Source: a virus (Duplodnaviria > Caudoviricetes). From it: a stretch of 58,335 nt of DNA. The notes under the pieces are model-generated. The model had not been told where the DNA came from, made no database searches, and saw nothing but the letters and a program-made list of their open reading frames with translations. Location of the stretch: positions 1-58,335 of IMG/VR virus record IMGVR_UViG_3300048578_000131; one strand, 5' to 3'. This document shows, piece by piece, positions 1 through 58,335 of the stretch; positions within the stretch are counted from its first letter, which is position 1; every line of letters begins with the position of its first letter. The position numbers and the translations under genes were made by a program.

Positions 1-138
1 ACTCGAAAGCGGCACGCTCGTTCTGGAAGTGTGGAGCGCTGAGAACCGACTTGGCCATAACCGAAATCCCCGAAATCTGCGGAGATTCTAGGTTTAGCCA
101 TTGGGTATGTCAAGTGTAACGTCGCCATATTTTCTCGC

Positions 139-166
139 TTGACATTATTAGCCAGCAGGCTAATAT
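139..166 (+). promoter_or_regulatory. Sigma70-like promoter overlapped by a palindromic operator
   Basis: TTGACA (139-144), 16 bp, TAATAT (161-166); perfect inverted repeat TATTAGCC-agca-GGCTAATA (146-165). Confidence 0.7.
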
Positions 167-199
167 GACCACCGTCAAGAGCGATCGACGCTCGCCGAT

Positions 200-529
200 A
201 TGGAGATGACAATGGCCGAATGGCAAACCGTCACAGCCAACAGTAATCTGATCCAGCACGAGAGTGATCACTCGGTTTTGATCAAGCTGCCGGGATCGAA
301 GTTGAAGTTCTGGCACCCGAAGAAACTGGTTCGTCAGTCAGGCAGGGGCGGCTATCGCATCACGATCTCTTTCACAGGCGAGTGGACGTTTAAGGTGTTC
401 CGCAGCGGCGAAGGCCGGTTCAATCGCCGCGAGATTCTGGAAGAGAAGCAGCTTTCGGCGGCAGAGTTCGCAGCTTATTTCAATAAGCCAGAGACGGCGG
501 ACGAGGCTTCGGAAGATGACGCAAGTTAA
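200..529 (+). CDS. Hypothetical protein, first gene of the IbrAB-like operon
   Basis: ORF just downstream of the promoter, overlapping the next gene; true start may be a few codons later, after GGAG. Confidence 0.7.
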   Translation: MEMTMAEWQTVTANSNLIQHESDHSVLIKLPGSKLKFWHPKKLVRQSGRGGYRITISFTGEWTFKVFRSGEGRFNRREILEEKQLSAAEFAAYFNKPETADEASEDDAS

Positions 530-779
530 GGTCCGATACCACGACATCATCGCCAGAACAGATGCCGGTACCCTGTTTCTTTTCTCCGAAAAAGAGGCGT
601 GGGTGCCGAACAGGTACTTCCGATACAGCGAAGGACGCAATATCGTCATGCCACTTTGGCTGGCAGATAAGAAGGGCCTGCGCTATCGGCCGTTACTGCA
701 CATCCCTGAGACGATGACGCCAGTCGTGAACCAGAGCCCGATCGATGAGCTTAGATACGATCCAGAGCGCGGCGATTGA
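516..779 (+). CDS. Hypothetical protein
   Basis: Overlaps both neighbours in a compact operon. Confidence 0.65.
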   Translation: MTQVKVRYHDIIARTDAGTLFLFSEKEAWVPNRYFRYSEGRNIVMPLWLADKKGLRYRPLLHIPETMTPVVNQSPIDELRYDPERGD

Positions 780-1974
780 GAAGCTGTCGCGGCTTCGCGC
801 CGGCGCCTTGTTCATGAAAATGGGCACCGGCAAGACCCGCGTTGCGATCAAGCTGGCGGAGAGCCGCCAGCACGACTTCGCGGTCCTGATCTGGATCGCG
901 CCGGCGAGCCTGCTCGCGGACGCCGATTATCACGCAGAGATTGTGAAGTGGTCGAACAACCTGCGAGTGCCGATTGCATTCTTTTCGACAGAAGGAATCA
1001 GTCTCAGCGACGGCAAGTACCTAGAGCTACGCAATCTCGCTGAGAGCACCAAGTCGTTCTGCGTTGTCGACGAATCGCTCGACATCAAGAATGCCGAAGC
1101 AGGTCGTACTGCGCGGCTTCTGGCGCTGCGTGACCTGTTCGCATTCAGGCTCATACTGAACGGCACTCCGATCACCAAGGGCCTGATCGACTTCTATGCG
1201 CAGATCACATTTTTGTCCGGCAATATTCTTGGTATGAAGGAAAGCCAGTTCGCCTATCAGTTTTTAGAATATAGGCGGGAAGGCCGCAGGCCGTGGATGC
1301 GGTGGAGCCGACCGGCGAATGAGGCGGCGCTGATCGAGATCATCCGTCCCTACATCTTCGATGCGGACCTTGATATTGATGCTGAGTTGTGCGGGCCGAA
1401 GACCGTTAATCTGCGTTTATCTAATTCTGAGGCAGCGGCTTACGCGGACTTCAAACGTGAATTCTTGGAAAAGAATCCATTCTGCTCCTTTCTTGCGACC
1501 GCACAGGCATTCCAGTCGTTCTACACGCTATCGGCATCGAAACTGGAACACTTGCGGGACACTCTTCCAAGAGACCGGAAGTCCCTCATTTTTGTAAAAT
1601 TCCTGGATGAAGTCGATGCGTTGACGAACATGTTTCCTGACGCATCTGTTATGACCGGACGCGGGCGGCAGCATATCGCCGCATTCAAGCGCGACCGCGA
1701 CGTGCTGATCAGCACCTACGGCACAGGAAGTCGCGGGCTCAATCTTCAGCACGCTACGAACATCGTATTTTTCAGTCAAACTTTCAATTGGATGCATAAG
1801 GTGCATGGGCTCTACAGAGCATATCGCACCGGCCAGACCGAGCCTGTAACGGCCAGTGATTATCGGCTCGATACCGGGCTGGAAAACATCATGGCTCTGA
1901 GCGAGCATAGGAAGGAGAACACCGCGAAGAACGTCAATGCTTTCATCAAAGCCAACGGAGCTGAGGCACTATGA
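745..1974 (+). CDS. SNF2-like superfamily 2 helicase/ATPase
   Basis: Walker A MGTGKT, Walker B VVDES, motif III LNGTP, motif V SRGLNLQ, motif VI RAYRTGQ. Confidence 0.88.
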   Translation: MSLDTIQSAAIEKLSRLRAGALFMKMGTGKTRVAIKLAESRQHDFAVLIWIAPASLLADADYHAEIVKWSNNLRVPIAFFSTEGISLSDGKYLELRNLAESTKSFCVVDESLDIKNAEAGRTARLLALRDLFAFRLILNGTPITKGLIDFYAQITFLSGNILGMKESQFAYQFLEYRREGRRPWMRWSRPANEAALIEIIRPYIFDADLDIDAELCGPKTVNLRLSNSEAAAYADFKREFLEKNPFCSFLATAQAFQSFYTLSASKLEHLRDTLPRDRKSLIFVKFLDEVDALTNMFPDASVMTGRGRQHIAAFKRDRDVLISTYGTGSRGLNLQHATNIVFFSQTFNWMHKVHGLYRAYRTGQTEPVTASDYRLDTGLENIMALSEHRKENTAKNVNAFIKANGAEAL

Positions 1975-3005
1975 TCGCGGCGTTCATTTCTGCGGATGGC
2001 CAAGCCAGAAAGGCGAAGATCAACGCCTTTTTGGAATCCACCAAGCCGAAGCTTGTGATCTACGTCTGCCCACAGAGCATTATGTGGCAGGCCGCAGCGA
2101 TCGAGCGCCCTGTTTATGCTGCGCCATTCGAGAAGATGGAGGCGCGCGAGCAGTGGCTGACGATGCACGCGATGGCCGGGCCGGATACGGCTCTGATTAT
2201 GGAGTGTGTCGCCCGCTATCCGAAAATCACGTCCACGAAATTCGCGCACCTGCAGCGGCTCAGCCAGCAAGTCGGCCATAAGTTCTGGACCGATGTTGTA
2301 CCGTTCACGCTCGGCATCGAATACATCTACACGCCGCTCAGCTACCTTGATCGCTCAGTCCTTGGCTTCCCGCACTGGTATGCATTCCGCGAGGCGTTCG
2401 ATGAGATCGACCACGACGGCAAACAGGTTTCGTCACATGACCCCGGGTTGATCGCACGCAAGGTGTCGAGGGTGATCGAATGGGGCCGCAGATCGATCGT
2501 TGCGGATCACCGTGTTGTGATGGCGAAATCGAGCGAGGTGGAATCAGCGAAGTACCAGGACACGAAGGTCAAGGTATTTGCCAACTTCGCCTCGCCGACG
2601 AAAGCGATCACTGTGCTGGCCGATGTTGCCCACGCCTTCAAGAGTCGGCGCGAACTTACCGCCGAAGTGGCCAACAGCATGGACCGGCCGCTGGTGCTAA
2701 CGAACCTTGCCAGCTACGCAACGAAGCTACAGCCCATGCTCACGACGGGCCAAGCCAGGTCGCTCGCGCTCGGCGCCGCAGAACAGGACATCGGACGCTT
2801 TTCTGATGTAGTCTATGCCGAGAGCCCCATCGTCAAGAGCTACCTTGCCTTCGACATCGAAGCGCAATTGCCGCCCGATGCGAAGGCGATCCTCATCGCA
2901 TCTGAGATGAAGGTGGATGCACTGCTTCGCGACCGCTTCCTGACAGAGCGCGGCGAGATCAACGCCGTCACGGCCGCCGCCATGGAGATGCGCGATGCCG
3001 CGTAA
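1971..3005 (+). CDS. Hypothetical protein, possibly a degenerate helicase-like partner
   Basis: 344 aa, ATGA overlap with the helicase gene; no intact Walker A seen. Confidence 0.6.
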   Translation: MIAAFISADGQARKAKINAFLESTKPKLVIYVCPQSIMWQAAAIERPVYAAPFEKMEAREQWLTMHAMAGPDTALIMECVARYPKITSTKFAHLQRLSQQVGHKFWTDVVPFTLGIEYIYTPLSYLDRSVLGFPHWYAFREAFDEIDHDGKQVSSHDPGLIARKVSRVIEWGRRSIVADHRVVMAKSSEVESAKYQDTKVKVFANFASPTKAITVLADVAHAFKSRRELTAEVANSMDRPLVLTNLASYATKLQPMLTTGQARSLALGAAEQDIGRFSDVVYAESPIVKSYLAFDIEAQLPPDAKAILIASEMKVDALLRDRFLTERGEINAVTAAAMEMRDAA

Positions 3006-4065
3006 GGTCTACACCCAAGAATTGGTTATCGATGCCGCTCAGCGCAGGATCGCGATGATCTTTGATCGCTTTGATCGCGTCGTCGTCTCGATCTCTGGAG
3101 GCAAGGACAGCACGGTCCTGCTGGAACTGGCCCGCCGCGAGGCCGTGAAACGCGGCAGGACCGTGACGGCGTTCTTCCTCGACCAGGAGGCCGAATATGC
3201 TGCAACGATCGAACACGTCCGCTTCCAGATGAACCAGCCCGGCATCGCGCCGGAGTGGCATCAAGTGCCTATCCGCATGACCAATGCCACGACCTACGGT
3301 GAGGCATTCCTGAATGCGTGGTGGCCCGGAGAGACATGGATGCGAGAGCGCGAGCCTGACAGCATCCACGAGGCTACAGGAGCGCCCGACAGGTTTTATC
3401 CATTCTTCGATTGGTACGAAGGCCAACAGCCGGAACGCACATGCTCACTTGTCGGGCTCCGAGCCGAAGAAAGCCTGAACCGATACCGTGCTGTGACAAA
3501 GAGCCCAGCATTGGATGGCATCCCATGGTCTTCAAAAGGCAATGGGGTTGTGAAGCTATACCCGCTCTACGACTGGGCCTTTGAGGACATCTGGACGTTT
3601 CTAGGCAAGGAGAATGTGCCGTACAACAAGGCCTATGACTATATGTGGGCAAAGGGGTTCGGGATCGCGCAGATGCGGGTGTCGAACCTGATCCACGAAA
3701 TTTCGATGCGCGCCCTGCCGCACTTGCAGGAGTTTGAGCACGACACGTTCGAGGCGCTGAACAAGCGGCTGGACGGCATCCATACCGCGGCACTATATGC
3801 CGACGAGGCATCGGTCTATCGCGCTGCGGTCCTGCCGGAGGCTTACGCGTCGTGGCGGGCCTATCGAGACTTCCTGCTCGACACGATGCCGATCGACCGG
3901 TCAGCGTTCGACACTCGCTTCGCTGATCAGCCGCAGGACGAAGATACATACCGTCAGCAATGCAGACAGGTGCTGATCAATGATTGGGAGAACAACGTCC
4001 CGGTCAGAAAAAGCAGCGCAGCGACAAAGGAAGAGGTCGCAGCAAAATGGATGGAATTGCTATGA
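2995..4065 (+). CDS. PAPS reductase-family protein (IbrA/YbdN-like)
   Basis: PP-loop VSISGGKDS, FLDQEAEY, VGLRAEESLNR, YPLYDW, MRVSNL. Confidence 0.88.
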   Translation: MPRKVYTQELVIDAAQRRIAMIFDRFDRVVVSISGGKDSTVLLELARREAVKRGRTVTAFFLDQEAEYAATIEHVRFQMNQPGIAPEWHQVPIRMTNATTYGEAFLNAWWPGETWMREREPDSIHEATGAPDRFYPFFDWYEGQQPERTCSLVGLRAEESLNRYRAVTKSPALDGIPWSSKGNGVVKLYPLYDWAFEDIWTFLGKENVPYNKAYDYMWAKGFGIAQMRVSNLIHEISMRALPHLQEFEHDTFEALNKRLDGIHTAALYADEASVYRAAVLPEAYASWRAYRDFLLDTMPIDRSAFDTRFADQPQDEDTYRQQCRQVLINDWENNVPVRKSSAATKEEVAAKWMELL

Positions 4066-4703
4066 CGCCGAACATCAAGAGACTGGCGCTTGAACTGGCG
4101 CAGGAGATCGAGAGACTACCAGAGGTCGAGGAAAAGGTCGAGGCGCTGAACGGCGCTCGCCAACTGTTGCACGATGTATCGCCGTTCAAGGCCGAGCCGG
4201 TGGATTTCGTGAAGTGGGTGCCCGCCGAGTCCCTAGCATCCAACGACTACAACCCCAACAAGGTTGCCACGCCAGAAATGGACCTGCTCTACAAGAGCAT
4301 CAAGTCAGACGGGTACACGCAGCCCGTGGTCGCGTTCCCGCTGTCGTCCGACCTGTCGGCGATTGTGGACGGCTTCCATCGCTTTTCGACCGGCGTCCGG
4401 CGGAAAGACATCAACACTCGCGTGCATGGATATCTGCCGGTGACGCATATCGACAAGCCGCTGCATGAACGCATGGCTTCGACCATCCGGCACAACCGCG
4501 CGCGCGGCAAGCATCAGGTCGAGTTGATGAGCACATTGGTCGTCAGGATGCACAACGAGGGACAGACGGATATTGAGATTGCCAAGGCGCTAGGCATGAC
4601 AGCCGATGAACTGATCCGCCTTAAGGCACAGACCGGCATAGCGGCCCTATATGCGAATGAGCCATACTCTCGCTCATGGGTGACTGCCGATGATGAAGCC
4701 TGA
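4062..4703 (+). CDS. ParB/Sulfiredoxin-domain protein (IbrB/YbdM-like)
   Basis: NDYNPNKVATPEM, DGYTQPVV, IVDGFHR, STIRHNRARGKH, C-terminal HTH (EIAKALGM); ATG overlaps the previous stop. Confidence 0.9.
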   Translation: MTPNIKRLALELAQEIERLPEVEEKVEALNGARQLLHDVSPFKAEPVDFVKWVPAESLASNDYNPNKVATPEMDLLYKSIKSDGYTQPVVAFPLSSDLSAIVDGFHRFSTGVRRKDINTRVHGYLPVTHIDKPLHERMASTIRHNRARGKHQVELMSTLVVRMHNEGQTDIEIAKALGMTADELIRLKAQTGIAALYANEPYSRSWVTADDEA

Positions 4704-5088
4704 GATCGGCGAACCATGCAATGGCTGCGGCCTGTGCTGCCGAATTCGTGTCTGCGGCACAGGCTCTTTCGCGCTTGGACTGGTCGAGCGATACGGCGAG
4801 CGCGTCGACGGACCCTGCCCGGCCCTCGAACAACAAGGCGTCTCCTTTACTTGCGGCCTCGTTGCGCGACCGAAGTATTACATGCCCGCCAACCCGCGCG
4901 GCGTCACCGTGCTGCGAGAAGCTGTTAAACTGATGATTGGAGCCGGCGCCGGATGCGACGAGGCCGGCGACGAACCGGACGACATCGCCACGCCGAAGAT
5001 TCGCGCGGTGCTGGAACGCTACATGGCACGCGTCGACCGCCGAGCCATGCAGAAAGCCGCCGAGACCCTGTTCGGACCACGCCGATGA
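4690..5088 (+). CDS. Cys-rich metal-binding protein (CxxCxxCC type)
   Basis: PCNGCGLCC...CPAL...CGL motif. Confidence 0.7.
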   Translation: MMKPEIGEPCNGCGLCCRIRVCGTGSFALGLVERYGERVDGPCPALEQQGVSFTCGLVARPKYYMPANPRGVTVLREAVKLMIGAGAGCDEAGDEPDDIATPKIRAVLERYMARVDRRAMQKAAETLFGPRR

Positions 5089-5300
5089 CAGCCAACGAAC
5101 TATATGACATCCGCCAGCGCCTCGGCCTAAGTCTTTATGATTTCGGACGGGCGCTCGGCTACGAGGGCAACCGCAATACGGTACAGGTTGCCATCAGCCG
5201 TTACGAGCGCGGCGACCGCGACATCCCTCCATGGATTGCAAGATTGGCGCTGATGTTTGACCGGCACGGTATTCCGGACGCCTTTCTGAATCACGACTAA
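5085..5300 (+). CDS. XRE-family HTH regulator
   Basis: IRQRLGLSLYDFGRALG...ISRYERG; ATGA overlap. Confidence 0.8.
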   Translation: MTANELYDIRQRLGLSLYDFGRALGYEGNRNTVQVAISRYERGDRDIPPWIARLALMFDRHGIPDAFLNHD

Positions 5301-5531
5301 ACCCGAAGGGATCAGCCCAGCCGCCCGTCCACCGTGATATCGTAGCCCTTTCCGGGTCCGATTCCATCTGGCATGGAGGGTCTATACCACACATGGCCAA
5401 GCGACTTGTCCGTGCTACCAAGATTAAAAACCAGTATCTGGTGACGGTTCAGAACAAGACGACGAACCGGACACGCCGGGTGGCGATTTCGTCGTTCTGG
5501 ATTGCGAATTCGCGGCATGGGGCTGAAATCA

Positions 5532-5570
5532 GAAAGGCCGCCGCCCCTCCGACGGTTGCGGCGGCCTTTC
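5532..5570. terminator. Bidirectional intrinsic terminator between convergent operons
   Basis: Perfect 13-bp stem GAAAGGCCGCCGC / GCGGCGGCCTTTC with T-rich tails. Confidence 0.75.
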
Positions 5571-5607
5571 CTTCTTTCCCCCGGAAAGCTCCTTTGCGGA
5601 GGAAAAC

Positions 5608-5904
5608 CTATTGGGATCGTGTCATGCGCTCGATCCGATCGACGCGGGCACCGAGCGCATTGAGGCGCTCGTCCTGCCGCGCGGTGATGACCACCACGTC
5701 CGTCAACCGCGAGACAGACGACGCAACATCGCCAGCGGTGCGCTCGACTGTCACCATGCGGCTCTCAAGCTTGTCGATGTCGCCCTTCATGGCGTAATAG
5801 GCCGCCACCGCCATGCCGACGAACGACAGTATGGAGAGCACATGACCGAGATTGACAGTCGGATCGAATCTTGGGCGCGGGATATCGTTCATTGTCATCC
5901 ACAT
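5608..5904 (-). CDS. Small membrane and coiled-coil protein (lysis region)
   Basis: One TM segment (VNLGHVLSILSFVGMAVAAY) followed by a coiled coil. Confidence 0.7.
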   Translation of the reverse strand: MWMTMNDIPRPRFDPTVNLGHVLSILSFVGMAVAAYYAMKGDIDKLESRMVTVERTAGDVASSVSRLTDVVVITARQDERLNALGARVDRIERMTRSQ

Positions 5905-5941
5905 GAACCTGTAACGTAGAAGGGCCGGACACGGTTCACGC

Positions 5942-6142
5942 TCACTTCGAACAATCCGCTCGGTAGGCCGCAGCGATCCGGTTCATGTATCTCGTGCTCT
6001 CAGGCGTATCCTTGCGCGACGGCTTGAGCGCACCGCCGGCCTGCCTCACCACCTGACAGAACGGAGCCTTGCCGGTCGGAGCGGCATGCGGAAGCGTGCA
6101 GGTCATGTAGGCAATGCCGAGCGCGAAGCCGATGCAGGTCAC
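5942..6142 (-). CDS. Small protein, possible outer spanin-like
   Basis: Position in the lysis cassette, hydrophobic N-terminus, Cys residues. Confidence 0.45.
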   Translation of the reverse strand: MTCIGFALGIAYMTCTLPHAAPTGKAPFCQVVRQAGGALKPSRKDTPESTRYMNRIAAAYRADCSK

Positions 6143-6354
6143 AGCTCGCCCCGCATAACACGCTCGTAGCGCGCCACAGCTTCGCCTCTGGTGAGGTCAG
6201 GATGTTCCAGCATCAATTCGCCGACAACCCAAGACTTTCGCTGGGCATCACGGTGCGCTCGCTTCTGCTCCGGCGTCAACGCGTCGAAAGCGGCGCGCGC
6301 ATCCTGCACTAATTGAGCCAGGTGGGGTGGGTCTTTAAGCGGCCGGATAAGCAT
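6139..6354 (-). CDS. Hypothetical protein
   Basis: Operon-coupled ORF. Confidence 0.55.
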   Translation of the reverse strand: MLIRPLKDPPHLAQLVQDARAAFDALTPEQKRAHRDAQRKSWVVGELMLEHPDLTRGEAVARYERVMRGEL

Positions 6355-6357
6355 ATC

Positions 6358-6555
6358 TCAGTCCCTATATTCAATCGGCTTCTTGTCGGATTCATCGATT
6401 GCCGCCCGCGTTCTTGCGAGCGCATCGTCTTCCTGTTTCTGCCCGGCGATCACCGCGGCATCCCGCCCCGCCTGCCGGTCATCCGCGGATCGCTTCCATG
6501 AGAAGAAATCGCGAATGACACCGAGCAGGGCGACAATCGCCTGCAGCCAGGTCAT
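6358..6555 (-). CDS. Membrane-anchored protein, possible inner spanin-like
   Basis: N-terminal hydrophobic helix followed by a charged helical tail. Confidence 0.5.
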   Translation of the reverse strand: MTWLQAIVALLGVIRDFFSWKRSADDRQAGRDAAVIAGQKQEDDALARTRAAIDESDKKPIEYRD

Positions 6556-7070
6556 TTGCAGGAGGCCTGCGCCTGTTTCACCGCATTGGCGACAGTCGAG
6601 AAATAGTTGCCAACCACGTCATCGGTGAGCAGCGACTGGTTCCTGCAGATCGCTTCGACCCCTGCGCGGAGCTTCGACACCTTCGTCTGACATGTCGCGT
6701 TGACGGTCGCCGCCTCCTGCTCCGCAAGGCCGATGGCGTTGCATCCGACCCGGATGCCCTCGCGGACCTCCACGAGCGTGGAGCGCACCTGACCCATGAA
6801 GGCCATGGCCTTCGCAAGCCCGTCCTGGATGGACGTGCAGCCGCCGAGCAGGAGCGGCGCGATGATGACGAAGGCGAGCACCGGCGCGATCGGCGGGACA
6901 CCCTTGCCTTTCCGCTCCTGATAAAGCCACCAGCCGAAGGCAACGATGCTGACCACACCGCCGATCGCGGCCTGATACAGGTCACCGTCGGCCACGCTTT
7001 TGCCGAGGAACAGCGCGCCGGCATTGTAGAGAGCAATACGGATGAGTTGCTGGATCACGCTCCAGTCCAT
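6552..7070 (-). CDS. Putative holin with a lipobox-like C-terminal extension
   Basis: MDWSVIQQLIRIALY with two TM helices, then a third hydrophobic stretch ending LLGGC. Confidence 0.6.
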   Translation of the reverse strand: MDWSVIQQLIRIALYNAGALFLGKSVADGDLYQAAIGGVVSIVAFGWWLYQERKGKGVPPIAPVLAFVIIAPLLLGGCTSIQDGLAKAMAFMGQVRSTLVEVREGIRVGCNAIGLAEQEAATVNATCQTKVSKLRAGVEAICRNQSLLTDDVVGNYFSTVANAVKQAQASCK

Positions 7071-7178
7071 GGGATCACCTGTTGTGTTTGGAGATGTGGG
7101 CCGGATGCCGTCCGGCGCGGGAATAGCTGGCCTCACTGAGAGGCCGCACGCGTCCACCAAGGCGGGCGCGGGGATATG

Positions 7179-7925
7179 TCAGGCGGCGAGGGTTTTCACC
7201 GCATCGATATAGGCCGCATGCACGGCGCCATCGTCATCGATCCAGGTATGCGGCATCGCGAGCGGCGTGACTTTCCACTTGCCGTAATAACCCTGCCCCT
7301 TGCGCACGGCGTAGCCGCCGAGCTGCAGCGGCAGCGTGTTGTAATAGGCGATGGTGTTGTAGACGTTGCCGGGAATCGTCGGGCAACCGAACGGCGTCGG
7401 ATCGACCGGACCGCACAGCGCCATCGGCTTGCCGTTGCCGTTCATCAGGTTCGCGACCTTCACAGCGGCGTCGGCGCCCATCGAATGACCGATGCAGCTG
7501 ACATGGCTGTAGCCCCCCTTCAGCGCACCTTCGAGCGCCGCCTGAATGTCATCGGTCATCGAATAGAACAGGCCGTAATTGTCGACGGTCGCGACCACGC
7601 CGGGGATGGCATTGAGCTTCTTCGCCAGCGCATCCATGCCAAGCGAGAATCCGAACGGAGCATCACCCAGCTTGCCGCGCACGAGGATGATCCGGACCTT
7701 GCGTGACGGCACCCTGGTCGAACCGCCGGCAGAAAGCCGCTTTACTTCGGCATCGGTCTTCGGACCATAGATGCCATCCGGCACCAGTCCCTGCCGCGAT
7801 TGAAACGCGATCAGCGCCTGCCGCGAGGCGTAGCCGAAGATCCCGTCAACGACAAGATTGGTGCCGGGCGCGCGCTCATTGAGGAATGCCTGCAGGCTGC
7901 GCACCTGCGCGTTGGTGAGGGTCAT
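7179..7925 (-). CDS. Peptidoglycan-binding domain plus alpha/beta-hydrolase-like protein
   Basis: VDGIFG...FQSRQGLVPDGIYGPKT (PG_binding_1); GHSMG nucleophile elbow; C-terminal His (MPHTWID). Confidence 0.8.
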   Translation of the reverse strand: MTLTNAQVRSLQAFLNERAPGTNLVVDGIFGYASRQALIAFQSRQGLVPDGIYGPKTDAEVKRLSAGGSTRVPSRKVRIILVRGKLGDAPFGFSLGMDALAKKLNAIPGVVATVDNYGLFYSMTDDIQAALEGALKGGYSHVSCIGHSMGADAAVKVANLMNGNGKPMALCGPVDPTPFGCPTIPGNVYNTIAYYNTLPLQLGGYAVRKGQGYYGKWKVTPLAMPHTWIDDDGAVHAAYIDAVKTLAA

Positions 7926-8452
7926 GCGGCGACCCTCCGGCTTGCCCATTGCGACGAAATCGAACGGACCTCAGCGATGCGGCGGCCCCATCCCTTGCCA
8001 AACACCAGCCAAGTATTGAGGCCCTTCACGAAGGCCAGCCGCACATCGCACAGTTGCGACGCAACGTTCTCCGGCTTACGAGCCCGGACGGCCTTGAGCG
8101 TGACAGGGCCGATCTTGCCATCCTGCGGCACGCCGACGATGCGCTGCAAGTACTTCGCCGCGCGCGACGGGCCGCTGTTCACCGCGAAGTCGAACACAGC
8201 ATAATCGACACCGGATGGCAGCTCGGCGCCGAGTACGGCGTCCCAATAGTGCCGCCGATAAACGACAGCGATTTGCGCATCGGTGATCCGGCGCAGATCG
8301 GCCTTGGTCGCGCCCGGCTTCACGAAGCGGCGAAAGTTCGCGAGCGTGACGCCCTTCATCGTGGCGCCGCCGGGATCGGATGGATGATCTGACCAGCCAC
8401 CCTCATGCTTGAGGACGAGTTTCAACGCCTCTGCGAAATTCTCCGATGCCAT
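7922..8452 (-). CDS. Endolysin, glycoside hydrolase family 108
   Basis: HEGGWSDHPSDPGGATMKGVT, FDFAVNSG, FGKGWGRR. Confidence 0.93.
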   Translation of the reverse strand: MASENFAEALKLVLKHEGGWSDHPSDPGGATMKGVTLANFRRFVKPGATKADLRRITDAQIAVVYRRHYWDAVLGAELPSGVDYAVFDFAVNSGPSRAAKYLQRIVGVPQDGKIGPVTLKAVRARKPENVASQLCDVRLAFVKGLNTWLVFGKGWGRRIAEVRSISSQWASRRVAA

Positions 8453-8475
8453 ATCAGTTCTCCGATTTTGGAAAT

Positions 8476-8940
8476 TCAGAACAGTCGCTGCGGAACGAAG
8501 ATGCAGCGCGTATTCGCACCCTGATGCTTCACCCAGCTATTCGATGGCTGGTCATAGTCGCAGGCGCAGCGATAGAACTTGCCGTCAGGCGACCAGCCCG
8601 TTCGTTTGCGGACCTGCCCGGTAGAGCGCACGCGCCATTCGTCATCCGGGAGCGAGACCAACTCACGCTCCTGAACTTCCCAGCAGCAATCGTTGGTGAC
8701 GCAGCAGGTTGCCGGGATCCAGGACAGAAGCCACGGATTGGAATGGCGGTCATCACCGCGCGCGCTATCGATACTCATGGCGATAATAAGACACACAATC
8801 GCAATTGGTATGCCGAAGCGCGCAAAGCTCGCATATTGCGATCCGTTCATGCCCATCTCTAAAACCGAGCAGAAAAAACAAACGATCGCGACAAACACGC
8901 AGATCACGAATATCCAATCGAGCATGGGCGTCACCATCAT
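8476..8940 (-). CDS. Membrane-anchored Cys-rich hypothetical protein
   Basis: Two TM segments, then CC...CC...CAC...RCIF. Confidence 0.55.
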   Translation of the reverse strand: MMVTPMLDWIFVICVFVAIVCFFCSVLEMGMNGSQYASFARFGIPIAIVCLIIAMSIDSARGDDRHSNPWLLSWIPATCCVTNDCCWEVQERELVSLPDDEWRVRSTGQVRKRTGWSPDGKFYRCACDYDQPSNSWVKHQGANTRCIFVPQRLF

Positions 8941-9425
8941 CGCCGCCGCTTCCGCGCCGATGCGTAGCCCTTCCCGCAAAAAGACGCGCCGCTCTGGCCG
9001 GTGTTGAAATGCACATGGCCCATATTGCAATACGTCATCACGAACACGCCCTGCGACCGGAGGAAGGCAATCGCTTCACCCTTGCGGCGCGTGTTGAAAT
9101 CGACGGCGCGTCCGATGGCGTGCTTGCTCTGCCGGTTGGTTCCGGCGATCTTCGCGCCCGGCCGACATGTCGAAATGACCTGCACCTTGCCGATGCGGGC
9201 TTCCAGACGATTCAGAACCGCCCGCGTATCGCCGGTCAGACAGGACCGCGATGCAGACGCCCTGGCGTAGCCCTGCACCGTGCCGCGCGATCGAACTGGT
9301 GCCAACTTGGCACTAGTTGCCCCCTGCGCGAATTTGTTCCAAGGCCCCTGGAACATATCCCATTGGGCAAAAGCGGGAGACGCCACGCACGCCAGAGCGC
9401 ACGCGAGCAGGATCGCTCGGAGCAT
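8937..9425 (-). CDS. Secreted peptidase M15-family (D-Ala-D-Ala type) protein
   Basis: Signal peptide; ISTCRPG, SKHAIGRAVDF, HVH zinc motif. Confidence 0.82.
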   Translation of the reverse strand: MLRAILLACALACVASPAFAQWDMFQGPWNKFAQGATSAKLAPVRSRGTVQGYARASASRSCLTGDTRAVLNRLEARIGKVQVISTCRPGAKIAGTNRQSKHAIGRAVDFNTRRKGEAIAFLRSQGVFVMTYCNMGHVHFNTGQSGASFCGKGYASARKRRR

Positions 9426-9449
9426 GGATACCTCTATGTTTTCAGATGA

Positions 9450-11033
9450 TCAGTCGTGAGCGCGGACGCTGTATTCGCCCGTGATGGTGCCGGAAGCCGG
9501 CAGGAACTGGATATAATTGTCCACCTGATTGGCTAGCCGCCTGCCTGCACCAACCACGCGAGCGAGGGCACCAGAGCCGTTCACGCGGGTGTTCTCGAAT
9601 GTGACCAGCGTTTGCCGGCCGCTCTCCTTGGCGTTGCTGATCACGGCCTTGATCTGGCCGAACTCGCCGGCCGCATTGCCCACGGTATCGACCATCACGA
9701 TCTGGTTATCGGCCGTGTCGTTGGTGCCGTTCGTCGTGAACGGACCGGTGCCGCCCTGGAAGGCATAGGCCCAGCCATAATCCGACGCGCCCGCATCAAC
9801 CGATGCACCACCATTCGCATCGGTCCTGAAATAGATCGCAACGTTATCGGCCGACGTGATCAGATAGGCGTCCAGATCGTAATATTTGTACAGGGTGCCA
9901 TTCGGCTTTGTTGGGAGCGCGAAGCCAACGGTTGAAGCGGTGGAAAAGGTTGCGGTCGTGACCTGAGGCTGGATATTCGTGATGTGCGAGCCATCCGCTT
10001 CCGGGTAGACGGCATTGCCGGAGCCATCGTCTTCAAGTACAGGAATGTCGCCAGGTTCCGCGGGCGGCACATACAGGCTGATATAGAAGCCCTTGACCGC
10101 AAAAGTACCGAGAGCGTTGGCTGTAATCGTCACGTCTGCCGGCGATGTGTCATAGATTTTGTACGCCAATTCTATGCCGGCCTCAGACGGCACGTCGGCT
10201 ATGGTTGCAATGCCATCTTCTGACGGCGAAAAATCTATGTGAGAGGGCGCGCCGGTCTGCCTTTGGGCGGACCCGAATACGATCAGTGGCGCAGCCCCGG
10301 TGGAACTGGTCACGGTAATGGACAAGGGATCGGTCGTGTCCATCAACATAGAACCAATGTCAAAACTCGCAATTGGAACATCACCCCTGAACACCTGAGC
10401 AGCAAACGCTACAGCTCCACTACCGCTTACATGCTCCCATTCAATAGTTGCTCCACCTTCGGAACCATCGGCGATTTTGACATAAAGAAAGATATAGTTG
10501 GGGTCTCCAAACCGCGTGAACCCATCCGGTGTGCGCAAGGTATGGGCCGTTCCTATCGTGCGCATCACGCTGACGACGATAAGATCGCCAGCCTCGATGG
10601 ACGCTGGCATTGTGATTTCGTAAGGCGCGCTCGCACAAACTGCCGTTGCATCATCGAAGAATGTTATCGATGCTGGTGACTGCGCCGCACCAGACACCGG
10701 TCCCGGAACAAGCCGCACAAACCAGCCCGAAGATTCGGCGGTGCCTTGCGCCTCTGTGCAGCGGCCCTCGAACTCGAATGTCTCCGGATCGTAGCTGGTC
10801 AGCAGCAGCCGGAAGAAGCTCAGGGCGCCGCTCTCATAATCGACGAACAGCAGCGACGCATTGCGCGTCGCCATCACATAGCTTTCGAGCGTTCCGGAAA
10901 TGACCTGCCCGACGGCAGGCGTGGCAATTGTGTCGAAGCATCTGGATGTGATCGCTGCGCGGTCCGCAGCGTTATCCGCCTCGACCGCCGACTCGATCAC
11001 CAGCCCGGCATTGTCCAGTCCAGCCATGATCAT
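9450..11033 (-). CDS. Tail fibre / receptor-binding-like protein
   Basis: Beta-rich mosaic protein directly after the large tail protein. Confidence 0.6.
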   Translation of the reverse strand: MIMAGLDNAGLVIESAVEADNAADRAAITSRCFDTIATPAVGQVISGTLESYVMATRNASLLFVDYESGALSFFRLLLTSYDPETFEFEGRCTEAQGTAESSGWFVRLVPGPVSGAAQSPASITFFDDATAVCASAPYEITMPASIEAGDLIVVSVMRTIGTAHTLRTPDGFTRFGDPNYIFLYVKIADGSEGGATIEWEHVSGSGAVAFAAQVFRGDVPIASFDIGSMLMDTTDPLSITVTSSTGAAPLIVFGSAQRQTGAPSHIDFSPSEDGIATIADVPSEAGIELAYKIYDTSPADVTITANALGTFAVKGFYISLYVPPAEPGDIPVLEDDGSGNAVYPEADGSHITNIQPQVTTATFSTASTVGFALPTKPNGTLYKYYDLDAYLITSADNVAIYFRTDANGGASVDAGASDYGWAYAFQGGTGPFTTNGTNDTADNQIVMVDTVGNAAGEFGQIKAVISNAKESGRQTLVTFENTRVNGSGALARVVGAGRRLANQVDNYIQFLPASGTITGEYSVRAHD

Positions 11034-14000
11034 TTATCCATAGTTGACGGTTTGATAGAGCCACTCGAACAGGACCCGGCGTATGCGGATCATCTTGTTG
11101 GTGGTGGTCCTGATCCGGTACTTGAGCTGCGAGCCGGCGACATCCGGTTCCGTGAACCTGGTGCGATAGATTCGGATCGGCCCGGCCTGCGTCAGGTCGG
11201 TGATGCCGTGGTTGACCGAGACGATGCTGAAGCTCGTGTCGGCCGACATGTTCGACGGCGCCGGATCGACATACATGTCGCGGTTGCTTGTCCCGCCGAA
11301 CCCGGTGATCTGGTGGATGACGCCGTTGTTGGCGCCGGTCAGATCGCCGAACTGGATGAGCATCCCGGCGGCAAACCCTTCCGCGATGGGGTCACCTGAT
11401 CCGAAGGTGTATTTCTCGTCGGCAGCAGACGCCGCAACACTCGTGAAGTTGGCGTGCGATTTTGACACCACCACATCGATGATGTCCTCGCTATCGAATG
11501 AGGTCCAGTTCGCGGCGTTGTTGGCGGAGAATTCGACCTTGAAATCACGGCCCGGAATAACCGTATCGTCCTGGACCTGCGTCTCCACCCACATCCGCGC
11601 AGTCACAATCTCGGCCGGAACCTGGATGTATGGCTGCGACCCAGACCAGCGCGACACCAGCGTCATGTTGTTAGCGCCGACATTCTCGTAGAACTCGACT
11701 TCGACGATGCTGATGGTACGAGACGATGTCAGCTCGATCGCGGTGCCGGACACCACCAGCCACACATATTGCCATTGCGTGAAGTAGAATTTCTCCAGGA
11801 CGTCGAGGGTGATGACCTGCTTGTTGCGCGCATGGCTCTTCGGAATCTGAAGCGGGTTTGCGATGATCGTGCCGTCGTTCGGATTGTTGGGCGGTGTCTG
11901 GCTCGCGCGCACCGTAAACAGGATGTAATCGGTGTTTGCCCCGACCGACTGGAAGCCGGCCGTGGGCGGATAGATCATCGCCTTTCTGATCGACCGCGCA
12001 TCGCCGGCATAGGACTTGCCGATGAAACGGGCGCCGACCGCGGTGCCCACCAGCAGGCCTGCAGTAGAGCCGGTCTTGGCGGTCGTATTGTCGAATGCGT
12101 TTCCGGGATTTGTTACGCTAGTCCCGGGACCGCTGATGACGGTGCCGGTATTGTGCGGGATCTTGGTGACGGAGCCGGTCGTGGTCGGCTGAACCACCCA
12201 ATCGTTCTTGCCGTCCGAATCACTGTCCTGCTGGATGCGCGAATAGTTCGAGGAATTTGCGGTATCGATATAGGTGGCGTTGTTGAATCCGTCACGGAAC
12301 AGATTGCCATCGCGAACGCTGCCGCCGCTGCGCTCGGCCTCGGCCATGAGCATGCCGGCGAGCATTCGGCTGTTCTGCCGGATTTCGAACAGCAGACTTT
12401 CCGGCAGGAGCTGGTTGCCGGTGATCTGAGGGATCGAGATCTCGCCTGTGGTGACGGTCTCCCAATCCGACCAGTTGGTATCGCGGTCCGAGTTCGGGAT
12501 ATAGCGGGCGCGAGCATCGTATTGCGTCAGCGGCAGAAGCCCGTTGCCTTCGACCTGGAATTCGCCCGAAAACGGATCGTCGCTGCGAAGCTGCGCGATG
12601 ACCTGCTCGTCCGACGTCCGCCTGATCTCGAACGCGAGCCCGGCGACGTCGTCCAGATCGACCGAAACGACATCCCATTCCAGGAGAATACCGGGCCGGG
12701 TGCCAGCGCCCGACGCGCCCGTGACGGTATTCGCAGTCGCGGTGAAGCCAACGATGTCCTGCGCCGGAGGCGGCTCGCTTTCCGCTTCGCTGATGACCGG
12801 AGCTTCGTAATCGGTGTCGACATCGAAATCGTAGTCGGATTCATCGATCTCGGTGATGTCGATCACGACATCGAGGTTGGCCTTGTCGAGGACGCCATCG
12901 AGCCTGAATGTCTTGTTGATGTAGCCGTTGCGGTCCGACGACCATTCGACGATATCGCCTGGCTCCAGTACCCACGCCGATGGACCAAGCACCAGTGTGT
13001 GGCGCCGTGCCCGCTGCGCCTCCTGCAGGCTCTCCAGCATGAGCTGCTGGACCTGCCGGGCATAAGGCACCGCATCGAGAGCGACGTCGGCGAGCAGATG
13101 ACGGTTGCCGGCCAGCACCTCAAGATCGGATCGGTAGATCGGCGGCGCCGGCTTGTAGTTCCAGCCCTCGTCGGGCTCCGGATATTTCGCGGTAATCCCG
13201 TTGACGGTATCGGACAGCCCGTAGAACGGGGTAAAGGTCTGTTCCTCAGTGGAGAGGATATCGTCGTCGGTGAAGACGAGGGCCGCCCGCGCGCGATGTG
13301 CCGGTGCCGATGTCGTCGGGATGTAGGACCCGGCGACAGAGTCGCGCTCGAGCTGCGCTCCCCACAGAAAGACACCGGAGGTGCCATCACCGGTCCCGTC
13401 CGGCGTCGTCAGATAGCAGTGAACACCGGTATTGGTGTTGGTGATGAATGTCAGTCGGCAGCGATACCAGCCGCCTGGCAACGCTTCGATCGACGCGTCA
13501 GGGCTGGTGAACCCTGCCGATGCCGGCGTGCCGGCCGTGCCGGTCGACAGGTTGAAGGTGCATTGTGCGCTGGCCGAGACGCCATCGCCCACATAGAGCC
13601 TGAGCGACCGGCCGCCATTCTTCGCGTAACAGGTCAGCGTGTAGGCGAGCGCCTGTGCCGGTTTGGTGCCGAGCTGATAGAGATAATGCCCGCCGGTCGA
13701 GGTGTCTTCGCACAGAAAATCGGCCGTGATTGAATCATCCGGCGCGGTGGCCGCATTGACAACAGAGCCGGAACCGAAGGCCTTGAACCCGACCCTGCCC
13801 CAGACCGAGTTTTCGTTGAATGATTGCGAGTGCAGCAGCAGATTGGTGCGCGCGTCCGGCGCCCCGCAATGCAATTTATAGAAGCCGCCCGGCTCCGCCA
13901 GCCGGCCCTGACACGCCGTCAGCAGCGCCTCGACAGTCTCCGCAACATTGTTGTTTACGGCCACCTCAAGCGAGGAGCGATATCGCGGCTCCGTTCCGCC

Positions 14001-14930
14001 ACCAGGCTTGTCCACCGCAAACCGGCATTTCTCGATCTGCTCGATCCAGTGCGCTGCCGGCAGCCGAGAACCCGCCATGTTCTGCAGGCCATAGAGCCAG
14101 TCGCCGCCATACGAGATGCCGCGCAGCACGTTGTAAATCTGCACGGCAGGAAGGTGATCGCCGTCACCGCCCCATGTCGCGCGGCTGTTCCAGCGCTGCG
14201 AACCCGATCCACCAACCGTGGAATCTTTCGACGGGTCATAGAGCTTGATGCCACCCAGCTCGAACTTGAATTGAGGAAAGCCCGAGAACAGCCGGTCCTG
14301 CACGAGGGAGGTAACGACTGCATAGGCAACACCGGTGCCGACCCGCGTCGATTCATAGGGCCGCACCGCGGACGCGGCATGATTGACGCAAAGTTCGTCC
14401 GCTTCGGTCTGGGTGCCGTCGTGGAATCTGATCCACATGTACGGCTTGCCGGTAACCCCTTTGTATTCCTCGACGGGATGTCCCCGCACATTCGAGGAAT
14501 CATCCCAATCAATCGTGCAAAAGGTATCGTTGGCCCAGAGACCGACGAGACCATCGGCGCCAGCTCGCAACGGCAAGTCGGACAGCGCTATAACCTGCGT
14601 CAGATAAGCGTTTGGCGTCTCACCGAACTTACCCCACGTATTTGCCCACACGAGCGACCCGGCTGTCACCCGCCAGCCGAGCGGGAATGAACGCGGTGTG
14701 TCCGCACCGGACTGCAGCTTGCCCTGCACCGAGAAGCCCGGTCCGGTCTGCTGGCCCTGCGGTGTCGATTGCTTGCCGGCAATGCTCTTGGCGAGCAAGT
14801 TCACGCCTATGCCGGCGGCGACCTGTAAGCCGAACGCCGTCGCACCGGCGACGAAGGTGAATGCCGCCGTTCCGGCCGCAAGACCAACACCCGTGGCGAC
14901 TGCCACACCTATGCCAGTAAAAATCGGCAT
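11034..14930 (-). CDS. Large tail hub / host-specificity protein with inserted carbohydrate-binding-like domain
   Basis: 1298 aa; GIKLYDP, LEPGDIV, FnIII-like segment; insert TNLLLHSQSF...GAQLE...SYIPT. Confidence 0.85.
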   Translation of the reverse strand: MPIFTGIGVAVATGVGLAAGTAAFTFVAGATAFGLQVAAGIGVNLLAKSIAGKQSTPQGQQTGPGFSVQGKLQSGADTPRSFPLGWRVTAGSLVWANTWGKFGETPNAYLTQVIALSDLPLRAGADGLVGLWANDTFCTIDWDDSSNVRGHPVEEYKGVTGKPYMWIRFHDGTQTEADELCVNHAASAVRPYESTRVGTGVAYAVVTSLVQDRLFSGFPQFKFELGGIKLYDPSKDSTVGGSGSQRWNSRATWGGDGDHLPAVQIYNVLRGISYGGDWLYGLQNMAGSRLPAAHWIEQIEKCRFAVDKPGGGTEPRYRSSLEVAVNNNVAETVEALLTACQGRLAEPGGFYKLHCGAPDARTNLLLHSQSFNENSVWGRVGFKAFGSGSVVNAATAPDDSITADFLCEDTSTGGHYLYQLGTKPAQALAYTLTCYAKNGGRSLRLYVGDGVSASAQCTFNLSTGTAGTPASAGFTSPDASIEALPGGWYRCRLTFITNTNTGVHCYLTTPDGTGDGTSGVFLWGAQLERDSVAGSYIPTTSAPAHRARAALVFTDDDILSTEEQTFTPFYGLSDTVNGITAKYPEPDEGWNYKPAPPIYRSDLEVLAGNRHLLADVALDAVPYARQVQQLMLESLQEAQRARRHTLVLGPSAWVLEPGDIVEWSSDRNGYINKTFRLDGVLDKANLDVVIDITEIDESDYDFDVDTDYEAPVISEAESEPPPAQDIVGFTATANTVTGASGAGTRPGILLEWDVVSVDLDDVAGLAFEIRRTSDEQVIAQLRSDDPFSGEFQVEGNGLLPLTQYDARARYIPNSDRDTNWSDWETVTTGEISIPQITGNQLLPESLLFEIRQNSRMLAGMLMAEAERSGGSVRDGNLFRDGFNNATYIDTANSSNYSRIQQDSDSDGKNDWVVQPTTTGSVTKIPHNTGTVISGPGTSVTNPGNAFDNTTAKTGSTAGLLVGTAVGARFIGKSYAGDARSIRKAMIYPPTAGFQSVGANTDYILFTVRASQTPPNNPNDGTIIANPLQIPKSHARNKQVITLDVLEKFYFTQWQYVWLVVSGTAIELTSSRTISIVEVEFYENVGANNMTLVSRWSGSQPYIQVPAEIVTARMWVETQVQDDTVIPGRDFKVEFSANNAANWTSFDSEDIIDVVVSKSHANFTSVAASAADEKYTFGSGDPIAEGFAAGMLIQFGDLTGANNGVIHQITGFGGTSNRDMYVDPAPSNMSADTSFSIVSVNHGITDLTQAGPIRIYRTRFTEPDVAGSQLKYRIRTTTNKMIRIRRVLFEWLYQTVNYG

Positions 14931-14931
14931 A

Positions 14932-15396
14932 TCAGAGTTTCTTCAGAAAATGCGTCTCGGCAGCGGAATAACCGCGCCGCTCAAAGAGCTTGCCAACGCG
15001 AGGCACCTTCCCCATGCCGGCCATTCCGGCGTAACCGCAGCCGCGCCGGCGTGCCCATTCTTCATAAGTTTCGAGCATACCGTTGACCGTCGTCAGACCA
15101 CCCCGGCTGCCTTCTTCGATCCACCATGCGGTGTCCTTTGCGATGCGCAACTGCGGCGCGAACGGATGCGCGAACAGCGCCGCCATCAGGAAGCCGTGCG
15201 CCTTGTCCTGCGGCGCATAGACGATTAGGCAGGCGTCCGGATGTGAGCGGTGCAGATCGAACAACATCGACATCTGCTCGTGCGACGGATCGAGCGGAAT
15301 GATTCCATCCGGCCCAAACCCGGCCGACAAATTGGCTTTTGGCATCATCGCGATCACGTCGTCGCGATCATTTGGTGTTGCAAACCGGATTGTCAC
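14932..15396 (-). CDS. GNAT-like acetyltransferase in the tail operon
   Basis: GTG start IRFATPND; WWIEEGSRGG, YEEWARRRG, LFERRGY. Confidence 0.75.
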   Translation of the reverse strand: MTIRFATPNDRDDVIAMMPKANLSAGFGPDGIIPLDPSHEQMSMLFDLHRSHPDACLIVYAPQDKAHGFLMAALFAHPFAPQLRIAKDTAWWIEEGSRGGLTTVNGMLETYEEWARRRGCGYAGMAGMGKVPRVGKLFERRGYSAAETHFLKKL

Positions 15397-16082
15397 CCGC
15401 CGCGCGCCCTGCGCACCATCTCGGCCGGCGTCATGCCGGCAAGCGGATTGGCCGGGATCTTCCCGCGCCCCGCCTTGCCCCAGAAGAATTCCCAATCGCC
15501 GACCGAAGCGGTGTCCTGATAGAAATTATCGGTCGCGCTGCGCAACCGCTGCGACACGTCCGATCGGGTGTCCGGATTGTACCGCGTCATCTCCTGCGTA
15601 TGAGAGACGCAAGTGAGGACAACGCCGCCCTCCTCGTTCTCGGCAGGCGTCGTGATCTCGATCTTGTCGACGAAGCCCGCGGACCGGCATTCTGCGGGAG
15701 CAACCATCAGCCGCGTCACCGAATCGAACAGGCCGCGGAATACTTGCACCGGCGCCTGTTTCGCATCATAGGTCCGCACCAGCGTGTTGACCCGATCGAC
15801 CACCTGCGACAGCTTCACCGTCACGGTCTGGACGGTGATATTGGAGACCAGCGGGATATCGCTGATCTCGATCAGCCCGCCGGCGCCTTCGAAAATGCGC
15901 TCGTCTGCCGAGCCAGCGTCAGGGTCCATCACATCGCATGTGATCTGCCAGACATCCGACCAGTAATGATCCGAAACCGGGGTGCCCGTGTCGCGCGTAC
16001 GCACTGTGATCGAAAAGAAATCACGCGCCACAAGACGACGCGCCGCAAGAGCGGCGAGGATTTCGGGAGGGAAAGATCGCAT
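15393..16082 (-). CDS. Minor tail protein (DUF2163-like)
   Basis: Position between the distal tail and hub genes; GFVDKIEI, RSDVSQRLR. Confidence 0.7.
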   Translation of the reverse strand: MRSFPPEILAALAARRLVARDFFSITVRTRDTGTPVSDHYWSDVWQITCDVMDPDAGSADERIFEGAGGLIEISDIPLVSNITVQTVTVKLSQVVDRVNTLVRTYDAKQAPVQVFRGLFDSVTRLMVAPAECRSAGFVDKIEITTPAENEEGGVVLTCVSHTQEMTRYNPDTRSDVSQRLRSATDNFYQDTASVGDWEFFWGKAGRGKIPANPLAGMTPAEMVRRARGG

Positions 16083-16085
16083 CAG

Positions 16086-16736
16086 CTACCGCGCCTCGAT
16101 CGCCTGAAACGACACCGATCCGCGCCCGCCGAGATCGGCAGCAGTCGATATCGATCCCGGCACGATCGCCATGATGCAGGACGGCTTCTTCACCGACACC
16201 GCGGGCGGCGGCGACCCGCCCCCATCGACCCCGGTCCAGATGTGTGGCTGAACCTCGAACAGGCCAGTCAGACCCGACCCATCCGCAGTCGCCGCCTCCA
16301 TCACGCGATGCAGGTCGGCATCACCGATCTGGATCATATCACCGACGGAGAGCACGAATCCTGCCGGCAACGCACCGACACGCACCGCCTTGCGGTTGGC
16401 GTCAACCGTATGGAGTTCGGCGGACACGCCATTGAAGGCCAGACCTGTCGGCCATGACCCCCGCGGGTAAAGGATCGGATAGGTCCGCGACAATGAATAG
16501 CCCCGGAACGTGATCATGCCGTTCTGCATGGCCTGCAGCCGTGCCCGCCAGTGGTCGAGCCCGTTTGGCCTCAGATCCTTGGATCGCGCAGCCATCCGCC
16601 AGAGCGAAGGGCCAAGGTCTTTGAGATAGGTCCGGCCGCCGGCCACACGCGACCGATCCTGCCGGAATTGCGGATCGAAGTCCGTGACCCATCCGGGAAA
16701 GTCGGACAGGATATCGAGCGGTTCGGTGAGAGCCAT
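16086..16736 (-). CDS. Distal tail-like protein
   Basis: Directly follows the tape measure gene; LSVGDMI, SVSFQAIE. Confidence 0.7.
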   Translation of the reverse strand: MALTEPLDILSDFPGWVTDFDPQFRQDRSRVAGGRTYLKDLGPSLWRMAARSKDLRPNGLDHWRARLQAMQNGMITFRGYSLSRTYPILYPRGSWPTGLAFNGVSAELHTVDANRKAVRVGALPAGFVLSVGDMIQIGDADLHRVMEAATADGSGLTGLFEVQPHIWTGVDGGGSPPPAVSVKKPSCIMAIVPGSISTAADLGGRGSVSFQAIEAR

Positions 16737-16739
16737 GAC

Positions 16740-18767
16740 CTACCAGCGCTTCGAGCCGCGGGATTGCACGAGAGCTTTTACGCGAGGCTCGAAATCGGCC
16801 TGCTGCCGGGCAAGCGCCTGCTCAATACGAGCGACCGCGGCAACGTCAGCACCGCGCGCATCGATCACCGGAGCGAAGGTGATGCTCGCCCCGCCGCCCA
16901 TCGAACGTACGACATCGTTCGGGACCACCTGCCCGGAGGCACCCGGAACGAACAATTCAGGACCGCGCTCGCCCACGACGTAGGCGGAGCCGCTACTGAC
17001 CGATCCGCCTCCAGCACGTCCGCCGCCGAAACTGAAGGCGCCGGCGAGCGGGTTATAGATGCCGTTGCCGCTCCCTCCCATGCCGCCGCCGGTCAGCAAA
17101 GATGCGAAGTTGCTGATACCGGCCCGGATCAGAACCCGGCCGATATCGGCGATGATCGACGAAGCCATCTGGCGGAATGCTTCCGCAACCGTCTGCGTCC
17201 GGTTGCCGATATTGACGAGCGCATCTTCGAGACCACGGAGTCCCGTGACGGCGGCTTCCTGCAGGTTCTTATTCAGATCGCGCCCTTCGCGAATGAAACT
17301 GACCATCGGCCCGCGCGCATCCTCAGCCGCCTGGGCCGCCCGCGCATATGCATCCGCCACCTGCTGGATCTTGACGGCCTGCTCTGCCGTCACCTCGCCG
17401 TTATTGACTCCGGCGAGCGTGTTTGCCTGTTTCGCGACGGTTTCCAGCTCAGCCACAACGCGCGCTCGCTCGCGCGCAGCGGTGCCGAGATCGATCGCAG
17501 CGGTCTCGGCATCCAATGCAGCCGCCCGCCGTTCGATCGAATCCACCGCCGAGTCAAACCGATCCCGGGACGGAGCCGACGATGCCGTCTCCCTCGCCTT
17601 CGGCGCGCTGTCCGGCCGGCCGCGCGGCAACGGAACGCTTGACGATGGCGGCGGATAGTCCCCCTGGAAATCGGATGCGTACCGCTCGGCGTCATACCGC
17701 GCGAGTTCGCGATTGGCGTTGTTGAGTATGCCCTGGTAGCGGCTTCGCTGCGCAAAACCGAGATTAGGATCTTGCAGGCGCCGCTCCATTTCGGAGCGCT
17801 CTTCTTCATACTGCCGGATGGCCGCCGGCCGCCCCAGCGACTGCGCTACACCGGCCGCTTTTGCAATGAGGCCGACGATGTCCGCCCAAACGCTCTTGAT
17901 CGTGAGCGCCGTGTCGACAAGGCCATCCCAAGCCGGCTTCAGGTTTTGCGCCAGCGTCTGATTTGCCTTCTGCAGTTCGCGATCGACATCCGCCGCGCGC
18001 TTGACGAGATCATCCGAGAAGATATCGCCACCGCGGACACCCTCGCGCTTCAGACGCTCCAGTTCCTGCCGGAAGTCAGAGATATTGATCTTCCCGAGCC
18101 GCAGATTGTCTTCGAACTTCTTGCCGAAGACCGTGCCCGCCAGGTCGAATGCGGCAAGCTCTTCGCCCTCGCGGCGCAACTGCTCGATCGCCTTGACCAG
18201 AGCAAGCACGCGGTCCGACTGATCACCTGCGTTGCGGAACGCATCCAGCGGCCCCTTGTCGCTTGCGACACCCGCAAGGAAGTATTCCTGCAGCTTTTGC
18301 AGCCCCGGGCTGACCCGATCGATCTTCTCTTTCGTTGCTTCGAACGCGCTCGACAGCGCCTGCTCGAGATCGGCGACCTCTACCTTCAGCTTCTTGGCTT
18401 CGCGCGTGAACGATTGAAAGAATTGCCCCGTGACGCCTGAGGCTCCCGCCTTGTTCGAAATCTCGACGAGTTGCTCGAGCTGCTCACGTGCCCCGAGGAT
18501 CGCCCCAGCCATGACTACGCCGGCCGCTCCGACCGCAAGCTTGATGGCACTGAACGACGACACGATCTTGGCCGACGTACCGACCCAGCCGGCACCGTAC
18601 CGCGACGCAGCAGCAAGGCCTACATCGCGCACGAAGCCGTTGTGTTGCTGGAACTGCTGGGCCACAATCCGCAGCGTCGTTCCGACATGGTTGGCCGCCT
18701 TTTCGCTTTGCTGGCGAAAGGATTCCATGTCGAGAGCAACCGGAATTTTTAGCGCAGGTGCCGGCAT
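16740..18767 (-). CDS. Tail tape measure protein
   Basis: 675 aa, Ala-rich and helical; C-terminal RAGGGSV...VGERGPELFVP. Confidence 0.9.
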   Translation of the reverse strand: MPAPALKIPVALDMESFRQQSEKAANHVGTTLRIVAQQFQQHNGFVRDVGLAAASRYGAGWVGTSAKIVSSFSAIKLAVGAAGVVMAGAILGAREQLEQLVEISNKAGASGVTGQFFQSFTREAKKLKVEVADLEQALSSAFEATKEKIDRVSPGLQKLQEYFLAGVASDKGPLDAFRNAGDQSDRVLALVKAIEQLRREGEELAAFDLAGTVFGKKFEDNLRLGKINISDFRQELERLKREGVRGGDIFSDDLVKRAADVDRELQKANQTLAQNLKPAWDGLVDTALTIKSVWADIVGLIAKAAGVAQSLGRPAAIRQYEEERSEMERRLQDPNLGFAQRSRYQGILNNANRELARYDAERYASDFQGDYPPPSSSVPLPRGRPDSAPKARETASSAPSRDRFDSAVDSIERRAAALDAETAAIDLGTAARERARVVAELETVAKQANTLAGVNNGEVTAEQAVKIQQVADAYARAAQAAEDARGPMVSFIREGRDLNKNLQEAAVTGLRGLEDALVNIGNRTQTVAEAFRQMASSIIADIGRVLIRAGISNFASLLTGGGMGGSGNGIYNPLAGAFSFGGGRAGGGSVSSGSAYVVGERGPELFVPGASGQVVPNDVVRSMGGGASITFAPVIDARGADVAAVARIEQALARQQADFEPRVKALVQSRGSKRW

Positions 18768-19053
18768 GCTTCGGACAACCCTCTTTTTGTTAGCAATGAC
18801 CGCCAGCAGCTACGCGCAGCAATGGCCACCGAAGGGAACCGTTGAGGAGAAGATCGAAGCCTCGATGTTTCGTGACAACTGGAACTGCACCAAGGTCACG
18901 AAGATCGATTATGTCGGCCCCGATCACTTTGGGCAGGTTTATCGCGTCACTTGCGACGTTCACGACATCAAGGATCGCAAGACCACGATCCAGTATCGCG
19001 TGACCGAGAACACCGCGGCGAAGCCCGGCTACAAGATCGAGCCTTGGCGCTAG
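18766..19053 (+). CDS. Small secreted protein (moron) on the opposite strand
   Basis: Signal peptide MLRTTLFLLAMTASSYA; Cys pair; ATG shares CATG with the tape measure start. Confidence 0.65.
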   Translation: MLRTTLFLLAMTASSYAQQWPPKGTVEEKIEASMFRDNWNCTKVTKIDYVGPDHFGQVYRVTCDVHDIKDRKTTIQYRVTENTAAKPGYKIEPWR

Positions 19054-19111
19054 TGAAGCTTGGCGCGGCGATCTTCGCTCTCGTGTATTAGTTGATCGAA
19101 TCTATCGTCAC

Positions 19112-19642
19112 TCATGGGTTCAGGCTGGTCTGCAGCGCCATTGGCTCTGTTGTAGCCATCGACGGCGGCGGCGAGTTCCCAGAGCGTGAGTTCGTCGACA
19201 TGTCGAGGGGTCCACTTGAAAGTGGCGCCGAGTCCGTAGACGGCTGAGCGGCGGAGACGTCCATCATCGCGGTAGATGCTGGGTCCTTGGCCTCCGCCGC
19301 CGGGCTTTTTCCCACTTCGTCATCGGGCACGCCGATCAGGACTGCCTCGAGGATCGTCTGTGCGAGGACAACGCTTGGCGCCAACCCTCCGGGGTGACCA
19401 TGCACATGAAGGTCGATCGCCTTCTGCGCATCCTTTGCCGCCATTCCGCCACCGATCAGCCCAAGCCGGATCACCTCACGCACATCGTTGATGCGCCAGG
19501 TCCCGCCCACCAGCCGGCCGTAGATCTCGGCAATACCGGCGCCGCACTTGTCCTCGATGGCAAGCACGGTGCCGATCTTGGCGGCGCAGAAGTCATCTTC
19601 CCCGCCGGACCAGACGATCCGGCGGGTGCCGACTGCCGTCAT
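19112..19642 (-). CDS. Tail assembly chaperone G (GTA gp10-like); -1 frameshift gives a GT form ending at 19050
   Basis: DVREVIRLGLIGGGM; in-frame slippery G GGA AAA at 19313-19307; the -1 frame reads WTPRHVDELTLWELAAAVDGY to TAG at 19050. Confidence 0.88.
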   Translation of the reverse strand: MTAVGTRRIVWSGGEDDFCAAKIGTVLAIEDKCGAGIAEIYGRLVGGTWRINDVREVIRLGLIGGGMAAKDAQKAIDLHVHGHPGGLAPSVVLAQTILEAVLIGVPDDEVGKSPAAEAKDPASTAMMDVSAAQPSTDSAPLSSGPLDMSTNSRSGNSPPPSMATTEPMALQTSLNP

Positions 19643-20064
19643 GTGCTAACCCGCGATACGACGCCATCCGACACGAGAGCGACATTCATGTTGACGCGCT
19701 GGCCGCGCTCTCCGGTGATATTGAGCTCGGACAGGCGGAACATGCCTTCCCACGCTGTGGCACCAAGTTCGATCCGGCACTTCTTCGCCTCGCCGGATTC
19801 CCACCATTCCTCCCAAGTATCCTTGGACTGAGCCGCGACGACGCCTGCGCCGGAAATTGCGGCCTGATAAGAAATCACGTCGCGTCCAAGCCAGGTCGGG
19901 GCGTCCGGATCGTCGCAGTCGGGAATGTTCGTATCGTTCATGTTGGCCGTGCGCTGAAAGCCGCGCGACGTCAGCCCGCACGGATCGGCGAACTGCTCAG
20001 GGCTTCCGCCGTCCGAAAGCAGGACAAGAAATTCCGAAAACTTATTCGTTTGAGCCTGTGCCAT
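19639..20064 (-). CDS. Major tail tube protein
   Basis: PCGLTSRGF, IPDCDDPD, ISGAGV, LVSDG. Confidence 0.88.
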   Translation of the reverse strand: MAQAQTNKFSEFLVLLSDGGSPEQFADPCGLTSRGFQRTANMNDTNIPDCDDPDAPTWLGRDVISYQAAISGAGVVAAQSKDTWEEWWESGEAKKCRIELGATAWEGMFRLSELNITGERGQRVNMNVALVSDGVVSRVST

Positions 20065-20073
20065 CGCGGCCTC

Positions 20074-20478
20074 CTATTCAGGTTCAGTGAGAGCGCGGAA
20101 AACCGCGACGAAGTGCTTGGTGATCCCGTCAGGATCATCGAGGTATTGAAGCTGCTCCAACTCGAACACCACGAGCCGATGCCCCGTGACCGTCAGCTCG
20201 ATTTCGTCCAGTGCCGCAACCACGGCGGCCCCGAGTTGCTTGATCTCGACCGATTGCGGGCCCTCCGCCCATCCGTGAACCGGATAACTCACCTCGGCGC
20301 CATCAACGCATGTCGCCTTGTCAGGGATGACCTGCGGCTGCCCCAGATTTACGTACGGCTTGGCCGCTCTCGTCGGAACGGCGTCAAAGACGCGACCCTC
20401 CACGATCGCGGAGACGGCGCCATTAGCCTTCAGCCGCGCGACGATCGCGGCCTGCATCGGCAAGGATGGATCGCTCAT
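20074..20478 (-). CDS. Tail terminator (DUF3168-like)
   Basis: LPMQAAIVARLK, RVFDAVP, PYVNLG, DPDGITKH. Confidence 0.85.
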   Translation of the reverse strand: MSDPSLPMQAAIVARLKANGAVSAIVEGRVFDAVPTRAAKPYVNLGQPQVIPDKATCVDGAEVSYPVHGWAEGPQSVEIKQLGAAVVAALDEIELTVTGHRLVVFELEQLQYLDDPDGITKHFVAVFRALTEPE

Positions 20479-20861
20479 GCTCTTGCTATCGCGTCCGCAA
20501 CTGCGCGCTCGATCTCGGCACGAACATCGTCGCGCCGCACCCGGTAGGTCGCGTAAAAGAATGGATAAGCCGGCTGCCGTTCTGTCCCGAATTCCTGCGC
20601 GAGTGCATAATCGAACGTCACTCCCGACCCCGCGCGCACTTCCTTGGTGGTCAGCGCACCGCCCGCCTCGACGAACAGCTCCAAGGATTTCTTGCCTCGC
20701 GTGACCCGAACGCTTTCCTTCAGCCTGCCCGTCTCACCTGTCGGTGCCGCGGCCCGGATATCGTCCGCGAGACCGTCGGCGATCCGGCGCAAATCCTTGG
20801 CAAACTCGCGCTGCACCTTTCCCGGAAGATCCTTGAACCAGGACTGCAGTTCAGCGCTCAC
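20475..20861 (-). CDS. HK97 gp10-like tail component
   Basis: APTGETGRLKESV, YALAQEFGT, PAYPFFY. Confidence 0.88.
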   Translation of the reverse strand: MSAELQSWFKDLPGKVQREFAKDLRRIADGLADDIRAAAPTGETGRLKESVRVTRGKKSLELFVEAGGALTTKEVRAGSGVTFDYALAQEFGTERQPAYPFFYATYRVRRDDVRAEIERAVADAIARA

Positions 20862-21214
20862 GTCGCCACGCCCTTCTCGCACAGCATCTCCAGGACCCGG
20901 CCCTGCCTATGCGTAGCCTGCTCCGGATCGATGATGCTGCGGATATTGTAGACCTCGCCGGTCCGCTCATTTTTCACGCGCCAGGCTTCCGTGACCTGCC
21001 GCGTCTGAGCCGACACCCGCACCGTGATGTTCGCCAGATGCGTTCCCTGCAGTCGCGACGCGAGAACGCTTTCGCCGCCGAGCCTTGGCTTGATGTTCGC
21101 GGCCACCGTGAATTCAGGAGCATCCGGAAACTCACCTTCGGAATTGCCGTATCCATCCGATGTGGCGGCCCGCTGGTAGAAGCCGACACGGTCGCGCAAG
21201 TCACCGGCTTGCAT
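20858..21214 (-). CDS. Head closure / head-tail adaptor
   Basis: MQAGDLRDRV, DGYGN, YNIRSI. Confidence 0.88.
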   Translation of the reverse strand: MQAGDLRDRVGFYQRAATSDGYGNSEGEFPDAPEFTVAANIKPRLGGESVLASRLQGTHLANITVRVSAQTRQVTEAWRVKNERTGEVYNIRSIIDPEQATHRQGRVLEMLCEKGVAT

Positions 21215-21440
21215 CTGATATCTTCACCGAGGCTGGCGGTGCCGGCGGCCGGGTTCCATCCCAGCGCGACAAGTCGTTGAATCCACCCTTGTTCGGCCCA
21301 TCGAGAACAATCGCATCGGTCCGCATCGCGGCCGCGTGACAGGCGCCCGTGATGCCATAGGTCTTGCCCGCCTTGTAGACGAGACGCACGTTGCGCTTCG
21401 CCTTCCAGACGAAATCCTTGGTGAATGTGGCCCTCGGCAT
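21201..21440 (-). CDS. Hypothetical protein
   Basis: FTKDFVW...YKAG, overlapping the adaptor gene. Confidence 0.6.
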   Translation of the reverse strand: MPRATFTKDFVWKAKRNVRLVYKAGKTYGITGACHAAAMRTDAIVLDGPNKGGFNDLSRWDGTRPPAPPASVKISDASR

Positions 21441-21464
21441 TTCGCGGCAAACTCCACATTTCTG

Positions 21465-21493
21465 TTGACTTCCACATTTGTGTGGAGTATCCT
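21465..21493 (+). promoter_or_regulatory. hicAB promoter with palindromic operator
   Basis: TTGACT, 17 bp, TATCCT; inverted repeat TCCACA-tttg-TGTGGA (21471-21486); ATG only 6 nt after the -10 box, so probably leaderless. Confidence 0.7.
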
Positions 21494-21499
21494 ATATTT

Positions 21500-21688
21500 A
21501 TGAACGCACAAGAACTGAAACGGCTTCTCGCCAAGCAGGGCTGCATCTTCGAGACTAAGAAGGGCGGTTCCGGTCACCTCGTCGTACGGCGCGGTGATCG
21601 CCGCTCGGAGCTTCCGATGCACGGCTCGGCGAAAGAACTCGGAAAGGGCCTTGTGAACCGTATTCTCAAAGACCTTGGATTGAAGTGA
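21500..21688 (+). CDS. hicA: HicA toxin
   Basis: 62 aa basic protein, GSGH, PMHG, ELGKGLVNRILKDLGL. Confidence 0.92.
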   Translation: MNAQELKRLLAKQGCIFETKKGGSGHLVVRRGDRRSELPMHGSAKELGKGLVNRILKDLGLK

Positions 21689-22125
21689 TGGTCAGATACC
21701 GCATCCAACTCGAACCCGACGACAACGACACGCTACTCGTCACTTGCCCTGACATTCCGGGCGTCGTCACCTATGGTGAAACCCGCGAGGCGGCGCTTAC
21801 GCATGCGGTCGACGCGATCGAAACTTTCATCGCCAGCCTGATCGCCGACGGCGCCGATGTGCCACAGCCAAGTCCCGCGAAACGGCTCAAGGCCGACGAA
21901 GCGATCGTCACCCTCCCAGCCCTCACTTCGCTGAAGATTGAACTCTACTGGGCCATGCGCGCCGAAGGTTTCACCCGTGCGGAACTCATGCGCCGACTCA
22001 AATGGAACCGGGAATCGGTCGATCGCCTCTTTCGTATCGACCACGCCTCGAAGCTCGATCAGATCGAGGCAGCCTTTCAGGCGCTAGGCCGTTCGCTCAC
22101 ACTGAGTGTTGAGCAGGCGGCATAA
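21685..22125 (+). CDS. hicB: HicB antitoxin
   Basis: VTCPDIPGVVTYGETREAAL, C-terminal HTH; overlaps the hicA stop. Confidence 0.92.
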   Translation: MMVRYRIQLEPDDNDTLLVTCPDIPGVVTYGETREAALTHAVDAIETFIASLIADGADVPQPSPAKRLKADEAIVTLPALTSLKIELYWAMRAEGFTRAELMRRLKWNRESVDRLFRIDHASKLDQIEAAFQALGRSLTLSVEQAA

Positions 22126-22981
22126 CGTCCCAGAACTGGTTGTGGCCGGGCCTGCGCTCATAGCGCACGGCGCGGCCGCACTTCCTGCAGATCGACTCGC
22201 TGCATCCGTAATGCATGTTGGCGACGCGCAGATCGTTCATCCCGTCCGACGAAAACAGCGACCAGTAATCTCCGGTGAACAGATTGCCGATTCGATGTTT
22301 CAGCCCGTAATCCATGCAGCACAGATAGACGTCGCCGTTCGGCAGCATGACGTTGTGGTCATAAAACGGGGTGAATGAACATCCGAGCGGCGTATCGTGC
22401 GATGGCGCGGCCTCGACCGGCTGGTCACCAATCTCATCCACATCGAGCACCCCTGCCCGCGCATTGCCGATCCATGGTGCCAGTGCATCCAGTTGCAGCG
22501 ACTCGTGGACGCCGCCACCCCGATCCATCGTCATCACATCGACGAAGCGCAGCACATCCTTCAGCGCCAGGAACCGCGACAACCTCTCGCCGTAATCCCA
22601 CGACGGCTTGAAACCCCGCATATTGCCGTTGCGATCCGGCAGGTGAAGCACCAGCGCCTCGACCTGGTCGGCATGACCGGTTAGCAGCGCGATCACCTCA
22701 TCCGGATCCGTCATTCCGTACAGCGTAGTGTAGACGCTGACGTGAAACCCTGCCCCCAATGCCAGCGCCAGCATCCTTGTACAATCAGGATTGGCCCAAG
22801 GCTCGGCCATCCCTGAAAAGTCGACCCGAACGTAGGGCGGCAGCTTGGCCAGAACCCGGGCGAAGTCCTCGACCGCGAGATATTTCGGCGCCTTTCCGTA
22901 ACTCGCTTTTAATGCGTCCTGCGGACAATAGGTGCACTTGAGCGGGCACCCCACCATGGTCGTTATTTCGAGGCAGGGCAT
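22097..22981 (-). CDS. Radical SAM protein with SPASM/Twitch domain
   Basis: CPLKCTYC, FSGMAEP, NGDVYLCCMDY...IGNL...CRKC. Confidence 0.9.
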   Translation of the reverse strand: MPCLEITTMVGCPLKCTYCPQDALKASYGKAPKYLAVEDFARVLAKLPPYVRVDFSGMAEPWANPDCTRMLALALGAGFHVSVYTTLYGMTDPDEVIALLTGHADQVEALVLHLPDRNGNMRGFKPSWDYGERLSRFLALKDVLRFVDVMTMDRGGGVHESLQLDALAPWIGNARAGVLDVDEIGDQPVEAAPSHDTPLGCSFTPFYDHNVMLPNGDVYLCCMDYGLKHRIGNLFTGDYWSLFSSDGMNDLRVANMHYGCSESICRKCGRAVRYERRPGHNQFWDVMPPAQHSV

Positions 22982-23163
22982 CAGTGCGGCACCGGCCGCA
23001 CGACGGTATCAAACACGCCCTTCAGACACGTCTCGCAGAGAAAGAAGTGACCACCCTTGCCATCCGGCAGATTGAATGCAGCGCTCCGATCAACACGATC
23101 ATCATGCTCTTCAATCTCACAATGGAAATCTGATGCGGGATGTACCGCGCGGTGAGCCATCAC
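22981..23163 (-). CDS. Small hypothetical protein (possible Zn binder)
   Basis: LCETC motif; coupled to both neighbours. Confidence 0.5.
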   Translation of the reverse strand: MMAHRAVHPASDFHCEIEEHDDRVDRSAAFNLPDGKGGHFFLCETCLKGVFDTVVRPVPH

Positions 23164-23480
23164 GCCTCAGCTTTGACGATCGGGTCTATGAATAGACTTT
23201 TGAACTCTGCACGCTGCCCGACCGTCAGCCGTGGCATGACGGGCGTTATTACCTTAGCCCCAGAAGCAGGAACGAACATCTCAGGGCCACGCTCGCCAGT
23301 GAGGCAGAGGCGCGATCGATCCTCCGCCATCGCACGTTTCAGGCGCGCCAAAGCCGCAGTATCGGCGCCGCGAACATCGATAGCCGGTGCAAATCCCATC
23401 GTTGCAGCCCCGCCCGCCGCTATAACGGGAACAGCCGGAACAGCGCGAAGCGCTAAACGGAGGAAAGATCGACGGTTCAT
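23160..23480 (-). CDS. Twin-arginine-signal protein containing tape-measure C-terminal motifs
   Basis: MNRRSFL; FAPAIDVRGAD and GERGPEMFVP. Confidence 0.65.
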   Translation of the reverse strand: MNRRSFLRLALRAVPAVPVIAAGGAATMGFAPAIDVRGADTAALARLKRAMAEDRSRLCLTGERGPEMFVPASGAKVITPVMPRLTVGQRAEFKSLFIDPIVKAEA

Positions 23481-23494
23481 TGTACAGCCCCCAC

Positions 23495-24268
23495 CTATGC
23501 TACTAGCTTATAGCGGCTTCGCTTTATGCCGATCGCGGGATCGCCACGCCAATGCGACGACACAATCTCTAGGTGGCCGTGACGAACACGAATGTGCGCG
23601 CGGACAAAATGAAGCGCGCGACTCCCCTTCAGCCAGATTTCCTGATCGGTGGCGTCAACCTTCGGCAACCCGACCTTCAGCTTAATTTCCGTCCACGCAT
23701 GCAACGGGAAACTGCCAACACCGCGCCGAGACTGCGCAATCTTTCTCTGCAAACCAGAATGCGGCATATGAGTCGTGCGGCCTATCACTCGCGGCGCATT
23801 GATCATTGCGAGTATGCCGTACATGAGGATGGTGTAGCCCCTCACGACAGCAACATTCTTCGCCTCTATGACGGCGAGATGTCTTGACAGCGCATTACCG
23901 TCGCCACGCAGCTTCAAATAGCCGACAAAGTCGGAGGACAGAAATCGCCCCTCGCGGTTTAGATAGGCCCACCGAGCGGACGCTAACGTCCCGTCATCAT
24001 GCTCGCACAACAGCACGCCTTCACGGTCACCATTTGCATACTGCCACTCAATCCACGTCTTCGGCGCCGGCAAGAACGCAAGCACATCGAGCGTGCGCCC
24101 CCTATCCGCCTCGGACTTTGCGATGTCGCCCGCGACATCCATAATCTCGGACACCTCGAAGCAATGTACATCGTCCATGCGATCCAACAGCCCACATTTA
24201 TCCTCAAATGTGCGGCGCTTGGCGGGTAGCGTCAGCTCTTTGACTATGCAGTGAGCCAGCGGTGTCAT
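23495..24268 (-). CDS. Hypothetical protein
   Basis: Start MTPLAH coupled to the upstream stop; C-terminal HFVRAHIR...HWRG. Confidence 0.7.
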   Translation of the reverse strand: MTPLAHCIVKELTLPAKRRTFEDKCGLLDRMDDVHCFEVSEIMDVAGDIAKSEADRGRTLDVLAFLPAPKTWIEWQYANGDREGVLLCEHDDGTLASARWAYLNREGRFLSSDFVGYLKLRGDGNALSRHLAVIEAKNVAVVRGYTILMYGILAMINAPRVIGRTTHMPHSGLQRKIAQSRRGVGSFPLHAWTEIKLKVGLPKVDATDQEIWLKGSRALHFVRAHIRVRHGHLEIVSSHWRGDPAIGIKRSRYKLVA

Positions 24269-24621
24269 TACGCAGCCTCCGAACCATGGCCGAGGCCGCC
24301 GTCCTTCAGGTGATGCATCGCATTTGCGGTGTCCTTGATCGCCTGCAGATGCGCGTCGAGATGATCTTGCTTGAACGTCGGGCAGGTCTTCAGCCGGTTG
24401 ATGATGTCTCCTGCCCGCTTGAGGTCCCACAGGTTTCGAATGGGAGCATAAGTATTCGGCAAAGGGGCGAATGGAGCGGCAGACATAACGATCCGCTCAA
24501 CACGCTCTTCCTGAGCCTGCCTGGTGATGTTCTCGCGGCGGCGAGCGGCCATTTCTTCGTCGCTGGGCGTATCGATCCAGCGAATGAACCTGCGGATGTA
24601 TCGATGCAGTAACCGTTTCAT
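24268..24621 (-). CDS. Hypothetical protein
   Basis: GGAG RBS, ends EAA, coupled to the next gene. Confidence 0.55.
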   Translation of the reverse strand: MKRLLHRYIRRFIRWIDTPSDEEMAARRRENITRQAQEERVERIVMSAAPFAPLPNTYAPIRNLWDLKRAGDIINRLKTCPTFKQDHLDAHLQAIKDTANAMHHLKDGGLGHGSEAA

Positions 24622-24726
24622 GGTTTCATCTCCATCAGGCGCCCGGCCAGCCACGCCCGGCGCGAACACAGGGGATGCGAGATCGCATCACCGGGGCCTG
24701 ATGAAGCCTCGATGTCTCTCTCGCGC

Positions 24727-24990
24727 TTATCCTCGTGGCTGCGAGGAATCGGCTTGTTCATTCAAAATGCCAGACCAGCTACGATCACCGGCCGCAAGCG
24801 CAAGCACCGCTACGAGCTCGCAACGCCGCCAACGGTTCGTACCGGGACCGACCTTCAGCGGCGGCGGGAAGCGACCCGCCTTGATTCCGCGCCAAAGTGT
24901 AGAGCGGTGGATGGGTGTGCTTTCGCCGCCGATAATCCGGCAGGCCGCAACCTCATCCACAAGATCGTATCGAGCCTCTAACTGTGACAT
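24727..24990 (-). CDS. AlpA-like HTH protein
   Basis: IHRSTLWRGIKAGRFPPPLKVG...NRW. Confidence 0.85.
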   Translation of the reverse strand: MSQLEARYDLVDEVAACRIIGGESTPIHRSTLWRGIKAGRFPPPLKVGPGTNRWRRCELVAVLALAAGDRSWSGILNEQADSSQPRG

Positions 24991-25204
24991 AACCGCACTC
25001 CTCGTCTAAAGTTGACGCAAGGAGCATCGTGCAAGGCCGCCGCCGAAAAGTCGTAGGACACAACGAAGCGCCCCCGCGTCCTACAGCCCATGAAGCCCCG
25101 TGATGCCTCACGTCTTGATGAGTATCAACCTGCCGCAGCACGGCTGTAATCACATAGATCGGCACGAAATCGAGGGAGAACTATACTACTTGGGACGCCG
25201 CTTC

Positions 25205-27439
25205 CTACGACGCCTCGACCACAACCGTCTCGATCCAGTTGAACTTGTCCCCGATCACCTTGCCGTGGCCCTCGACGCCCTTGAGGTCGGCGAGATCGGA
25301 CTGCCCCGGATCGAAGGCCTTCACATTGTCGAAGCCCGCCTGATAGGCCGTCACCAGCAGCAGGCTTTCCGTCCACGGAGCCTTGTGCCCGTGGCAGTTC
25401 AGCAGCGCGTCGATGGCCGGCCGCAAGCCTTCCTGCTTCGACCAGCGCTTGACGAACGCAAAATACTCCGCATCCGCATGCTTCCAGACCTTCTCGATCG
25501 ACGGCACCGCGAACCGCGCCACCCCACCCTGCTTCAATACCCGCCGGCATTCCCGCATGAAGGCCAATGCCTGCTTGTATTCGACATGCTCGATCACATG
25601 CTCGGCCAAGATGAAATCCGCGCTCGCATCACCGAACGGCAGACGCTTCGTGATGTCGATATCGGCATCGAAATTACGCCAGCCCGGAAGACGGTTCAAT
25701 CCGCAGCCGAAATTCAGCCTGACCGCCGAATTCACCACCCCCCGCAGATAAGCCTCCAGGTCGGTCGAATTATCGAATGTCGGCTCTTCCCCCAACGCCA
25801 CTTCGACAAACCGATCGTAAATCTCCGGCCGATCGTGGCAATGCGTCACCCAATCGAGATTGGTGATATTGCCGAGCGTGATCTGGCTCTTGTCGCCTCG
25901 TTCCGCCCGCCACGACATCATCTTCAGATCCCGGCCTAGCATGGAGAAGATCACCTTCTCCGGCGTCGGACGCTCGGTCCGGTTCGGCCAGTCATAACGA
26001 ACGGTGAAATCCGTCTCACCCAGATAGCCGCAATCGAAGAACATCAGGCCGGTCTCGACCCAGCCGACCTCTTTCCGCTTCGTGCCTTCGACCGGGACTG
26101 AGGCCACCTTGACGCCGTCGCGTTTCATTTCCCGCACGATGTCCATCACCTTCAGGCGAAACAGCGAGTCACCTTCGATATGGACCGCATAGTCATAGCC
26201 GCCGGCCAGCGCGCGGTTGAGTCCTTCGCAGAAGGCGCGGCCCCAGCCGTCACGGCCCTTGCTGTTCGGTCCATTCGGGCCGTTGCGCGACAGATGCCCA
26301 ATATTGTCGGGGAACGACCAGACCTCGCAGTCCAGCGATGACAGATCAACCGGAGACCTCGAATCCACGATCAGGAAATCGCAGCCGGGATTCAGCCGTT
26401 TGTGCAGATCGACCCATTGCTTCGTCAGCGCAAGGCGCTCCAGCGTATCGATATAGGTGGTCGCAAAGATCAGGACGCGCGGCTCCGCCGGCACATACTC
26501 ACTCACGAATTTACCCACCCTCTGCAAGGCGCCCTCCACATCGATGGTCTTGTCGCATCCGCAGTCTTTCGCGTGATGCTCGCATGGCACGATCGGCTCG
26601 ACCGCGAGCGTCGGCACCAGGTGCGCACCCGCTGCATTCGTGGTGCGAAAGGACTCATTCGCCCCATAGGTGCAGATCACCGGCGTCCCAACGGCCTGCG
26701 CCAGCACCGGCGCGAAGCCCGGACACCCGAACACCAGCGCGGCCTCCGCGAACATCCCGGCCAGCGCCTCGAAATTCAGTTCGCCCTTGTGCAGTTCGAG
26801 ATCGACATCCGCCGCAGGACCCACGATCCGTTCGTCATGCTTGGTCAGATCGCAGACCGACACGACGAAGAACCGGTCCCGGATCGATCGATACAGCGCG
26901 TCATATGCGACGGGATCCGGCGCCCTTGCCGGCGCACACCAGAATCCGTTCAGCACGATCGGCCGATAGACCATCATCGGCTTGCCGGCCGGATTTCGGC
27001 CAGCAAGGAAGGCCCGCGCCGCGCGCCGCCATTCTTCCTTCACCGGCAACGAGAAATCCGGCCGCTCCGGCACGCTCAGTCCGACAGACGCGAATTGCGC
27101 CGCAAGGATCGAGCCGTGTTCATGGATGGTATCGGCGTTATAGCCGATGCAGGCCTGCCTTTGATCGATGCGCCGCGGCGGCCGCGCTACGCGACCCCGC
27201 TCCGTTCTTTCCTGCACCCGCGCATTACCGCGCCAGTCGATATATAGCCCCTCACGTTCCAGGTCGTGATACATCGCACGATACGGCGTCTGCAGCGTGA
27301 CCCGATGCATCTTCATCATCTCGCGCACGATGGCGCGCTGATGGATGCAGTCGCCAAATCCGACATGCCCGGTGACATAGCGGGAGGGCTTGGCGCGATC
27401 CGTTTCCGCGTCACGCATGATCCGTGCCACCGCAGTCAT
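25205..27439 (-). CDS. Multidomain glycosyltransferase-like plus SAM methyltransferase protein
   Basis: GT9-like GFGDCI...VLAQAVGTPVI; GT-A-like LIVDSRSP...HIEGDS; MTase LNFGCG, DITKRLPF, AEHVIEH, ECRRVLKQGG. Confidence 0.82.
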   Translation of the reverse strand: MTAVARIMRDAETDRAKPSRYVTGHVGFGDCIHQRAIVREMMKMHRVTLQTPYRAMYHDLEREGLYIDWRGNARVQERTERGRVARPPRRIDQRQACIGYNADTIHEHGSILAAQFASVGLSVPERPDFSLPVKEEWRRAARAFLAGRNPAGKPMMVYRPIVLNGFWCAPARAPDPVAYDALYRSIRDRFFVVSVCDLTKHDERIVGPAADVDLELHKGELNFEALAGMFAEAALVFGCPGFAPVLAQAVGTPVICTYGANESFRTTNAAGAHLVPTLAVEPIVPCEHHAKDCGCDKTIDVEGALQRVGKFVSEYVPAEPRVLIFATTYIDTLERLALTKQWVDLHKRLNPGCDFLIVDSRSPVDLSSLDCEVWSFPDNIGHLSRNGPNGPNSKGRDGWGRAFCEGLNRALAGGYDYAVHIEGDSLFRLKVMDIVREMKRDGVKVASVPVEGTKRKEVGWVETGLMFFDCGYLGETDFTVRYDWPNRTERPTPEKVIFSMLGRDLKMMSWRAERGDKSQITLGNITNLDWVTHCHDRPEIYDRFVEVALGEEPTFDNSTDLEAYLRGVVNSAVRLNFGCGLNRLPGWRNFDADIDITKRLPFGDASADFILAEHVIEHVEYKQALAFMRECRRVLKQGGVARFAVPSIEKVWKHADAEYFAFVKRWSKQEGLRPAIDALLNCHGHKAPWTESLLLVTAYQAGFDNVKAFDPGQSDLADLKGVEGHGKVIGDKFNWIETVVVEAS

Positions 27440-28032
27440 CGGTAGATCATCACCTGCCGGGTCAAGGCATCGACACCGAACGGGATATCGGTCATCGCCT
27501 CTTTTGCGGCCGCTTCCCGGTTCGCATACCAGTGCGCCGCCAGCATCAGGATCGCAGGTACGACCTGCCGCGGCAGAACGAGCTCGGGATCGTCACCCGA
27601 TCCGGTCGCGCCATCGATATCGAATCCGGCGTCAATATCGATCTGCACTGCATCGTCCCGGCCGGAAGCGAGCGCTGGCAGGCTCACATTCGCATCAATC
27701 ACCAGCGTCGCGCCTGTCGCATGCCGGCGCCATCGATATGCTGCCGCATCAAGGGCCTGCAGATCGCCATTCGCATCGAGAAAGCGCACCGCAACGATAT
27801 CGCGGACCGGCGCGACCAAAATCTGCAGGTCTCGGCACCAGCCGGGCATTTCGATACGGTAGCCGACCGGCGCCAGAACGAGTTCGCAACGCTTTCCGAC
27901 ATAGGCGGTCGCAGCATCGAGAAAGATTTTCAGCTTCTCGTCATCGTCCAAGAAGTCCGCAGCCTCGACATGGCGCTTAAGCTCCATGAGCGAGACGGGC
28001 TGTTGAGTTGCCGCAGTGACGAGCCTCAGCAT
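27436..28032 (-). CDS. Head-tail connector protein
   Basis: PVSLMELKRHV, AILMLAAHWYANRE, IPFGVDAL. Confidence 0.9.
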   Translation of the reverse strand: MLRLVTAATQQPVSLMELKRHVEAADFLDDDEKLKIFLDAATAYVGKRCELVLAPVGYRIEMPGWCRDLQILVAPVRDIVAVRFLDANGDLQALDAAAYRWRRHATGATLVIDANVSLPALASGRDDAVQIDIDAGFDIDGATGSGDDPELVLPRQVVPAILMLAAHWYANREAAAKEAMTDIPFGVDALTRQVMIYR

Positions 28033-28673
28033 TCCAGCGCCTGGGCGAACGTCATCTTCGGATAGGCGGTCAACGTCGAGACCGGAGACGCGTTGATCAC
28101 GCAGACGCCGTAGCGTGCGAGCACGGCCGCAGCATGGTCGAGAGCGGACCGCCATCCCGGCATGTTCGCCTCCCGCGGATTATTGAGACGCTCGCCATGA
28201 CGGCCATGCCAGTGCACGCCGTAATCAACCCGCATGTCAAAGCCCACCATGATGATCTTGGCCGCACCGAATTGCGCCGCGAGATTCAGCGCCTGAAACC
28301 CGGAATTCCCGCCTCCGGTCCGAGAGCCGGCGCCGACCTTGCCGGGCTCGGTCATCACAAGCTTTTCACTCTGTCGCACAACCTCGACCTTGCTCAATCC
28401 GAAATCGATACAGGCCTGCGCATCAGCGCTCAGCCTCAATCCAGCAAACTCGGCACCCGGTCTGCGGTGCTTCCACCACGCCCCGTCGCATCCATAGACC
28501 GCGTCCGCCCAGCAGACGCCGCCTTCTGTCGCGAGTTGCCAGGATTCGTTGACGCAGAGGACGCGCGATCGGCCTCTCGCTGATCCGAGATCGCATTGCG
28601 CGGCGCTTGGTCCGCTGGCGACGATGACGGCGGTGTCCCCGCGCCAGTCTCGCCACCACGTGAAACGAAAGGG
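28026..28673 (-). CDS. Glycosyltransferase-like (Maf/DUF115-type) domain, probably reached by a -1 frameshift
   Basis: Open frame lacking a start codon for VIVASGPS...VLCVN...YGCDGAWW; then NSGFQALNLA, IIMVGFDM, VINAS. Confidence 0.75.
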   Translation of the reverse strand, partial: PFRFTWWRDWRGDTAVIVASGPSAAQCDLGSARGRSRVLCVNESWQLATEGGVCWADAVYGCDGAWWKHRRPGAEFAGLRLSADAQACIDFGLSKVEVVRQSEKLVMTEPGKVGAGSRTGGGNSGFQALNLAAQFGAAKIIMVGFDMRVDYGVHWHGRHGERLNNPREANMPGWRSALDHAAAVLARYGVCVINASPVSTLTAYPKMTFAQALEC

Positions 28674-28873
28674 CCGCGAGCAGCCGCCTCGTTGGAAAGG
28701 AACTGTGCCGGCGCTTCGGGCGGACGCACAACACGCACGGCGAGCCCCATCCGCTCCAGATCGCGCGCGCGATACTCATCGCCGACCCTGAACTCCCGCC
28801 CGCGGCGGACGCGATTGCGCTCGCCCTCACCCGGGCGACCGTTGAACGATTTCAGTGCCTGCATTGGAATCAT
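28436..28873 (-). CDS. Small capsid-adjacent protein (0-frame product)
   Basis: GGAGG RBS; RARDLERMGLA; low-complexity Ser/Ala tail after the slippery site C CCT TTC (28673-28667). Confidence 0.75.
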   Translation of the reverse strand: MIPMQALKSFNGRPGEGERNRVRRGREFRVGDEYRARDLERMGLAVRVVRPPEAPAQFLSNEAAARGPFVSRGGETGAGTPPSSSPADQAPRNAISDQREADRASSASTNPGNSRQKAASAGRTRSMDATGRGGSTADRVPSLLD

Positions 28874-28894
28874 GAAGAACGCGCCTCCTACAAA

Positions 28895-28922
28895 ATGGGC
28901 CCGGCACAATGGCCGGGCCCAT
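28895..28922 (-). terminator. Intrinsic terminator after the major capsid gene
   Basis: 11-bp stem ATGGGCCCGGC / GCCGGGCCCAT with a short T run on the minus strand. Confidence 0.7.
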
Positions 28923-28949
28923 CAGTCTCAAGAGTATCGCAGCGAAGAA

Positions 28950-30338
28950 TCAGGTGTTGTAACCGAAGTCGCCATGAACGAAGGCTTCCGGCCGATAGAC
29001 CGCAAGCGCCAGCCGTTCTTCGGCGCGCAGCGTCACCATGTTCTTTTCGAAGTCGGTGCTGTTCTCGGTCGAGAGCAGGACCTCGATTTCCAGCCGATCG
29101 AAAATCTGCGCAGCCATGCGGAAGTTTCCGACCAGGAATTCGTCGGCATCCATGGCCTGGCTTTCGACGACCGGGAGATTCCACAGCCGCGGCGTGTTGC
29201 CGTCCTGCGGATTGCCGATGATGTAGCGCTCCTGGCCATCCTTGGTGAGCTGGATACGCGCCCAATCCGTCGGATTGAGAACAATGCCGCTCGCCGGGAA
29301 TTCCGCGAGGAACACCTGCAGGATCGCAAGACGAATCTTGTCGATCGGCGACTCCGCCTCCGGCGTGAAGGCGGCACTATAGGCCGTAGCCTGCGGGATC
29401 AAGCCATGGATATGCTGGCCGGTGCCGTCGCCTGCGAGAAGTTCCTGCTCTTCGGCATAACGCAGACCGTAGCGAGCCCGCGCATCGATGTAGCTGCGCA
29501 GCGCCGGCGCATCGTCAAGGATTTGACGCGAAGCCTTGAAGATGTGCGCAATGGTGCGCACCGGGGCGGTCACCAGTTCGAAGGCGATGTCCGACTTCGG
29601 CTTGGTCGCACCTTCGGTGACCGGTCGGGCGTTGTTGGTGAAGCCGGTCTCCTTGGCATACTCGATCATACCCTGGGAGGTCGTGCCCGGCGCCAGCAGG
29701 TCGCGGATCGTCATCGTCCGCTCCGGCGGCATGATAATCCCTGGCTGACGGTCCGCACCAACGAGCGACGTGGCGCCGCTGGTGTTGTTACCCACCGTGC
29801 CGGTCAGCGTGGTGATATCCGAGCGGACAACACCCACACGGACCGAACCGCGGGTCGACGAATTGAACTTCTTGACGTTCTCGTCGTCGACGACGCACTG
29901 GCCGATCGTCCGTTCCAGCTGCGCATTGCTCGGACGGCCGCGCGTTGCCACTTCTTGTTCAACACCACTCAGCCGAGCCTTCGCTTCCAAGAGACCGGCC
30001 TCGAGCTTATTGCGCTCGCCCATCATCTTGGTGTGCTCGATCAGCAGCTTGTCGACTTCGGCCTTGGTCGCTTCCGCGAGCGCGCCCTTGTCCTTCGCTT
30101 CCTTGATGGCGGTGTCGGCTTTCTGGGTCAGCTCGTCGCTTTTAGCATTGAACTGCTTGGTGATCTCGCCGAGCTTATCGGTGAGCGCCTGCACGTCCTT
30201 CAGCGTGACGGCAGCGGCACCTTCGGCGATCATCAGACCGCTTCCATGCGCCGAGACGGGATCCACGCCTAGCGTAACCAGCGCAATGGCGGTGAGAACC
30301 AGCGCACCAAGCGCCAGTCCAAAATAATAGTTCTTCAT
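28950..30338 (-). CDS. Major capsid protein, HK97 family
   Basis: TIRDLL, VTEGATKPKS, IAHIFKASRQILDDAPAL, GDGTGQ, LWNLPVV, RAEERLALAVYRPEAF. Confidence 0.97.
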   Translation of the reverse strand: MKNYYFGLALGALVLTAIALVTLGVDPVSAHGSGLMIAEGAAAVTLKDVQALTDKLGEITKQFNAKSDELTQKADTAIKEAKDKGALAEATKAEVDKLLIEHTKMMGERNKLEAGLLEAKARLSGVEQEVATRGRPSNAQLERTIGQCVVDDENVKKFNSSTRGSVRVGVVRSDITTLTGTVGNNTSGATSLVGADRQPGIIMPPERTMTIRDLLAPGTTSQGMIEYAKETGFTNNARPVTEGATKPKSDIAFELVTAPVRTIAHIFKASRQILDDAPALRSYIDARARYGLRYAEEQELLAGDGTGQHIHGLIPQATAYSAAFTPEAESPIDKIRLAILQVFLAEFPASGIVLNPTDWARIQLTKDGQERYIIGNPQDGNTPRLWNLPVVESQAMDADEFLVGNFRMAAQIFDRLEIEVLLSTENSTDFEKNMVTLRAEERLALAVYRPEAFVHGDFGYNT

Positions 30339-30395
30339 GGGATAGTCTCCTGATACGCGCCGCACTCGACGGTCGCGCCAGCTTGAAGCTGGTGA

Positions 30396-31286
30396 TCAGC
30401 GGATTCCGATATCGGCTAATCGCTTGGCGAGATCGGCGTTCACACCAGCGTCCCGCGTGGTGTCATCGGCAGCGTCCCGCGTGCCGGCCTTCAACTCTGA
30501 AATCACGCGCAGGCGTTCAGCACGAGGCATCCCACCCTTCGCGAGAAAACGTTCGACGCGACGCTCCACGCCCGAGCTGGCCTGTGCGCCGCTTGCATTC
30601 TTTTCGACCTTGTCGGCCGGCAGCAGATCGTCAGCAAAACCCTTGTCGACCGCATCCTGACCGCCGATCCAGGTCTCCCGGTCCATCATTTTGCGAATAT
30701 CCTTGATGTCCATTCCGCTTCGCGCTGCATAGACATCAGCAGCGACCTGGTCGAACGGCTCCAGTAGATCGGCAGCATCGCGCAGATCGTTGCGGTCGCC
30801 GATGGCGACGATCCAGACATTGTGGATCATCAGGAAGCCTGCGCGCGGCACCTCAACCCGGTCACCGGCCATCGCGATGACGGAGGCGGCCGATGCGGCG
30901 ATACCCAGCACCTTGACAGTCACCTGCCGCGGATGCTCGCGAAGCAGATTGTAGATCGCAAGCCCCTCAAAATAATCGCCGCCGGGCGAATTGACATGCA
31001 CCACGACATCGCGATCGCCGATCGCCCGCAAAGCGGCCGCGACGCGCCGAGCGGTGATGCCCTCTCCTGTCCACCAATCCTCCCCGATCGGGCCGAGAAT
31101 GGAAATCGTGGCGGCAGCATCATCCTTTTCGTCCGCAGCGCGGATGGAGGAATCGAACCGAGACAGCGCCGACGGCTCGATATCGAATCCGAGGCCCGCA
31201 CGAAGCGCCGGTGCCGCAACTTTCGGCAGAGATCGAATACTCATGCGCAGGCGTCCGCGCAAGGCGGACCGGTCGAGACGATTCAT
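30396..31286 (-). CDS. ClpP-like head maturation protease
   Basis: VNSPGGD, IAASAASVIAMAGD, LMIHN, ETWIGGQDAVDKGFAD; start may be 31244. Confidence 0.95.
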   Translation of the reverse strand: MNRLDRSALRGRLRMSIRSLPKVAAPALRAGLGFDIEPSALSRFDSSIRAADEKDDAAATISILGPIGEDWWTGEGITARRVAAALRAIGDRDVVVHVNSPGGDYFEGLAIYNLLREHPRQVTVKVLGIAASAASVIAMAGDRVEVPRAGFLMIHNVWIVAIGDRNDLRDAADLLEPFDQVAADVYAARSGMDIKDIRKMMDRETWIGGQDAVDKGFADDLLPADKVEKNASGAQASSGVERRVERFLAKGGMPRAERLRVISELKAGTRDAADDTTRDAGVNADLAKRLADIGIR

Positions 31287-32548
31287 GCTGCCTTCCTTTC
31301 GTCGCGCTCTTCAAGTAGCCACGATCGCAAAGCATTGCGGATGGCATTGGACGATTGTTGCTGCTGACCAAGCTGACTCAGCGGGACGAGATTCGACTGG
31401 ACTGTCAGGTCATCGCCACCGTCAACCGCTGGCATGTTATCGAGCTTGCGCAACTCGTTTCGCGTACGCAGACCGTTCTGGGACAGCGTCGCCATCAGCG
31501 ATGCGCGACCGGCGCTGTCGGCGCGCAGAAGCCCTTCGAAATTGAATTCGAAGAATATCCCAGCCTCCCGGTCCGAAGCGGTGACAAGCCGCCGGTTCAC
31601 CGCCGCCTCGATGCGCTTCAGATACGCCCGGAGCCCCAGCACCAGCCAGCCGAGAATGATCTGCTCAATGCCAGACCCCCACATCGTCTGCCCTTCCTGG
31701 GCATGACCGATCAGGATCGGCGGCACACCCATCCAGCGACAGACATCCGCAACCGAGAAATTGCGCGCCATCAAAAGTTCGGCGTCACGCGGCGAGATAT
31801 TGAAATTGCCCCACTCAAAACCGGGGGGGACAACGATCCCCTTGTTCTGACCTTCGATTCCCTCACCGGGCTTGAGGTAGTTCTCGTAGAACTGCTGACG
31901 CTGCTCCGGATCCATCACGGCCGGTGGCTTCCAGTAGCCCGCAGCCCGAAGCCCCTTATTGAACAAGCGCGACGCCGCCTTTTCGGCGGCCGTCGCACCA
32001 CTGAGGGACCGCCCCGCATAACTGATTGGAGAAAGACCTTCGTCGCCGTCGATACCAAAGCCGCGGATGTGAAACACCTTCTCCGGCGGCAAGTATTCGA
32101 CGCGCCCGCGATCAATTGTCTTGTACCGCAGCCGGTTCGTCTCCGGCTCACGATCTGTTCGGCAGAGCACCTCACGGAATGGCTCCAGCGCGACGATTCG
32201 ATCTCCAATGGACCGCTTCTCGCAATAGGAGTTGCCGTCGATACAGATCGGAGCGACACGGCCCTCCCACCACTCAACGGCAGTCTGCTCGGCATTGGGG
32301 GCGTAGTTCAGCAGTTCGTACAATCGATGATCCGGACGCGCGACGCGATCAGCACCACTACGTTCAAAAACACCACCAGGCAGCGTTGCAACCGTTTCCG
32401 TAATGAGCTTCGTGCTGGACCACCATGACGACAGCTTCATGGCCGCACCCGCGGTCATGCAGTCGGAATCGGAGTCGCCATCACCAACATAAACGATATC
32501 AGACAATCGCCCGCGGCGGTTGCGACGAAGCCAGCTCCAGAACGACAT
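31283..32548 (-). CDS. Portal protein, HK97 family
   Basis: VFHIRGFG, GLSPI, VCRWMGVPP, EGLLRADS, NELRKLDN. Confidence 0.97.
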   Translation of the reverse strand: MSFWSWLRRNRRGRLSDIVYVGDGDSDSDCMTAGAAMKLSSWWSSTKLITETVATLPGGVFERSGADRVARPDHRLYELLNYAPNAEQTAVEWWEGRVAPICIDGNSYCEKRSIGDRIVALEPFREVLCRTDREPETNRLRYKTIDRGRVEYLPPEKVFHIRGFGIDGDEGLSPISYAGRSLSGATAAEKAASRLFNKGLRAAGYWKPPAVMDPEQRQQFYENYLKPGEGIEGQNKGIVVPPGFEWGNFNISPRDAELLMARNFSVADVCRWMGVPPILIGHAQEGQTMWGSGIEQIILGWLVLGLRAYLKRIEAAVNRRLVTASDREAGIFFEFNFEGLLRADSAGRASLMATLSQNGLRTRNELRKLDNMPAVDGGDDLTVQSNLVPLSQLGQQQQSSNAIRNALRSWLLEERDERKAA

Positions 32549-34245
32549 CAGATGGCCACCGCCGGATGCTTCAACCAGCCGTCCATGTCAAAGACGGGCT
32601 TCGCCTCCGGATTCCAGCTCATTGGAATCGTCGCACAGAACGCCGCATGCAGCGGATCGATTTTCGCCCGGCCGGCAACCTGCTTCGTGATCATGTTGCC
32701 ATTCGCCTTTATCTCGACCTTGGCGTTGCCGACGACCCAGTTCATCATCTCGGACCCGCAATGCGACACCGTCCCGTCGGACAGCTTGTGCTCGAGACCC
32801 CAGATCGCCGGCGACAACGCCGGCCCCTGGATCAACCGCACCAGCATCTCACCAGTAATGCCGATGCCGGCCAGCGCCTCGATCATCGCCGCCACCGAGT
32901 TCGGATCGAATCCGACGGCCTTCTTTTCCGGCAACAACCCAGCATCCTTCACCATCGCGATATCCGCGATGATCAGCGGGATGATGTCTCCGGGCTTCTG
33001 ACGGATGATCAGTGACCGCTCCTCCGCGAAGTCGCGAAGTCGCGGGGCGATCTCCTTCCGCGTCTCCAACACATCCTGGACGCAAAATGCTTTGGTCCAG
33101 AGCAGCCAGCGTCGTGTGACCTTCTCGCGGCCCATGACAGCAAGGCCGAATAGATCGTCAAGACCGCCAACATCGAAGCCGATCGTACACACCTCCGATC
33201 GCGCGATCAGCGCCGGCAGAGTCAACGTCTTGTCAGCACAGGCCTCCCAATAGTCCGCACCACGCCAGCCGTCGTTTGAAAGTCCCTGTCCAATCTCGAC
33301 ATTGAGATGCTTCGCGAAGAAGCCGTTGAGTTGCGGCTTTCCGGCACGCGCGGCCTCATCGTGCTTGACGGACAGATACTGCTCGTCGACCGATGCTCCC
33401 ATGTTCGGGTTGGTGACGAACCAGTAATCCTTCCTCTGGTAGGCCTTCTCTTCGAGCAGATGCGATGGATATTCGTAGAGGACAGGCAGGCTGCCCGGCA
33501 CCACGATCTGGCCGTCGCGAATGGCGCGGAATTCCTTCAGCTTTTGTGCAAACACACCGGCCGGCTGATCCTCAGACTGCGTCGACAGGTAGATCACGAA
33601 CCCTTCGGGGCGGGACGCGAGCCCTCCGGTTGCCTCAAGAAGCATATTCTCCGCATTCGCGCGCTTGCCGAAGACGTGCAGTTCATCAACCAGAAGTCCG
33701 ATCGTCTTCTTACCGGACACCACTTCGGTGTCTGCGGCGATCACCTTCAGGAAGGCGCCCGTATTGCGATGCTCGATCACGCGCCCGGCGCTCGGCTTCA
33801 GGATGGCGCGCAGCTCGGTGTCGGCCATCACCATGTCACGCGCTGGCGCATAGGAGTTGTCGGCAACCTCTTTCGTCGGCGCCAGAATGTAGAATTCGCC
33901 GGACTGCCGCCAATTGCGGATCAGCGCCGTGATCATGATGCCGGCAGCGAGCGTCGACTTGCCGTTCTTCTTGCTTATCAGCAGGAAGAAGTTCTGGATG
34001 TGCCGGCGGCCTTCCTCCGCGTCATAGGCCCCGAACACCGCACCGACGAAATCGAGGATCCAGTCCCGCCCTGCCTCGCCGAAGGTCGGACGTCCGGCCG
34101 CGTCGACAATGCGCAGCGACCGGAAAATCTCCAGCGCCGATTCCGCCTCCGCCGGAAACAGCGGCTCGAACGGGATCAGCGAGCGGTGCGGACTGGCGAG
34201 AATGCGGTCCTGCCAATCTAGGCAGGCCGTCGACCATGTCTTCAC
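32548..34245 (-). CDS. terL: Terminase large subunit
   Basis: ISKKNGKS Walker A, LVDELH Walker B, DVGGLDDL, KIDPLHA. Confidence 0.97.
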   Translation of the reverse strand: MKTWSTACLDWQDRILASPHRSLIPFEPLFPAEAESALEIFRSLRIVDAAGRPTFGEAGRDWILDFVGAVFGAYDAEEGRRHIQNFFLLISKKNGKSTLAAGIMITALIRNWRQSGEFYILAPTKEVADNSYAPARDMVMADTELRAILKPSAGRVIEHRNTGAFLKVIAADTEVVSGKKTIGLLVDELHVFGKRANAENMLLEATGGLASRPEGFVIYLSTQSEDQPAGVFAQKLKEFRAIRDGQIVVPGSLPVLYEYPSHLLEEKAYQRKDYWFVTNPNMGASVDEQYLSVKHDEAARAGKPQLNGFFAKHLNVEIGQGLSNDGWRGADYWEACADKTLTLPALIARSEVCTIGFDVGGLDDLFGLAVMGREKVTRRWLLWTKAFCVQDVLETRKEIAPRLRDFAEERSLIIRQKPGDIIPLIIADIAMVKDAGLLPEKKAVGFDPNSVAAMIEALAGIGITGEMLVRLIQGPALSPAIWGLEHKLSDGTVSHCGSEMMNWVVGNAKVEIKANGNMITKQVAGRAKIDPLHAAFCATIPMSWNPEAKPVFDMDGWLKHPAVAI

Positions 34246-34874
34246 TGCAGGTTCTCTACCTGTCGCCGTGGCGGCGCCGGTGTTGCGTAGCGGCCGGTGG
34301 CCGCGGCCTCCGCCGCACGTTGTGCCTCTTCCTTCTTGCCGAGCGGCCGCTCACGCTGCTCGTCCGGCATGCGAGCCTTGCCGACGGTGCCAAGCCCGCG
34401 GTCCAGCAGCGCACGGGATGCGGACGCGATAGCAGACTCGCTCGCACCGTCAGTCGCAATTTTGCGCAGGACCTCGATCGCGAGGTTGGCATATTTCCGG
34501 GACTCTTCCCGAATCTCGGAGGTGAGTGACGGTGCGAGCGCGGGCGCAACCATGAACGGCAACATGGCGGCGTCGCCGCCGATCTCGACCGCCGGCTTGC
34601 CGTAGCCGCGATCGAGGATTTCCTTCGCCGCCGCAATCTTGGCCGCCTCGCTCGAGCCGTAGAACAGCAACTTCACCAGGGCTTCGATCGCATCACGGGC
34701 ATGGCGCTGCGCAACCCCGTCGATCTCATCCGGCGCCGGCGTCGCGAGCGCACTGATCCGATTGAGGTCGCTCAACGCCGATGGCTTGACATAGCCCTTC
34801 GGCTTCCGGCCCGCGCCCGGCCGCTTGCCGCCGCGGCGGGACTTCGGAGCCCCCGTATCTGTGTCTGGACGCAT
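34242..34874 (-). CDS. terS: Terminase small subunit with internal duplication
   Basis: RGGKRPGAGRK at the N-terminus; LGKKEEAQRAA...YATPAPP at the C-terminus; directly upstream of terL. Confidence 0.85.
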   Translation of the reverse strand: MRPDTDTGAPKSRRGGKRPGAGRKPKGYVKPSALSDLNRISALATPAPDEIDGVAQRHARDAIEALVKLLFYGSSEAAKIAAAKEILDRGYGKPAVEIGGDAAMLPFMVAPALAPSLTSEIREESRKYANLAIEVLRKIATDGASESAIASASRALLDRGLGTVGKARMPDEQRERPLGKKEEAQRAAEAAATGRYATPAPPRRQVENLQ

Positions 34875-35120
34875 ACGTTTGATTTCCAGAATTCAAAGAC
34901 CGCAATCAAACCTCATGCCACCAGAAGATATTTTGTGCGCGTGAGGGGCCCGCAGGTCCGGGCGATCGACATGTTCGGAAGTTTTGACCCACCCCCCCCT
35001 CATGGTCGAAAAATTTCGGTTTGGGTTTTCCCACACTCGATTTTTTTTGACCGAAGGCGTGTCGAAGATCGGCCCGTTAAAATTACAATTTCTAATAACA
35101 GGTGTAATTTTACGGGGCGA
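34875..35120. other. Probable cos / packaging region
   Basis: AT-rich intergenic stretch between HNH and terS with GGGGGGGTGGGTCAAAA on the minus strand; this is the usual cos position in HK97-like phages. Cut site not determined. Confidence 0.55.
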
Positions 35121-35414
35121 TCACCACCAAACACCCTGCTGATACTTGGTCGCCTGCTCTTCGGCACGCTTCGCGGTATCGTGGCACGGCTTGCAGAGCG
35201 TCTGAAGGTTCTCGGGATCGAAGAACTTCCGCTCGTCACCACGATGCGGCTTTACGTGGTCGCAGATCAGCCTGGAGGTTTTGCCTTCGATCCGGCCGCA
35301 TCCCGGCATTTGGCAGGTGAACAGGTCCCGCAGGAACGTCGCCTGCCTCAGCCTTTTCCACTGAGCCGTCTTGTACCACTTCCGCCATGGCGGATCGACG
35401 CGTCGCTGACTCAT
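35121..35414 (-). CDS. HNH endonuclease (terminase-associated)
   Basis: CQMPGC, CDHVKPHRGD, NLQTLCKPCH. Confidence 0.93.
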   Translation of the reverse strand: MSQRRVDPPWRKWYKTAQWKRLRQATFLRDLFTCQMPGCGRIEGKTSRLICDHVKPHRGDERKFFDPENLQTLCKPCHDTAKRAEEQATKYQQGVWW

Positions 35415-35513
35415 CCTACAAAAAGGGCCGCAGCCGGTTACCCCGGCCACGGCCCAAGTTCCTGGGAGGAAACGCTAAAGGCGAAGATGGTGATCTCGCC
35501 TATCCTATATGCA

Positions 35514-35539
35514 AAAGCCCCGCGCGGTGGCGGGGCTTT
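35514..35539 (-). terminator. Intrinsic terminator upstream of the late genes
   Basis: 10-bp stem AAAGCCCCGC / GCGGGGCTTT. Confidence 0.7.
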
Positions 35540-35695
35540 GAAACTCAGGGCGGAATCCTACTCTCGCACTGACCGCGATTTTTCAATCGGATGCCAGTTC
35601 CAGCCGCCACCGGAAGAGCACACATACCCGCCAAGGCGGAGAGCTCAATCCCGAGGCACGTTCCATTTGCCCAATGACTCCCCTTGCCGATTCGG

Positions 35696-35890
35696 TCAAG
35701 GGGCTGATTGCATCGCCTCAATGGCTACTCTGGCGTTATCCCGATAAATCTGTGCGACATCGGGCTTAAGCTCGCAGAACATGGCCCAGCCTCCCTTGCT
35801 TTTGGGGAAGCAATCACCGTGGTGCTCGTACAGCGCCCTCGCAACATGCTCGATCATCTTGGTATCTGGGGGGGGGGGGGGTATCGACAT
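35696..35890 (-). CDS. Small hypothetical protein with a poly-C tract near its start
   Basis: GGAGGA RBS; MIEHVARAL...ARVAIEAM. Confidence 0.6.
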   Translation of the reverse strand: MSIPPPPPDTKMIEHVARALYEHHGDCFPKSKGGWAMFCELKPDVAQIYRDNARVAIEAMQSAP

Positions 35891-35892
35891 GC

Positions 35893-36576
35893 TCAGTCCT
35901 CCGGTGAAAGGCCAAGGGCCTTGTGCAGCTTGCTCTTGTTCGCTTGTTCGGCTTCGGTTTCCGGCTCGTCCCATGTGCCCATCGACTTGCTGAAGCCCCA
36001 GCACCGGACGCGGACCACCTCCGCACCCTTCTCCCATTCAGCATAATCAGCCTCGTAGCGCGCCTGCCCGCGCTTGCCCTTGTATTTGCGGCGCAAGGGC
36101 CTGCCGTCGATATGAACTTCAGGCGCCGGATTGTTTTCGTTTTCCGCGACACGCAGATCGTTGATGACATTCCACGGCACGATGGCGGGTGACCCGTCGG
36201 CATGGCGCAATACGTCACGGACACCGGTGCATGCCCGGATGCGCTGCACGTTGCCGCCCAGCCCGAAGGCGTAGACAAACAGGTAGTTCCGGTAGAGCGG
36301 TCGTGAGATGTCGTATTTGCGACCGCGCCTGATTTCGACCACACGTTCAAGCGCTTGGAACACCCCGAAGCGCCGGCCGATCAGATGACCGGACGCGACG
36401 TTGAGTTCACCGTGGAAGCAGTCCGCAACCAGCCAGCAGCCCTTGTCCTCGACCATCTGGGCGACAAGCGGATTGAGCGGACCGGCATTGGCCTCCGCTT
36501 CGATCCGGCCGATCTCTTCGGCACTCAGCGCCGCAAGTCCTTCGCTGATCGGCCGCAGGTTGCTCGCCATCTCCAT
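35893..36576 (-). CDS. NusG-like (NGN domain) antitermination/late regulator
   Basis: RPLYRNYLFV, IRACTGVRDVL, PAIVPWNVI; sits at the Q-gene position. Confidence 0.8.
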   Translation of the reverse strand: MEMASNLRPISEGLAALSAEEIGRIEAEANAGPLNPLVAQMVEDKGCWLVADCFHGELNVASGHLIGRRFGVFQALERVVEIRRGRKYDISRPLYRNYLFVYAFGLGGNVQRIRACTGVRDVLRHADGSPAIVPWNVINDLRVAENENNPAPEVHIDGRPLRRKYKGKRGQARYEADYAEWEKGAEVVRVRCWGFSKSMGTWDEPETEAEQANKSKLHKALGLSPED

Positions 36577-36623
36577 ATGTCCCTCTCAATGCGAATAATA
36601 GAATTCGGGGTTTGTTGTTTCGA

Positions 36624-37757
36624 TCAGGCGGCAGTGGGTTCTTCGGGCGGGTCCGCTCCTTGACCTATCGTGCCGTCCTTGCGGGGCGGCCAAGGGAACG
36701 GGACACGCAGCACACGGCCGTCAGCACCCGCGCTGCGGATGAAATTCGGCGGGATGTGTGTCTGGAGCCAGCGCATCCACGCCGCAAAGCGGCCATCGCG
36801 GGCGGCCTCCCTAACCTCGATCCAGACTGTCCGATCCGTATTGAGCGCGCTCAGCACAGCCGGAAGCTCGCATGGCACCGTGACCATGCGAGCCATCGGC
36901 GGGCCTGACAGCCAGAAATGCGGAAATCCATCGCGCTGTCGGCCAGCGATATCCATGATCGCCCGCCAGATCAGCCCCTGCTCCGATGCCTCTGGCACCA
37001 TGGGCCGCTGCTGCGCGGCCTGCGCGTCAGGCCTGCCCAGCAGCGTCCAGCGCTTCTCCTCGAGATATTTCCAGCCGGCGGGGATGTTCGACCGTTTGAC
37101 CTTGCGCAGATGATCGAGAAATTCGGGAATCTTCGCCATCGCATCCTTGCGTTCTGCCTCGGTCAGGCCGCGCGCGGCGTTGGCGATGCGTGATTGATCA
37201 TCGGCGGCGGCTGTCGGCCATTGCAGCTTGAACGCGGCGAGCCATTTCGCGAACTTCTCGTGCGCTTCCTCGCGCGCGCGCGCGTCTCTCTCAGGTTCAG
37301 AAGAGATTCCTTGAGAGTATCCTTCTAAGGGTGCCGGTCCAGAACCGGCACCCCCCGCCGGTGTACCGGCACCCCCTGCCGGTGTACCGGCACCCCCCAC
37401 CTCTTCAGCGGGGGCCTCATCTTCCCCGGTCAGCGCCGCCGGCAGATCGTCGCGATCGAGCCTCACACGATAGGAGTAGGCCGCGAAGGGTTGCTCGCCG
37501 GATTCTGGCGCGCGCGAGCCGCGCCCGTTCGCGCGCTTTTCGACCCAGCCCGTGTCGACCAACAGTTCGATGGCGTCCTGCACGGTCGAGCGGCCACAAC
37601 GAAGCTCGCGCGCCATCTTGACCTGGCTTCGGGTGCACCAACCCTGATTGTTGGTGTGACGGCCGAGCAGGCAAAGCACCTGCAGCGCGCGCGGTGTCAG
37701 CCGCTCGTCGATAATGGCCCCAGCCGGGATGACCGAGAACCGGTAATTGAAGCTCAT
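36624..37757 (-). CDS. Replication initiator (HTH domain, lambda O-like position)
   Basis: SQVKMARELRCGRSTVQDAIELLVDTGW; internal iteron-like repeats. Confidence 0.8.
   Translation of the reverse strand: MSFNYRFSVIPAGAIIDERLTPRALQVLCLLGRHTNNQGWCTRSQVKMARELRCGRSTVQDAIELLVDTGWVEKRANGRGSRAPESGEQPFAAYSYRVRLDRDDLPAALTGEDEAPAEEVGGAGTPAGGAGTPAGGAGSGPAPLEGYSQGISSEPERDARAREEAHEKFAKWLAAFKLQWPTAAADDQSRIANAARGLTEAERKDAMAKIPEFLDHLRKVKRSNIPAGWKYLEEKRWTLLGRPDAQAAQQRPMVPEASEQGLIWRAIMDIAGRQRDGFPHFWLSGPPMARMVTVPCELPAVLSALNTDRTVWIEVREAARDGRFAAWMRWLQTHIPPNFIRSAGADGRVLRVPFPWPPRKDGTIGQGADPPEEPTAA
37344..37398. repeat. 21-bp tandem iteron-like repeats; candidate replication origin
   Basis: ACCGGCACCCCC(C/T)GCCGGTGT x2 plus a partial third copy; each unit is an inverted repeat. 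Confidence 0.7.
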
Positions 37758-37824
37758 AACGCCTCGTCGGATTGTTCTTATTTCTCGAAAGACGCAGACG
37801 CTACAAAGCACACTGACGCGCGGC

Positions 37825-38406
37825 TTACACGCCGCGCTCGGCCCAGCGAAAAACTTGCAGGGCACAACCCCACGGGTCTTTCCATAGCTCCGAACCGGTG
37901 AAGCGAAATACCTCCAGCCCTGCCAAGGCCGCAGATCGATCCCGCGCGCGATCGCGCGATGCCTGTTCTTTTGTTCGCTCATGAAAGTCGTGACCGTCAC
38001 ACTCGACGATCAGGCGCCGCCAGCCAGGTATTCCGCCCTCTGGTTCGCGCGGCCAATCCGCGTAGGCATGCAGCAGAAAATCGACGCGCCCAATGTCATT
38101 GATCTCGATCTGACGCTGCAGGATCAGATAGTTCCTGAAGTCATCCGCAGCCTTCAATTCAGCAAGATATTCCGGGCGACTCTTCGGAATAACCTTTAGG
38201 TCCCAAGGCCAGATCAGAGCATCATGCCGACCATGAGCGCAGACCGTGTCGAGAGCCAGGTAAAATAGGCGCTCGATTGGGCTGTCTCCCATAAGGTTCG
38301 GCAGCCCATAATCCATTTCCATGATCGCGCCGCGACTGCACACCTCCGCAGCCACCACGTCCGCAGCCTGTTCGGCCAACCGCTCTACGCCAAATCGTTT
38401 ACTCAT
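37825..38406 (-). CDS. DUF559/Vsr-like endonuclease
   Basis: SPIE, RVDFL, IVECDGHDFH, RDRARDR, FRFTGSE. Confidence 0.85.
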   Translation of the reverse strand: MSKRFGVERLAEQAADVVAAEVCSRGAIMEMDYGLPNLMGDSPIERLFYLALDTVCAHGRHDALIWPWDLKVIPKSRPEYLAELKAADDFRNYLILQRQIEINDIGRVDFLLHAYADWPREPEGGIPGWRRLIVECDGHDFHERTKEQASRDRARDRSAALAGLEVFRFTGSELWKDPWGCALQVFRWAERGV

Positions 38407-38825
38407 GGGATGATTGCCGTTCGTGTTTCTGTTCGGGGTGGGACGCGGACGCTACGGGTACGGAATCGAGATTCATCAGACGAACAAGCGCTGCTGCACC
38501 GGCTGATCTTTCGGCAAGCCGAGATGCAAGAGTGCGGAACGCATACGCTGCCTGTAGCGGATGAACGCCGTTTCCGAGCATGCGGAGTTCTTCAATGCGA
38601 GCTTCGTCCATCCCGGCGCCCAGCCCATCAGCCACGCGACGAAGGTGGCGTTGAGCGAGCGCCTGAATGATGGACGCATGAACGCGCGGCGCGCGCCCCG
38701 CCTTTCCGCCTTGATCGCCATGCGCGAGCATCTGGCATTGCCAGTTCGATGCCGAGATCAAGCCCGCCTCCGCCGGTGCAGAGGCTGATGAAGCTGACGG
38801 GTCTGGAACGTAGAGCCACATTCAA
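38399..38825 (-). pseudogene. Internally deleted two-frame C5-cytosine methyltransferase
   Basis: Motif I FISLCTGGGGLDLG, motif X LRMLGNGV and motif IX-like LNATFVAWLMGW lie in three different frames; catalytic PC and ENV motifs absent. Confidence 0.75.
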
Positions 38826-39538
38826 GCCCCCGCCTCCTGCCGTTTCCTGTCCGCGGACGCTACGGGTACGAATAGAATCGGTTGATCGCTTGCTGCGCCG
38901 AAGGCCGGGCGCGCGCGAAGGGCGGAACACACCGCTCGGCGCACTTCACCGCCGGTCATCAACTCGGCGCAGGCATTGACGAGATCGAGGTGCACGGGGC
39001 GCTTGCCCTGCCAGCATCCGTGGCGCGATGCGATGGCCGCAAGCTCCGAGACGTGCAGCATGTGCAAAAGCTGATAGGCCCAAGGCCAGCTATCGCGGTA
39101 GCTGGATTGCGTCACCTCGACCGTGCCGGCATCGGCGTCGACCGTCCAGACATCCACGCCTGACCCGCAGGTGCGATAGATGATCTCCTGCGTCTCGGTG
39201 CGCCGCTCTGTGTAGGACGTGCAGTTCGCCTCCTTGGTGATCAGGGGCGGCAGCTTCTCATTCCAGTGTGGCGCAAGGGCGACGATCATGCGCGACGCGA
39301 TGCGCTGAAAGCCGCGCAACTGTGCCTCCAGCCGATCGGCGACGTCCTTGCTGGACTTGATCTCGACCGCGATGATGTCGGTTTCCGTGACCGCCGCGAG
39401 ATCAATCCGGTTCGTCGAATAGCGCAGCGGCAATTCGTGGATGATGCGCGCGGATGGCCAGCGTTCGCGCAGCCGCGGCACGATCAGGTCGCGCATCCGT
39501 AATTCTTCGGACGACCGATATTGTACGGCAGCAGTCAA
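38822..39538 (-). CDS. PD-(D/E)XK nuclease-family protein (MmcB-like)
   Basis: IIHEL...RIDLAAV...IAVEIKS. Confidence 0.75.
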   Translation of the reverse strand: MTAAVQYRSSEELRMRDLIVPRLRERWPSARIIHELPLRYSTNRIDLAAVTETDIIAVEIKSSKDVADRLEAQLRGFQRIASRMIVALAPHWNEKLPPLITKEANCTSYTERRTETQEIIYRTCGSGVDVWTVDADAGTVEVTQSSYRDSWPWAYQLLHMLHVSELAAIASRHGCWQGKRPVHLDLVNACAELMTGGEVRRAVCSALRARPAFGAASDQPILFVPVASADRKRQEAGA

Positions 39539-39565
39539 GCCCCCGCCTCCTGCCGCTTCCTGTCC
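38822..39565. repeat. 31-bp direct repeats flanking the nuclease gene
   Basis: 38822-38852 and 39535-39565 are 30/31 identical; both encode DRKRQEAGA-stop. Confidence 0.9.
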
Positions 39566-39891
39566 AGTGCGGAAAATCCCGGAGGCGGATCACCGAAGAT
39601 GGACTGGGTGAGTGTTCGGCCACGAGATGCCGCGGCCCGCGCATCGCGGTCGGCAAGGGCCGATGCATCGACACGACGCGCCGGGGCGTCGTCTTCAGTG
39701 GCCGCAGGATCGACCGGCCGCGAGACCAGACGCGGCGGCGGCAATCCGTGGTTCTTGAATTTCGACCGGACGGATTCGATCGTCCGGCCGAGCGCTTCGG
39801 CGATCTGCTCCGCGGTCGCGTCCGCGACCTTCATGCGGCGTGCGGTCAGCCATTCGGAATCGGTCCAGCGTTTCGGATCGCGGTCCTTCAT
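39535..39891 (-). CDS. HTH-containing hypothetical protein
   Basis: RWTDSE...EQIAEALGRTIESVRSK; FGDPPPGFSAL. Confidence 0.7.
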   Translation of the reverse strand: MKDRDPKRWTDSEWLTARRMKVADATAEQIAEALGRTIESVRSKFKNHGLPPPRLVSRPVDPAATEDDAPARRVDASALADRDARAAASRGRTLTQSIFGDPPPGFSALDRKRQEAGA

Positions 39892-40118
39892 TTGACCTCC
39901 GCGAGACGATGCAGTTCAGCTTCGACGTCGGCCGCGGCCGACATCAGCGGCCGGTACAGTTCAGCGAAGTCCTGGGTATTGAACGCGGTGACAATCAGAT
40001 CCCGCGCGACGTCGCCTGCGGGGCGGTTGAGCATGTTCGCCTCGATCATCAGGCGGCGGTAGACCGACCGTGATATCGGGATAGTGAGAGTGATGTCGGG
40101 TTTGGTGGTCACCGTCAT
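39888..40118 (-). CDS. Small putative DNA-binding protein
   Basis: Ribbon-helix-helix-like pattern; coupled ORF. Confidence 0.5.
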   Translation of the reverse strand: MTVTTKPDITLTIPISRSVYRRLMIEANMLNRPAGDVARDLIVTAFNTQDFAELYRPLMSAAADVEAELHRLAEVK

Positions 40119-40666
40119 GCCGCACCTTCAAGCGAGCGGCGAAGATCGACGACGAGACCGATGCCTGACCGGCGCAGCGCCGAATTCGCGCGGTGGCCCA
40201 TGCCGATCAGGACGATGCCGGTGCCGGGCGAGGTGCCGATGGTTCCGGCAAGATGTTGCGTGATCCTGCCCTTGCGGTCGACCGAGGTCATGGCCTCGCC
40301 GCGGACGAACTTCGTCTTACCGCGCGGAAACAAAAGCGTTTCGGCTTTCGGCGCGACGTAATCGTGAAACCAGTCCGCCGATGTATAGGCTCGCACGAGT
40401 GCGATACCGTTGGCGTGCTCAAAGAATTTGCGCAGCCATGGCACCTGACCGTGTCGGCCGCCGAAGGGTGGATTAACGAAGACGAGGCCCGACCATGACT
40501 GTGTCAGCCCGTCTTCCGCCTTGGTGTAGACCTTGCGAGCCGGCACCCAGTGATGCAGGCCCGGCGAACATGGATCCAGATCGAAGGTCAGTCCCAATGC
40601 CTCGAAGTAATAAGGCGGGGTGTACCATTCGTCGGAATGACCGAGTGAGGGCTCGTGTTCGCTCAT
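40115..40666 (-). CDS. Phage-type N6-adenine DNA methyltransferase
   Basis: DEWYTP, FDLDPCS, DGLTQSW, VFVNPPF. Confidence 0.88.
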   Translation of the reverse strand: MSEHEPSLGHSDEWYTPPYYFEALGLTFDLDPCSPGLHHWVPARKVYTKAEDGLTQSWSGLVFVNPPFGGRHGQVPWLRKFFEHANGIALVRAYTSADWFHDYVAPKAETLLFPRGKTKFVRGEAMTSVDRKGRITQHLAGTIGTSPGTGIVLIGMGHRANSALRRSGIGLVVDLRRSLEGAA

Positions 40667-41664
40667 TCGGCGGCCTCCGCCTGCAAAGGTCGCCCGATCC
40701 GCACGTCGCTGAAAATGCCAGCATCGGCGCGGATGCGGCGCTCCGCCATTTCGACATATTCGGGATTGAGTTCGATCAGGATGGCGTTGCGACCAAGACG
40801 ATCCGCGACGAGGGCGGTGGTGCCGGCGCCGCCGAAAGGATCAAGGACAGTTCCGCCGGCGGGACATCCGGCCCTGATGCATCGCTCAGCCAGTGTCGGC
40901 GGCATTGTCGCAAAGTGCGCGTCGGGGTAATTTTCTGGCCCGAGCATCCAGACGGAGCGAGCGTTTCGCTTTCCGCCGACACCTTCCCACGGCTCGTCTT
41001 GGCCGCGTCCGCCCTTGCTGATCTGCGCGCCGCGTTTGAATCCGTTGCCGGACGCGTGATCGGAAACCGCATCCTCTGCGATGGCGTCCGCATCGTGGAA
41101 GTAGTGCCGGCTTTTGCTGAGGTGAAAAATGAACTCGTGGCTACGCGTACAGCGGTCGCGCACGGGCTCCGGCATTGGAGCTTTCTTTCCCCAAACGATA
41201 TCTTCGCGCAGATACCAGCCATCATCTCGGAGCGCGAATGCGACGAGCCACGGAATGCCTATCAGGTCTTTCTGCTTATAGCCGTCAGGTGGCTTGATCC
41301 ACTTGCGGCCGATAGCGCCGGAGTTTACCGCCTCGCTTTGAAAGAATTGTCGCGATCCGCGGTTACTCGCTTGCTTCTGGTGCGGGCTATCGTCCGGGTT
41401 GCCGCCCCGGCCGGACGCGGCGTAACTGTCGCCGAGATTGAGCCAAAGCGTCCCGTCATCGCGTAGCACGCGGCGCACCTCCGCGAACACCGTGCGCATT
41501 GCCTCGACGAACTCATTCGGCGAAGTTTCCATCCCGATCTGGCCGGCGGCCCCATAGTCCCGCAGACCGAAGTAGGGAGGCGATGTGACAACACAATGCA
41601 CCGATTCATCCGGCAATTCGCGGAGGCGATCTCGACAATCGCCAAGGAGGATGCGAACCGACAT
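40663..41664 (-). CDS. N4-cytosine/N6-adenine DNA methyltransferase, beta class
   Basis: VTSPPY, LWLNLGD, HFATMP, VLDPFGGAGTT. Confidence 0.93.
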   Translation of the reverse strand: MSVRILLGDCRDRLRELPDESVHCVVTSPPYFGLRDYGAAGQIGMETSPNEFVEAMRTVFAEVRRVLRDDGTLWLNLGDSYAASGRGGNPDDSPHQKQASNRGSRQFFQSEAVNSGAIGRKWIKPPDGYKQKDLIGIPWLVAFALRDDGWYLREDIVWGKKAPMPEPVRDRCTRSHEFIFHLSKSRHYFHDADAIAEDAVSDHASGNGFKRGAQISKGGRGQDEPWEGVGGKRNARSVWMLGPENYPDAHFATMPPTLAERCIRAGCPAGGTVLDPFGGAGTTALVADRLGRNAILIELNPEYVEMAERRIRADAGIFSDVRIGRPLQAEAAE

Positions 41665-43328
41665 CACATCCTCCCTTCCTCCCCCTCGCGGGGGCGCCGG
41701 AGGAAGTCTGGAATCTCCAGATCGATGTCTTCGGGATGAACTTGTAAGCATTCCTTACAGGTTGGTTCAGGCCGACACTGTGGTTGTGCATCCTGCGGTG
41801 CGGTCATCGTTCCAGTGGAGCAAGGTGACACGGTTTGCTCGGCCGCCGGCGGCACAAGGCCCATGTCTTCGAGGCCGCGAAGCAGTTCGGCTTCGGTCAT
41901 TTCTGGCGGAACGGGATCGTCGGCGATCTCGCCGGTCTCAGGATCAAACTGCGATTTGCGGATGACAGGATGCGCGGTAAAGCGCGCAGCATCGTCTGGA
42001 TGCGTGAGCGCGGCCTTTTGACCTGGCGCAATCCAGAACATGCGGGTGCCGCGGCGGGCAGCCGCATGCGGCATCCAGATCATCCAGAGATAGGCCGTCA
42101 GCGTTACGCCGTCCGGCTCATATCGCCCCTTGTGCAGCGGCACGCGCTCGGCAAATTGCGCGATCAGCGTCGGCGGATTGGGCTTGAAGATGCGCTCGTA
42201 TCGGCCCTGACCTTCCAGCCACTGCAGGCGAAGGAACATCGCGACACCGACCTTCGCATGCGAAATGGCCCGCAGCACGAATTGCTCCGCCTTATCATTG
42301 AAGGGCGGGTTCGTGATGATCCAGTCGCATTGCGGGATGTCGGTCAGATCACCGTCGATGAAATTGAAGATCTGCGGGCTATAGCCATAGCCGTGCACGT
42401 CGGTGGCGAGAACGCCGTCGAAATATTCGGTCAGGACATCGGCGATATGGCCCTCGCCACAGGCCGGCTCCCATGCGGTGCCGAACGTGTGCACCATCAA
42501 TTCCGGCATCACCACATCCATCAATGCGCGCGTGGCCCATGGCGGGGTTGGGAAGAAATCGAGCGAGTCTGCCGGCTCCTGCCGGCGCGGCGCGATGGCG
42601 CGGTCAGCATTGGGCAACGCACGTTCAACCTCCTCGCGTTGCTCCGTCTCCGGCAACCTGGCGATATGTTCCGCCTTAGAAATCTGGATTGCCGCCTGCT
42701 TAACGGCGGACTGCAGTTCGGGGACCCCGTGGTCACGGACCGCCGCCGCGCTCGCGATCGAGCGCTCCGACACATGCGCTCGCTCTGCCAGATCGGCGCG
42801 GGTTTCAACACGCAAATTTGCGTCTTCTCGGATGCCGATGGCGATCTGCATCGCTCCGACCCTGCGCAAAGTGAGATGGCGTTCGCCGACTTCGGACAGA
42901 CGCTTCGTCACCGCACTGAGGCGCTTGGTGACGATCTGGATATCGATACGGTTGCAGGTCTCTATCTTGGCCCAGGCTTCCGCGAACCAGTCGGCCGACA
43001 CCTCCAGATCGAACAGATCGGACATCGACTGGATGAACACGCGACGACGCGGGCCGAAGGTTGGCGCAGGCAGACCGAACGCACGCGCGTTCCCTGCGGC
43101 TACTTCATAATCAGCCGCCCAATCTGCATAGCCGTTGTCGAGCCGATGGATCAGCGCCACCGCGCTTTTGATTTTCCAGCGCGGGACACCGACACCCCAG
43201 TGATTGCCGCCCATGCGGCGCGACCACACCTCCGCATAGCAATGATCGCAGCCGGGACCGACCTTGGTGCACCCCCACCAGAAATTGACGGTCGCGTCCG
43301 TCCATTCGATCTTTGAGGCGGCGGACAT
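41664..43328 (-). CDS. Chimeric DUF5131(Gp37/68)-N + ParB-like HTH + adenine methyltransferase
   Basis: IEWTDATVN...GCTKVGPGCDHCYAE, SMSDLF; VSERSI; DFFPTPPW, WEPACGEG, ITNPPF. Confidence 0.8.
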   Translation of the reverse strand: MSAASKIEWTDATVNFWWGCTKVGPGCDHCYAEVWSRRMGGNHWGVGVPRWKIKSAVALIHRLDNGYADWAADYEVAAGNARAFGLPAPTFGPRRRVFIQSMSDLFDLEVSADWFAEAWAKIETCNRIDIQIVTKRLSAVTKRLSEVGERHLTLRRVGAMQIAIGIREDANLRVETRADLAERAHVSERSIASAAAVRDHGVPELQSAVKQAAIQISKAEHIARLPETEQREEVERALPNADRAIAPRRQEPADSLDFFPTPPWATRALMDVVMPELMVHTFGTAWEPACGEGHIADVLTEYFDGVLATDVHGYGYSPQIFNFIDGDLTDIPQCDWIITNPPFNDKAEQFVLRAISHAKVGVAMFLRLQWLEGQGRYERIFKPNPPTLIAQFAERVPLHKGRYEPDGVTLTAYLWMIWMPHAAARRGTRMFWIAPGQKAALTHPDDAARFTAHPVIRKSQFDPETGEIADDPVPPEMTEAELLRGLEDMGLVPPAAEQTVSPCSTGTMTAPQDAQPQCRPEPTCKECLQVHPEDIDLEIPDFLRRPREGEEGRM

Positions 43329-43330
43329 GA

Positions 43331-43867
43331 TCAGGAGCCCTTCCGCTTGCGCGCGTAGTCAGCACGATCAAGTTCGGCGAGGATCAGGGCGCCGGCCTTG
43401 ACGAGATCGCGGCGAAAGTCTGACTGTTTCCACCATCGCCGCGACCACGGCCACTCTGTCGGCGGCGATGAATATCCATCTCCAGTCGGAGCCATGTGCC
43501 CCGTCCTCACCGTCGCATAAAGAGCGTAGCAGCCCCCCGCCTTCGCAAGCTCGCCTTCGGCATGCGCGAAATCATGCTCTGGCGTCCAGCCCTCAAGCTC
43601 GATCTGGCGACGTCGCTCCGCCACGATGGCGAGCGCGCCCGGCGAGAGCGGGTGACGGATATGCAGGGCCTCGAACACGCGGCGCAGCGCATATGAGCGC
43701 ACGATCGATACGGTCGTCATGAACGCGCCGATAATGAGATTCTGAGTGAGCGTGATCGGGAATCCGAGAGCGGGAAGAATGATCGCGTTGGCGATCATGG
43801 CGACGCCCAAGCCCACTGCAATGTTGATCAGGCTTTCGACGAAGGACATGAGGCGGGATTGTTTCAT
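43331..43867 (-). CDS. Two-domain phage hypothetical protein
   Basis: N-terminal TM pair; AERRRQ...EGWTPEHD...WPW...RRDLVKAGALILAE. Confidence 0.75.
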   Translation of the reverse strand: MKQSRLMSFVESLINIAVGLGVAMIANAIILPALGFPITLTQNLIIGAFMTTVSIVRSYALRRVFEALHIRHPLSPGALAIVAERRRQIELEGWTPEHDFAHAEGELAKAGGCYALYATVRTGHMAPTGDGYSSPPTEWPWSRRWWKQSDFRRDLVKAGALILAELDRADYARKRKGS

Positions 43868-44298
43868 GCGGCGAGCGCCTCCCGCACAATTTCGTCAGAC
43901 ACATCGAAAGGGTTGCGCTGCTTACCGCGATACGGAATCGGCCAAGCAAATTTCTTCACCACTGGCGAGCGCTTGATGGCGTATCGCCCGGGCGTCCAAT
44001 CGCCACAGGCCACATCTTCCGCCGTTGCGCCCAACTCAGCATTGACTGTCCGCACACAATCAACGACCTCAACGAGCCCAATCAACGCGCCGCGCGGGAG
44101 GTCCGTGCCCCAATGGGGGCCAAACTCACTATCGAGGATATCCTCGAGATCGGGGCTGACGGACTTGAATTCGATATGTTTCGTTGCATGCACGAGCAAC
44201 GGCCCTCGATAGTTGAGCGGCCAACTTCGTGTTTCGTGGATTTTGCAGGGCGATAACCACAGCGACGCCCATGGCTGCCAGAGCGACCAGGCTTTCAC
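43864..44298 (-). CDS. ASCH-domain protein
   Basis: SLWQPWASL, KIHETRSW, YRGPLLVHA, GALIGLV, PIPYRGKQ. Confidence 0.88.
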   Translation of the reverse strand: MKAWSLWQPWASLWLSPCKIHETRSWPLNYRGPLLVHATKHIEFKSVSPDLEDILDSEFGPHWGTDLPRGALIGLVEVVDCVRTVNAELGATAEDVACGDWTPGRYAIKRSPVVKKFAWPIPYRGKQRNPFDVSDEIVREALAA

Positions 44299-44442
44299 GG
44301 AAGTACCCCCGTGAACCTGATCCCGAGAGCGGCGGGGGCCATCAGGAAGATGAGATAGGCGATGGCGAGGATGATGGTTTTCATCCAACCATCCCCGCGA
44401 TGCCGAGAAGAATCACCACGAACAGGAGAGCATCGATCCGGA

Positions 44443-44622
44443 TCACGGCACCCTCCGGTCGATCATCTCGTGGTCGGTATCGTCATTGCGGTCGATCAGG
44501 GATGCGGCATAGGCAAGGCCTGCGCCGTAGCCTGCAACGAAGATCGCAAGCGCAACGATGACCAATCCATCCGATTCAGGACAGATCACGCGATCCGAAA
44601 GTTTGAACCTGAACCAAGGCAT
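44443..44622 (-). CDS. Small membrane protein
   Basis: GGAGG RBS; single TM segment. Confidence 0.45.
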   Translation of the reverse strand: MPWFRFKLSDRVICPESDGLVIVALAIFVAGYGAGLAYAASLIDRNDDTDHEMIDRRVP

Positions 44623-44717
44623 GCGCCCCTCCCCCGAATAAAATCTCGGTTGAACTGGTGAAGATACGCGGGGACGCAACAAGCTACAGAAGCGACATAG
44701 AGATCTGCGGCTAACTA

Positions 44718-44885
44718 GTTTCGCTGACCCCGCGAAACAGGGGTGACGGAGACTACCTGCCATGGCACGTGAGCGTGTAGGTGGTTTCGCTGACCCCGCG
44801 AAACAGGGGTGACGGAGACTGCTCGGTCTTTTCCCAGCGATAGGGTGAGGTTTCGCTGACCCCGCGAAACAGGGGTGACGGAGAC
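44718..44885 (-). CRISPR. Mini CRISPR array: 3 identical 36-bp repeats, 2 spacers of 30 bp
   Basis: Repeat (minus strand) GTCTCCGTCACCCCTGTTTCGCGGGGTCAGCGAAAC at 44850-44885, 44784-44819 and 44718-44753; unique spacers at 44820-44849 and 44754-44783; ends in GAAAC. Confidence 0.93.
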
Positions 44886-44887
44886 GA

Positions 44888-46234
44888 TCATGCCGCAACC
44901 TCGCGCGGCATCACGGAATTCTGTTCTTCCGGCTGCGAAAAAACTGCGCAGGCGGCCGTATATAGCAGTTTCGCTTGCGCGCGATGTGGATTGGAGGATT
45001 GGTCCAGCGGTGCGGCGACATCGATAAGCGTGCCACCGCGGCTTTCCAGCGCGTGCCTCAATGCGAGTCTGAAACTCGCAGGTGCTGTATGGTTCTTTAC
45101 TCCTTTTCCCGACAGATCAATTTTTTGGATCGCAACGACCGCATAGCGTCGCGCGATTGCAGCCGCCGCCTCTCGCTGCGCCAGCATGCGACGCCGATGC
45201 AGTGCGCGGCCGAAAGCTTCAGCCGCCACACGATCGGCATCCGCGCCGCTATCCTCGGCGCCGCGCAACATTTCCTTGAAGGCGCCCCAGTCCGCCTCAT
45301 AGCCGTAATCCATGGTCAGCGTCCGGGTAGCCCCGCCGTCGAACAGCATGGCGTAGGGTTGCAGCCCATCCTCGCCTTCATGGGACCGCCAGGTAAGCGA
45401 CAGTCCCGCACAGACCCGGTCCGTGCGCGTCGTGACCTGCATGGCGCACACGAATACAACCGACCATTCCGGCCGCTCGAAACAATCGCCATCCCGGTTG
45501 ACGACGCGGCGCATCGTCCGGATCGCGCGCACTTCCTTCACGACCGCAGCCGGCGGCAGCGGGCGGTGCATGACAAAATCGAGAGCGAAGCGCGCAGGTC
45601 CACGCGGATTGCGCGGCCCGCGCAGCGTCATATCGATCCGCGCGAGCCGGTAGCCCGCGCGGTGCGAGCCTTTGCGGCGGCGCGCCGCATTCGGATCGGA
45701 AATGTATGACAGCGCACATTGCGAGAATCCGATCATCTGCGCCGGCGTGCGGCCATTCATGATCTGGTTGACGATCGCGTCACCGCAGGCCCGCTCGAAA
45801 TTATAGACCTGGGCGCCACGCGCCTTCGCAGCCGCACGGGCGCCATCGAACTGGAACACGACCGCGTTGTAATCGCCCCAATGCAGGCCTGCCGCGGCCG
45901 CATTCTGCTTGGCCTCGCGCTGCGCAGCGACGCGCCACGATCCGAGCGCGAGCAGCGCAGGCTTCGCGGTCTCGGCGCGCCGGCGATGTTCGTCCTTTGC
46001 GACGGCGAACGCCGCCCTTCGTTGAGTTGCATCCTTGATGGTTTCGGCACGTGCGCGGGCCTGCGTCAGCGCATCCCGGTTCAGCAGCGCAGCCTTGCGG
46101 CTGGCATATTCATCCTCGATGGCGATCAACCGCTTCCAGAGGCTCCGCTTGAGCGCGAGCGCACGATCGAACTCAGCGCCATCACCGGCCGGAGCGAACG
46201 CGCGGTACTTGTAGGCGCGGATCAGCTTTCGCAT
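44888..46234 (-). CDS. Compact Cas12m-like (type V-U1/TnpB-derived) effector, predicted nuclease-dead
   Basis: AYKY...P, LWKRLIAIE, GLHWGDYNAV, VMHRPLP, W-S-V-V-F; RuvC-I AGLSLTWR, RuvC-II VVAIQKIDL, APASFRLAL; abuts the array. Confidence 0.78.
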   Translation of the reverse strand: MRKLIRAYKYRAFAPAGDGAEFDRALALKRSLWKRLIAIEDEYASRKAALLNRDALTQARARAETIKDATQRRAAFAVAKDEHRRRAETAKPALLALGSWRVAAQREAKQNAAAAGLHWGDYNAVVFQFDGARAAAKARGAQVYNFERACGDAIVNQIMNGRTPAQMIGFSQCALSYISDPNAARRRKGSHRAGYRLARIDMTLRGPRNPRGPARFALDFVMHRPLPPAAVVKEVRAIRTMRRVVNRDGDCFERPEWSVVFVCAMQVTTRTDRVCAGLSLTWRSHEGEDGLQPYAMLFDGGATRTLTMDYGYEADWGAFKEMLRGAEDSGADADRVAAEAFGRALHRRRMLAQREAAAAIARRYAVVAIQKIDLSGKGVKNHTAPASFRLALRHALESRGGTLIDVAAPLDQSSNPHRAQAKLLYTAACAVFSQPEEQNSVMPREVAA

Positions 46235-47015
46235 GGCGGGGTCCTGTCGCTATCGATGCGGAGTCGATTGCCGTTCCTGTCGTGGAATTCAGTCCAGTGA
46301 CGGTTGTTTTCGTGACGACCGGTCCTCTTCATTCCGCAGGTCCAGCAATGCTGGATGGTGTGGTGTTCGTCGGGGCGGAATTTCTGGGACCAGGTGTGAT
46401 TGCGGTGCCGGAGGAAAGAAGTTGCAGTCACCGGAGTGACCGCGCGCGCCGCTATCGAAACAGCGGCGGGGATATTGAGGAATTCACGCGCGACGCGATG
46501 ACCTTGAACGGCACCTTTGTCTCCTGCTTGTGCAGGCCCCGGACCGATCCGCAGGTCACCTTTCTGAAAGCCGACAGTCGCGCTTGCCGACCGAAGCCTC
46601 GCGGCCGGGGTCTCAGACGGGAATTTGCCCCTTGGCTGCCGCCCCTCGCGCACGGCATTTAACTTGGGCCCAAGCACCAAGGGATGTGAGGCGCGCACCT
46701 TGCGGCCGCCTGCCTCAGCGAGAACTGTGAATTGATGCCGGGCAATGCGCGCGCTGCAGACGCGCACACCCTCAACAGCGTCCGGGTCCGCTGCCGTCAG
46801 CAATACCGCCGGCTGGAGGCCGCTGACGATCAGCCTTCCAGTCAGCCCGTGACCGGCGATCGACCGGGCACAGCTTGCGCTCTTCGCTCTGGGGTAAGTG
46901 AATTGGTTTCGGCGCGCCGGAGAAGCATGCGTCACCGCATGCTCACTCTCTCCGCTGCGGAAGAGACTTCCTTCAACGACGCGCCGAACTGTGAATTGAG
47001 GTGCCGTCTCTCCGG

Positions 47016-47219
47016 CTATTTGCTGACGACGACTCTCGACAGCGGGCCGCCGACATAAGGCGCCTCTGCCACTGCGACCATCATCGAGCTGACGATCTTT
47101 TCGAAATGCTCTTCGGCCTTCTTGCGATCGAGCGCGCCATTGGTGTCGAACTCGATTCTGACCGTCAGCTTGGCTCCGAAGGGCGGGTTCGTAATCTGCA
47201 GCGACTTGATGCGTTTCAT
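47016..47219 (-). CDS. Small hypothetical protein
   Basis: GAGG RBS; ATGA overlap with the upstream gene. Confidence 0.5.
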   Translation of the reverse strand: MKRIKSLQITNPPFGAKLTVRIEFDTNGALDRKKAEEHFEKIVSSMMVAVAEAPYVGGPLSRVVVSK

Positions 47220-47653
47220 TTTGGCCTCGATTGTTCGTGAATGACCCGTAGTGATTGCTCCGCATCCCGCGCGCGCTCTTCGCTTCGCACGAGATCGGTG
47301 AACCATCGCGCATCGCAGCCGTGCATGAAGGCGCGGAAGAAGGGTTCTCCGTGCCTGGAGCGGATGAGGATGCGCAGGAATTCGGGTGACGGCTTCCGCC
47401 GCTGATCGGCATCGCGCAGCATGAAGTATCGGCACGATGTGAGCGGCCAGCCGGTGAAGAGATGAAGCTGATAGCCGGGGTCCTTGGTGCCGCAGATTTG
47501 TAAAGCGGCATCGTAGAACCATCCGCGATCTTCACTTCCGCTTTCGGAAAAGATTTCCGGTTCCGGAAATGCATCACTTCCGGAATCGGAAGCGACGACG
47601 CGTGCAACCGCGGACGCGGGCGATAGAGTCCCATGCATGAACGCACCCCACAC
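47216..47653 (-). CDS. Hypothetical protein, CII-like position
   Basis: Downstream of cro; RKPSPEFLRILIRS; start uncertain. Confidence 0.55.
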   Translation of the reverse strand: MWGAFMHGTLSPASAVARVVASDSGSDAFPEPEIFSESGSEDRGWFYDAALQICGTKDPGYQLHLFTGWPLTSCRYFMLRDADQRRKPSPEFLRILIRSRHGEPFFRAFMHGCDARWFTDLVRSEERARDAEQSLRVIHEQSRPK

Positions 47654-48422
47654 AAACGCAACGAAACAGAAATCCTCTCGACACCGGCGGTGTGCCTCCC
47701 CGCTCCGGTGCGAAGGCGGGCGGATGACCGATGATGTGGTCCCCGGCGTACGGTCGTCCGCCCGCTGCAGCTTGATGGTGAGATGCGATGGCCGGTAGCA
47801 TGCAGGCGGGCCGCCGCCGGCCCCTGTGGCGCCGTGACAGGCGCGGCCGCCGCGAATTTCAGGAAATTGCGCCGCGAGATGCCGCTCATGACGGCACCCC
47901 GGCGGTTCCGCGCTGCGTCAAATGACACATCGCGGGGAGGTATTTCACCTGCTTGGTCGTGTAATTATGCGACAACGCATGTGACGCGTATCTACATGTC
48001 TCCGGGCGGCAATAGCGCCGCGCTATGGAGACTGTGTGGAATGTCGAAGGTTGAGAGATCGGCCGGTGAGGCCGTGAATGCCGTGCTGCGGGTGATGGGA
48101 ACCCGGGATGGTCGGATCCGGCTTGTGTTCGATATCGATGTCGAGACCGCGATGGCGCTGATAATGCGCATCCTGCGGGCGGTGCGATGAGCGGAGTTGC
48201 AACCGTGGCGCTATTCGCGGACACCGAATGCGACGGCCCGCGTCCGCAAGTTGCAAGCGGCGCGAAGTATAGTCGAAATGTATGGCGTTTTGAATATGAC
48301 GATATGCCCCTGCGCCACCGCACAACTTTCGATTGACCAACCAGATTGGAACAAGAGTAAAGTTCCGCCCCGTACCGGGAACCGGACGAAGATCCGGCCT
48401 GGATTGTTCCGGGGAGAGAACC

Positions 48423-48731
48423 ATGACGAGCGAGCCCAGACCGGCCGTCGTCCCGGCGGCCGAAGTGAATCTGATCGAGCCAGCACACCTCAACGATATT
48501 TTCGTGACGGACATCGGCCCAATTCAATCTTTGGGAAGTTGCGCGAGGTTCATCCTCGTTGCGGAAAATCCCGTCTGCTATTCGGAACACCCGGAGCAGA
48601 TCGCGGTTTCGCGCCTGGTCATCCCGATCGAATGCCTGCCGCGCATGATCATGAAAGCCTTCCGATTCACCTGCCAGGAAATTGGCAAGCGTTGGACCGG
48701 CACCTTCAGGAGCCACGCGACCCGTCATTGA
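48423..48731 (+). CDS. Hypothetical protein convergent with cro
   Basis: GGAGAG RBS, 102 codons. Confidence 0.5.
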   Translation: MTSEPRPAVVPAAEVNLIEPAHLNDIFVTDIGPIQSLGSCARFILVAENPVCYSEHPEQIAVSRLVIPIECLPRMIMKAFRFTCQEIGKRWTGTFRSHATRH

Positions 48732-48937
48732 GTGGCCTCGCTCGCAAGCATGCTGTCCTGCGACTGGATGTAGGCCGCGACGCGCTCGACCATTGCCAAA
48801 CTCGGCTGCCGGCCGCGCCGGAGGTCACCGACGAAGGCACCATCGCCAACGGCGGCCTTCCCGAACGCGGTAGCGGTCATCCCGCTGCGGTTCAGGAAGG
48901 CATCAATGTCTGCAAGGAACGACTCGCCCGTCATCAT
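48725..48937 (-). CDS. Cro-like repressor
   Basis: IDAFLNRSGMTATAFGKAAVGD...LRRGRQPSL; divergent from cI. Confidence 0.88.
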   Translation of the reverse strand: MMTGESFLADIDAFLNRSGMTATAFGKAAVGDGAFVGDLRRGRQPSLAMVERVAAYIQSQDSMLASEATQ

Positions 48938-48949
48938 AGGCTAAATATG

Positions 48950-48985
48950 TAGGATTTTTCCTATATTGCAACAGGAAACTTCCTA
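48950..48985. promoter_or_regulatory. OR-like operators
   Basis: TAGGATTTTTCCTA (48950-48963) and CAGGAAACTTCCTA (48972-48985); further TTTTCCTAT half-sites up to about 49024. Confidence 0.8.
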
Positions 48986-49022
48986 TTCACGTCCTATGCG
49001 GGGCTTTTCCTATGCTTTTCCT

Positions 49023-49718
49023 ATGGATAAAGCCCCTCTTCCTGACCCTGTGCGGACGCTGATTAGGTCGCGATTGGACGAGTTGAAGGATGCGAAACGC
49101 CGGCCGGGCGAAAAGAGGCCGACGATGCGCAGTCTCTCGCTCGACATGGATCGAAACGAAACGTGGCTCCACCAATTCCTGTCAAAGGGCTCCCCTGTCG
49201 AATTAGACGAACGCGCTAGGAAGTTCCTCGCCGCGGCACTTGACCTGGACGAAAGGTTGCTCCGGCATGAAGACATGATTCAGCCCGCGAGATCGATCGA
49301 ACGAGAACGAAAAAGCCTCAACGAAACGAGCGCCCTACCAGTGAAGGGGCACGGGGCCGCAGGGCCAGACGGCAGCTTTGAATGGAATGGCGAAACGGTC
49401 GACGAAATCCCTAGGCCGCACGCCCTAATCGGCGTGAAGGATGCCTATGCAATCTACGTGGCGGGCGACTCAATGGAGGACCGGTACTACTCTGGAGAGA
49501 CGGTCTATGTGCATCCGTGGAAACCGATACACAAAGGTCATTTCGTTGTTGTCCAAGTGCGGGGCGATGGCGGCGATCACCTCGGCTATATCAAGCGTTT
49601 TCTGAGCCGAGATCACCGTAGACTAAGGCTCGAACAATTGAACCCGAAAAAGGTCATCGAGATTCCGGCTCAAAAAGTCATTTCCGTACACCGGATCATT
49701 ATGGGAGGCGATGGATGA
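49023..49718 (+). CDS. CI-like repressor with S24 peptidase domain
   Basis: N-terminal HTH; VAGDSMED (catalytic Ser), YIKRF (catalytic Lys); start could be 48966. Confidence 0.92.
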   Translation: MDKAPLPDPVRTLIRSRLDELKDAKRRPGEKRPTMRSLSLDMDRNETWLHQFLSKGSPVELDERARKFLAAALDLDERLLRHEDMIQPARSIERERKSLNETSALPVKGHGAAGPDGSFEWNGETVDEIPRPHALIGVKDAYAIYVAGDSMEDRYYSGETVYVHPWKPIHKGHFVVVQVRGDGGDHLGYIKRFLSRDHRRLRLEQLNPKKVIEIPAQKVISVHRIIMGGDG

Positions 49719-50722
49719 AGACATTGCGCATTGCGGTCGCGATTCTCGCGCTGTCGGGATCGTGCTTGATATCAAGCGCGGCTGCAGCACCCTCTCTTGA
49801 GGTGATTCTGAAGCGCCTCGATGCGTTGGAAAAGGAAAACGCCGATCTTCGTCGTCGAATGCAGAGGGTTGAAGCGGCAGAGCGCAATCGACCTGTTGTG
49901 ACAGTTTCGGCCCCAGACCGGCAAGTGCCTATCACGCCCTTGACACCTGCAGCGAGCAGATCCTTTGCGGCTCAAGCAGAACAGGCCGCAAACTGGACCG
50001 GCCTGTATGCTGGCGTGTCAGCGGGAATCCGGCGCGAAGAGCACACATGGCGCACAAATGCCTATGCCGACACTCTTTTTGTCGCCCCGGGATTGATCGT
50101 TGCGGCACCCAACAGCGAGGATTTCTCAAGCGCCCGGGCGAGGTTCGAGGGCTTCGTTGGATATAACTTCCCATTTGCTACCAAACTGTTGGCCGGCATT
50201 GAGGCAGGTTTCGCCGGCAGCCACACGAAGGCATCGGCACCCTACATCCCGGGCACGCAGATCGGCGTGTTCAGCAGAGGCAACGCCATCTTGCAGAATT
50301 CCAGCTCGTTTGAAACGCTTTGGGACGCCAGCGTGCGCGCCAGACTTGGCGCGATGATCACCCCGGACACACTGGCTTATGCCACAGCAGGCGTTGCTTG
50401 GCAGCGAATCAAGATTATGGCCAACTGTGACGCGGTGAACGGCCCCGTCTGCGCTCAAACCGTCGCCCCCGGCGACCCGACCGGATATTTCGAAACCCGG
50501 GAGACTACCTTGTCGGGCTGGACAGTCGGTGCGGGTGTGGAAACAGTCCTATATGGCGCGTGGACTGGGAGGATTGAATACCGCTATTCGCAATTTGACG
50601 ATTTCAAGCACATATTTCTGACCGCGATGGATTGCCAATGCGGCGGTCACGTCGATACCGATATCAGTCTTGCAACGCATACGCTCACCGCTGGGCTCGC
50701 CTTTAAGTTTGTTGGGCCCTGA
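49715..50722 (+). CDS. Outer membrane beta-barrel protein (Omp25/RopB-like) with N-terminal coiled coil
   Basis: Signal peptide; NWTGLYAG, SVRARLG, LAYATAGVA, GWTVGAGVE, RIEYRY, AGLAFKF. Confidence 0.88.
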   Translation: MKTLRIAVAILALSGSCLISSAAAAPSLEVILKRLDALEKENADLRRRMQRVEAAERNRPVVTVSAPDRQVPITPLTPAASRSFAAQAEQAANWTGLYAGVSAGIRREEHTWRTNAYADTLFVAPGLIVAAPNSEDFSSARARFEGFVGYNFPFATKLLAGIEAGFAGSHTKASAPYIPGTQIGVFSRGNAILQNSSSFETLWDASVRARLGAMITPDTLAYATAGVAWQRIKIMANCDAVNGPVCAQTVAPGDPTGYFETRETTLSGWTVGAGVETVLYGAWTGRIEYRYSQFDDFKHIFLTAMDCQCGGHVDTDISLATHTLTAGLAFKFVGP

Positions 50723-50740
50723 GGGAAAAAATAAAAATTA

Positions 50741-50784
50741 TAGGAAAATTCCTATTGACTATACTGTAGGATTTTTCCTATAAA
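50741..50784 (+). promoter_or_regulatory. OL-like operators and PL-like promoter
   Basis: TAGGAAAATTCCTA (50741-50754) and TAGGATTTTTCCTA (50767-50780) flank TTGACT (50755-50760); an 18-bp stretch is identical to 48948-48965. Confidence 0.82.
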
Positions 50785-50910
50785 TGTCTCGCGTGAAACC
50801 CTCACGGTGAGACGACCATGCCCACTTTCGCCGATGTTTCCCGTGAAGCCGGTTCAGAGCACGCTCCGGCCCCCATAGCCTCTTGCGCCGGTGTTTCACG
50901 CGACGCGTCA

Positions 50911-51501
50911 CTAGCTCTGAGCGGGCGCCCGCTCGCAATAGCTGCGGTAGATGCCCCGGTTCACGTCGGCATCGGCGCCGTCGACCACAGTCGCCTCGCG
51001 CAGGTCTACGAAATAGACGAACGGCTTTCCGTTCACGCTTCCGCAGACCACATCGGTCGGATCGCCCATCGCGCTGGTGACCGTCGCGTAGCGGCCCGAG
51101 AATTTGGGGTTCTTGGCCGCGCCGGCAACCCGCGCCCTGGCTTCGGCCACCGCGTCGGCCGGACCGAGATTGCGCCGCTCTGCGGGCGCCGCCGGCACGC
51201 CGACCGGGTTCGATCCGGCCGCGACCAGGGTGTAGCCCTTCGTGCGCATGCAGAGCGTGCCAAGCTCGTTGAGCCGCATGCCGTCGGCAATCCCGTCCGC
51301 GATGGCATTGCCGAGGCCCCGGCCGCTGTATCGGCCAGGCGTTGCGGCCTTCGCCTCGTATTCGCACTGCAGCTTGTCGCGCTCGAAATCGGCGTGCGTC
51401 GCACCCGCCTTCACCCATTGCATGTTCGTCGACTGACACCCGCCGACCGCCAGCCCTACGGCCAGCACTACAAACACTCTCACCACCATCACCCTGATCA
51501 T
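50911..51501 (-). CDS. Lipoprotein
   Basis: Lipobox VGGC; WVKAGATHADFERDKLQC, CMRTKGY, VCGSVNGK. Confidence 0.75.
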   Translation of the reverse strand: MIRVMVVRVFVVLAVGLAVGGCQSTNMQWVKAGATHADFERDKLQCEYEAKAATPGRYSGRGLGNAIADGIADGMRLNELGTLCMRTKGYTLVAAGSNPVGVPAAPAERRNLGPADAVAEARARVAGAAKNPKFSGRYATVTSAMGDPTDVVCGSVNGKPFVYFVDLREATVVDGADADVNRGIYRSYCERAPAQS

Positions 51502-51580
51502 CAGCCCCTCCGGTATGGGATCCGCCTCTCCGGGCGGTTGCAATCTGATACGATACCACCCTCATTTGACGGACACCACG

Positions 51581-52084
51581 ATGGCCGATCTTGCAGAGAC
51601 CGAATTCCGGACCGTGATCGAGGATGCGCGCGCAAAACATGCGGCCATCGTGAATTTGATGCTGGTGTCCGACGCGCAGGCGATCGGCTTGCTGAGGCTG
51701 TACGTGCCGCTGGCGATCGCAACGGCGTCCGGCATGTTCGCCGCGACCGGCGCCCCGTTTCACAGTTATTCGCTGGCCATGGCGCTGATGGCCATGTCGA
51801 CCACGCTGCTGGTCGGCTCCGGGTTCTGTCTGTATGCGCTGCGGCCCGTGGTGGTGAACCTTCCAGGGCGAGAACCGGCTTTCTGGATCTGGGCAATGCG
51901 CGCGGACGTGAGCGCAGAGGATGCGCTCACCGCCTATCTCGATCAGCTCGACACCAAGCAGGAGCAGAACCGCGCGGTCAACATGACCACGGTGTTCGCC
52001 CTTCGCTGGGCCAAGATCTGCGGACTGCTGGCGCCGGTTATGGGCGTTGCCTGCGCCGCCGGGTTTTTTGTCGGGTATCGCTAG
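51581..52084 (+). CDS. Membrane protein
   Basis: Three hydrophobic segments. Confidence 0.65.
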   Translation: MADLAETEFRTVIEDARAKHAAIVNLMLVSDAQAIGLLRLYVPLAIATASGMFAATGAPFHSYSLAMALMAMSTTLLVGSGFCLYALRPVVVNLPGREPAFWIWAMRADVSAEDALTAYLDQLDTKQEQNRAVNMTTVFALRWAKICGLLAPVMGVACAAGFFVGYR

Positions 52085-52367
52085 CGCCGCGGGGGCCTCG
52101 GTACGCCGCCCTTGTAGTCATCCGTTGGTGGTGGCGGAGGGGGTGGCGGCGGGCGCTGCGGTTCATCACGCTCGATCAACAGCATTCGGATCTCCTTTGG
52201 TCTGGTCACTGGAGGTTCGAGGCCCGGCCTGCTCGTCACAGGCCGGGCCACCCACACGCTTTCAGAAAACCTGATTCGGGCAAGGTGAGCAGGACGCGCG
52301 GTCCACAGCGCCGGCACCCGTTCCGCGCCCAATTGCACAGCGTTTTATCCAACCTTTCAGCGAGAGG

Positions 52368-52646
52368 GTGAAGATGATGGATGCATTCGGCCACGTCCTC
52401 GACGAAATGGACAACGAAGCGAAGTACCAGCCCGCCAACGAGCCGCGGCAGCAGCTTGTCGCGCGCATCAAGCGCAGCAGCAAATACGCCTATCAGGCGC
52501 CGAAGACCAAGGGCGGATGGTTCGACGTTCGGGTCGTGCCGGACATGGGCTACGGCCTGCGTGGCAACAACAACAATTACCGCTTCTCCGATGTGGTGTT
52601 CGGTGTGAGGCTTGCTGACGGATCCGTGGCGGAGCTCAAGTCGTGA
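52368..52646 (+). CDS. Hypothetical protein
   Basis: Coupled to the next gene. Confidence 0.55.
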   Translation: MKMMDAFGHVLDEMDNEAKYQPANEPRQQLVARIKRSSKYAYQAPKTKGGWFDVRVVPDMGYGLRGNNNNYRFSDVVFGVRLADGSVAELKS

Positions 52647-53419
52647 CCCACCCGATGCTACCCGCAGTCATCGCGGAGATTCCGACGCTCGGCCCCGAGA
52701 CCTTGTTCGTCGCGAACCATAGCGGCGGCAAGGACAGCATGGCGATGCTGGCCCGGTTGCTCCAGATCGTCCCGCGCGAGCAAATCCTTGTCGTGCACGC
52801 TTCACTTGGCGAAGCCGAATGGCCGGGCGCTTTGGACAAGGCCGAACAGCACGCCGACGCGGAAGGTCTGCCGTTTGTAGTGGCCCGCTCCGTCAAGACA
52901 TTCTTCGAGATGGTCGAGCATCGGTATAAGGTGCGGCCCGGCCCGAACTCGCCGTGCTGGCCATCGGCAGCCAATCGACAGTGCACCAGCGACCTGAAAC
53001 GCGGACCGATCGAGCGCGAGGTCCGGCGCTACGCGAAGCATCATGGGTTCACGACCATCGTGTCATGCATGGGTATCCGCGCCCAGGAGTCCTGCCAGCG
53101 CGCGAAGGCCGTCGCCTTCCGCCGCAATGAACGCGGGTCGATCGCTGGTCGCGACTGGTACGAGTGGCTGCCTATTCACGGCCTGAGCGAAGCCGAGGTA
53201 TTTGCGACGATCGAGCGTTCGCCGCTGTTGCCACATTACGCTTACGCGCTCGGCAACGATCGGCTCTCCTGCATCTTCTGCATCATGGGCAGCCGCAACG
53301 ATCTGAGGAACGGCGCCGAGCAGCATCCTGAACTTTACGCGCGCTATCGCGAGATCGAGCAGCGCACGGGCTACACGATGCATCAGAGCCGCAAGTCACT
53401 GGCGGAGCTAACCGCATGA
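52643..53419 (+). CDS. Second PAPS reductase-family protein
   Basis: NHSGGKDS, CTSDLKRGP, GIRAQES, WLPIH, RLSCIFC. Confidence 0.9.
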   Translation: MTHPMLPAVIAEIPTLGPETLFVANHSGGKDSMAMLARLLQIVPREQILVVHASLGEAEWPGALDKAEQHADAEGLPFVVARSVKTFFEMVEHRYKVRPGPNSPCWPSAANRQCTSDLKRGPIEREVRRYAKHHGFTTIVSCMGIRAQESCQRAKAVAFRRNERGSIAGRDWYEWLPIHGLSEAEVFATIERSPLLPHYAYALGNDRLSCIFCIMGSRNDLRNGAEQHPELYARYREIEQRTGYTMHQSRKSLAELTA

Positions 53420-53692
53420 CCGCCTATTCCAAAGACACCCCTGCCCTTTTGTGTCTAGCACTTGCGGCCGCGATGATTGCTGCATGGGTGCAGATCGTTG
53501 CGAGGGTGATGTGACCTATCCCAAGATCAAACCCTGCCCGAGATGCGGCGGCACTGTCTCTTTGTGGACCTACGAAAGCGGATGGAGTCGCACCGAATGC
53601 GACAACATCAAGTGTGACCACATCAGCGCGTGTGAGGGATCAAAGCTCCGCGCTATCCGCGTCCACAATGCCAAAGCGACCGAAGGGGCTAC

Positions 53693-53962
53693 GTGATGGC
53701 GAAACCAATCGAAGCCTGCCATGCCGCCGTCGGCATCCGCATCCGTCAGATCCGTGAGACGCTGGGGCTGCAGCAGTCCGAGCTTGCGAAGCGTGTCGGC
53801 CTTTCGCGCGCTGCGATTGCCAACACTGAGATCGGCCGCCAGCGGCTCTTGCTGGACGGCATCGAGCGATACGCCAGGGCGCTCGGCACGACACCGAAGC
53901 AACCATGCCTATCCGGTTCGCACCCACAATCAGTAGGAGTTATGACCGATGACAGGGGGTGA
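53693..53962 (+). CDS. XRE-family HTH regulator
   Basis: IRQIRETLGLQQSELAKRVGLSRAAIANTEIG. Confidence 0.8.
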   Translation: MMAKPIEACHAAVGIRIRQIRETLGLQQSELAKRVGLSRAAIANTEIGRQRLLLDGIERYARALGTTPKQPCLSGSHPQSVGVMTDDRG

Positions 53963-54395
53963 CAATTCACTTTTCTACACAGTCGACGAGGTGGCTGCAA
54001 AACTAGGGATTGGTCGCAACTCGGCATATAACGCGGCTAATCGTGGCGAAATACCCGCGATCCGGATTGGGAAACTGCTGAAAATTCCTAAGGCAGCCTT
54101 TGATCGCTTCGTGGGAAGCGATGAAGCGGTCGCTGTCACAGCAGTTACGCCGCAACCTCCGCAACCTCCGCAAAATCTTCCGCCTGCAATTCGTCGTTTG
54201 ATGCCAAATCGAAGGGCTTCGCGACAAGAAGCGCGCGTGCAAGTCAATTTGGCGATTACCGTCCAGTTGAACAACAAGTTGGTCGATGCCGCCGCAGCGA
54301 ACGGCACGACGCTGAGCGGTGAAATTCGCGAGCGCTTACTCCGATCGTTTGAGGATACCGGAAGATTCAGTTGCTCCAGCGAGCACAAGGAATAG
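53949..54395 (+). CDS. Excisionase-like HTH fused to an Arc-like domain
   Basis: YTVDEVAAKLGIGRNSAY...GEIPAIRIG; AAAANGTTLSGEIRERLLRSF. Confidence 0.78.
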   Translation: MTGGDNSLFYTVDEVAAKLGIGRNSAYNAANRGEIPAIRIGKLLKIPKAAFDRFVGSDEAVAVTAVTPQPPQPPQNLPPAIRRLMPNRRASRQEARVQVNLAITVQLNNKLVDAAAANGTTLSGEIRERLLRSFEDTGRFSCSSEHKE

Positions 54396-54457
54396 TGGCT
54401 ATGGGTGCAAATCCGATAGGCATGGAAGCAACTTCTCAAAGGTGTGTGGTGGTGACG

Positions 54458-54757
54458 ATGGATGCAATCACCGAAAAGTATCGCGACAAGGTTACGCCGG
54501 AATATGCAGTTGCGGTGCAGGCGATCGGCTTCGCGCGGCAGCTCATCGGCCAGCACCGTGAGCAATACGAAGCGCTGCTGAAATCCGAACAGGACATGCA
54601 TTCGTTCGGCGGGATGATCAATCCAACGTTATACCGCGACATGCTCTACAGCAACGGCTTCAAGCAACAGACCCGACTGATCAAGGCAGCGCTGGCCTTC
54701 TTGAATGAAGCCGACGCGGTCGCCGACGAAGTCATGAAGGGGGCGATCCATGGCTGA
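54458..54757 (+). CDS. Hypothetical protein
   Basis: Operon context. Confidence 0.55.
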   Translation: MDAITEKYRDKVTPEYAVAVQAIGFARQLIGQHREQYEALLKSEQDMHSFGGMINPTLYRDMLYSNGFKQQTRLIKAALAFLNEADAVADEVMKGAIHG

Positions 54758-54775
54758 CATGACGACGGAGTTCGG

Positions 54776-55045
54776 ATGCCGGACGGGAGCCGCGTGATGG
54801 TGGAATCCGTCACAGCCTTCAACGCCCGCCTCGATCGCATGCGCATCTGGCTGCGCGAGCAGGTGCAGGGTGCTCTCACCGAGGTGGGGCGGGAAGGCCT
54901 CAATGGCGATGAGGCGGCGCGGATCGTAGCGGAAGTCGCGGCCGACAACGTGCGCGCGATACGCGGCGACAGCCAGTGCATGGTGCTGGCCCAGCATGTG
55001 ATTGACCGGGCGGGACAACCGCTCACGGGAGGACATGAGCAATGA
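54776..55045 (+). CDS. Hypothetical protein
   Basis: Operon context; ATGA overlap with the next ORF. Confidence 0.5.
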   Translation: MPDGSRVMVESVTAFNARLDRMRIWLREQVQGALTEVGREGLNGDEAARIVAEVAADNVRAIRGDSQCMVLAQHVIDRAGQPLTGGHEQ

Positions 55046-55600
55046 CCAGGACATTGCCGGTGGCGACGACGGAAGCGGCAGGGGTGGCGACACCGAGCAG
55101 GGAGGGTGAGATGGCGAATCAATGCATTCGCATCACGATGGGATCGCTGATCGAGACCGGACCGGTGGCATCAGCCGCCGTGCTCATCACGATGATCATC
55201 TGTTTCACGGTCTACAAGCTCAAGACCAGGTGATCGCATGTCCCTTCGATCACCACAGCAGCAGGCGGATGGCACGGATGTACTGCATCCGCCTGCTGCC
55301 GGACTCCTTGACCCCGCCGGGATTGTCACGTCGCAATGGTGCGGCGCCCGGCGGCAACTGGCCGGACGAAGACATCCCAGGATTCGTCCGGCCCCTTCTC
55401 TTCATTGCGGCGGACCGGGCGTCCGCTCGATTGTCACCAGCAAAAAGGGAGGCGCGCAATGCCATAGCGCTGGAACGACGAGCATTCATCAGTCGGGAGC
55501 CAGCAGCAATTTGACCTTAGCAGTGGTTGCGGACCGGCGCGGCTATGCGTCGGCCGCTTCCTGTGTCGTGTTCGTAGCGTCAGCCTCGTGGAGTAGCGTC

Positions 55601-55948
55601 ATGTCTCAGCCTGCAAAAGACTATCAGCCCAGCACATGGCAGGTGTTGAACCTGCCGATCGAAGAATTGCGACGGCTCGAAACCGAAGGGCCGAAGCCGA
55701 AGCCTTTTATCCGCACGATCGACACCGCCAAGCTGACGGCGGATTCGCAACTCGCGCTGATCTCGATCTGCGGCCATCCGATCTGCCGGGTGATGACCGA
55801 GACGATGCGCACGACCCATTGCACCTGCGGCTGGCGCACCAGGCTCTACAGCCGGAAATTCGGAGCAGGCACCGACCACGCTTACCGTGTCCAGAGACAT
55901 TTGGCGCAGGCGGCGGATGCCATCAGACCGAGGGTGGACACGCCGTGA
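55601..55948 (+). CDS. Hypothetical protein
   Basis: GGAG RBS; HCTCGW motif. Confidence 0.55.
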   Translation: MSQPAKDYQPSTWQVLNLPIEELRRLETEGPKPKPFIRTIDTAKLTADSQLALISICGHPICRVMTETMRTTHCTCGWRTRLYSRKFGAGTDHAYRVQRHLAQAADAIRPRVDTP

Positions 55949-56148
55949 GCGAGACGAAAGACTTCCACATCGCCCGCGAATGCGAAATCCGCATATGCCG
56001 CGAGCCCGCCTACGAGCAGTCAGCCGAAGGCTATTGGCTGTGTCCGGACCACAAGCTTGCGCACGAGGAAGAACAGAAGCACAGCGATTGCGAATTCGAC
56101 GAGATCGGACGGAAGCAATCCGTGATGCGCAATGCGAGGGCGCTGTGA
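55945..56148 (+). CDS. Small Cys/His protein
   Basis: GTGA overlap; CEIRIC...LCPDH. Confidence 0.5.
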   Translation: MSETKDFHIARECEIRICREPAYEQSAEGYWLCPDHKLAHEEEQKHSDCEFDEIGRKQSVMRNARAL

Positions 56149-56465
56149 TCCACCCTGACCTAAAACAAGCCATCAGAAAGCTGGACGCCGCAGCAGCACA
56201 GATGAAGGCAGTGCTGCTCCAGGTCCAGGCATCCTGCAAGCATGAGCAGGTCATTCACGCTCCATGGCAGGCGAGCGATTATGGCGCGGCATTCAAGGCT
56301 CGTCGGCTCTGCCTCCAATGCGGACTCGAGGAAGAGGCCCAGAATAGCGGATGGGGTCACGACGACTGCGACTTTCGGAGATTAAAAACAAACGGCTTCC
56401 ACAAGGTCGTCAGTCGCGATGTGATTTATCAGAACCGCCTTCCGGAAGCATCGGTGGATGACTGA
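56145..56465 (+). CDS. Hypothetical Zn-binding-like protein
   Basis: GTGA overlap; CKH...CLQCG. Confidence 0.55.
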   Translation: MIHPDLKQAIRKLDAAAAQMKAVLLQVQASCKHEQVIHAPWQASDYGAAFKARRLCLQCGLEEEAQNSGWGHDDCDFRRLKTNGFHKVVSRDVIYQNRLPEASVDD

Positions 56466-56859
56466 CATGCGCCGCGAATTCCCATCCTCAGTGAAGAGAG
56501 AGGCGCACAAGCGCTCTCAGGGGATTTGCGAATGTCATCTGATCCCGCATGTGTTCGATACGCCATGCGGGATGCCGCTCGGCATCGGCAACACCTTCTA
56601 CGAGCACATCGTCTGCGACGGAATCGATGGCGAACCCACCCTCGATAACTGTGCCGTGCTGACCAAGACCTGCTGGAAATTCAAGACCGACACCTACGAC
56701 AGGAAGACCGTCGCGAAGGCCAGGCGGGTCGGTGACATTGCGAAGGGCATCCGCGCGCGCTCGAGCTTCGCCGGGACCCGATCCGACTGGCGATCGAAGA
56801 AACTCAACGGCACCGTCATAGACCGGCGGACGGGTGAGCCGGTGGGGAGGGGACGGTGA
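56458..56859 (+). CDS. HNH-like protein
   Basis: RREF, GICEC, YEHI, PTLDNCAVL, KT, KKLNGTV. Confidence 0.75.
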   Translation: MTDMRREFPSSVKREAHKRSQGICECHLIPHVFDTPCGMPLGIGNTFYEHIVCDGIDGEPTLDNCAVLTKTCWKFKTDTYDRKTVAKARRVGDIAKGIRARSSFAGTRSDWRSKKLNGTVIDRRTGEPVGRGR

Positions 56860-57239
56860 ACCTCTTGCCGCCCTACAACCTCGCCGGTGCGGCGTCCAGA
56901 CTGCACAAGAGCGAGCGCTGGCTCCGGGACTTCCTGTCCGGACGATCCACAGATACCGAAGGCAGGCCCTTTTACCGGCTCGCCGGACGGACCAAACTGT
57001 TCGATGACGTCCACATTCAGAGGCTGTTCGAGGCCCTGCCATGCCCCTCAAGCTTAAAGCCCCCCGCAAAGGCAAAAGCCCGAACTGGTCGATCCGCGGA
57101 GCGTACCTCGGAGTCCGAGTGGACAAGAGTTGCGGAACTCCTAAACGATCCGTCGCTCAAAAGAAGCTCCACGAACTCGAAGGACAAATCGAGCGCGGCG
57201 AGTACCCGCCCAAGGCCAAACCTGACAGTGGTGGCGTAG
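56856..57239 (+). CDS. Excisionase-like DNA-binding protein overlapping the integrase
   Basis: AASRLHKSERWLRD...GRTKLF; immediately upstream of int. Confidence 0.65.
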   Translation: MNLLPPYNLAGAASRLHKSERWLRDFLSGRSTDTEGRPFYRLAGRTKLFDDVHIQRLFEALPCPSSLKPPAKAKARTGRSAERTSESEWTRVAELLNDPSLKRSSTNSKDKSSAASTRPRPNLTVVA

Positions 57240-58093
57240 GGGAGCGCACTTTCTTGACCGCAGCTCGCGTCTACCTGGAAGCCGGTCGTCGGGCACGTTA
57301 CGTCAAATGGCTCATCAGGCACTTCGGCGAGACACCGATCGGTGAGATCGACCAGCAAGCGATCGACGATGCGGCTGTGGCAATCCTCCCACGCGCAACG
57401 CCCGCGACACGGAATACCTGTGTCTACACACCTCTGTCCGCGATCCTCCGCTTCTCAGGAATAGAGATCAAATTGCGGCGCCCGAAGGGCGCGAAGGGCA
57501 CCGTCATCACGGACGCGCTGAATCCGCCAGACGCGGCCGCAATCATCAACGCAGCCCAAAGCTTCGATAAAGAATACGCGCTTCTCCTGCACCTGCTGCT
57601 CTACACCGGCGTTCGGCTCGGCGAGGCGCTACGCCTCACATGGGACAACGTTCGTCTTGACGAGCGGCGGGCATGGATACCGATCCGCAAGAACGGCGAT
57701 CCGCTAGAAGTCCAGCTTCGCGAAGATCTCGCGGAGGCCCTCAGGACTCATCCGCAGCGGATCGACAGCCGCCGCGTGTTCCGCTTTCATCAAGGCGGGC
57801 ATCTGAAACATATGCTCACGCGCGCCAAACTGGTCGCGCTAGGCATGGAATGCCCGACCCGCCGGCCGAAAGGCTGGCGACCACCCGCGCATCGCCTGTC
57901 GTGGGTCAACCACCACACGTTCCGACACACCTGGGCGACCTGGTTGCGCCGGTACGCTGGCATGGACCTGCTGGGCCTGGTATCGACCGGAAACTGGCGC
58001 GACGAGCGCAGCGCGAGGCGCTATACGCACGTAACCACGCGCGAAGAATGGCAGCGCGTCGAACGACTTCCTGCAATCGGTGAAAAACGATGA
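57041..58093 (+). CDS. int: Tyrosine recombinase / integrase
   Basis: TGVRLGE (R), RKNG (K), HTFRHT (HxxR), GNW, RRYTH (Y). Confidence 0.93.
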   Translation: MPLKLKAPRKGKSPNWSIRGAYLGVRVDKSCGTPKRSVAQKKLHELEGQIERGEYPPKAKPDSGGVGERTFLTAARVYLEAGRRARYVKWLIRHFGETPIGEIDQQAIDDAAVAILPRATPATRNTCVYTPLSAILRFSGIEIKLRRPKGAKGTVITDALNPPDAAAIINAAQSFDKEYALLLHLLLYTGVRLGEALRLTWDNVRLDERRAWIPIRKNGDPLEVQLREDLAEALRTHPQRIDSRRVFRFHQGGHLKHMLTRAKLVALGMECPTRRPKGWRPPAHRLSWVNHHTFRHTWATWLRRYAGMDLLGLVSTGNWRDERSARRYTHVTTREEWQRVERLPAIGEKR

Positions 58094-58335
58094 GAACCAG
58101 CAGCGAGAAAGCGGCTATTCGCCGCAAGAAGTTGGACATGGCCCGTGGAGCGGACGTGGAGCAGCAACAAAATGCATAACAAGTCATTGGAAACGCTAGC
58201 TCTACCATGCTCTCCCCCCAAGAGCCGGCCGCACCTTTTTGGGCGGCGCGCTTCGTGCGTAAACGCCGATAAATTAGGGATTTCCAGACGTCGTCACGAC
58301 AGCCAGACGGCAGTATCCGGCAGAACGCGGCGCGA

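Follow-up and report, generated by a model that had tools for sequence, protein, structure and literature searches.

How is an enzyme domain translated when the frame that encodes it offers no start codon ahead of it? The question is raised by a locus on the minus strand of the window, by which we mean the whole 58,335-nucleotide stretch analyzed here, from a virus of the Caudoviricetes (IMG/VR record IMGVR_UViG_3300048578_000131). The major capsid protein gene (28950..30365, minus strand; PHROG 10, 1.6e-88; Pfam Phage_capsid, 2.6e-62) lies directly upstream of a frame-0 open reading frame (ORF) that runs from an ATG at 28873-28871 to a stop at 28438-28436 (28436..28873, minus strand; 145 amino acids plus stop) and is preceded by a Shine-Dalgarno sequence, AGGAGG at 28884..28889, read 10 nt 5' of the ATG. 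This ORF, whose identical 145-amino-acid product is present in a public protein collection as P0143, encodes a folded N-terminal module of approximately residues 1 to 48 (28730..28873; three strands, a helix, and a strand, of the PHROG 2616/Pfam DUF7302 kind), a linker, and an out-of-frame tail. In its phase lies a slippery heptamer of the form X XXY YYZ, C CCT TTC at 28667..28673 (GGC CCT TTC, encoding G P F). The frame-0 stretch 3' of the heptamer is of low complexity in the window, and the ORF extends 78 codons past the slip site, a longer continuation than classic frameshift cassettes have.

The −1 frame has its last stop 5' of the heptamer, a TGA, at 28778-28776 (28776..28778), which sets the 5' bound of the interval in which a shift could occur, and from there it remains open for 249 codons to the stop at 28028-28026. 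Its first ATG, GTG, or TTG is the TTG at 28439 of the window. From the heptamer onward this frame reads ..RPFRFTWWRDWRGDTAVIVASGPS.., and an MptE-like or sialyltransferase-like enzyme part occupies 28026..28673, stop included, by its PHROG 4603 and fold matches. The PHROG 4603 match spans residues 52 to 248 of the −1 stretch and profile positions 1 to 174 of 178 (E = 6.6e-41), and a match to a family hidden Markov model (HMM) begins at residue 39; by these limits, the enzyme domain begins at the heptamer, about 75 codons 5' of the first possible start. An initial annotation made from the sequence had described the in-phase heptamer, the low-complexity frame 0 after it, a −1-frame stop near 28777, the absence of a start until 28439, and an enzyme N terminus encoded right after the heptamer, and all of these were borne out. 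The predicted trans-frame product comprises 69 + 213 = 282 amino acids, with an expected mass of about 31 kDa as against about 15 kDa for the unshifted product, and its junction should read ..GPF|RFTWW... At its 3' end, the enzyme stop is overlapped in an ATGCTGA (28026..28032, minus strand) by the ATG (28032-28030) of the following gene, a head-tail adaptor (PHROG 442, 2.5e-17; Pfam Phage_connect_1).

Scans of the surrounding DNA returned few signals. The GC3 shift across the window was weak, a terminator scan gave one site, which is chance level, and an Rfam scan of the window detected no frameshift element, its one hit being a sub-threshold match to the 3' end of isrO at the hairpin after the capsid gene. 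A neighboring protein of 744 amino acids is unrelated to the enzyme, and its residues 1 to 560 are without a Pfam match.

The enzyme domain has 704 homologues at E ≤ 1e-3, and PHROG 4603 itself carries the label "alpha-2,3-sialyltransferase." The score against Pfam PF01973 was 20.8 bits for a cut-off of 34.6, so the domain does not belong to that family by Pfam's own threshold. A sequence search for solved relatives found none (best E = 1.2, noise). Structures were predicted separately for the module and the enzyme. The enzyme model (pLDDT 95.2) matched the Maf flagellin glycosyltransferase (5mu5, Z = 14.8), the GT42 sialyltransferases Cst-I (Z = 12.9) and CstII (Z of about 12; Foldseek E = 6.8e-5), and the MptE pyrophosphokinase (HPPK; Z = 11.5), and the next unrelated fold scored Z = 4.8. 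In the predicted structure, the −1-frame domain thus has a single Rossmann-like sialyltransferase/MptE fold, as in members of the MptE-like superfamily. Sequence identity to Cst-I/CstII, Maf, and MptE is 12 to 16%, and the enzyme is likened to them by fold, not by reaction type. Invariant residues of the enzyme family include H155-W156-H157 and G22-P23. The initial description of the domain as glycosyltransferase-like gained support from the Maf and Cst-I/CstII matches (the latter at Z 11 to 13), which suggest a sugar-transferase-like function.

Alignment-based scans for related loci recovered 153 loci, where a single-protein scan recovered 1, and layouts were counted in the 152 loci with a good enzyme-domain match. 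In 67 of these, the module precedes the enzyme, which is encoded in the −1 frame relative to it; one locus (L028) has both in a shared frame, and no locus has a +1 layout. Because −1 loci were used to train the module HMM, it may be biased in detecting same-frame or +1 arrangements, but the frame assignments do not depend on that training. The remaining 84 loci encode the enzyme without the module, 80 of them with a start of its own. No ATG, GTG, or TTG precedes the domain in the enzyme frame in 58 of the 67 −1 loci, and all 48 module ORFs examined have a start codon (47 ATG and 1 TTG), in most cases with a GGAG-like Shine-Dalgarno sequence. Homologues in a single frame or with their own start had been named in the initial annotation as evidence against a frameshift; they do exist, as the 80 own-start loci, the single fused locus, and several fused database proteins, but they do not refute it, since they represent alternative architectures of the same family. 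The fused proteins (L028 and the database entries P0044, P0075, P0020, P0098, P0006, P0115, P0008, and P0056) are natural in-frame joins of module and enzyme, and a module-enzyme fusion is therefore a real product.

The frameshift layout is also widely distributed. It occurs on both sides of the enzyme tree's deepest split, and only 13 layout changes are needed on that tree, compared with about 49 when labels are shuffled. Of 65 frameshift loci, 56 are preceded by a capsid gene of the window's type, versus 2 of 82 own-start loci; the 65 belong to phages or prophages of Alphaproteobacteria, Gammaproteobacteria, and Omnitrophota. At least 47 of the best 150 database relatives of the module show the layout as well. 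Cultured lysogens that share it include Paracoccus denitrificans DSM 413 (L103), Nitratireductor indicus C115 (L087), Ensifer sp. MPMI2T (L093), and Mesorhizobium jarvisii LMG 28313 (L111). Matches to the enzyme stretch also come from the deposited phage isolates S20 and SI1, with the layout read in S20 only; in the deposited genome of this phage, Tetraselmis viridis virus S20, four TGA codons directly abut CCC TTT. Among relatives, the frame-0 tail after the slip site varies from 17 to 95 codons. A "GGxTG..SSS" tail recurs in relatives because the conserved WWPDWRG..IVASGPS is read there out of frame.

We then asked where, within the permitted interval, a slip could take place. Of 59 distinct −1 loci, 48 carry an in-phase C_CCT there, for a total of 50 sites over 1,462 codon positions. 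Read in either of the two remaining phases, these intervals contain 0 and 1 sites, and the upstream module contains 2 in 2,351 positions; conservation of the heptamer had been proposed as a check in the initial annotation. CCT is the rarest proline codon in these genes (53 of 483). The full CCCTTTN heptamer occurs at 21 of the 48 sites, 9 of which, including the window, have the identical CCCTTTC; the other 27 carry the C_CCU tetramer alone, followed by a nonslippery codon. An in-phase X XXY YYZ of any kind was found in 36 of 59 loci, versus 3 and 4 out of phase, and C_CCT or another heptamer accounts for 54 of the 59. Replacement heptamers are C CCA AAG (L075 and L111), A AAA AAG (L076), G GGA AAA (L139), and A AAA AAC (L123). 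No recognizable slip motif was seen in 5 of the 59 loci (L026, L074, L109, L133, and L150). At 12 of the 48 sites, a −1-frame stop lies only 2 to 5 codons 5' of the motif. Both forms of the motif have precedent in Escherichia coli: the available portion of PMC4066793 describes C_CC.U_UU.C as a high-level frameshifter and C_CCY as one of six active tetramers, with frameshifting at tetramer sites of 0.26 to 5.6% even with a pseudoknot.

Substitution patterns change phase at the same point. In comparisons of the window with six relatives, differences 5' of the heptamer were highest at frame-0 third positions (e.g., 22, 23, and 38), and those 3' of it were highest at −1-frame third positions (e.g., 48, 89, and 69). 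These patterns indicate that the selected frame switches from 0 to −1 at the heptamer and that both frames are under purifying selection.

Elements that might stimulate slippage were less consistent. In the window, folding of 28666-28610 gave −28.2 kcal/mol (z = −2.38; 5 of 200 shuffles were equally good), and the candidate stimulator hairpin, a feature of this window only, spans 28616..28658 on the minus strand, with outer pairs from 3 nt and a main stem from 8 nt past the heptamer. Across the family, no frameshift-specific downstream folding was detected in a comparison of 57 frameshift with 71 own-start loci (P = 0.67); mean downstream folding z was −0.48, versus −0.17 for control segments, and after GC correction folding was slightly weaker in frameshift than in own-start loci. 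A GAGG located 13 nt 5' of the heptamer (28687..28690, minus strand) may act as a weak internal Shine-Dalgarno-like stimulator; it is present at 3 of the 48 sites, including the window.

The locus could also be explained as a broken gene, in which a normal in-frame fusion was split by the loss of one nucleotide, or by a mistake in sequencing or assembly, so that the enzyme is not made. In-frame fusions do occur in nature, both among database proteins and at L028, but independent assemblies would need to have broken alike at 67 of 152 loci, in every case to −1 and never to +1, and the break would have to coincide with a conserved in-phase C_CCT. Purifying selection persists in both frames, and the layout is present in the deposited isolate S20, with SI1 matching the enzyme stretch alike. 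We consider such damage highly improbable. Translation of two separate proteins, with the enzyme started at TTG 28439, at a noncanonical codon near the heptamer, or by reinitiation, agrees with the output of gene callers, which place a 137-amino-acid ORF at TTG 28439 (P0001) and do likewise in a relative of 81% identity (P0002), and with the start codons that the enzyme has in 80 homologous loci. A start at 28439, however, would remove about 75 conserved residues, among them the G-P that is invariant in the nucleotide-binding motif SGPS, and 58 loci have no ATG, GTG, or TTG in the enzyme frame. In several loci, −1-frame stops lie 0 to 5 codons from the motif and so leave no room for an enzyme start, and the sole near-cognate codon in the window's interval is one ACG without a Shine-Dalgarno sequence. 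We judge independent initiation to be highly improbable.

A different class of explanation keeps the fusion and changes the route to it, for example by slippage during transcription of CCCTTT, by a +2 shift, or by a short hop. The outcome would be identical, and sequence alone cannot tell these routes apart. Bacterial RNA polymerase slippage needs longer runs of A or T, however, and runs of identical bases at this site are only three long. The phase and form of the motif are exactly those of X XXY YYZ or Z_ZZN ribosomal sites, and other lineages substitute other classic ribosomal heptamers (in L075, L111, L076, L139, and L123). We therefore regard a nonribosomal or unconventional route as very unlikely.

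A programmed −1 ribosomal frameshift that joins the module to the enzyme, as the initial annotation had proposed, is the best-supported reading of the locus and in our judgment very probably correct, given the layout in 67 of 152 loci and the slip motif kept in phase. Ribosomes would start at ATG 28873 and translate the small folded module and the linker. At C CCU UUC (28673-28667), a fraction would slip back by one base, with peptidyl-tRNA-Pro exchanging CCU for CCC and tRNA-Phe exchanging UUC for UUU, so that CGT becomes the next codon. Slipped ribosomes would then read the −1 frame through a complete MptE/Maf/sialyltransferase-like domain to yield the 282-amino-acid fusion, and those that do not slip would yield the 145-amino-acid protein, consisting of the module and a meaningless tail. 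The enzyme would have no other route of production. We infer that the short product is abundant and the fusion minor, with the slip holding the enzyme-carrying adaptor at a low and constant proportion relative to the free form, in the manner of G/GT or Gag-Pol. The adaptor would bring the enzyme to the capsid protein, probably for sugar modification.

What, then, does the module contribute to the fusion? Its model has a pLDDT of about 90 over residues 1 to 50. Among 39 aligned relatives, 31 match PHROG 2616 and 13 match DUF7302; the window's own copy, which is 20 to 51% identical to relatives, reaches E = 0.045 to PHROG 2616 and has no Pfam match. A module profile search returned 1,423 cluster representatives, mostly of 49 to 147 amino acids, and in one of these, P0246, the module and an unrelated glycosyltransferase of the GT2 type (PF00535, E = 3.1e-16) form an in-frame fusion. 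PDB profile matches to the N-domain of ribosomal protein L9 had E values of 0.0024 to 0.0076, and the L9 N-domain and the module model superimpose with a TM score of 0.60 to 0.65 and a root mean square deviation (RMSD) of 1.8 to 1.9 Å (Z = 4.5 to 4.8); Pfam PF01281 (L9 N-domain) matches 1 of the 39 members (E = 0.055). For the C-domain of lambda gpFI (2LSM), the corresponding values were Z = 4.8 and an RMSD of 1.8 Å over 44 residues at 25% identity (Foldseek TM score, 0.61). An hhalign comparison of the module with gpFI residues 104 to 130 gave a probability of 38.6%, and Pfam Packaging_FI (E = 0.0043) and PHROG 92 (E = 4e-4) each match 1 of the 39. The GINS B-domain scored above both gpFI and L9 (Z = 5.5 to 6.0), low Z values being expected for a 48-residue domain. 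By these scores, the modeled module is similar in fold to both the N-domain of L9 and the C-domain of gpFI, a likeness that may or may not reflect homology.

When the module was co-folded with the neighboring capsid protein, the score was 0.73, compared with 0.00 for the best control. Of 157 solved complexes, 116 scored at that level, as did 2 of 215 mismatched pairs; these calibration counts hold only roughly here because our own alignments were used. The co-fold runs share at least 97% of contacts, with a partner pLDDT of at least 84, and the predicted contact loop comprises module residues 8 to 12. The suggestion in the initial annotation that the enzyme is tethered to the capsid thus gains support of a computational kind only, and the models point to the module as an adaptor that binds capsid protein, akin to the C-domain of lambda gpFI. 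L9 restrains frame slippage, and by analogy the free module might act on ribosomes, at low odds. As a separate observation, the capsid co-fold argues for a module target other than the ribosome.

A broader proposal is that the module is a general capsid-docking adaptor of tailed phages, that a Gag-Pol-like frameshift loads a small, constant share of it with the sugar-transferase-like enzyme for delivery to the capsid protein or procapsid, and that the enzyme, together with a neighboring GT9-like/methyltransferase protein, decorates the head with a modified sugar. We offer this tentatively, as a possibility that we hold to be somewhat less probable than even. If true, it would constitute an undescribed modular system for modifying capsids enzymatically, with recoding setting the dosage; the GT2-fused adaptor points in this direction.

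To our knowledge, tailed phages have few programmed frameshifts that are conserved, and the textbook case is that of the tail chaperone, G/GT. If the present reading is true, the module-enzyme shift would be a second widely conserved one. It would also correct an annotation error, as the enzyme is now called as a truncated ORF of 137 to 160 amino acids or with a false N terminus, and the deposited phage S20 is annotated with split "hypothetical proteins." These loci would further provide natural material on the use of C_CCU_UUN and bare C_CCU, apparently without a dedicated downstream structure, and on how enzymes reach phage capsids. Our literature search found no paper linking a frameshift to this enzyme family, and no such family is named in the available portion of the PRFect paper.

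Several known systems offer parallels. In lambda G/GT, ribosomes likewise slip to −1 close to the 3' end of a small ORF for a structural module, giving a short and a longer product with a common N-terminal binding part; according to the accessible text of PMC5009743, the arrangement persists across tailed phages even though the sequence, and the heptamer itself, differs from one lineage to another. Unlike G/GT, the present system involves other genes, a position in the head module after the capsid gene, an enzyme domain as cargo, and a meaningless frame-0 tail of variable length. In retroviral and totiviral Gag-Pol, as outlined in the same portion of PMC5009743, frameshifting similarly places an enzyme on a fraction of a capsid-directed protein and fixes the ratio; here, the N-terminal part is instead a 48-residue module predicted to bind the capsid protein. 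Recoding within the head module, with two products per gene, is described for T7 (10A/10B), T3, Lactobacillus phage A2, and Listeria phages in that portion of PMC5009743; these phages extend the major capsid protein itself, whereas here a separate downstream gene acquires an enzyme extension of 213 residues. A parallel in position is lambda gpFI, a DNA packaging chaperone that has a similar small fold and is encoded between the major capsid and head-tail joining genes; in the available part of PMC13595911, it is said to form a bridge from the capsid to the terminase-DNA complex. The likeness is one of fold and position: the gpFI domain is C-terminal and is accompanied by neither enzyme nor frameshift, whereas the module described here is N-terminal and would, in a fraction of products, carry an enzyme.

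The gene lies on the minus strand within the phage head module, as do all features described here, and is flanked by genes for a portal (32548-31283), a ClpP-like protease (31286-30396), and an HK97-type major capsid protein (30365-28950) on its 5' side and by genes for a head-tail adaptor (ATG 28032 to 27436) and a 744-aa multidomain protein (27439-25205) on its 3' side. Its frame-0 ORF of 145 aa (ATG 28873 to 28436) follows a Shine-Dalgarno AGGAGG at 28889-28884 and carries, at 28673-28667, the in-phase heptamer C CCT TTC (GGC CCT TTC) at which the initial annotation had placed a -1 ribosomal frameshift. That annotation had also described a -1 frame with an upstream stop, no start until 28439, and the N terminus of an enzyme domain immediately after the heptamer, and each of these features was recovered: TGA at 28778-76 closes the upstream side, 249 open codons follow to 28026, no ATG, GTG, or TTG occurs in this open stretch before 28439, and the -1-frame product matches PHROG 4603 (E 6.6e-41, profile positions 1-174 of 178), with homology starting at the heptamer. 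The enzyme stop and the adaptor start share a seven-base overlap, ATGCTGA (28026-28032, minus strand). Given this overlap, adaptor translation may be coupled to the enzyme gene, in which case adaptor synthesis would rely in part on frameshifted ribosomes. Between the capsid stop and the Shine-Dalgarno sequence of the frame-0 ORF lies a perfect 9-bp GC hairpin (28897-28920, minus strand; GGGCCCGGC / GCCGGGCCC, 6-nt loop), followed by ATTTTG (tail to 28891). It gave a sub-threshold match to the isrO 3' end in Rfam (28.4 bits against 42) and may be a leaky terminator that cuts expression 3' of the capsid gene.

The database holds 704 homologues of the enzyme at E<=1e-3. Stand-alone proteins, 200-230 aa long, make up the majority; some homologues have an N-terminal extension like the window's frame-0 N terminus, and one relative with 81% identity has its annotated start at the same internal TTG. 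From an enzyme-domain alignment, 80 viral and 73 genomic loci were fetched, and their stop-to-stop segments were scored with one HMM for the enzyme and one for the module, the folded N-terminal part (~48 residues) of the frame-0 ORF. A good enzyme hit was obtained at 152 loci, counting the window; 67 of these had the module upstream and the enzyme in its -1 frame; as the module HMM was trained on such loci, its detection could be biased, but frame assignment is not. The enzyme frame lacked ATG, GTG, or TTG ahead of the domain in 58 of these 67. No +1 layout was found among the 152 loci with the two HMMs, a single locus (L028) had module and enzyme in one frame, and 84 were without the module, of which 80 have a start of their own. 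Single-frame and own-start homologues, which the initial annotation had named as a finding that would speak against a frameshift, do occur, yet they stand beside a large -1 group. In a FastTree phylogeny of the 152 enzyme domains, the frameshift layout appeared on either side of the deepest split, and its distribution relative to own-start loci needed 13 changes (shuffled mean, ~49), which indicates that the layout has survived long divergence, with several losses or gains along the way. In L028, the capsid-module-enzyme cassette exists in a natural in-frame form: its CCG CTT TAC GAA corresponds to C CCT ACG / CCC TAC GAA in frameshift relatives, which shows that the module-enzyme fusion is the functional product.

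Slip sites were surveyed in 65 loci with the module no more than 150 codons from the enzyme domain (59 distinct sequences), the permitted interval being 3' of the module and of the last -1-frame stop and 5' of the enzyme domain. An in-phase C_CCT was present in this interval in 48 of the 59 distinct loci (50 sites over 1462 codon positions), compared with 0 and 1 sites in the other two phases and 2 sites over 2351 positions in the module region. Full heptamers accounted for 21 of the 48 (CCCTTTC, 9; CCCTTTG, 5; CCCTTTT, 4; CCCTTTA, 3); at the remaining 27, C_CCT was followed by ACN, TCN, ATN, CCG, CGN, and similar codons, and some of these tetramers complete an A AAC CCT or G GGC CCT heptamer as its 3' half. 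Of the 11 loci that lack C_CCT, six had another classic heptamer (C CCA AAG in two; A AAA AAG, A AAA AAC, G GGA AAC, and G GGA AAA in one each), so that a recognisable slip motif of any kind was found in 54 of 59. Any X XXY YYZ occurred in phase in 36 of 59 loci and out of phase in 3 and 4. Neither an in-phase C_CCT nor X XXY YYZ was found in the permitted interval of five -1 loci (L026, L074, L109, L133, and L150), and in L074, L109, and L133 the enzyme frame is also without a start. A conserved stretch, Y-x-R-R-D-M / A-P-R-Y in the two frames, is common to L074 and L109. In E. coli, C_CC.U_UU.C shifts at a high level according to Sharma et al. (PMC4066793), who also count C_CCY among the six tetramers that shift when a pseudoknot is present.

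The deposited genome of Tetraselmis viridis virus S20 (L157, NC_020840; cassette at 2091-3247) reads TGA TGA TGA TGA CCC TTT.. in the -1 frame and ..GAT GAT GAT GAC CCT TTG.. in frame 0. Since four TGA codons abut CCC TTT, a shift is possible on that heptamer only. Public annotations of the enzyme gene are split or truncated; in S20, two entries cover the cassette, one a 188-aa 'hypothetical protein' and the other an 'alpha-2,3-sialyltransferase' truncated to begin at an internal codon; a joined CDS at C CCT TTG would be needed to correct the record.

The window was aligned at the DNA level with six relatives to determine substitution phases. Upstream of the heptamer, substitutions were highest at frame-0 third positions (e.g., 22, 23, and 38 by codon position versus L002), while downstream they were highest at -1-frame third positions (e.g., 48, 89, and 69). 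Both frames are under selection. Module and enzyme could also come to lie in different frames through gene breakage or faulty assembly; random breakage, however, would be expected to yield both shift directions without persistence, and the recurrence of the layout, its shift direction, and conservation of the motif contradict this explanation. Independent initiation of the enzyme, as in the own-start loci, conflicts with the missing starts and with stops that abut the motif, a -1-frame stop lying 2-5 codons 5' of it at 12 of the 48 sites. Transcriptional slippage would likewise yield a fused product, but is unlikely at a site with runs of only three bases. Together, these data demonstrate a two-frame gene with a conserved, in-phase slip motif. 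The mechanism is of a known kind, and a literature search for a frameshift in this enzyme gene family returned no description.

Possible stimulators were sought on both sides of the site. In the window, a hairpin 3' of the heptamer (-28.2 kcal/mol, z -2.38) has its main stem starting 8 nt downstream, and GAGG lies 13 nt upstream. Stronger folding downstream of the site was not found in 57 frameshift loci relative to 71 own-start loci, and complementary codons for the conserved DWRG and VAS motifs account for much of the downstream pairing. GGAGG occurs exactly 22 nt 5' of C_CCT at 14 of 48 sites, mostly as GGAGGCGGCC, read as E-A-A; it may be a linker protein motif or an RNA signal, and this spacing is too far for a classical Shine-Dalgarno effect.

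The enzyme model (pLDDT 95.2) was nearest to the solved folds of Maf flagellin glycosyltransferase (Z 14.8), Cst-I (Z 12.9), and CstII (Z about 12), followed by the MptE pyrophosphokinase (Z 11.5) and SteA (Z about 11), whereas the best unrelated fold scored Z 4.8. The Pfam MptE-like match was under its cut-off, and a search by sequence for a solved relative found none. Our best guess, and only a guess, is a predicted sugar-nucleotide transferase, possibly for nonulosonic acid.

Immediately upstream, 56 of 65 frameshift loci have a window-type capsid gene, versus 2 of 82 own-start loci, as counted by phmmer, which detects the window's capsid family only. Co-folding of module residues 1-52 with capsid protein residues 195-471 scored 0.73 (best control, 0.00), with at least 97% contact agreement between runs and partner pLDDT of at least 84; 116 of 157 solved complexes attain this mark, compared with 2 of 215 mismatched pairs, counts that apply only roughly because our own alignments were used. 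The model supports a predicted binding of module to capsid protein. In the mechanism we propose, the majority of ribosomes would produce free module, a minority would slip at C CCU UUC to give a 282-aa module-enzyme fusion, and the module would dock onto the capsid protein, carrying the enzyme there. Virion glycosylation has precedent in mycobacteriophages. The 744-aa protein directly after the adaptor matches PHROG 6804 at residues 22-299, has a C-terminal methyltransferase domain, and, as a lead only, fell near viral GT9 'Aah/TibC-family' glycosyltransferases in a language-model search (score 0.95). Downstream genes in S20 encode a glycosyltransferase, a second enzyme-family member, and a methyltransferase, and in Pseudomonas phage PAJU2 (L156, AP009624, 7780-8349) the stand-alone homologue ORF010, directly 3' of a putative head-tail adaptor, is labelled 'structural protein.' These three observations hint at enzymatic head modification.

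The module itself (pLDDT about 90, residues 1-50) belongs to a large family, its profile matching 1423 cluster representatives (E<=1e-3). Among the 150 best matches, most are 49-147 aa and many are stand-alone small proteins, and at least 47 of the 150 bear a frameshift-type signature of an out-of-frame tail. PHROG 2616 was matched by 31 of 39 module relatives and DUF7302 by 13 of 39. P0246 joins the module in frame to an unrelated GT2 glycosyltransferase (PF00535, E 3.1e-16), P0182 (DUF7210) has four tandem copies, and other proteins (P0202, P0221, P0245, and P0159) join it to different C-terminal parts, such as helix-rich short segments or GGGWYE repeats; with tandem copies and varied C-terminal partners, the module behaves as a mobile adaptor domain. 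Profile comparison with the PDB gave the L9 ribosomal protein N-domain (E 0.0024-0.0076), structural comparison tied the GINS B-domain, the L9 N-domain, and the lambda gpFI C-domain at Z 4.5-6.0, and the top Foldseek row was the B. subtilis prophage protein YqbF. In lambda, FI has the position of the module, between capsid gene E and FII; the two align weakly (hhalign probability 38.6%), and gpFI has been described as a bridge between the capsid and the terminase-DNA complex (PMC13595911).

Follow-up and report, generated by a model that had tools for sequence, protein, structure and literature searches.

The closest described relatives of the locus reported here are the type V-M (formerly V-U1) CRISPR systems with their effector Cas12m, in particular MmCas12m, Cas12m2, GoCas12m and PmCas12m; they and the other systems below are cited from the available parts of the respective papers. 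Cas12m binds and silences its targets without cutting them, and pre-crRNA processing is independent of RuvC (PMC11013384, PMC10442227). In GoCas12m, a helical insertion in RuvC contacts the PAM-distal heteroduplex (PMC11013384), and in Cas12m2, residues H269 and R270 read C(-1) of the crRNA (PMC10442227). Degenerate RuvC triads have been described before in type V-M, as has carriage by phages and plasmids (PMC10691335, PMC11656645). Viruses also carry short CRISPR mini-arrays, for which a role in inter-virus competition has been proposed (PMC11656645, PMC13232261).

The window analyzed here is the whole 58,335-base record of a temperate phage, with the completeness estimated at 78%. Its minus strand carries a gene encoding a 448-aa protein (P0001; 44888..46234, with the TGA at 44890-44888). 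Two nucleotides past the stop codon begins an array of three identical 36-nt repeats (44850..44885, 44784..44819, and 44718..44753) and two 30-nt spacers (44820..44849 and 44754..44783) on the same strand, with the layout and coordinates being as described in the initial annotation. A search with three mismatches allowed yielded exactly three copies of the repeat, with none expected from 100 shuffles. As the third repeat is not degenerate, the 30 nt beyond it (44688..44717, minus strand), which have no closing repeat, could possibly act as a third guide; the next likely start codon, at 44622, is 95 nt from repeat 3. The placement of the array can be compared to that of the TnpB guide, which is encoded directly past the 3′ end of the gene.

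The gap between the gene and the array is too small for a leader, and a Pfam search of the 58,335-base record was negative for Cas1, Cas2, and Cas4, with control genomes giving the expected matches; both absences had been noted in the initial annotation. The exact repeat was absent elsewhere in IMG/VR and in 185,579 species genomes, and Rfam yielded no match over positions 43500-47500. The effector gene had also been assigned to a cro-controlled early operon. The position fits, as the strand of the effector gene diverges from a CI-like S24 repressor gene (48966-49718). However, the 70-aa cro candidate had no family match, and the scan for promoters and terminators in 44300-49200 gave the same counts as in shuffled sequences, so that only the positional part of this assignment stands. 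For the ORF at 46222-47928, GC content by codon position decides neither for nor against coding.

No Pfam or NCBIfam family matched P0001 at E ≤ 10. On the other hand, PADLOC profiles for Cas12f and Cas12u1 matched it with E-values of 1.9e-12 and 3.6e-11, respectively, and the PDB Cas12m chain 23vw_A was matched at 5.1e-6 by P0001 alone and at 2e-19 by the family profile, the similarity to Cas12m spanning mainly residues 4-330. The AlphaFold (AF2) model of P0001 (pLDDT 93.5, pTM 0.88) has the WED/REC/RuvC fold. In the Foldseek search, its best four matches were Cas12m2 and Cas12m (E from 1e-15 to 2.5e-13, TMq 0.65-0.70), among them the Cas12m2 chain 8hhl_A (E 1.1e-15, TMq 0.70) and 8pm4_A (E 6.9e-15), with Cas12f (7e-9) and TnpB (1e-7) being the next families. 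The fold search in BFVD returned only TnpB-like transposases with TMq of at most 0.47. Hence, sequence profiles, PDB chains, and the modelled fold all agree with a type V-U1/Cas12m-like effector, as originally suggested, and by these comparisons P0001 sits beside Cas12m (type V-M).

The Cas12m-like motifs on which that suggestion was based were all located in P0001: GLHWGDYNAV (residues 116-125), MHRPLP (222-227), GLSLTWR (277-283), and APASFR. Residues H223 and R224, corresponding to the crRNA-reading HR motif, align with H269/R270 of Cas12m2. We mapped the RuvC positions by alignment to Cas12m-sized relatives and Cas12m2 (PDB 8hio). The triad positions of P0001 are occupied by S279, Q370, and H417, and hence, as judged from the alignment, all catalytic acidic residues are lost. 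The Cys-rich zinc-finger (TNB) insert is also missing, and the stretch between residues 276 and 428 is devoid of Cys. This upholds the initial reading of S279 and Q370, of the lacking RuvC-III Asp, and of the lacking zinc finger. Moreover, P0001 has no large alpha-helical RuvC insertion, and its N-terminal REC coiled coil is shortened. Between RuvC-I and RuvC-II, none of 19 aligned short sequences has residues in a block of ∼75-100 columns. The TNB zinc finger is retained in 5 of 19 short relatives aligned for this feature.

These short relatives were found by searching 1.84 billion representatives at E ≤ 1e-3. Among the best 150 of the 151 matches, ∼20 clusters (E ≤ 2e-28) were short; the rest of these 150 were mostly Cas12m-sized proteins and some fragments, matching only residues ∼4-330 of the query. 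The short subfamily (304-466 aa, vs. 514-673 aa in the long, Cas12m-sized proteins) forms one long separate branch (SH-aLRT 100) with 24 sequences in ∼20 clusters at 50% identity, and has intact full-length ORFs at 28-77% identity. P0001 itself, as had been pointed out, is well below the 577-614 aa of solved or described Cas12m (596, 581, and 610 aa in papers), and the available text of the literature on Cas12m, type V-M, and phage-encoded nuclease-dead Cas12 mentions no Cas12m under about 580 aa. By sequence, the short Cas12m-like subfamily is thus separate and undescribed, although short members may already be present among the 104 Cas12m proteins aligned by Wu et al. (2022) or in the V-M tables of PMC10691335. 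The novelty is in the reduced architecture and not in the dead nuclease.

The initial annotation had suggested looking for homologues with adjacent arrays. Two other phage contigs carry P0001 homologues (34-38% identity; L001 and L003), both with an array directly 3′ of the gene, so that in all three loci with DNA, each on a phage contig, the array begins 2, 5, and 15 nt past the stop codon. Of the outcomes that the initial annotation named as refuting it, neither a structure search lacking the WED/REC/RuvC fold nor homologues always lying apart from repeats was thus observed. One of the phages (G002) is complete, with direct terminal repeats. No neighbor gene is conserved among the three phages. 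None of the pattern stretches from other searches was confirmed as a related locus: 18 in genome contigs, 86 and then 23 in metagenome contigs, and 38 in the viral scan with the zinc-finger-bearing subgroup. Similarly, tblastn of P0001 gave no match in GenBank phages and only three distant matches, at 26-30% identity, in plasmids. A candidate found besides the two known contigs in the IMG/VR repeat-pattern scan (L004) was judged a chance match, as the repeat occurs there only once, within coding sequence, and is not part of an array.

The predicted fold of the repeat on the gene strand consists of a stem (nt 11-14 with 23-26) and a pseudoknot (nt 16-22 with 30-36). The repeat sequences differ among the three loci, yet the predicted Cas12m-type stem and pseudoknot are kept. 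Pairing is predicted in 27 of 29 cells, with compensatory changes in 4 of 10 pairs, compared to 38-53% pairing in slid controls; this covariation comes from three repeat sequences, the same ones from which the structure was derived. The predicted topology and position of the pseudoknot agree with those in Cas12m2 and PmCas12m (PMC10442227; bioRxiv 10.64898/2026.03.26.714355, as far as their available parts go), and the last base is C in all three repeat types. The last, gene-distal repeat of L003 has a degenerate 3′ half, and the repeats of this locus vary in their two 5′ nucleotides, which points to the array being oriented along the gene strand.

We believe that the gene and the array probably form a working, minimal type V-M-like CRISPR module of a temperate phage, performing RNA-guided DNA binding without cleavage; phage competition or self-regulation would be its most likely use. 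As the array begins 2 nt past the stop codon, the effector gene and the three-repeat array may be transcribed as a single RNA. Each crRNA would then start with the repeat's 3′ portion, folded into the stem and pseudoknot handle, and continue into the spacer. The WED and RuvC domains of the 448-aa protein would hold this handle, as they do in Cas12m, and upon finding complementary double-stranded DNA the protein would stay on it without cutting, thus blocking transcription or replication of the target. The likeliest targets would be closely related competing phages (superinfection exclusion), with the carrier's own genes a serious alternative. The direction of transcription, crRNA processing, PAM-dependent binding, the lack of cleavage, and the biological target are all features that we infer. 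Stable R-loop formation is not guaranteed, as both the RuvC insertion and the TNB are missing in P0001.

To characterize possible targets, we compared the spacers with several sequence collections. Spacers 1 and 2 of the window and the possible third guide had no match in the window, in the genomes of the two related phages (G001 and G002), or in PLSDB plasmids. For spacers 1 and 2, the search of GenBank phages likewise returned nothing significant, and neither spacer occurs exactly in IMG/VR. Partial matches were weak and at the chance level, e.g., 18 of 20 nt at 40435-40454. The arrays of the two related phages have 12 spacers, of which five match the genome of their own phage at 29-30 of 30 nt. 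Four of the eight G002 spacers match its tape measure, major tail, and head decoration genes and a small ORF, while spacer 1 of G001 is identical (30/30) to a part of that phage's effector gene, where the conserved RRPLP motif is encoded.

These self-matches could mean that the dead effector is the phage's programmable transcription factor, with crRNAs aimed at its own late genes or the effector gene. By analogy with TldR and with crRNA-like Cas autoregulators, it could hold genes down in lysogeny, time late expression, or autoregulate. A non-cutting binder makes self-matches tolerable, and for three of the five self-matches the guide is in sense orientation, its pairing partner being the template strand. 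However, we find self-regulation unlikely: the window's spacers match nothing in their own 58-kb record, and the target sites in the relatives are within genes, not at promoters. No flanking motif, 5′ or 3′, is obviously common to the five self-protospacers, and a PAM could thus not be derived from them. Moreover, three of the four mismatches in the G002 self-matches fall in guide positions 1-6 (binomial p about 0.03, post hoc and with small n), which is more like a carrier escaping its own array than selection for binding. A bolder variant, which we hold to be conceivable if doubtful, is that phages have domesticated a stripped-down, ∼450-aa Cas12m as an array-programmed transcription factor aimed at their own late structural genes and the effector gene. 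If so, the arrays would be a rewritable regulatory operon for the lysis-lysogeny decision or late-gene timing and for autoregulation, and no smaller effector would be known among those that need just a short crRNA as guide and neither tracrRNA nor omega RNA.

The loss of all three catalytic positions and of two structural elements, the shortness of the array, and the failure to find spacer targets could also be signs of decay, with a truncated, inactivated Cas12m gene and a leftover array having no present function. This seems improbable, as the short form is a whole clade with well-supported separation and intact ORFs despite its divergence, 15 positions are invariant across 20 family sequences, and the fold is predicted confidently. 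Furthermore, the three repeats of the window are identical, and arrays are present in all three loci, with predicted base pairing preserved in differing repeats.

It is very improbable that the protein is still a nuclease cleaving via a rearranged active site, as in some TnpB clades. Catalytic rearrangements do exist in TnpB and Cas12 proteins (PMC10691335), and some short members have a single acidic triad residue, namely D at RuvC-I in P0021, D (P0012, P0015) or E (P0017) at RuvC-II, and E at RuvC-III in P0011 and P0025. Still, the complete acidic triad is found in none of the 24 short sequences, while 25 of the 65 long ones have DED; the 40 positions that are invariant or at least 90% conserved in the 20-sequence family alignment include no Asp or Glu; the triad of P0001 is S/Q/H; and perfect self-matching spacers, such as those of the relatives, would kill the carrier of a cutter. 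Finally, mini-arrays lacking cas genes have been described in viruses (PMC11656645, PMC13232261) and the array has two spacers only, but there is hardly any chance that the repeats work with a Cas system of the host and have nothing to do with the ORF, as the adjoining ORF is a Cas12m homologue, the repeat varies along with the protein in three loci while the predicted Cas12m-type handle is kept, and its exact sequence occurs nowhere else in the collections searched.

If P0001, as part of the proposed minimal module, does bind DNA via crRNA, then an effector lacking the zinc finger, the RuvC insertion, and all catalytic residues can stay under selection. Such reduction would parallel that of TldR, but in a CRISPR lineage with multiplexed guides, and type V-M, beyond its part in plasmid competition, would come to include temperate phages. 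With spacers of the relatives matching their own phage, the question arises whether phage arrays serve self-regulation or the exclusion of near-identical rivals. A 448-aa binder with a ∼50-60-nt crRNA, provided that it binds, would be about 130-150 aa below the Cas12m used for CRISPRi, base editing, and epigenome editing.

Compared to known systems, the locus is most similar to Cas12m, its best match in both sequence and fold. Like Cas12m, it combines a single effector and an array without adaptation genes, and has 36-nt repeats with a predicted stem and pseudoknot adjoining the guide, the HR motif for C(-1) of the crRNA, the GLxWGxYN motif, and a degenerate RuvC triad. Cas12m, too, is carried by mobile elements, in some cases by prophages (PMC11656645). 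Unlike Cas12m, P0001 is small, has a shorter REC coiled coil and no alpha-helical RuvC insertion of the kind described in PMC11013384, and lacks the TNB zinc finger (HCCC/CCCC in RuvC); its subfamily has its own long branch in the tree, and the relatives' spacers match their own phage. Its S/Q/H is outside the Cas12m sets HEK, HQK, HDD, DED, NED, and DND described in the available part of PMC10442227, and also differs from NDD of PmCas12m (PmCas12m preprint, available part). P0001 may belong to clade 1 of Cas12m (Wu 2022), as far as the sets can be compared via PMC10442227.

TldR proteins are similarly small (about 400 aa) and prophage-encoded, have a decayed RuvC triad and have lost the C-terminal zinc finger/RuvC part, and act as RNA-guided repressors (bioRxiv 10.1101/2023.11.30.569447). 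By contrast, TldR has one long omega-RNA-like guide instead of a regular 36/30-nt array, and comes from TnpB lineages other than Cas12m, while the predicted fold of P0001 is far nearer to Cas12m (1e-15) than to TnpB (1e-7). Cas12f and TnpB share with P0001 the common WED-REC-RuvC core and similar size, but they are active as nucleases, possess a zinc finger, and use a long guide RNA (tracrRNA or omega RNA), and their fold and profile scores against P0001 are below those of Cas12m. As in viral CRISPR mini-arrays, the array is short and virus-borne, and the relatives' spacers match near-identical phage genes; however, mini-arrays rely on host Cas proteins, whereas here the effector gene adjoins the array.

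The array consists of three identical 36-nt repeats, at 44850-44885 (repeat 1, nearest to the effector gene), 44784-44819 (repeat 2) and 44718-44753 (repeat 3), separated by two unique 30-nt spacers. These are the only copies in the window with up to three mismatches allowed, against zero expected from 100 dinucleotide shuffles. The effector ORF (P0001, 448 aa) lies at 44888..46234 on the minus strand, with 2 nt between its TGA and the first repeat. The start codon of this ORF is credible, as the N-terminus lines up with the N-termini of the homologues. Profiles of Cas1, Cas2 and Cas4 matched control genomes and had no match in the 58,335-base record, the completeness of which is 78% according to CheckV. 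In its repeats, spacers and ORF, and in the lack of adaptation genes, the locus is as described in the initial annotation. A listed 151-aa ORF running through the array (44443-44898) is probably a spurious extension of a 59-aa ORF (44443-44622, minus strand), which has a GGAGG-type ribosome site, a start 95 nt past the last repeat, and a hydrophobic middle segment.

No Pfam or NCBIfam families were found in the effector. PADLOC matched its residues 53-321 (approximately) to Cas12f (1.9e-12) and Cas12u1 (3.6e-11), and the PDB sequence match was the Cas12m chain 23vw_A (5.1e-6 for the protein alone, 2e-19 for the family profile). The AlphaFold2 model, with 89 aligned sequences as input, is confident (pLDDT 93.5, pTM 0.88). 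The best four Foldseek matches in PDB are complexes of Cas12m2 and Cas12m (E 1.1e-15 to 2.5e-13, TMq 0.65-0.70), with Cas12f (7e-9) and TnpB (1e-7) scoring far behind; the fold search of BFVD yielded TnpB-like transposases only (TMq <=0.47). The closest relative of the effector is Cas12m, which its motifs had initially been noted to resemble.

Searching 1.84 billion cluster representatives exhaustively produced 151 matches at E<=1e-3. Among the 150 listed, about 20 are short clusters at E<=2e-28, and after a gap in E-values come mostly ∼530-670-aa proteins (E 7e-17 and weaker), aligned to the N-terminal ∼330 residues of the query only, and some fragments. The lengths in the set of 89 sequences are either 304-466 aa (24 sequences, including those from L001 and L003, loci of two related phages) or 514-673 aa (65 sequences), with none intermediate. 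A maximum likelihood tree was built from 569 columns with the quick search of IQ-TREE under LG+G4 and rooted at the midpoint for display only. It omits the fragments P0019, P0024 and P0027 and all matches after P0092, and groups the 24 short sequences on one side of a single branch with SH-aLRT 100. The effector thus belongs to its own clade beside Cas12m and, at 448 aa, is indeed smaller than the described Cas12m members (577-614 aa).

To compare short and long proteins, we aligned 19 and 15 of them, respectively, with MAFFT. A block of roughly 75-100 columns, from the RuvC-I strand to the helix before RuvC-II, is absent from all short sequences, and their N-terminal coiled coil is shorter. 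This block is the RuvC insertion of Cas12m, which, jointly with the REC 'roof', has been described to lengthen the heteroduplex that is read out from 12 bp to 18 bp (PMC11013384). The Cys-rich zinc finger is absent from 14 of the 19 short sequences, including, as annotated, the one from the window, and is retained in P0011, P0013, P0018, P0021, and P0025. In the profile alignment, H317/D485/D579 of Cas12m2 correspond to S279/Q370/H417, in agreement with the RuvC residues initially assigned by hand. None of the 24 short sequences has a full acidic triad, while 25 of the 65 long ones carry DED. In the alignment of 20 family members, 15 positions are invariant and 25 nearly so, and most of these are Arg, Trp, Tyr, Gly, or Ala; as none of them is Asp or Glu, this conservation pattern speaks against relocation of the active site and favours a conserved protein that binds nucleic acids. 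H223/R224 within the MHRPLP motif correspond to Cas12m2 residues H269/R270, for which contacts with the crRNA are reported: they read out its C(-1) and stack on its G(-23):A(-2) pair (PMC10442227). Overall, the feature is real, its initial reading is supported, and the effector is fairly likely to work like Cas12m.

DNA was available for two other loci only, both on IMG/VR phage contigs. The homologue encoded in L001 has 439 aa and 38% identity, and an array of four 36-nt repeats starts 15 nt past its gene. The one in L003 has 440 aa and 34% identity and does not differ from P0017 across 401 residues; here, nine repeats start about 5 nt past the gene. Hence, homologues with adjacent arrays do occur in other phages, and the array is located directly past the effector stop codon in all three loci. 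Only about half of the bases are common to the repeats of the three loci. Still, all three, read on the gene strand, are predicted to form a 3-4-bp stem and a 5-7-bp pseudoknot, the 3' strand of which stops 0-3 nt short of the spacer. Of the 29 cells in the three-repeat alignment, 27 are paired, and four of ten pairs are changed on both sides; when the partner is slid by 1-3 columns, pairing is 38-53% with zero or one such pair. This covariation is suggestive of the predicted structure, which was itself derived from the same three sequences. The predicted layout is that of the solved crRNAs of Cas12m2, with C(-22..-17) reported to pair with G(-8..-3) beside the stem (PMC10442227), and of PmCas12m, with reported pairs (-28..-26)/(-17..-15) and (-23..-20)/(-6..-3) (bioRxiv 10.64898/2026.03.26.714355).

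We infer that the array is transcribed along the gene strand, as the pseudoknot adjoins the guide on this strand only, the L003 repeat farthest from the gene has a degenerate 3' half, the repeats of this locus vary at their first two bases, and the gap between the gene and the array is too small for a promoter. Since self-processing of Cas12m pre-crRNA is described as independent of RuvC (PMC11013384, PMC10442227), the dead RuvC would in principle be no obstacle. A lone match of 19 nt to the core of the L001/L003 repeats, at 621-639 of an unrelated 5.5-kb viral contig (L004), lies in a coding region and was rejected as a chance match, with one copy and no array.

The window is classed as a virus record and carries genes for a tyrosine integrase (57041-58093), tRNA-Arg (55631-55714), and a CI-like repressor with an S24 peptidase domain (48966-49718). 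The strand opposite the repressor carries a long gene run including three DNA methyltransferases, DUF7220, and a DUF5131 fusion. A 565-aa ORF (32548-34245, minus strand), 43.5% identical to an ORF of G001, the phage containing L001, is probably the terminase large subunit, judging by position and size. The effector gene is within the leftward run, ∼2.7 kb from the repressor gene. Of the cro-controlled early operon proposed initially, the location fits, by position only, an early lytic operon; as for cro control, the 70-aa cro candidate had no family match, and the promoter scan of the region gave counts not above chance. Just downstream of the CRISPR module, three consecutive methyltransferase genes (Dam-like, N6_N4, and the DUF5131-methyltransferase fusion; 40115-43328, minus strand) suggest an anti-restriction block. 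Two long predicted ORFs (568 and 280 aa; 46222-48728, minus strand) separate the effector gene from the repressor region. They have no PHROG match and no Pfam match passing the curated cut-off, and neither related phage has a counterpart of them; the first contains a terminator-like hairpin (46424-46443). Elsewhere, there are two PAPS-reductase-like genes (2995-4065 and 52643-53419, both on the plus strand), one with DUF3440, and a SNF2-type helicase gene (745-1974).

Neither of the two window spacers occurs a second time in the window (<=3 mismatches) or has an exact match in IMG/VR, and there is nothing significant among GenBank phages (best 16-21 nt at E 8). Together with the 30-nt stretch past the last repeat (44688-44717), they have no match in either related phage, nor, along with the repeats, in PLSDB plasmids. 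In the relatives, five of twelve spacers match their own genome. The phage that contains L003, G002, has a genome of 56 kb that is complete and bears terminal repeats; four of its eight spacers have such matches (29-30 of 30 nt), at 13414-13442, 15797-15826, 20937-20966, and 24841-24870: spacer 6 in the tape measure gene (29/29, position 1 differs), spacer 5 in the major tail protein gene (29/30, position 6 differs), spacer 1 in the head decoration gene (29/30 plus position 1), and spacer 4 in a small ORF with no assigned function (30/30). In G001, spacer 1 matches (30/30) the effector gene itself (L001:6558-6587, G001:37965-37994), where the conserved RRPLPANARLV is encoded; the first 12 nt of this spacer recur at the homologous site of the window effector gene (45555-45566), a match that alone is at chance level (E 0.1). 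The five sites have no common flanking motif, and the guide carries the sense sequence at three of them. The matches are compatible with a module that excludes rival phages nearly identical to its carrier, which would itself have escaped in part: three of four mismatches fall within guide positions 1-6 (post hoc p of about 0.03), and this role of viral mini-arrays has been reported (PMC11656645). The matches also fit regulation of the phage's own genes by the effector and array, given the two perfect matches, one of them in the effector gene.

Type V-M systems are reported to bind and silence DNA without cleavage, with stepwise decay of the RuvC triad, and to lack adaptation genes, residing on plasmids and some prophages (PMC11013384, PMC10442227, PMC10691335, PMC11656645, PMC12669027). 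The myxophage Cas12m, reported as the first from a phage, has 610 aa and an intact triad (bioRxiv 10.64898/2026.09.14.751636), and an engineered Cas12m has 581 aa (bioRxiv 10.64898/2026.03.26.714355). Unlike Cas12m, the window effector has neither the zinc finger, nor the RuvC insertion, nor any of the described triads. The literature portions covered by our search describe no 400-470-aa, zinc-finger-less Cas12m branch, which may have been listed earlier in published V-M sets. The same kind of decay, of the triad and of the zinc finger/RuvC C-terminus, is reported for the prophage-borne TldR, which differs in having a single long guide and originating from TnpB (bioRxiv 10.1101/2023.11.30.569447). 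While non-cutting type V-M effectors with a decayed triad on mobile elements were already known, the short, insertion-less and mostly zinc-finger-less clade is probably new.
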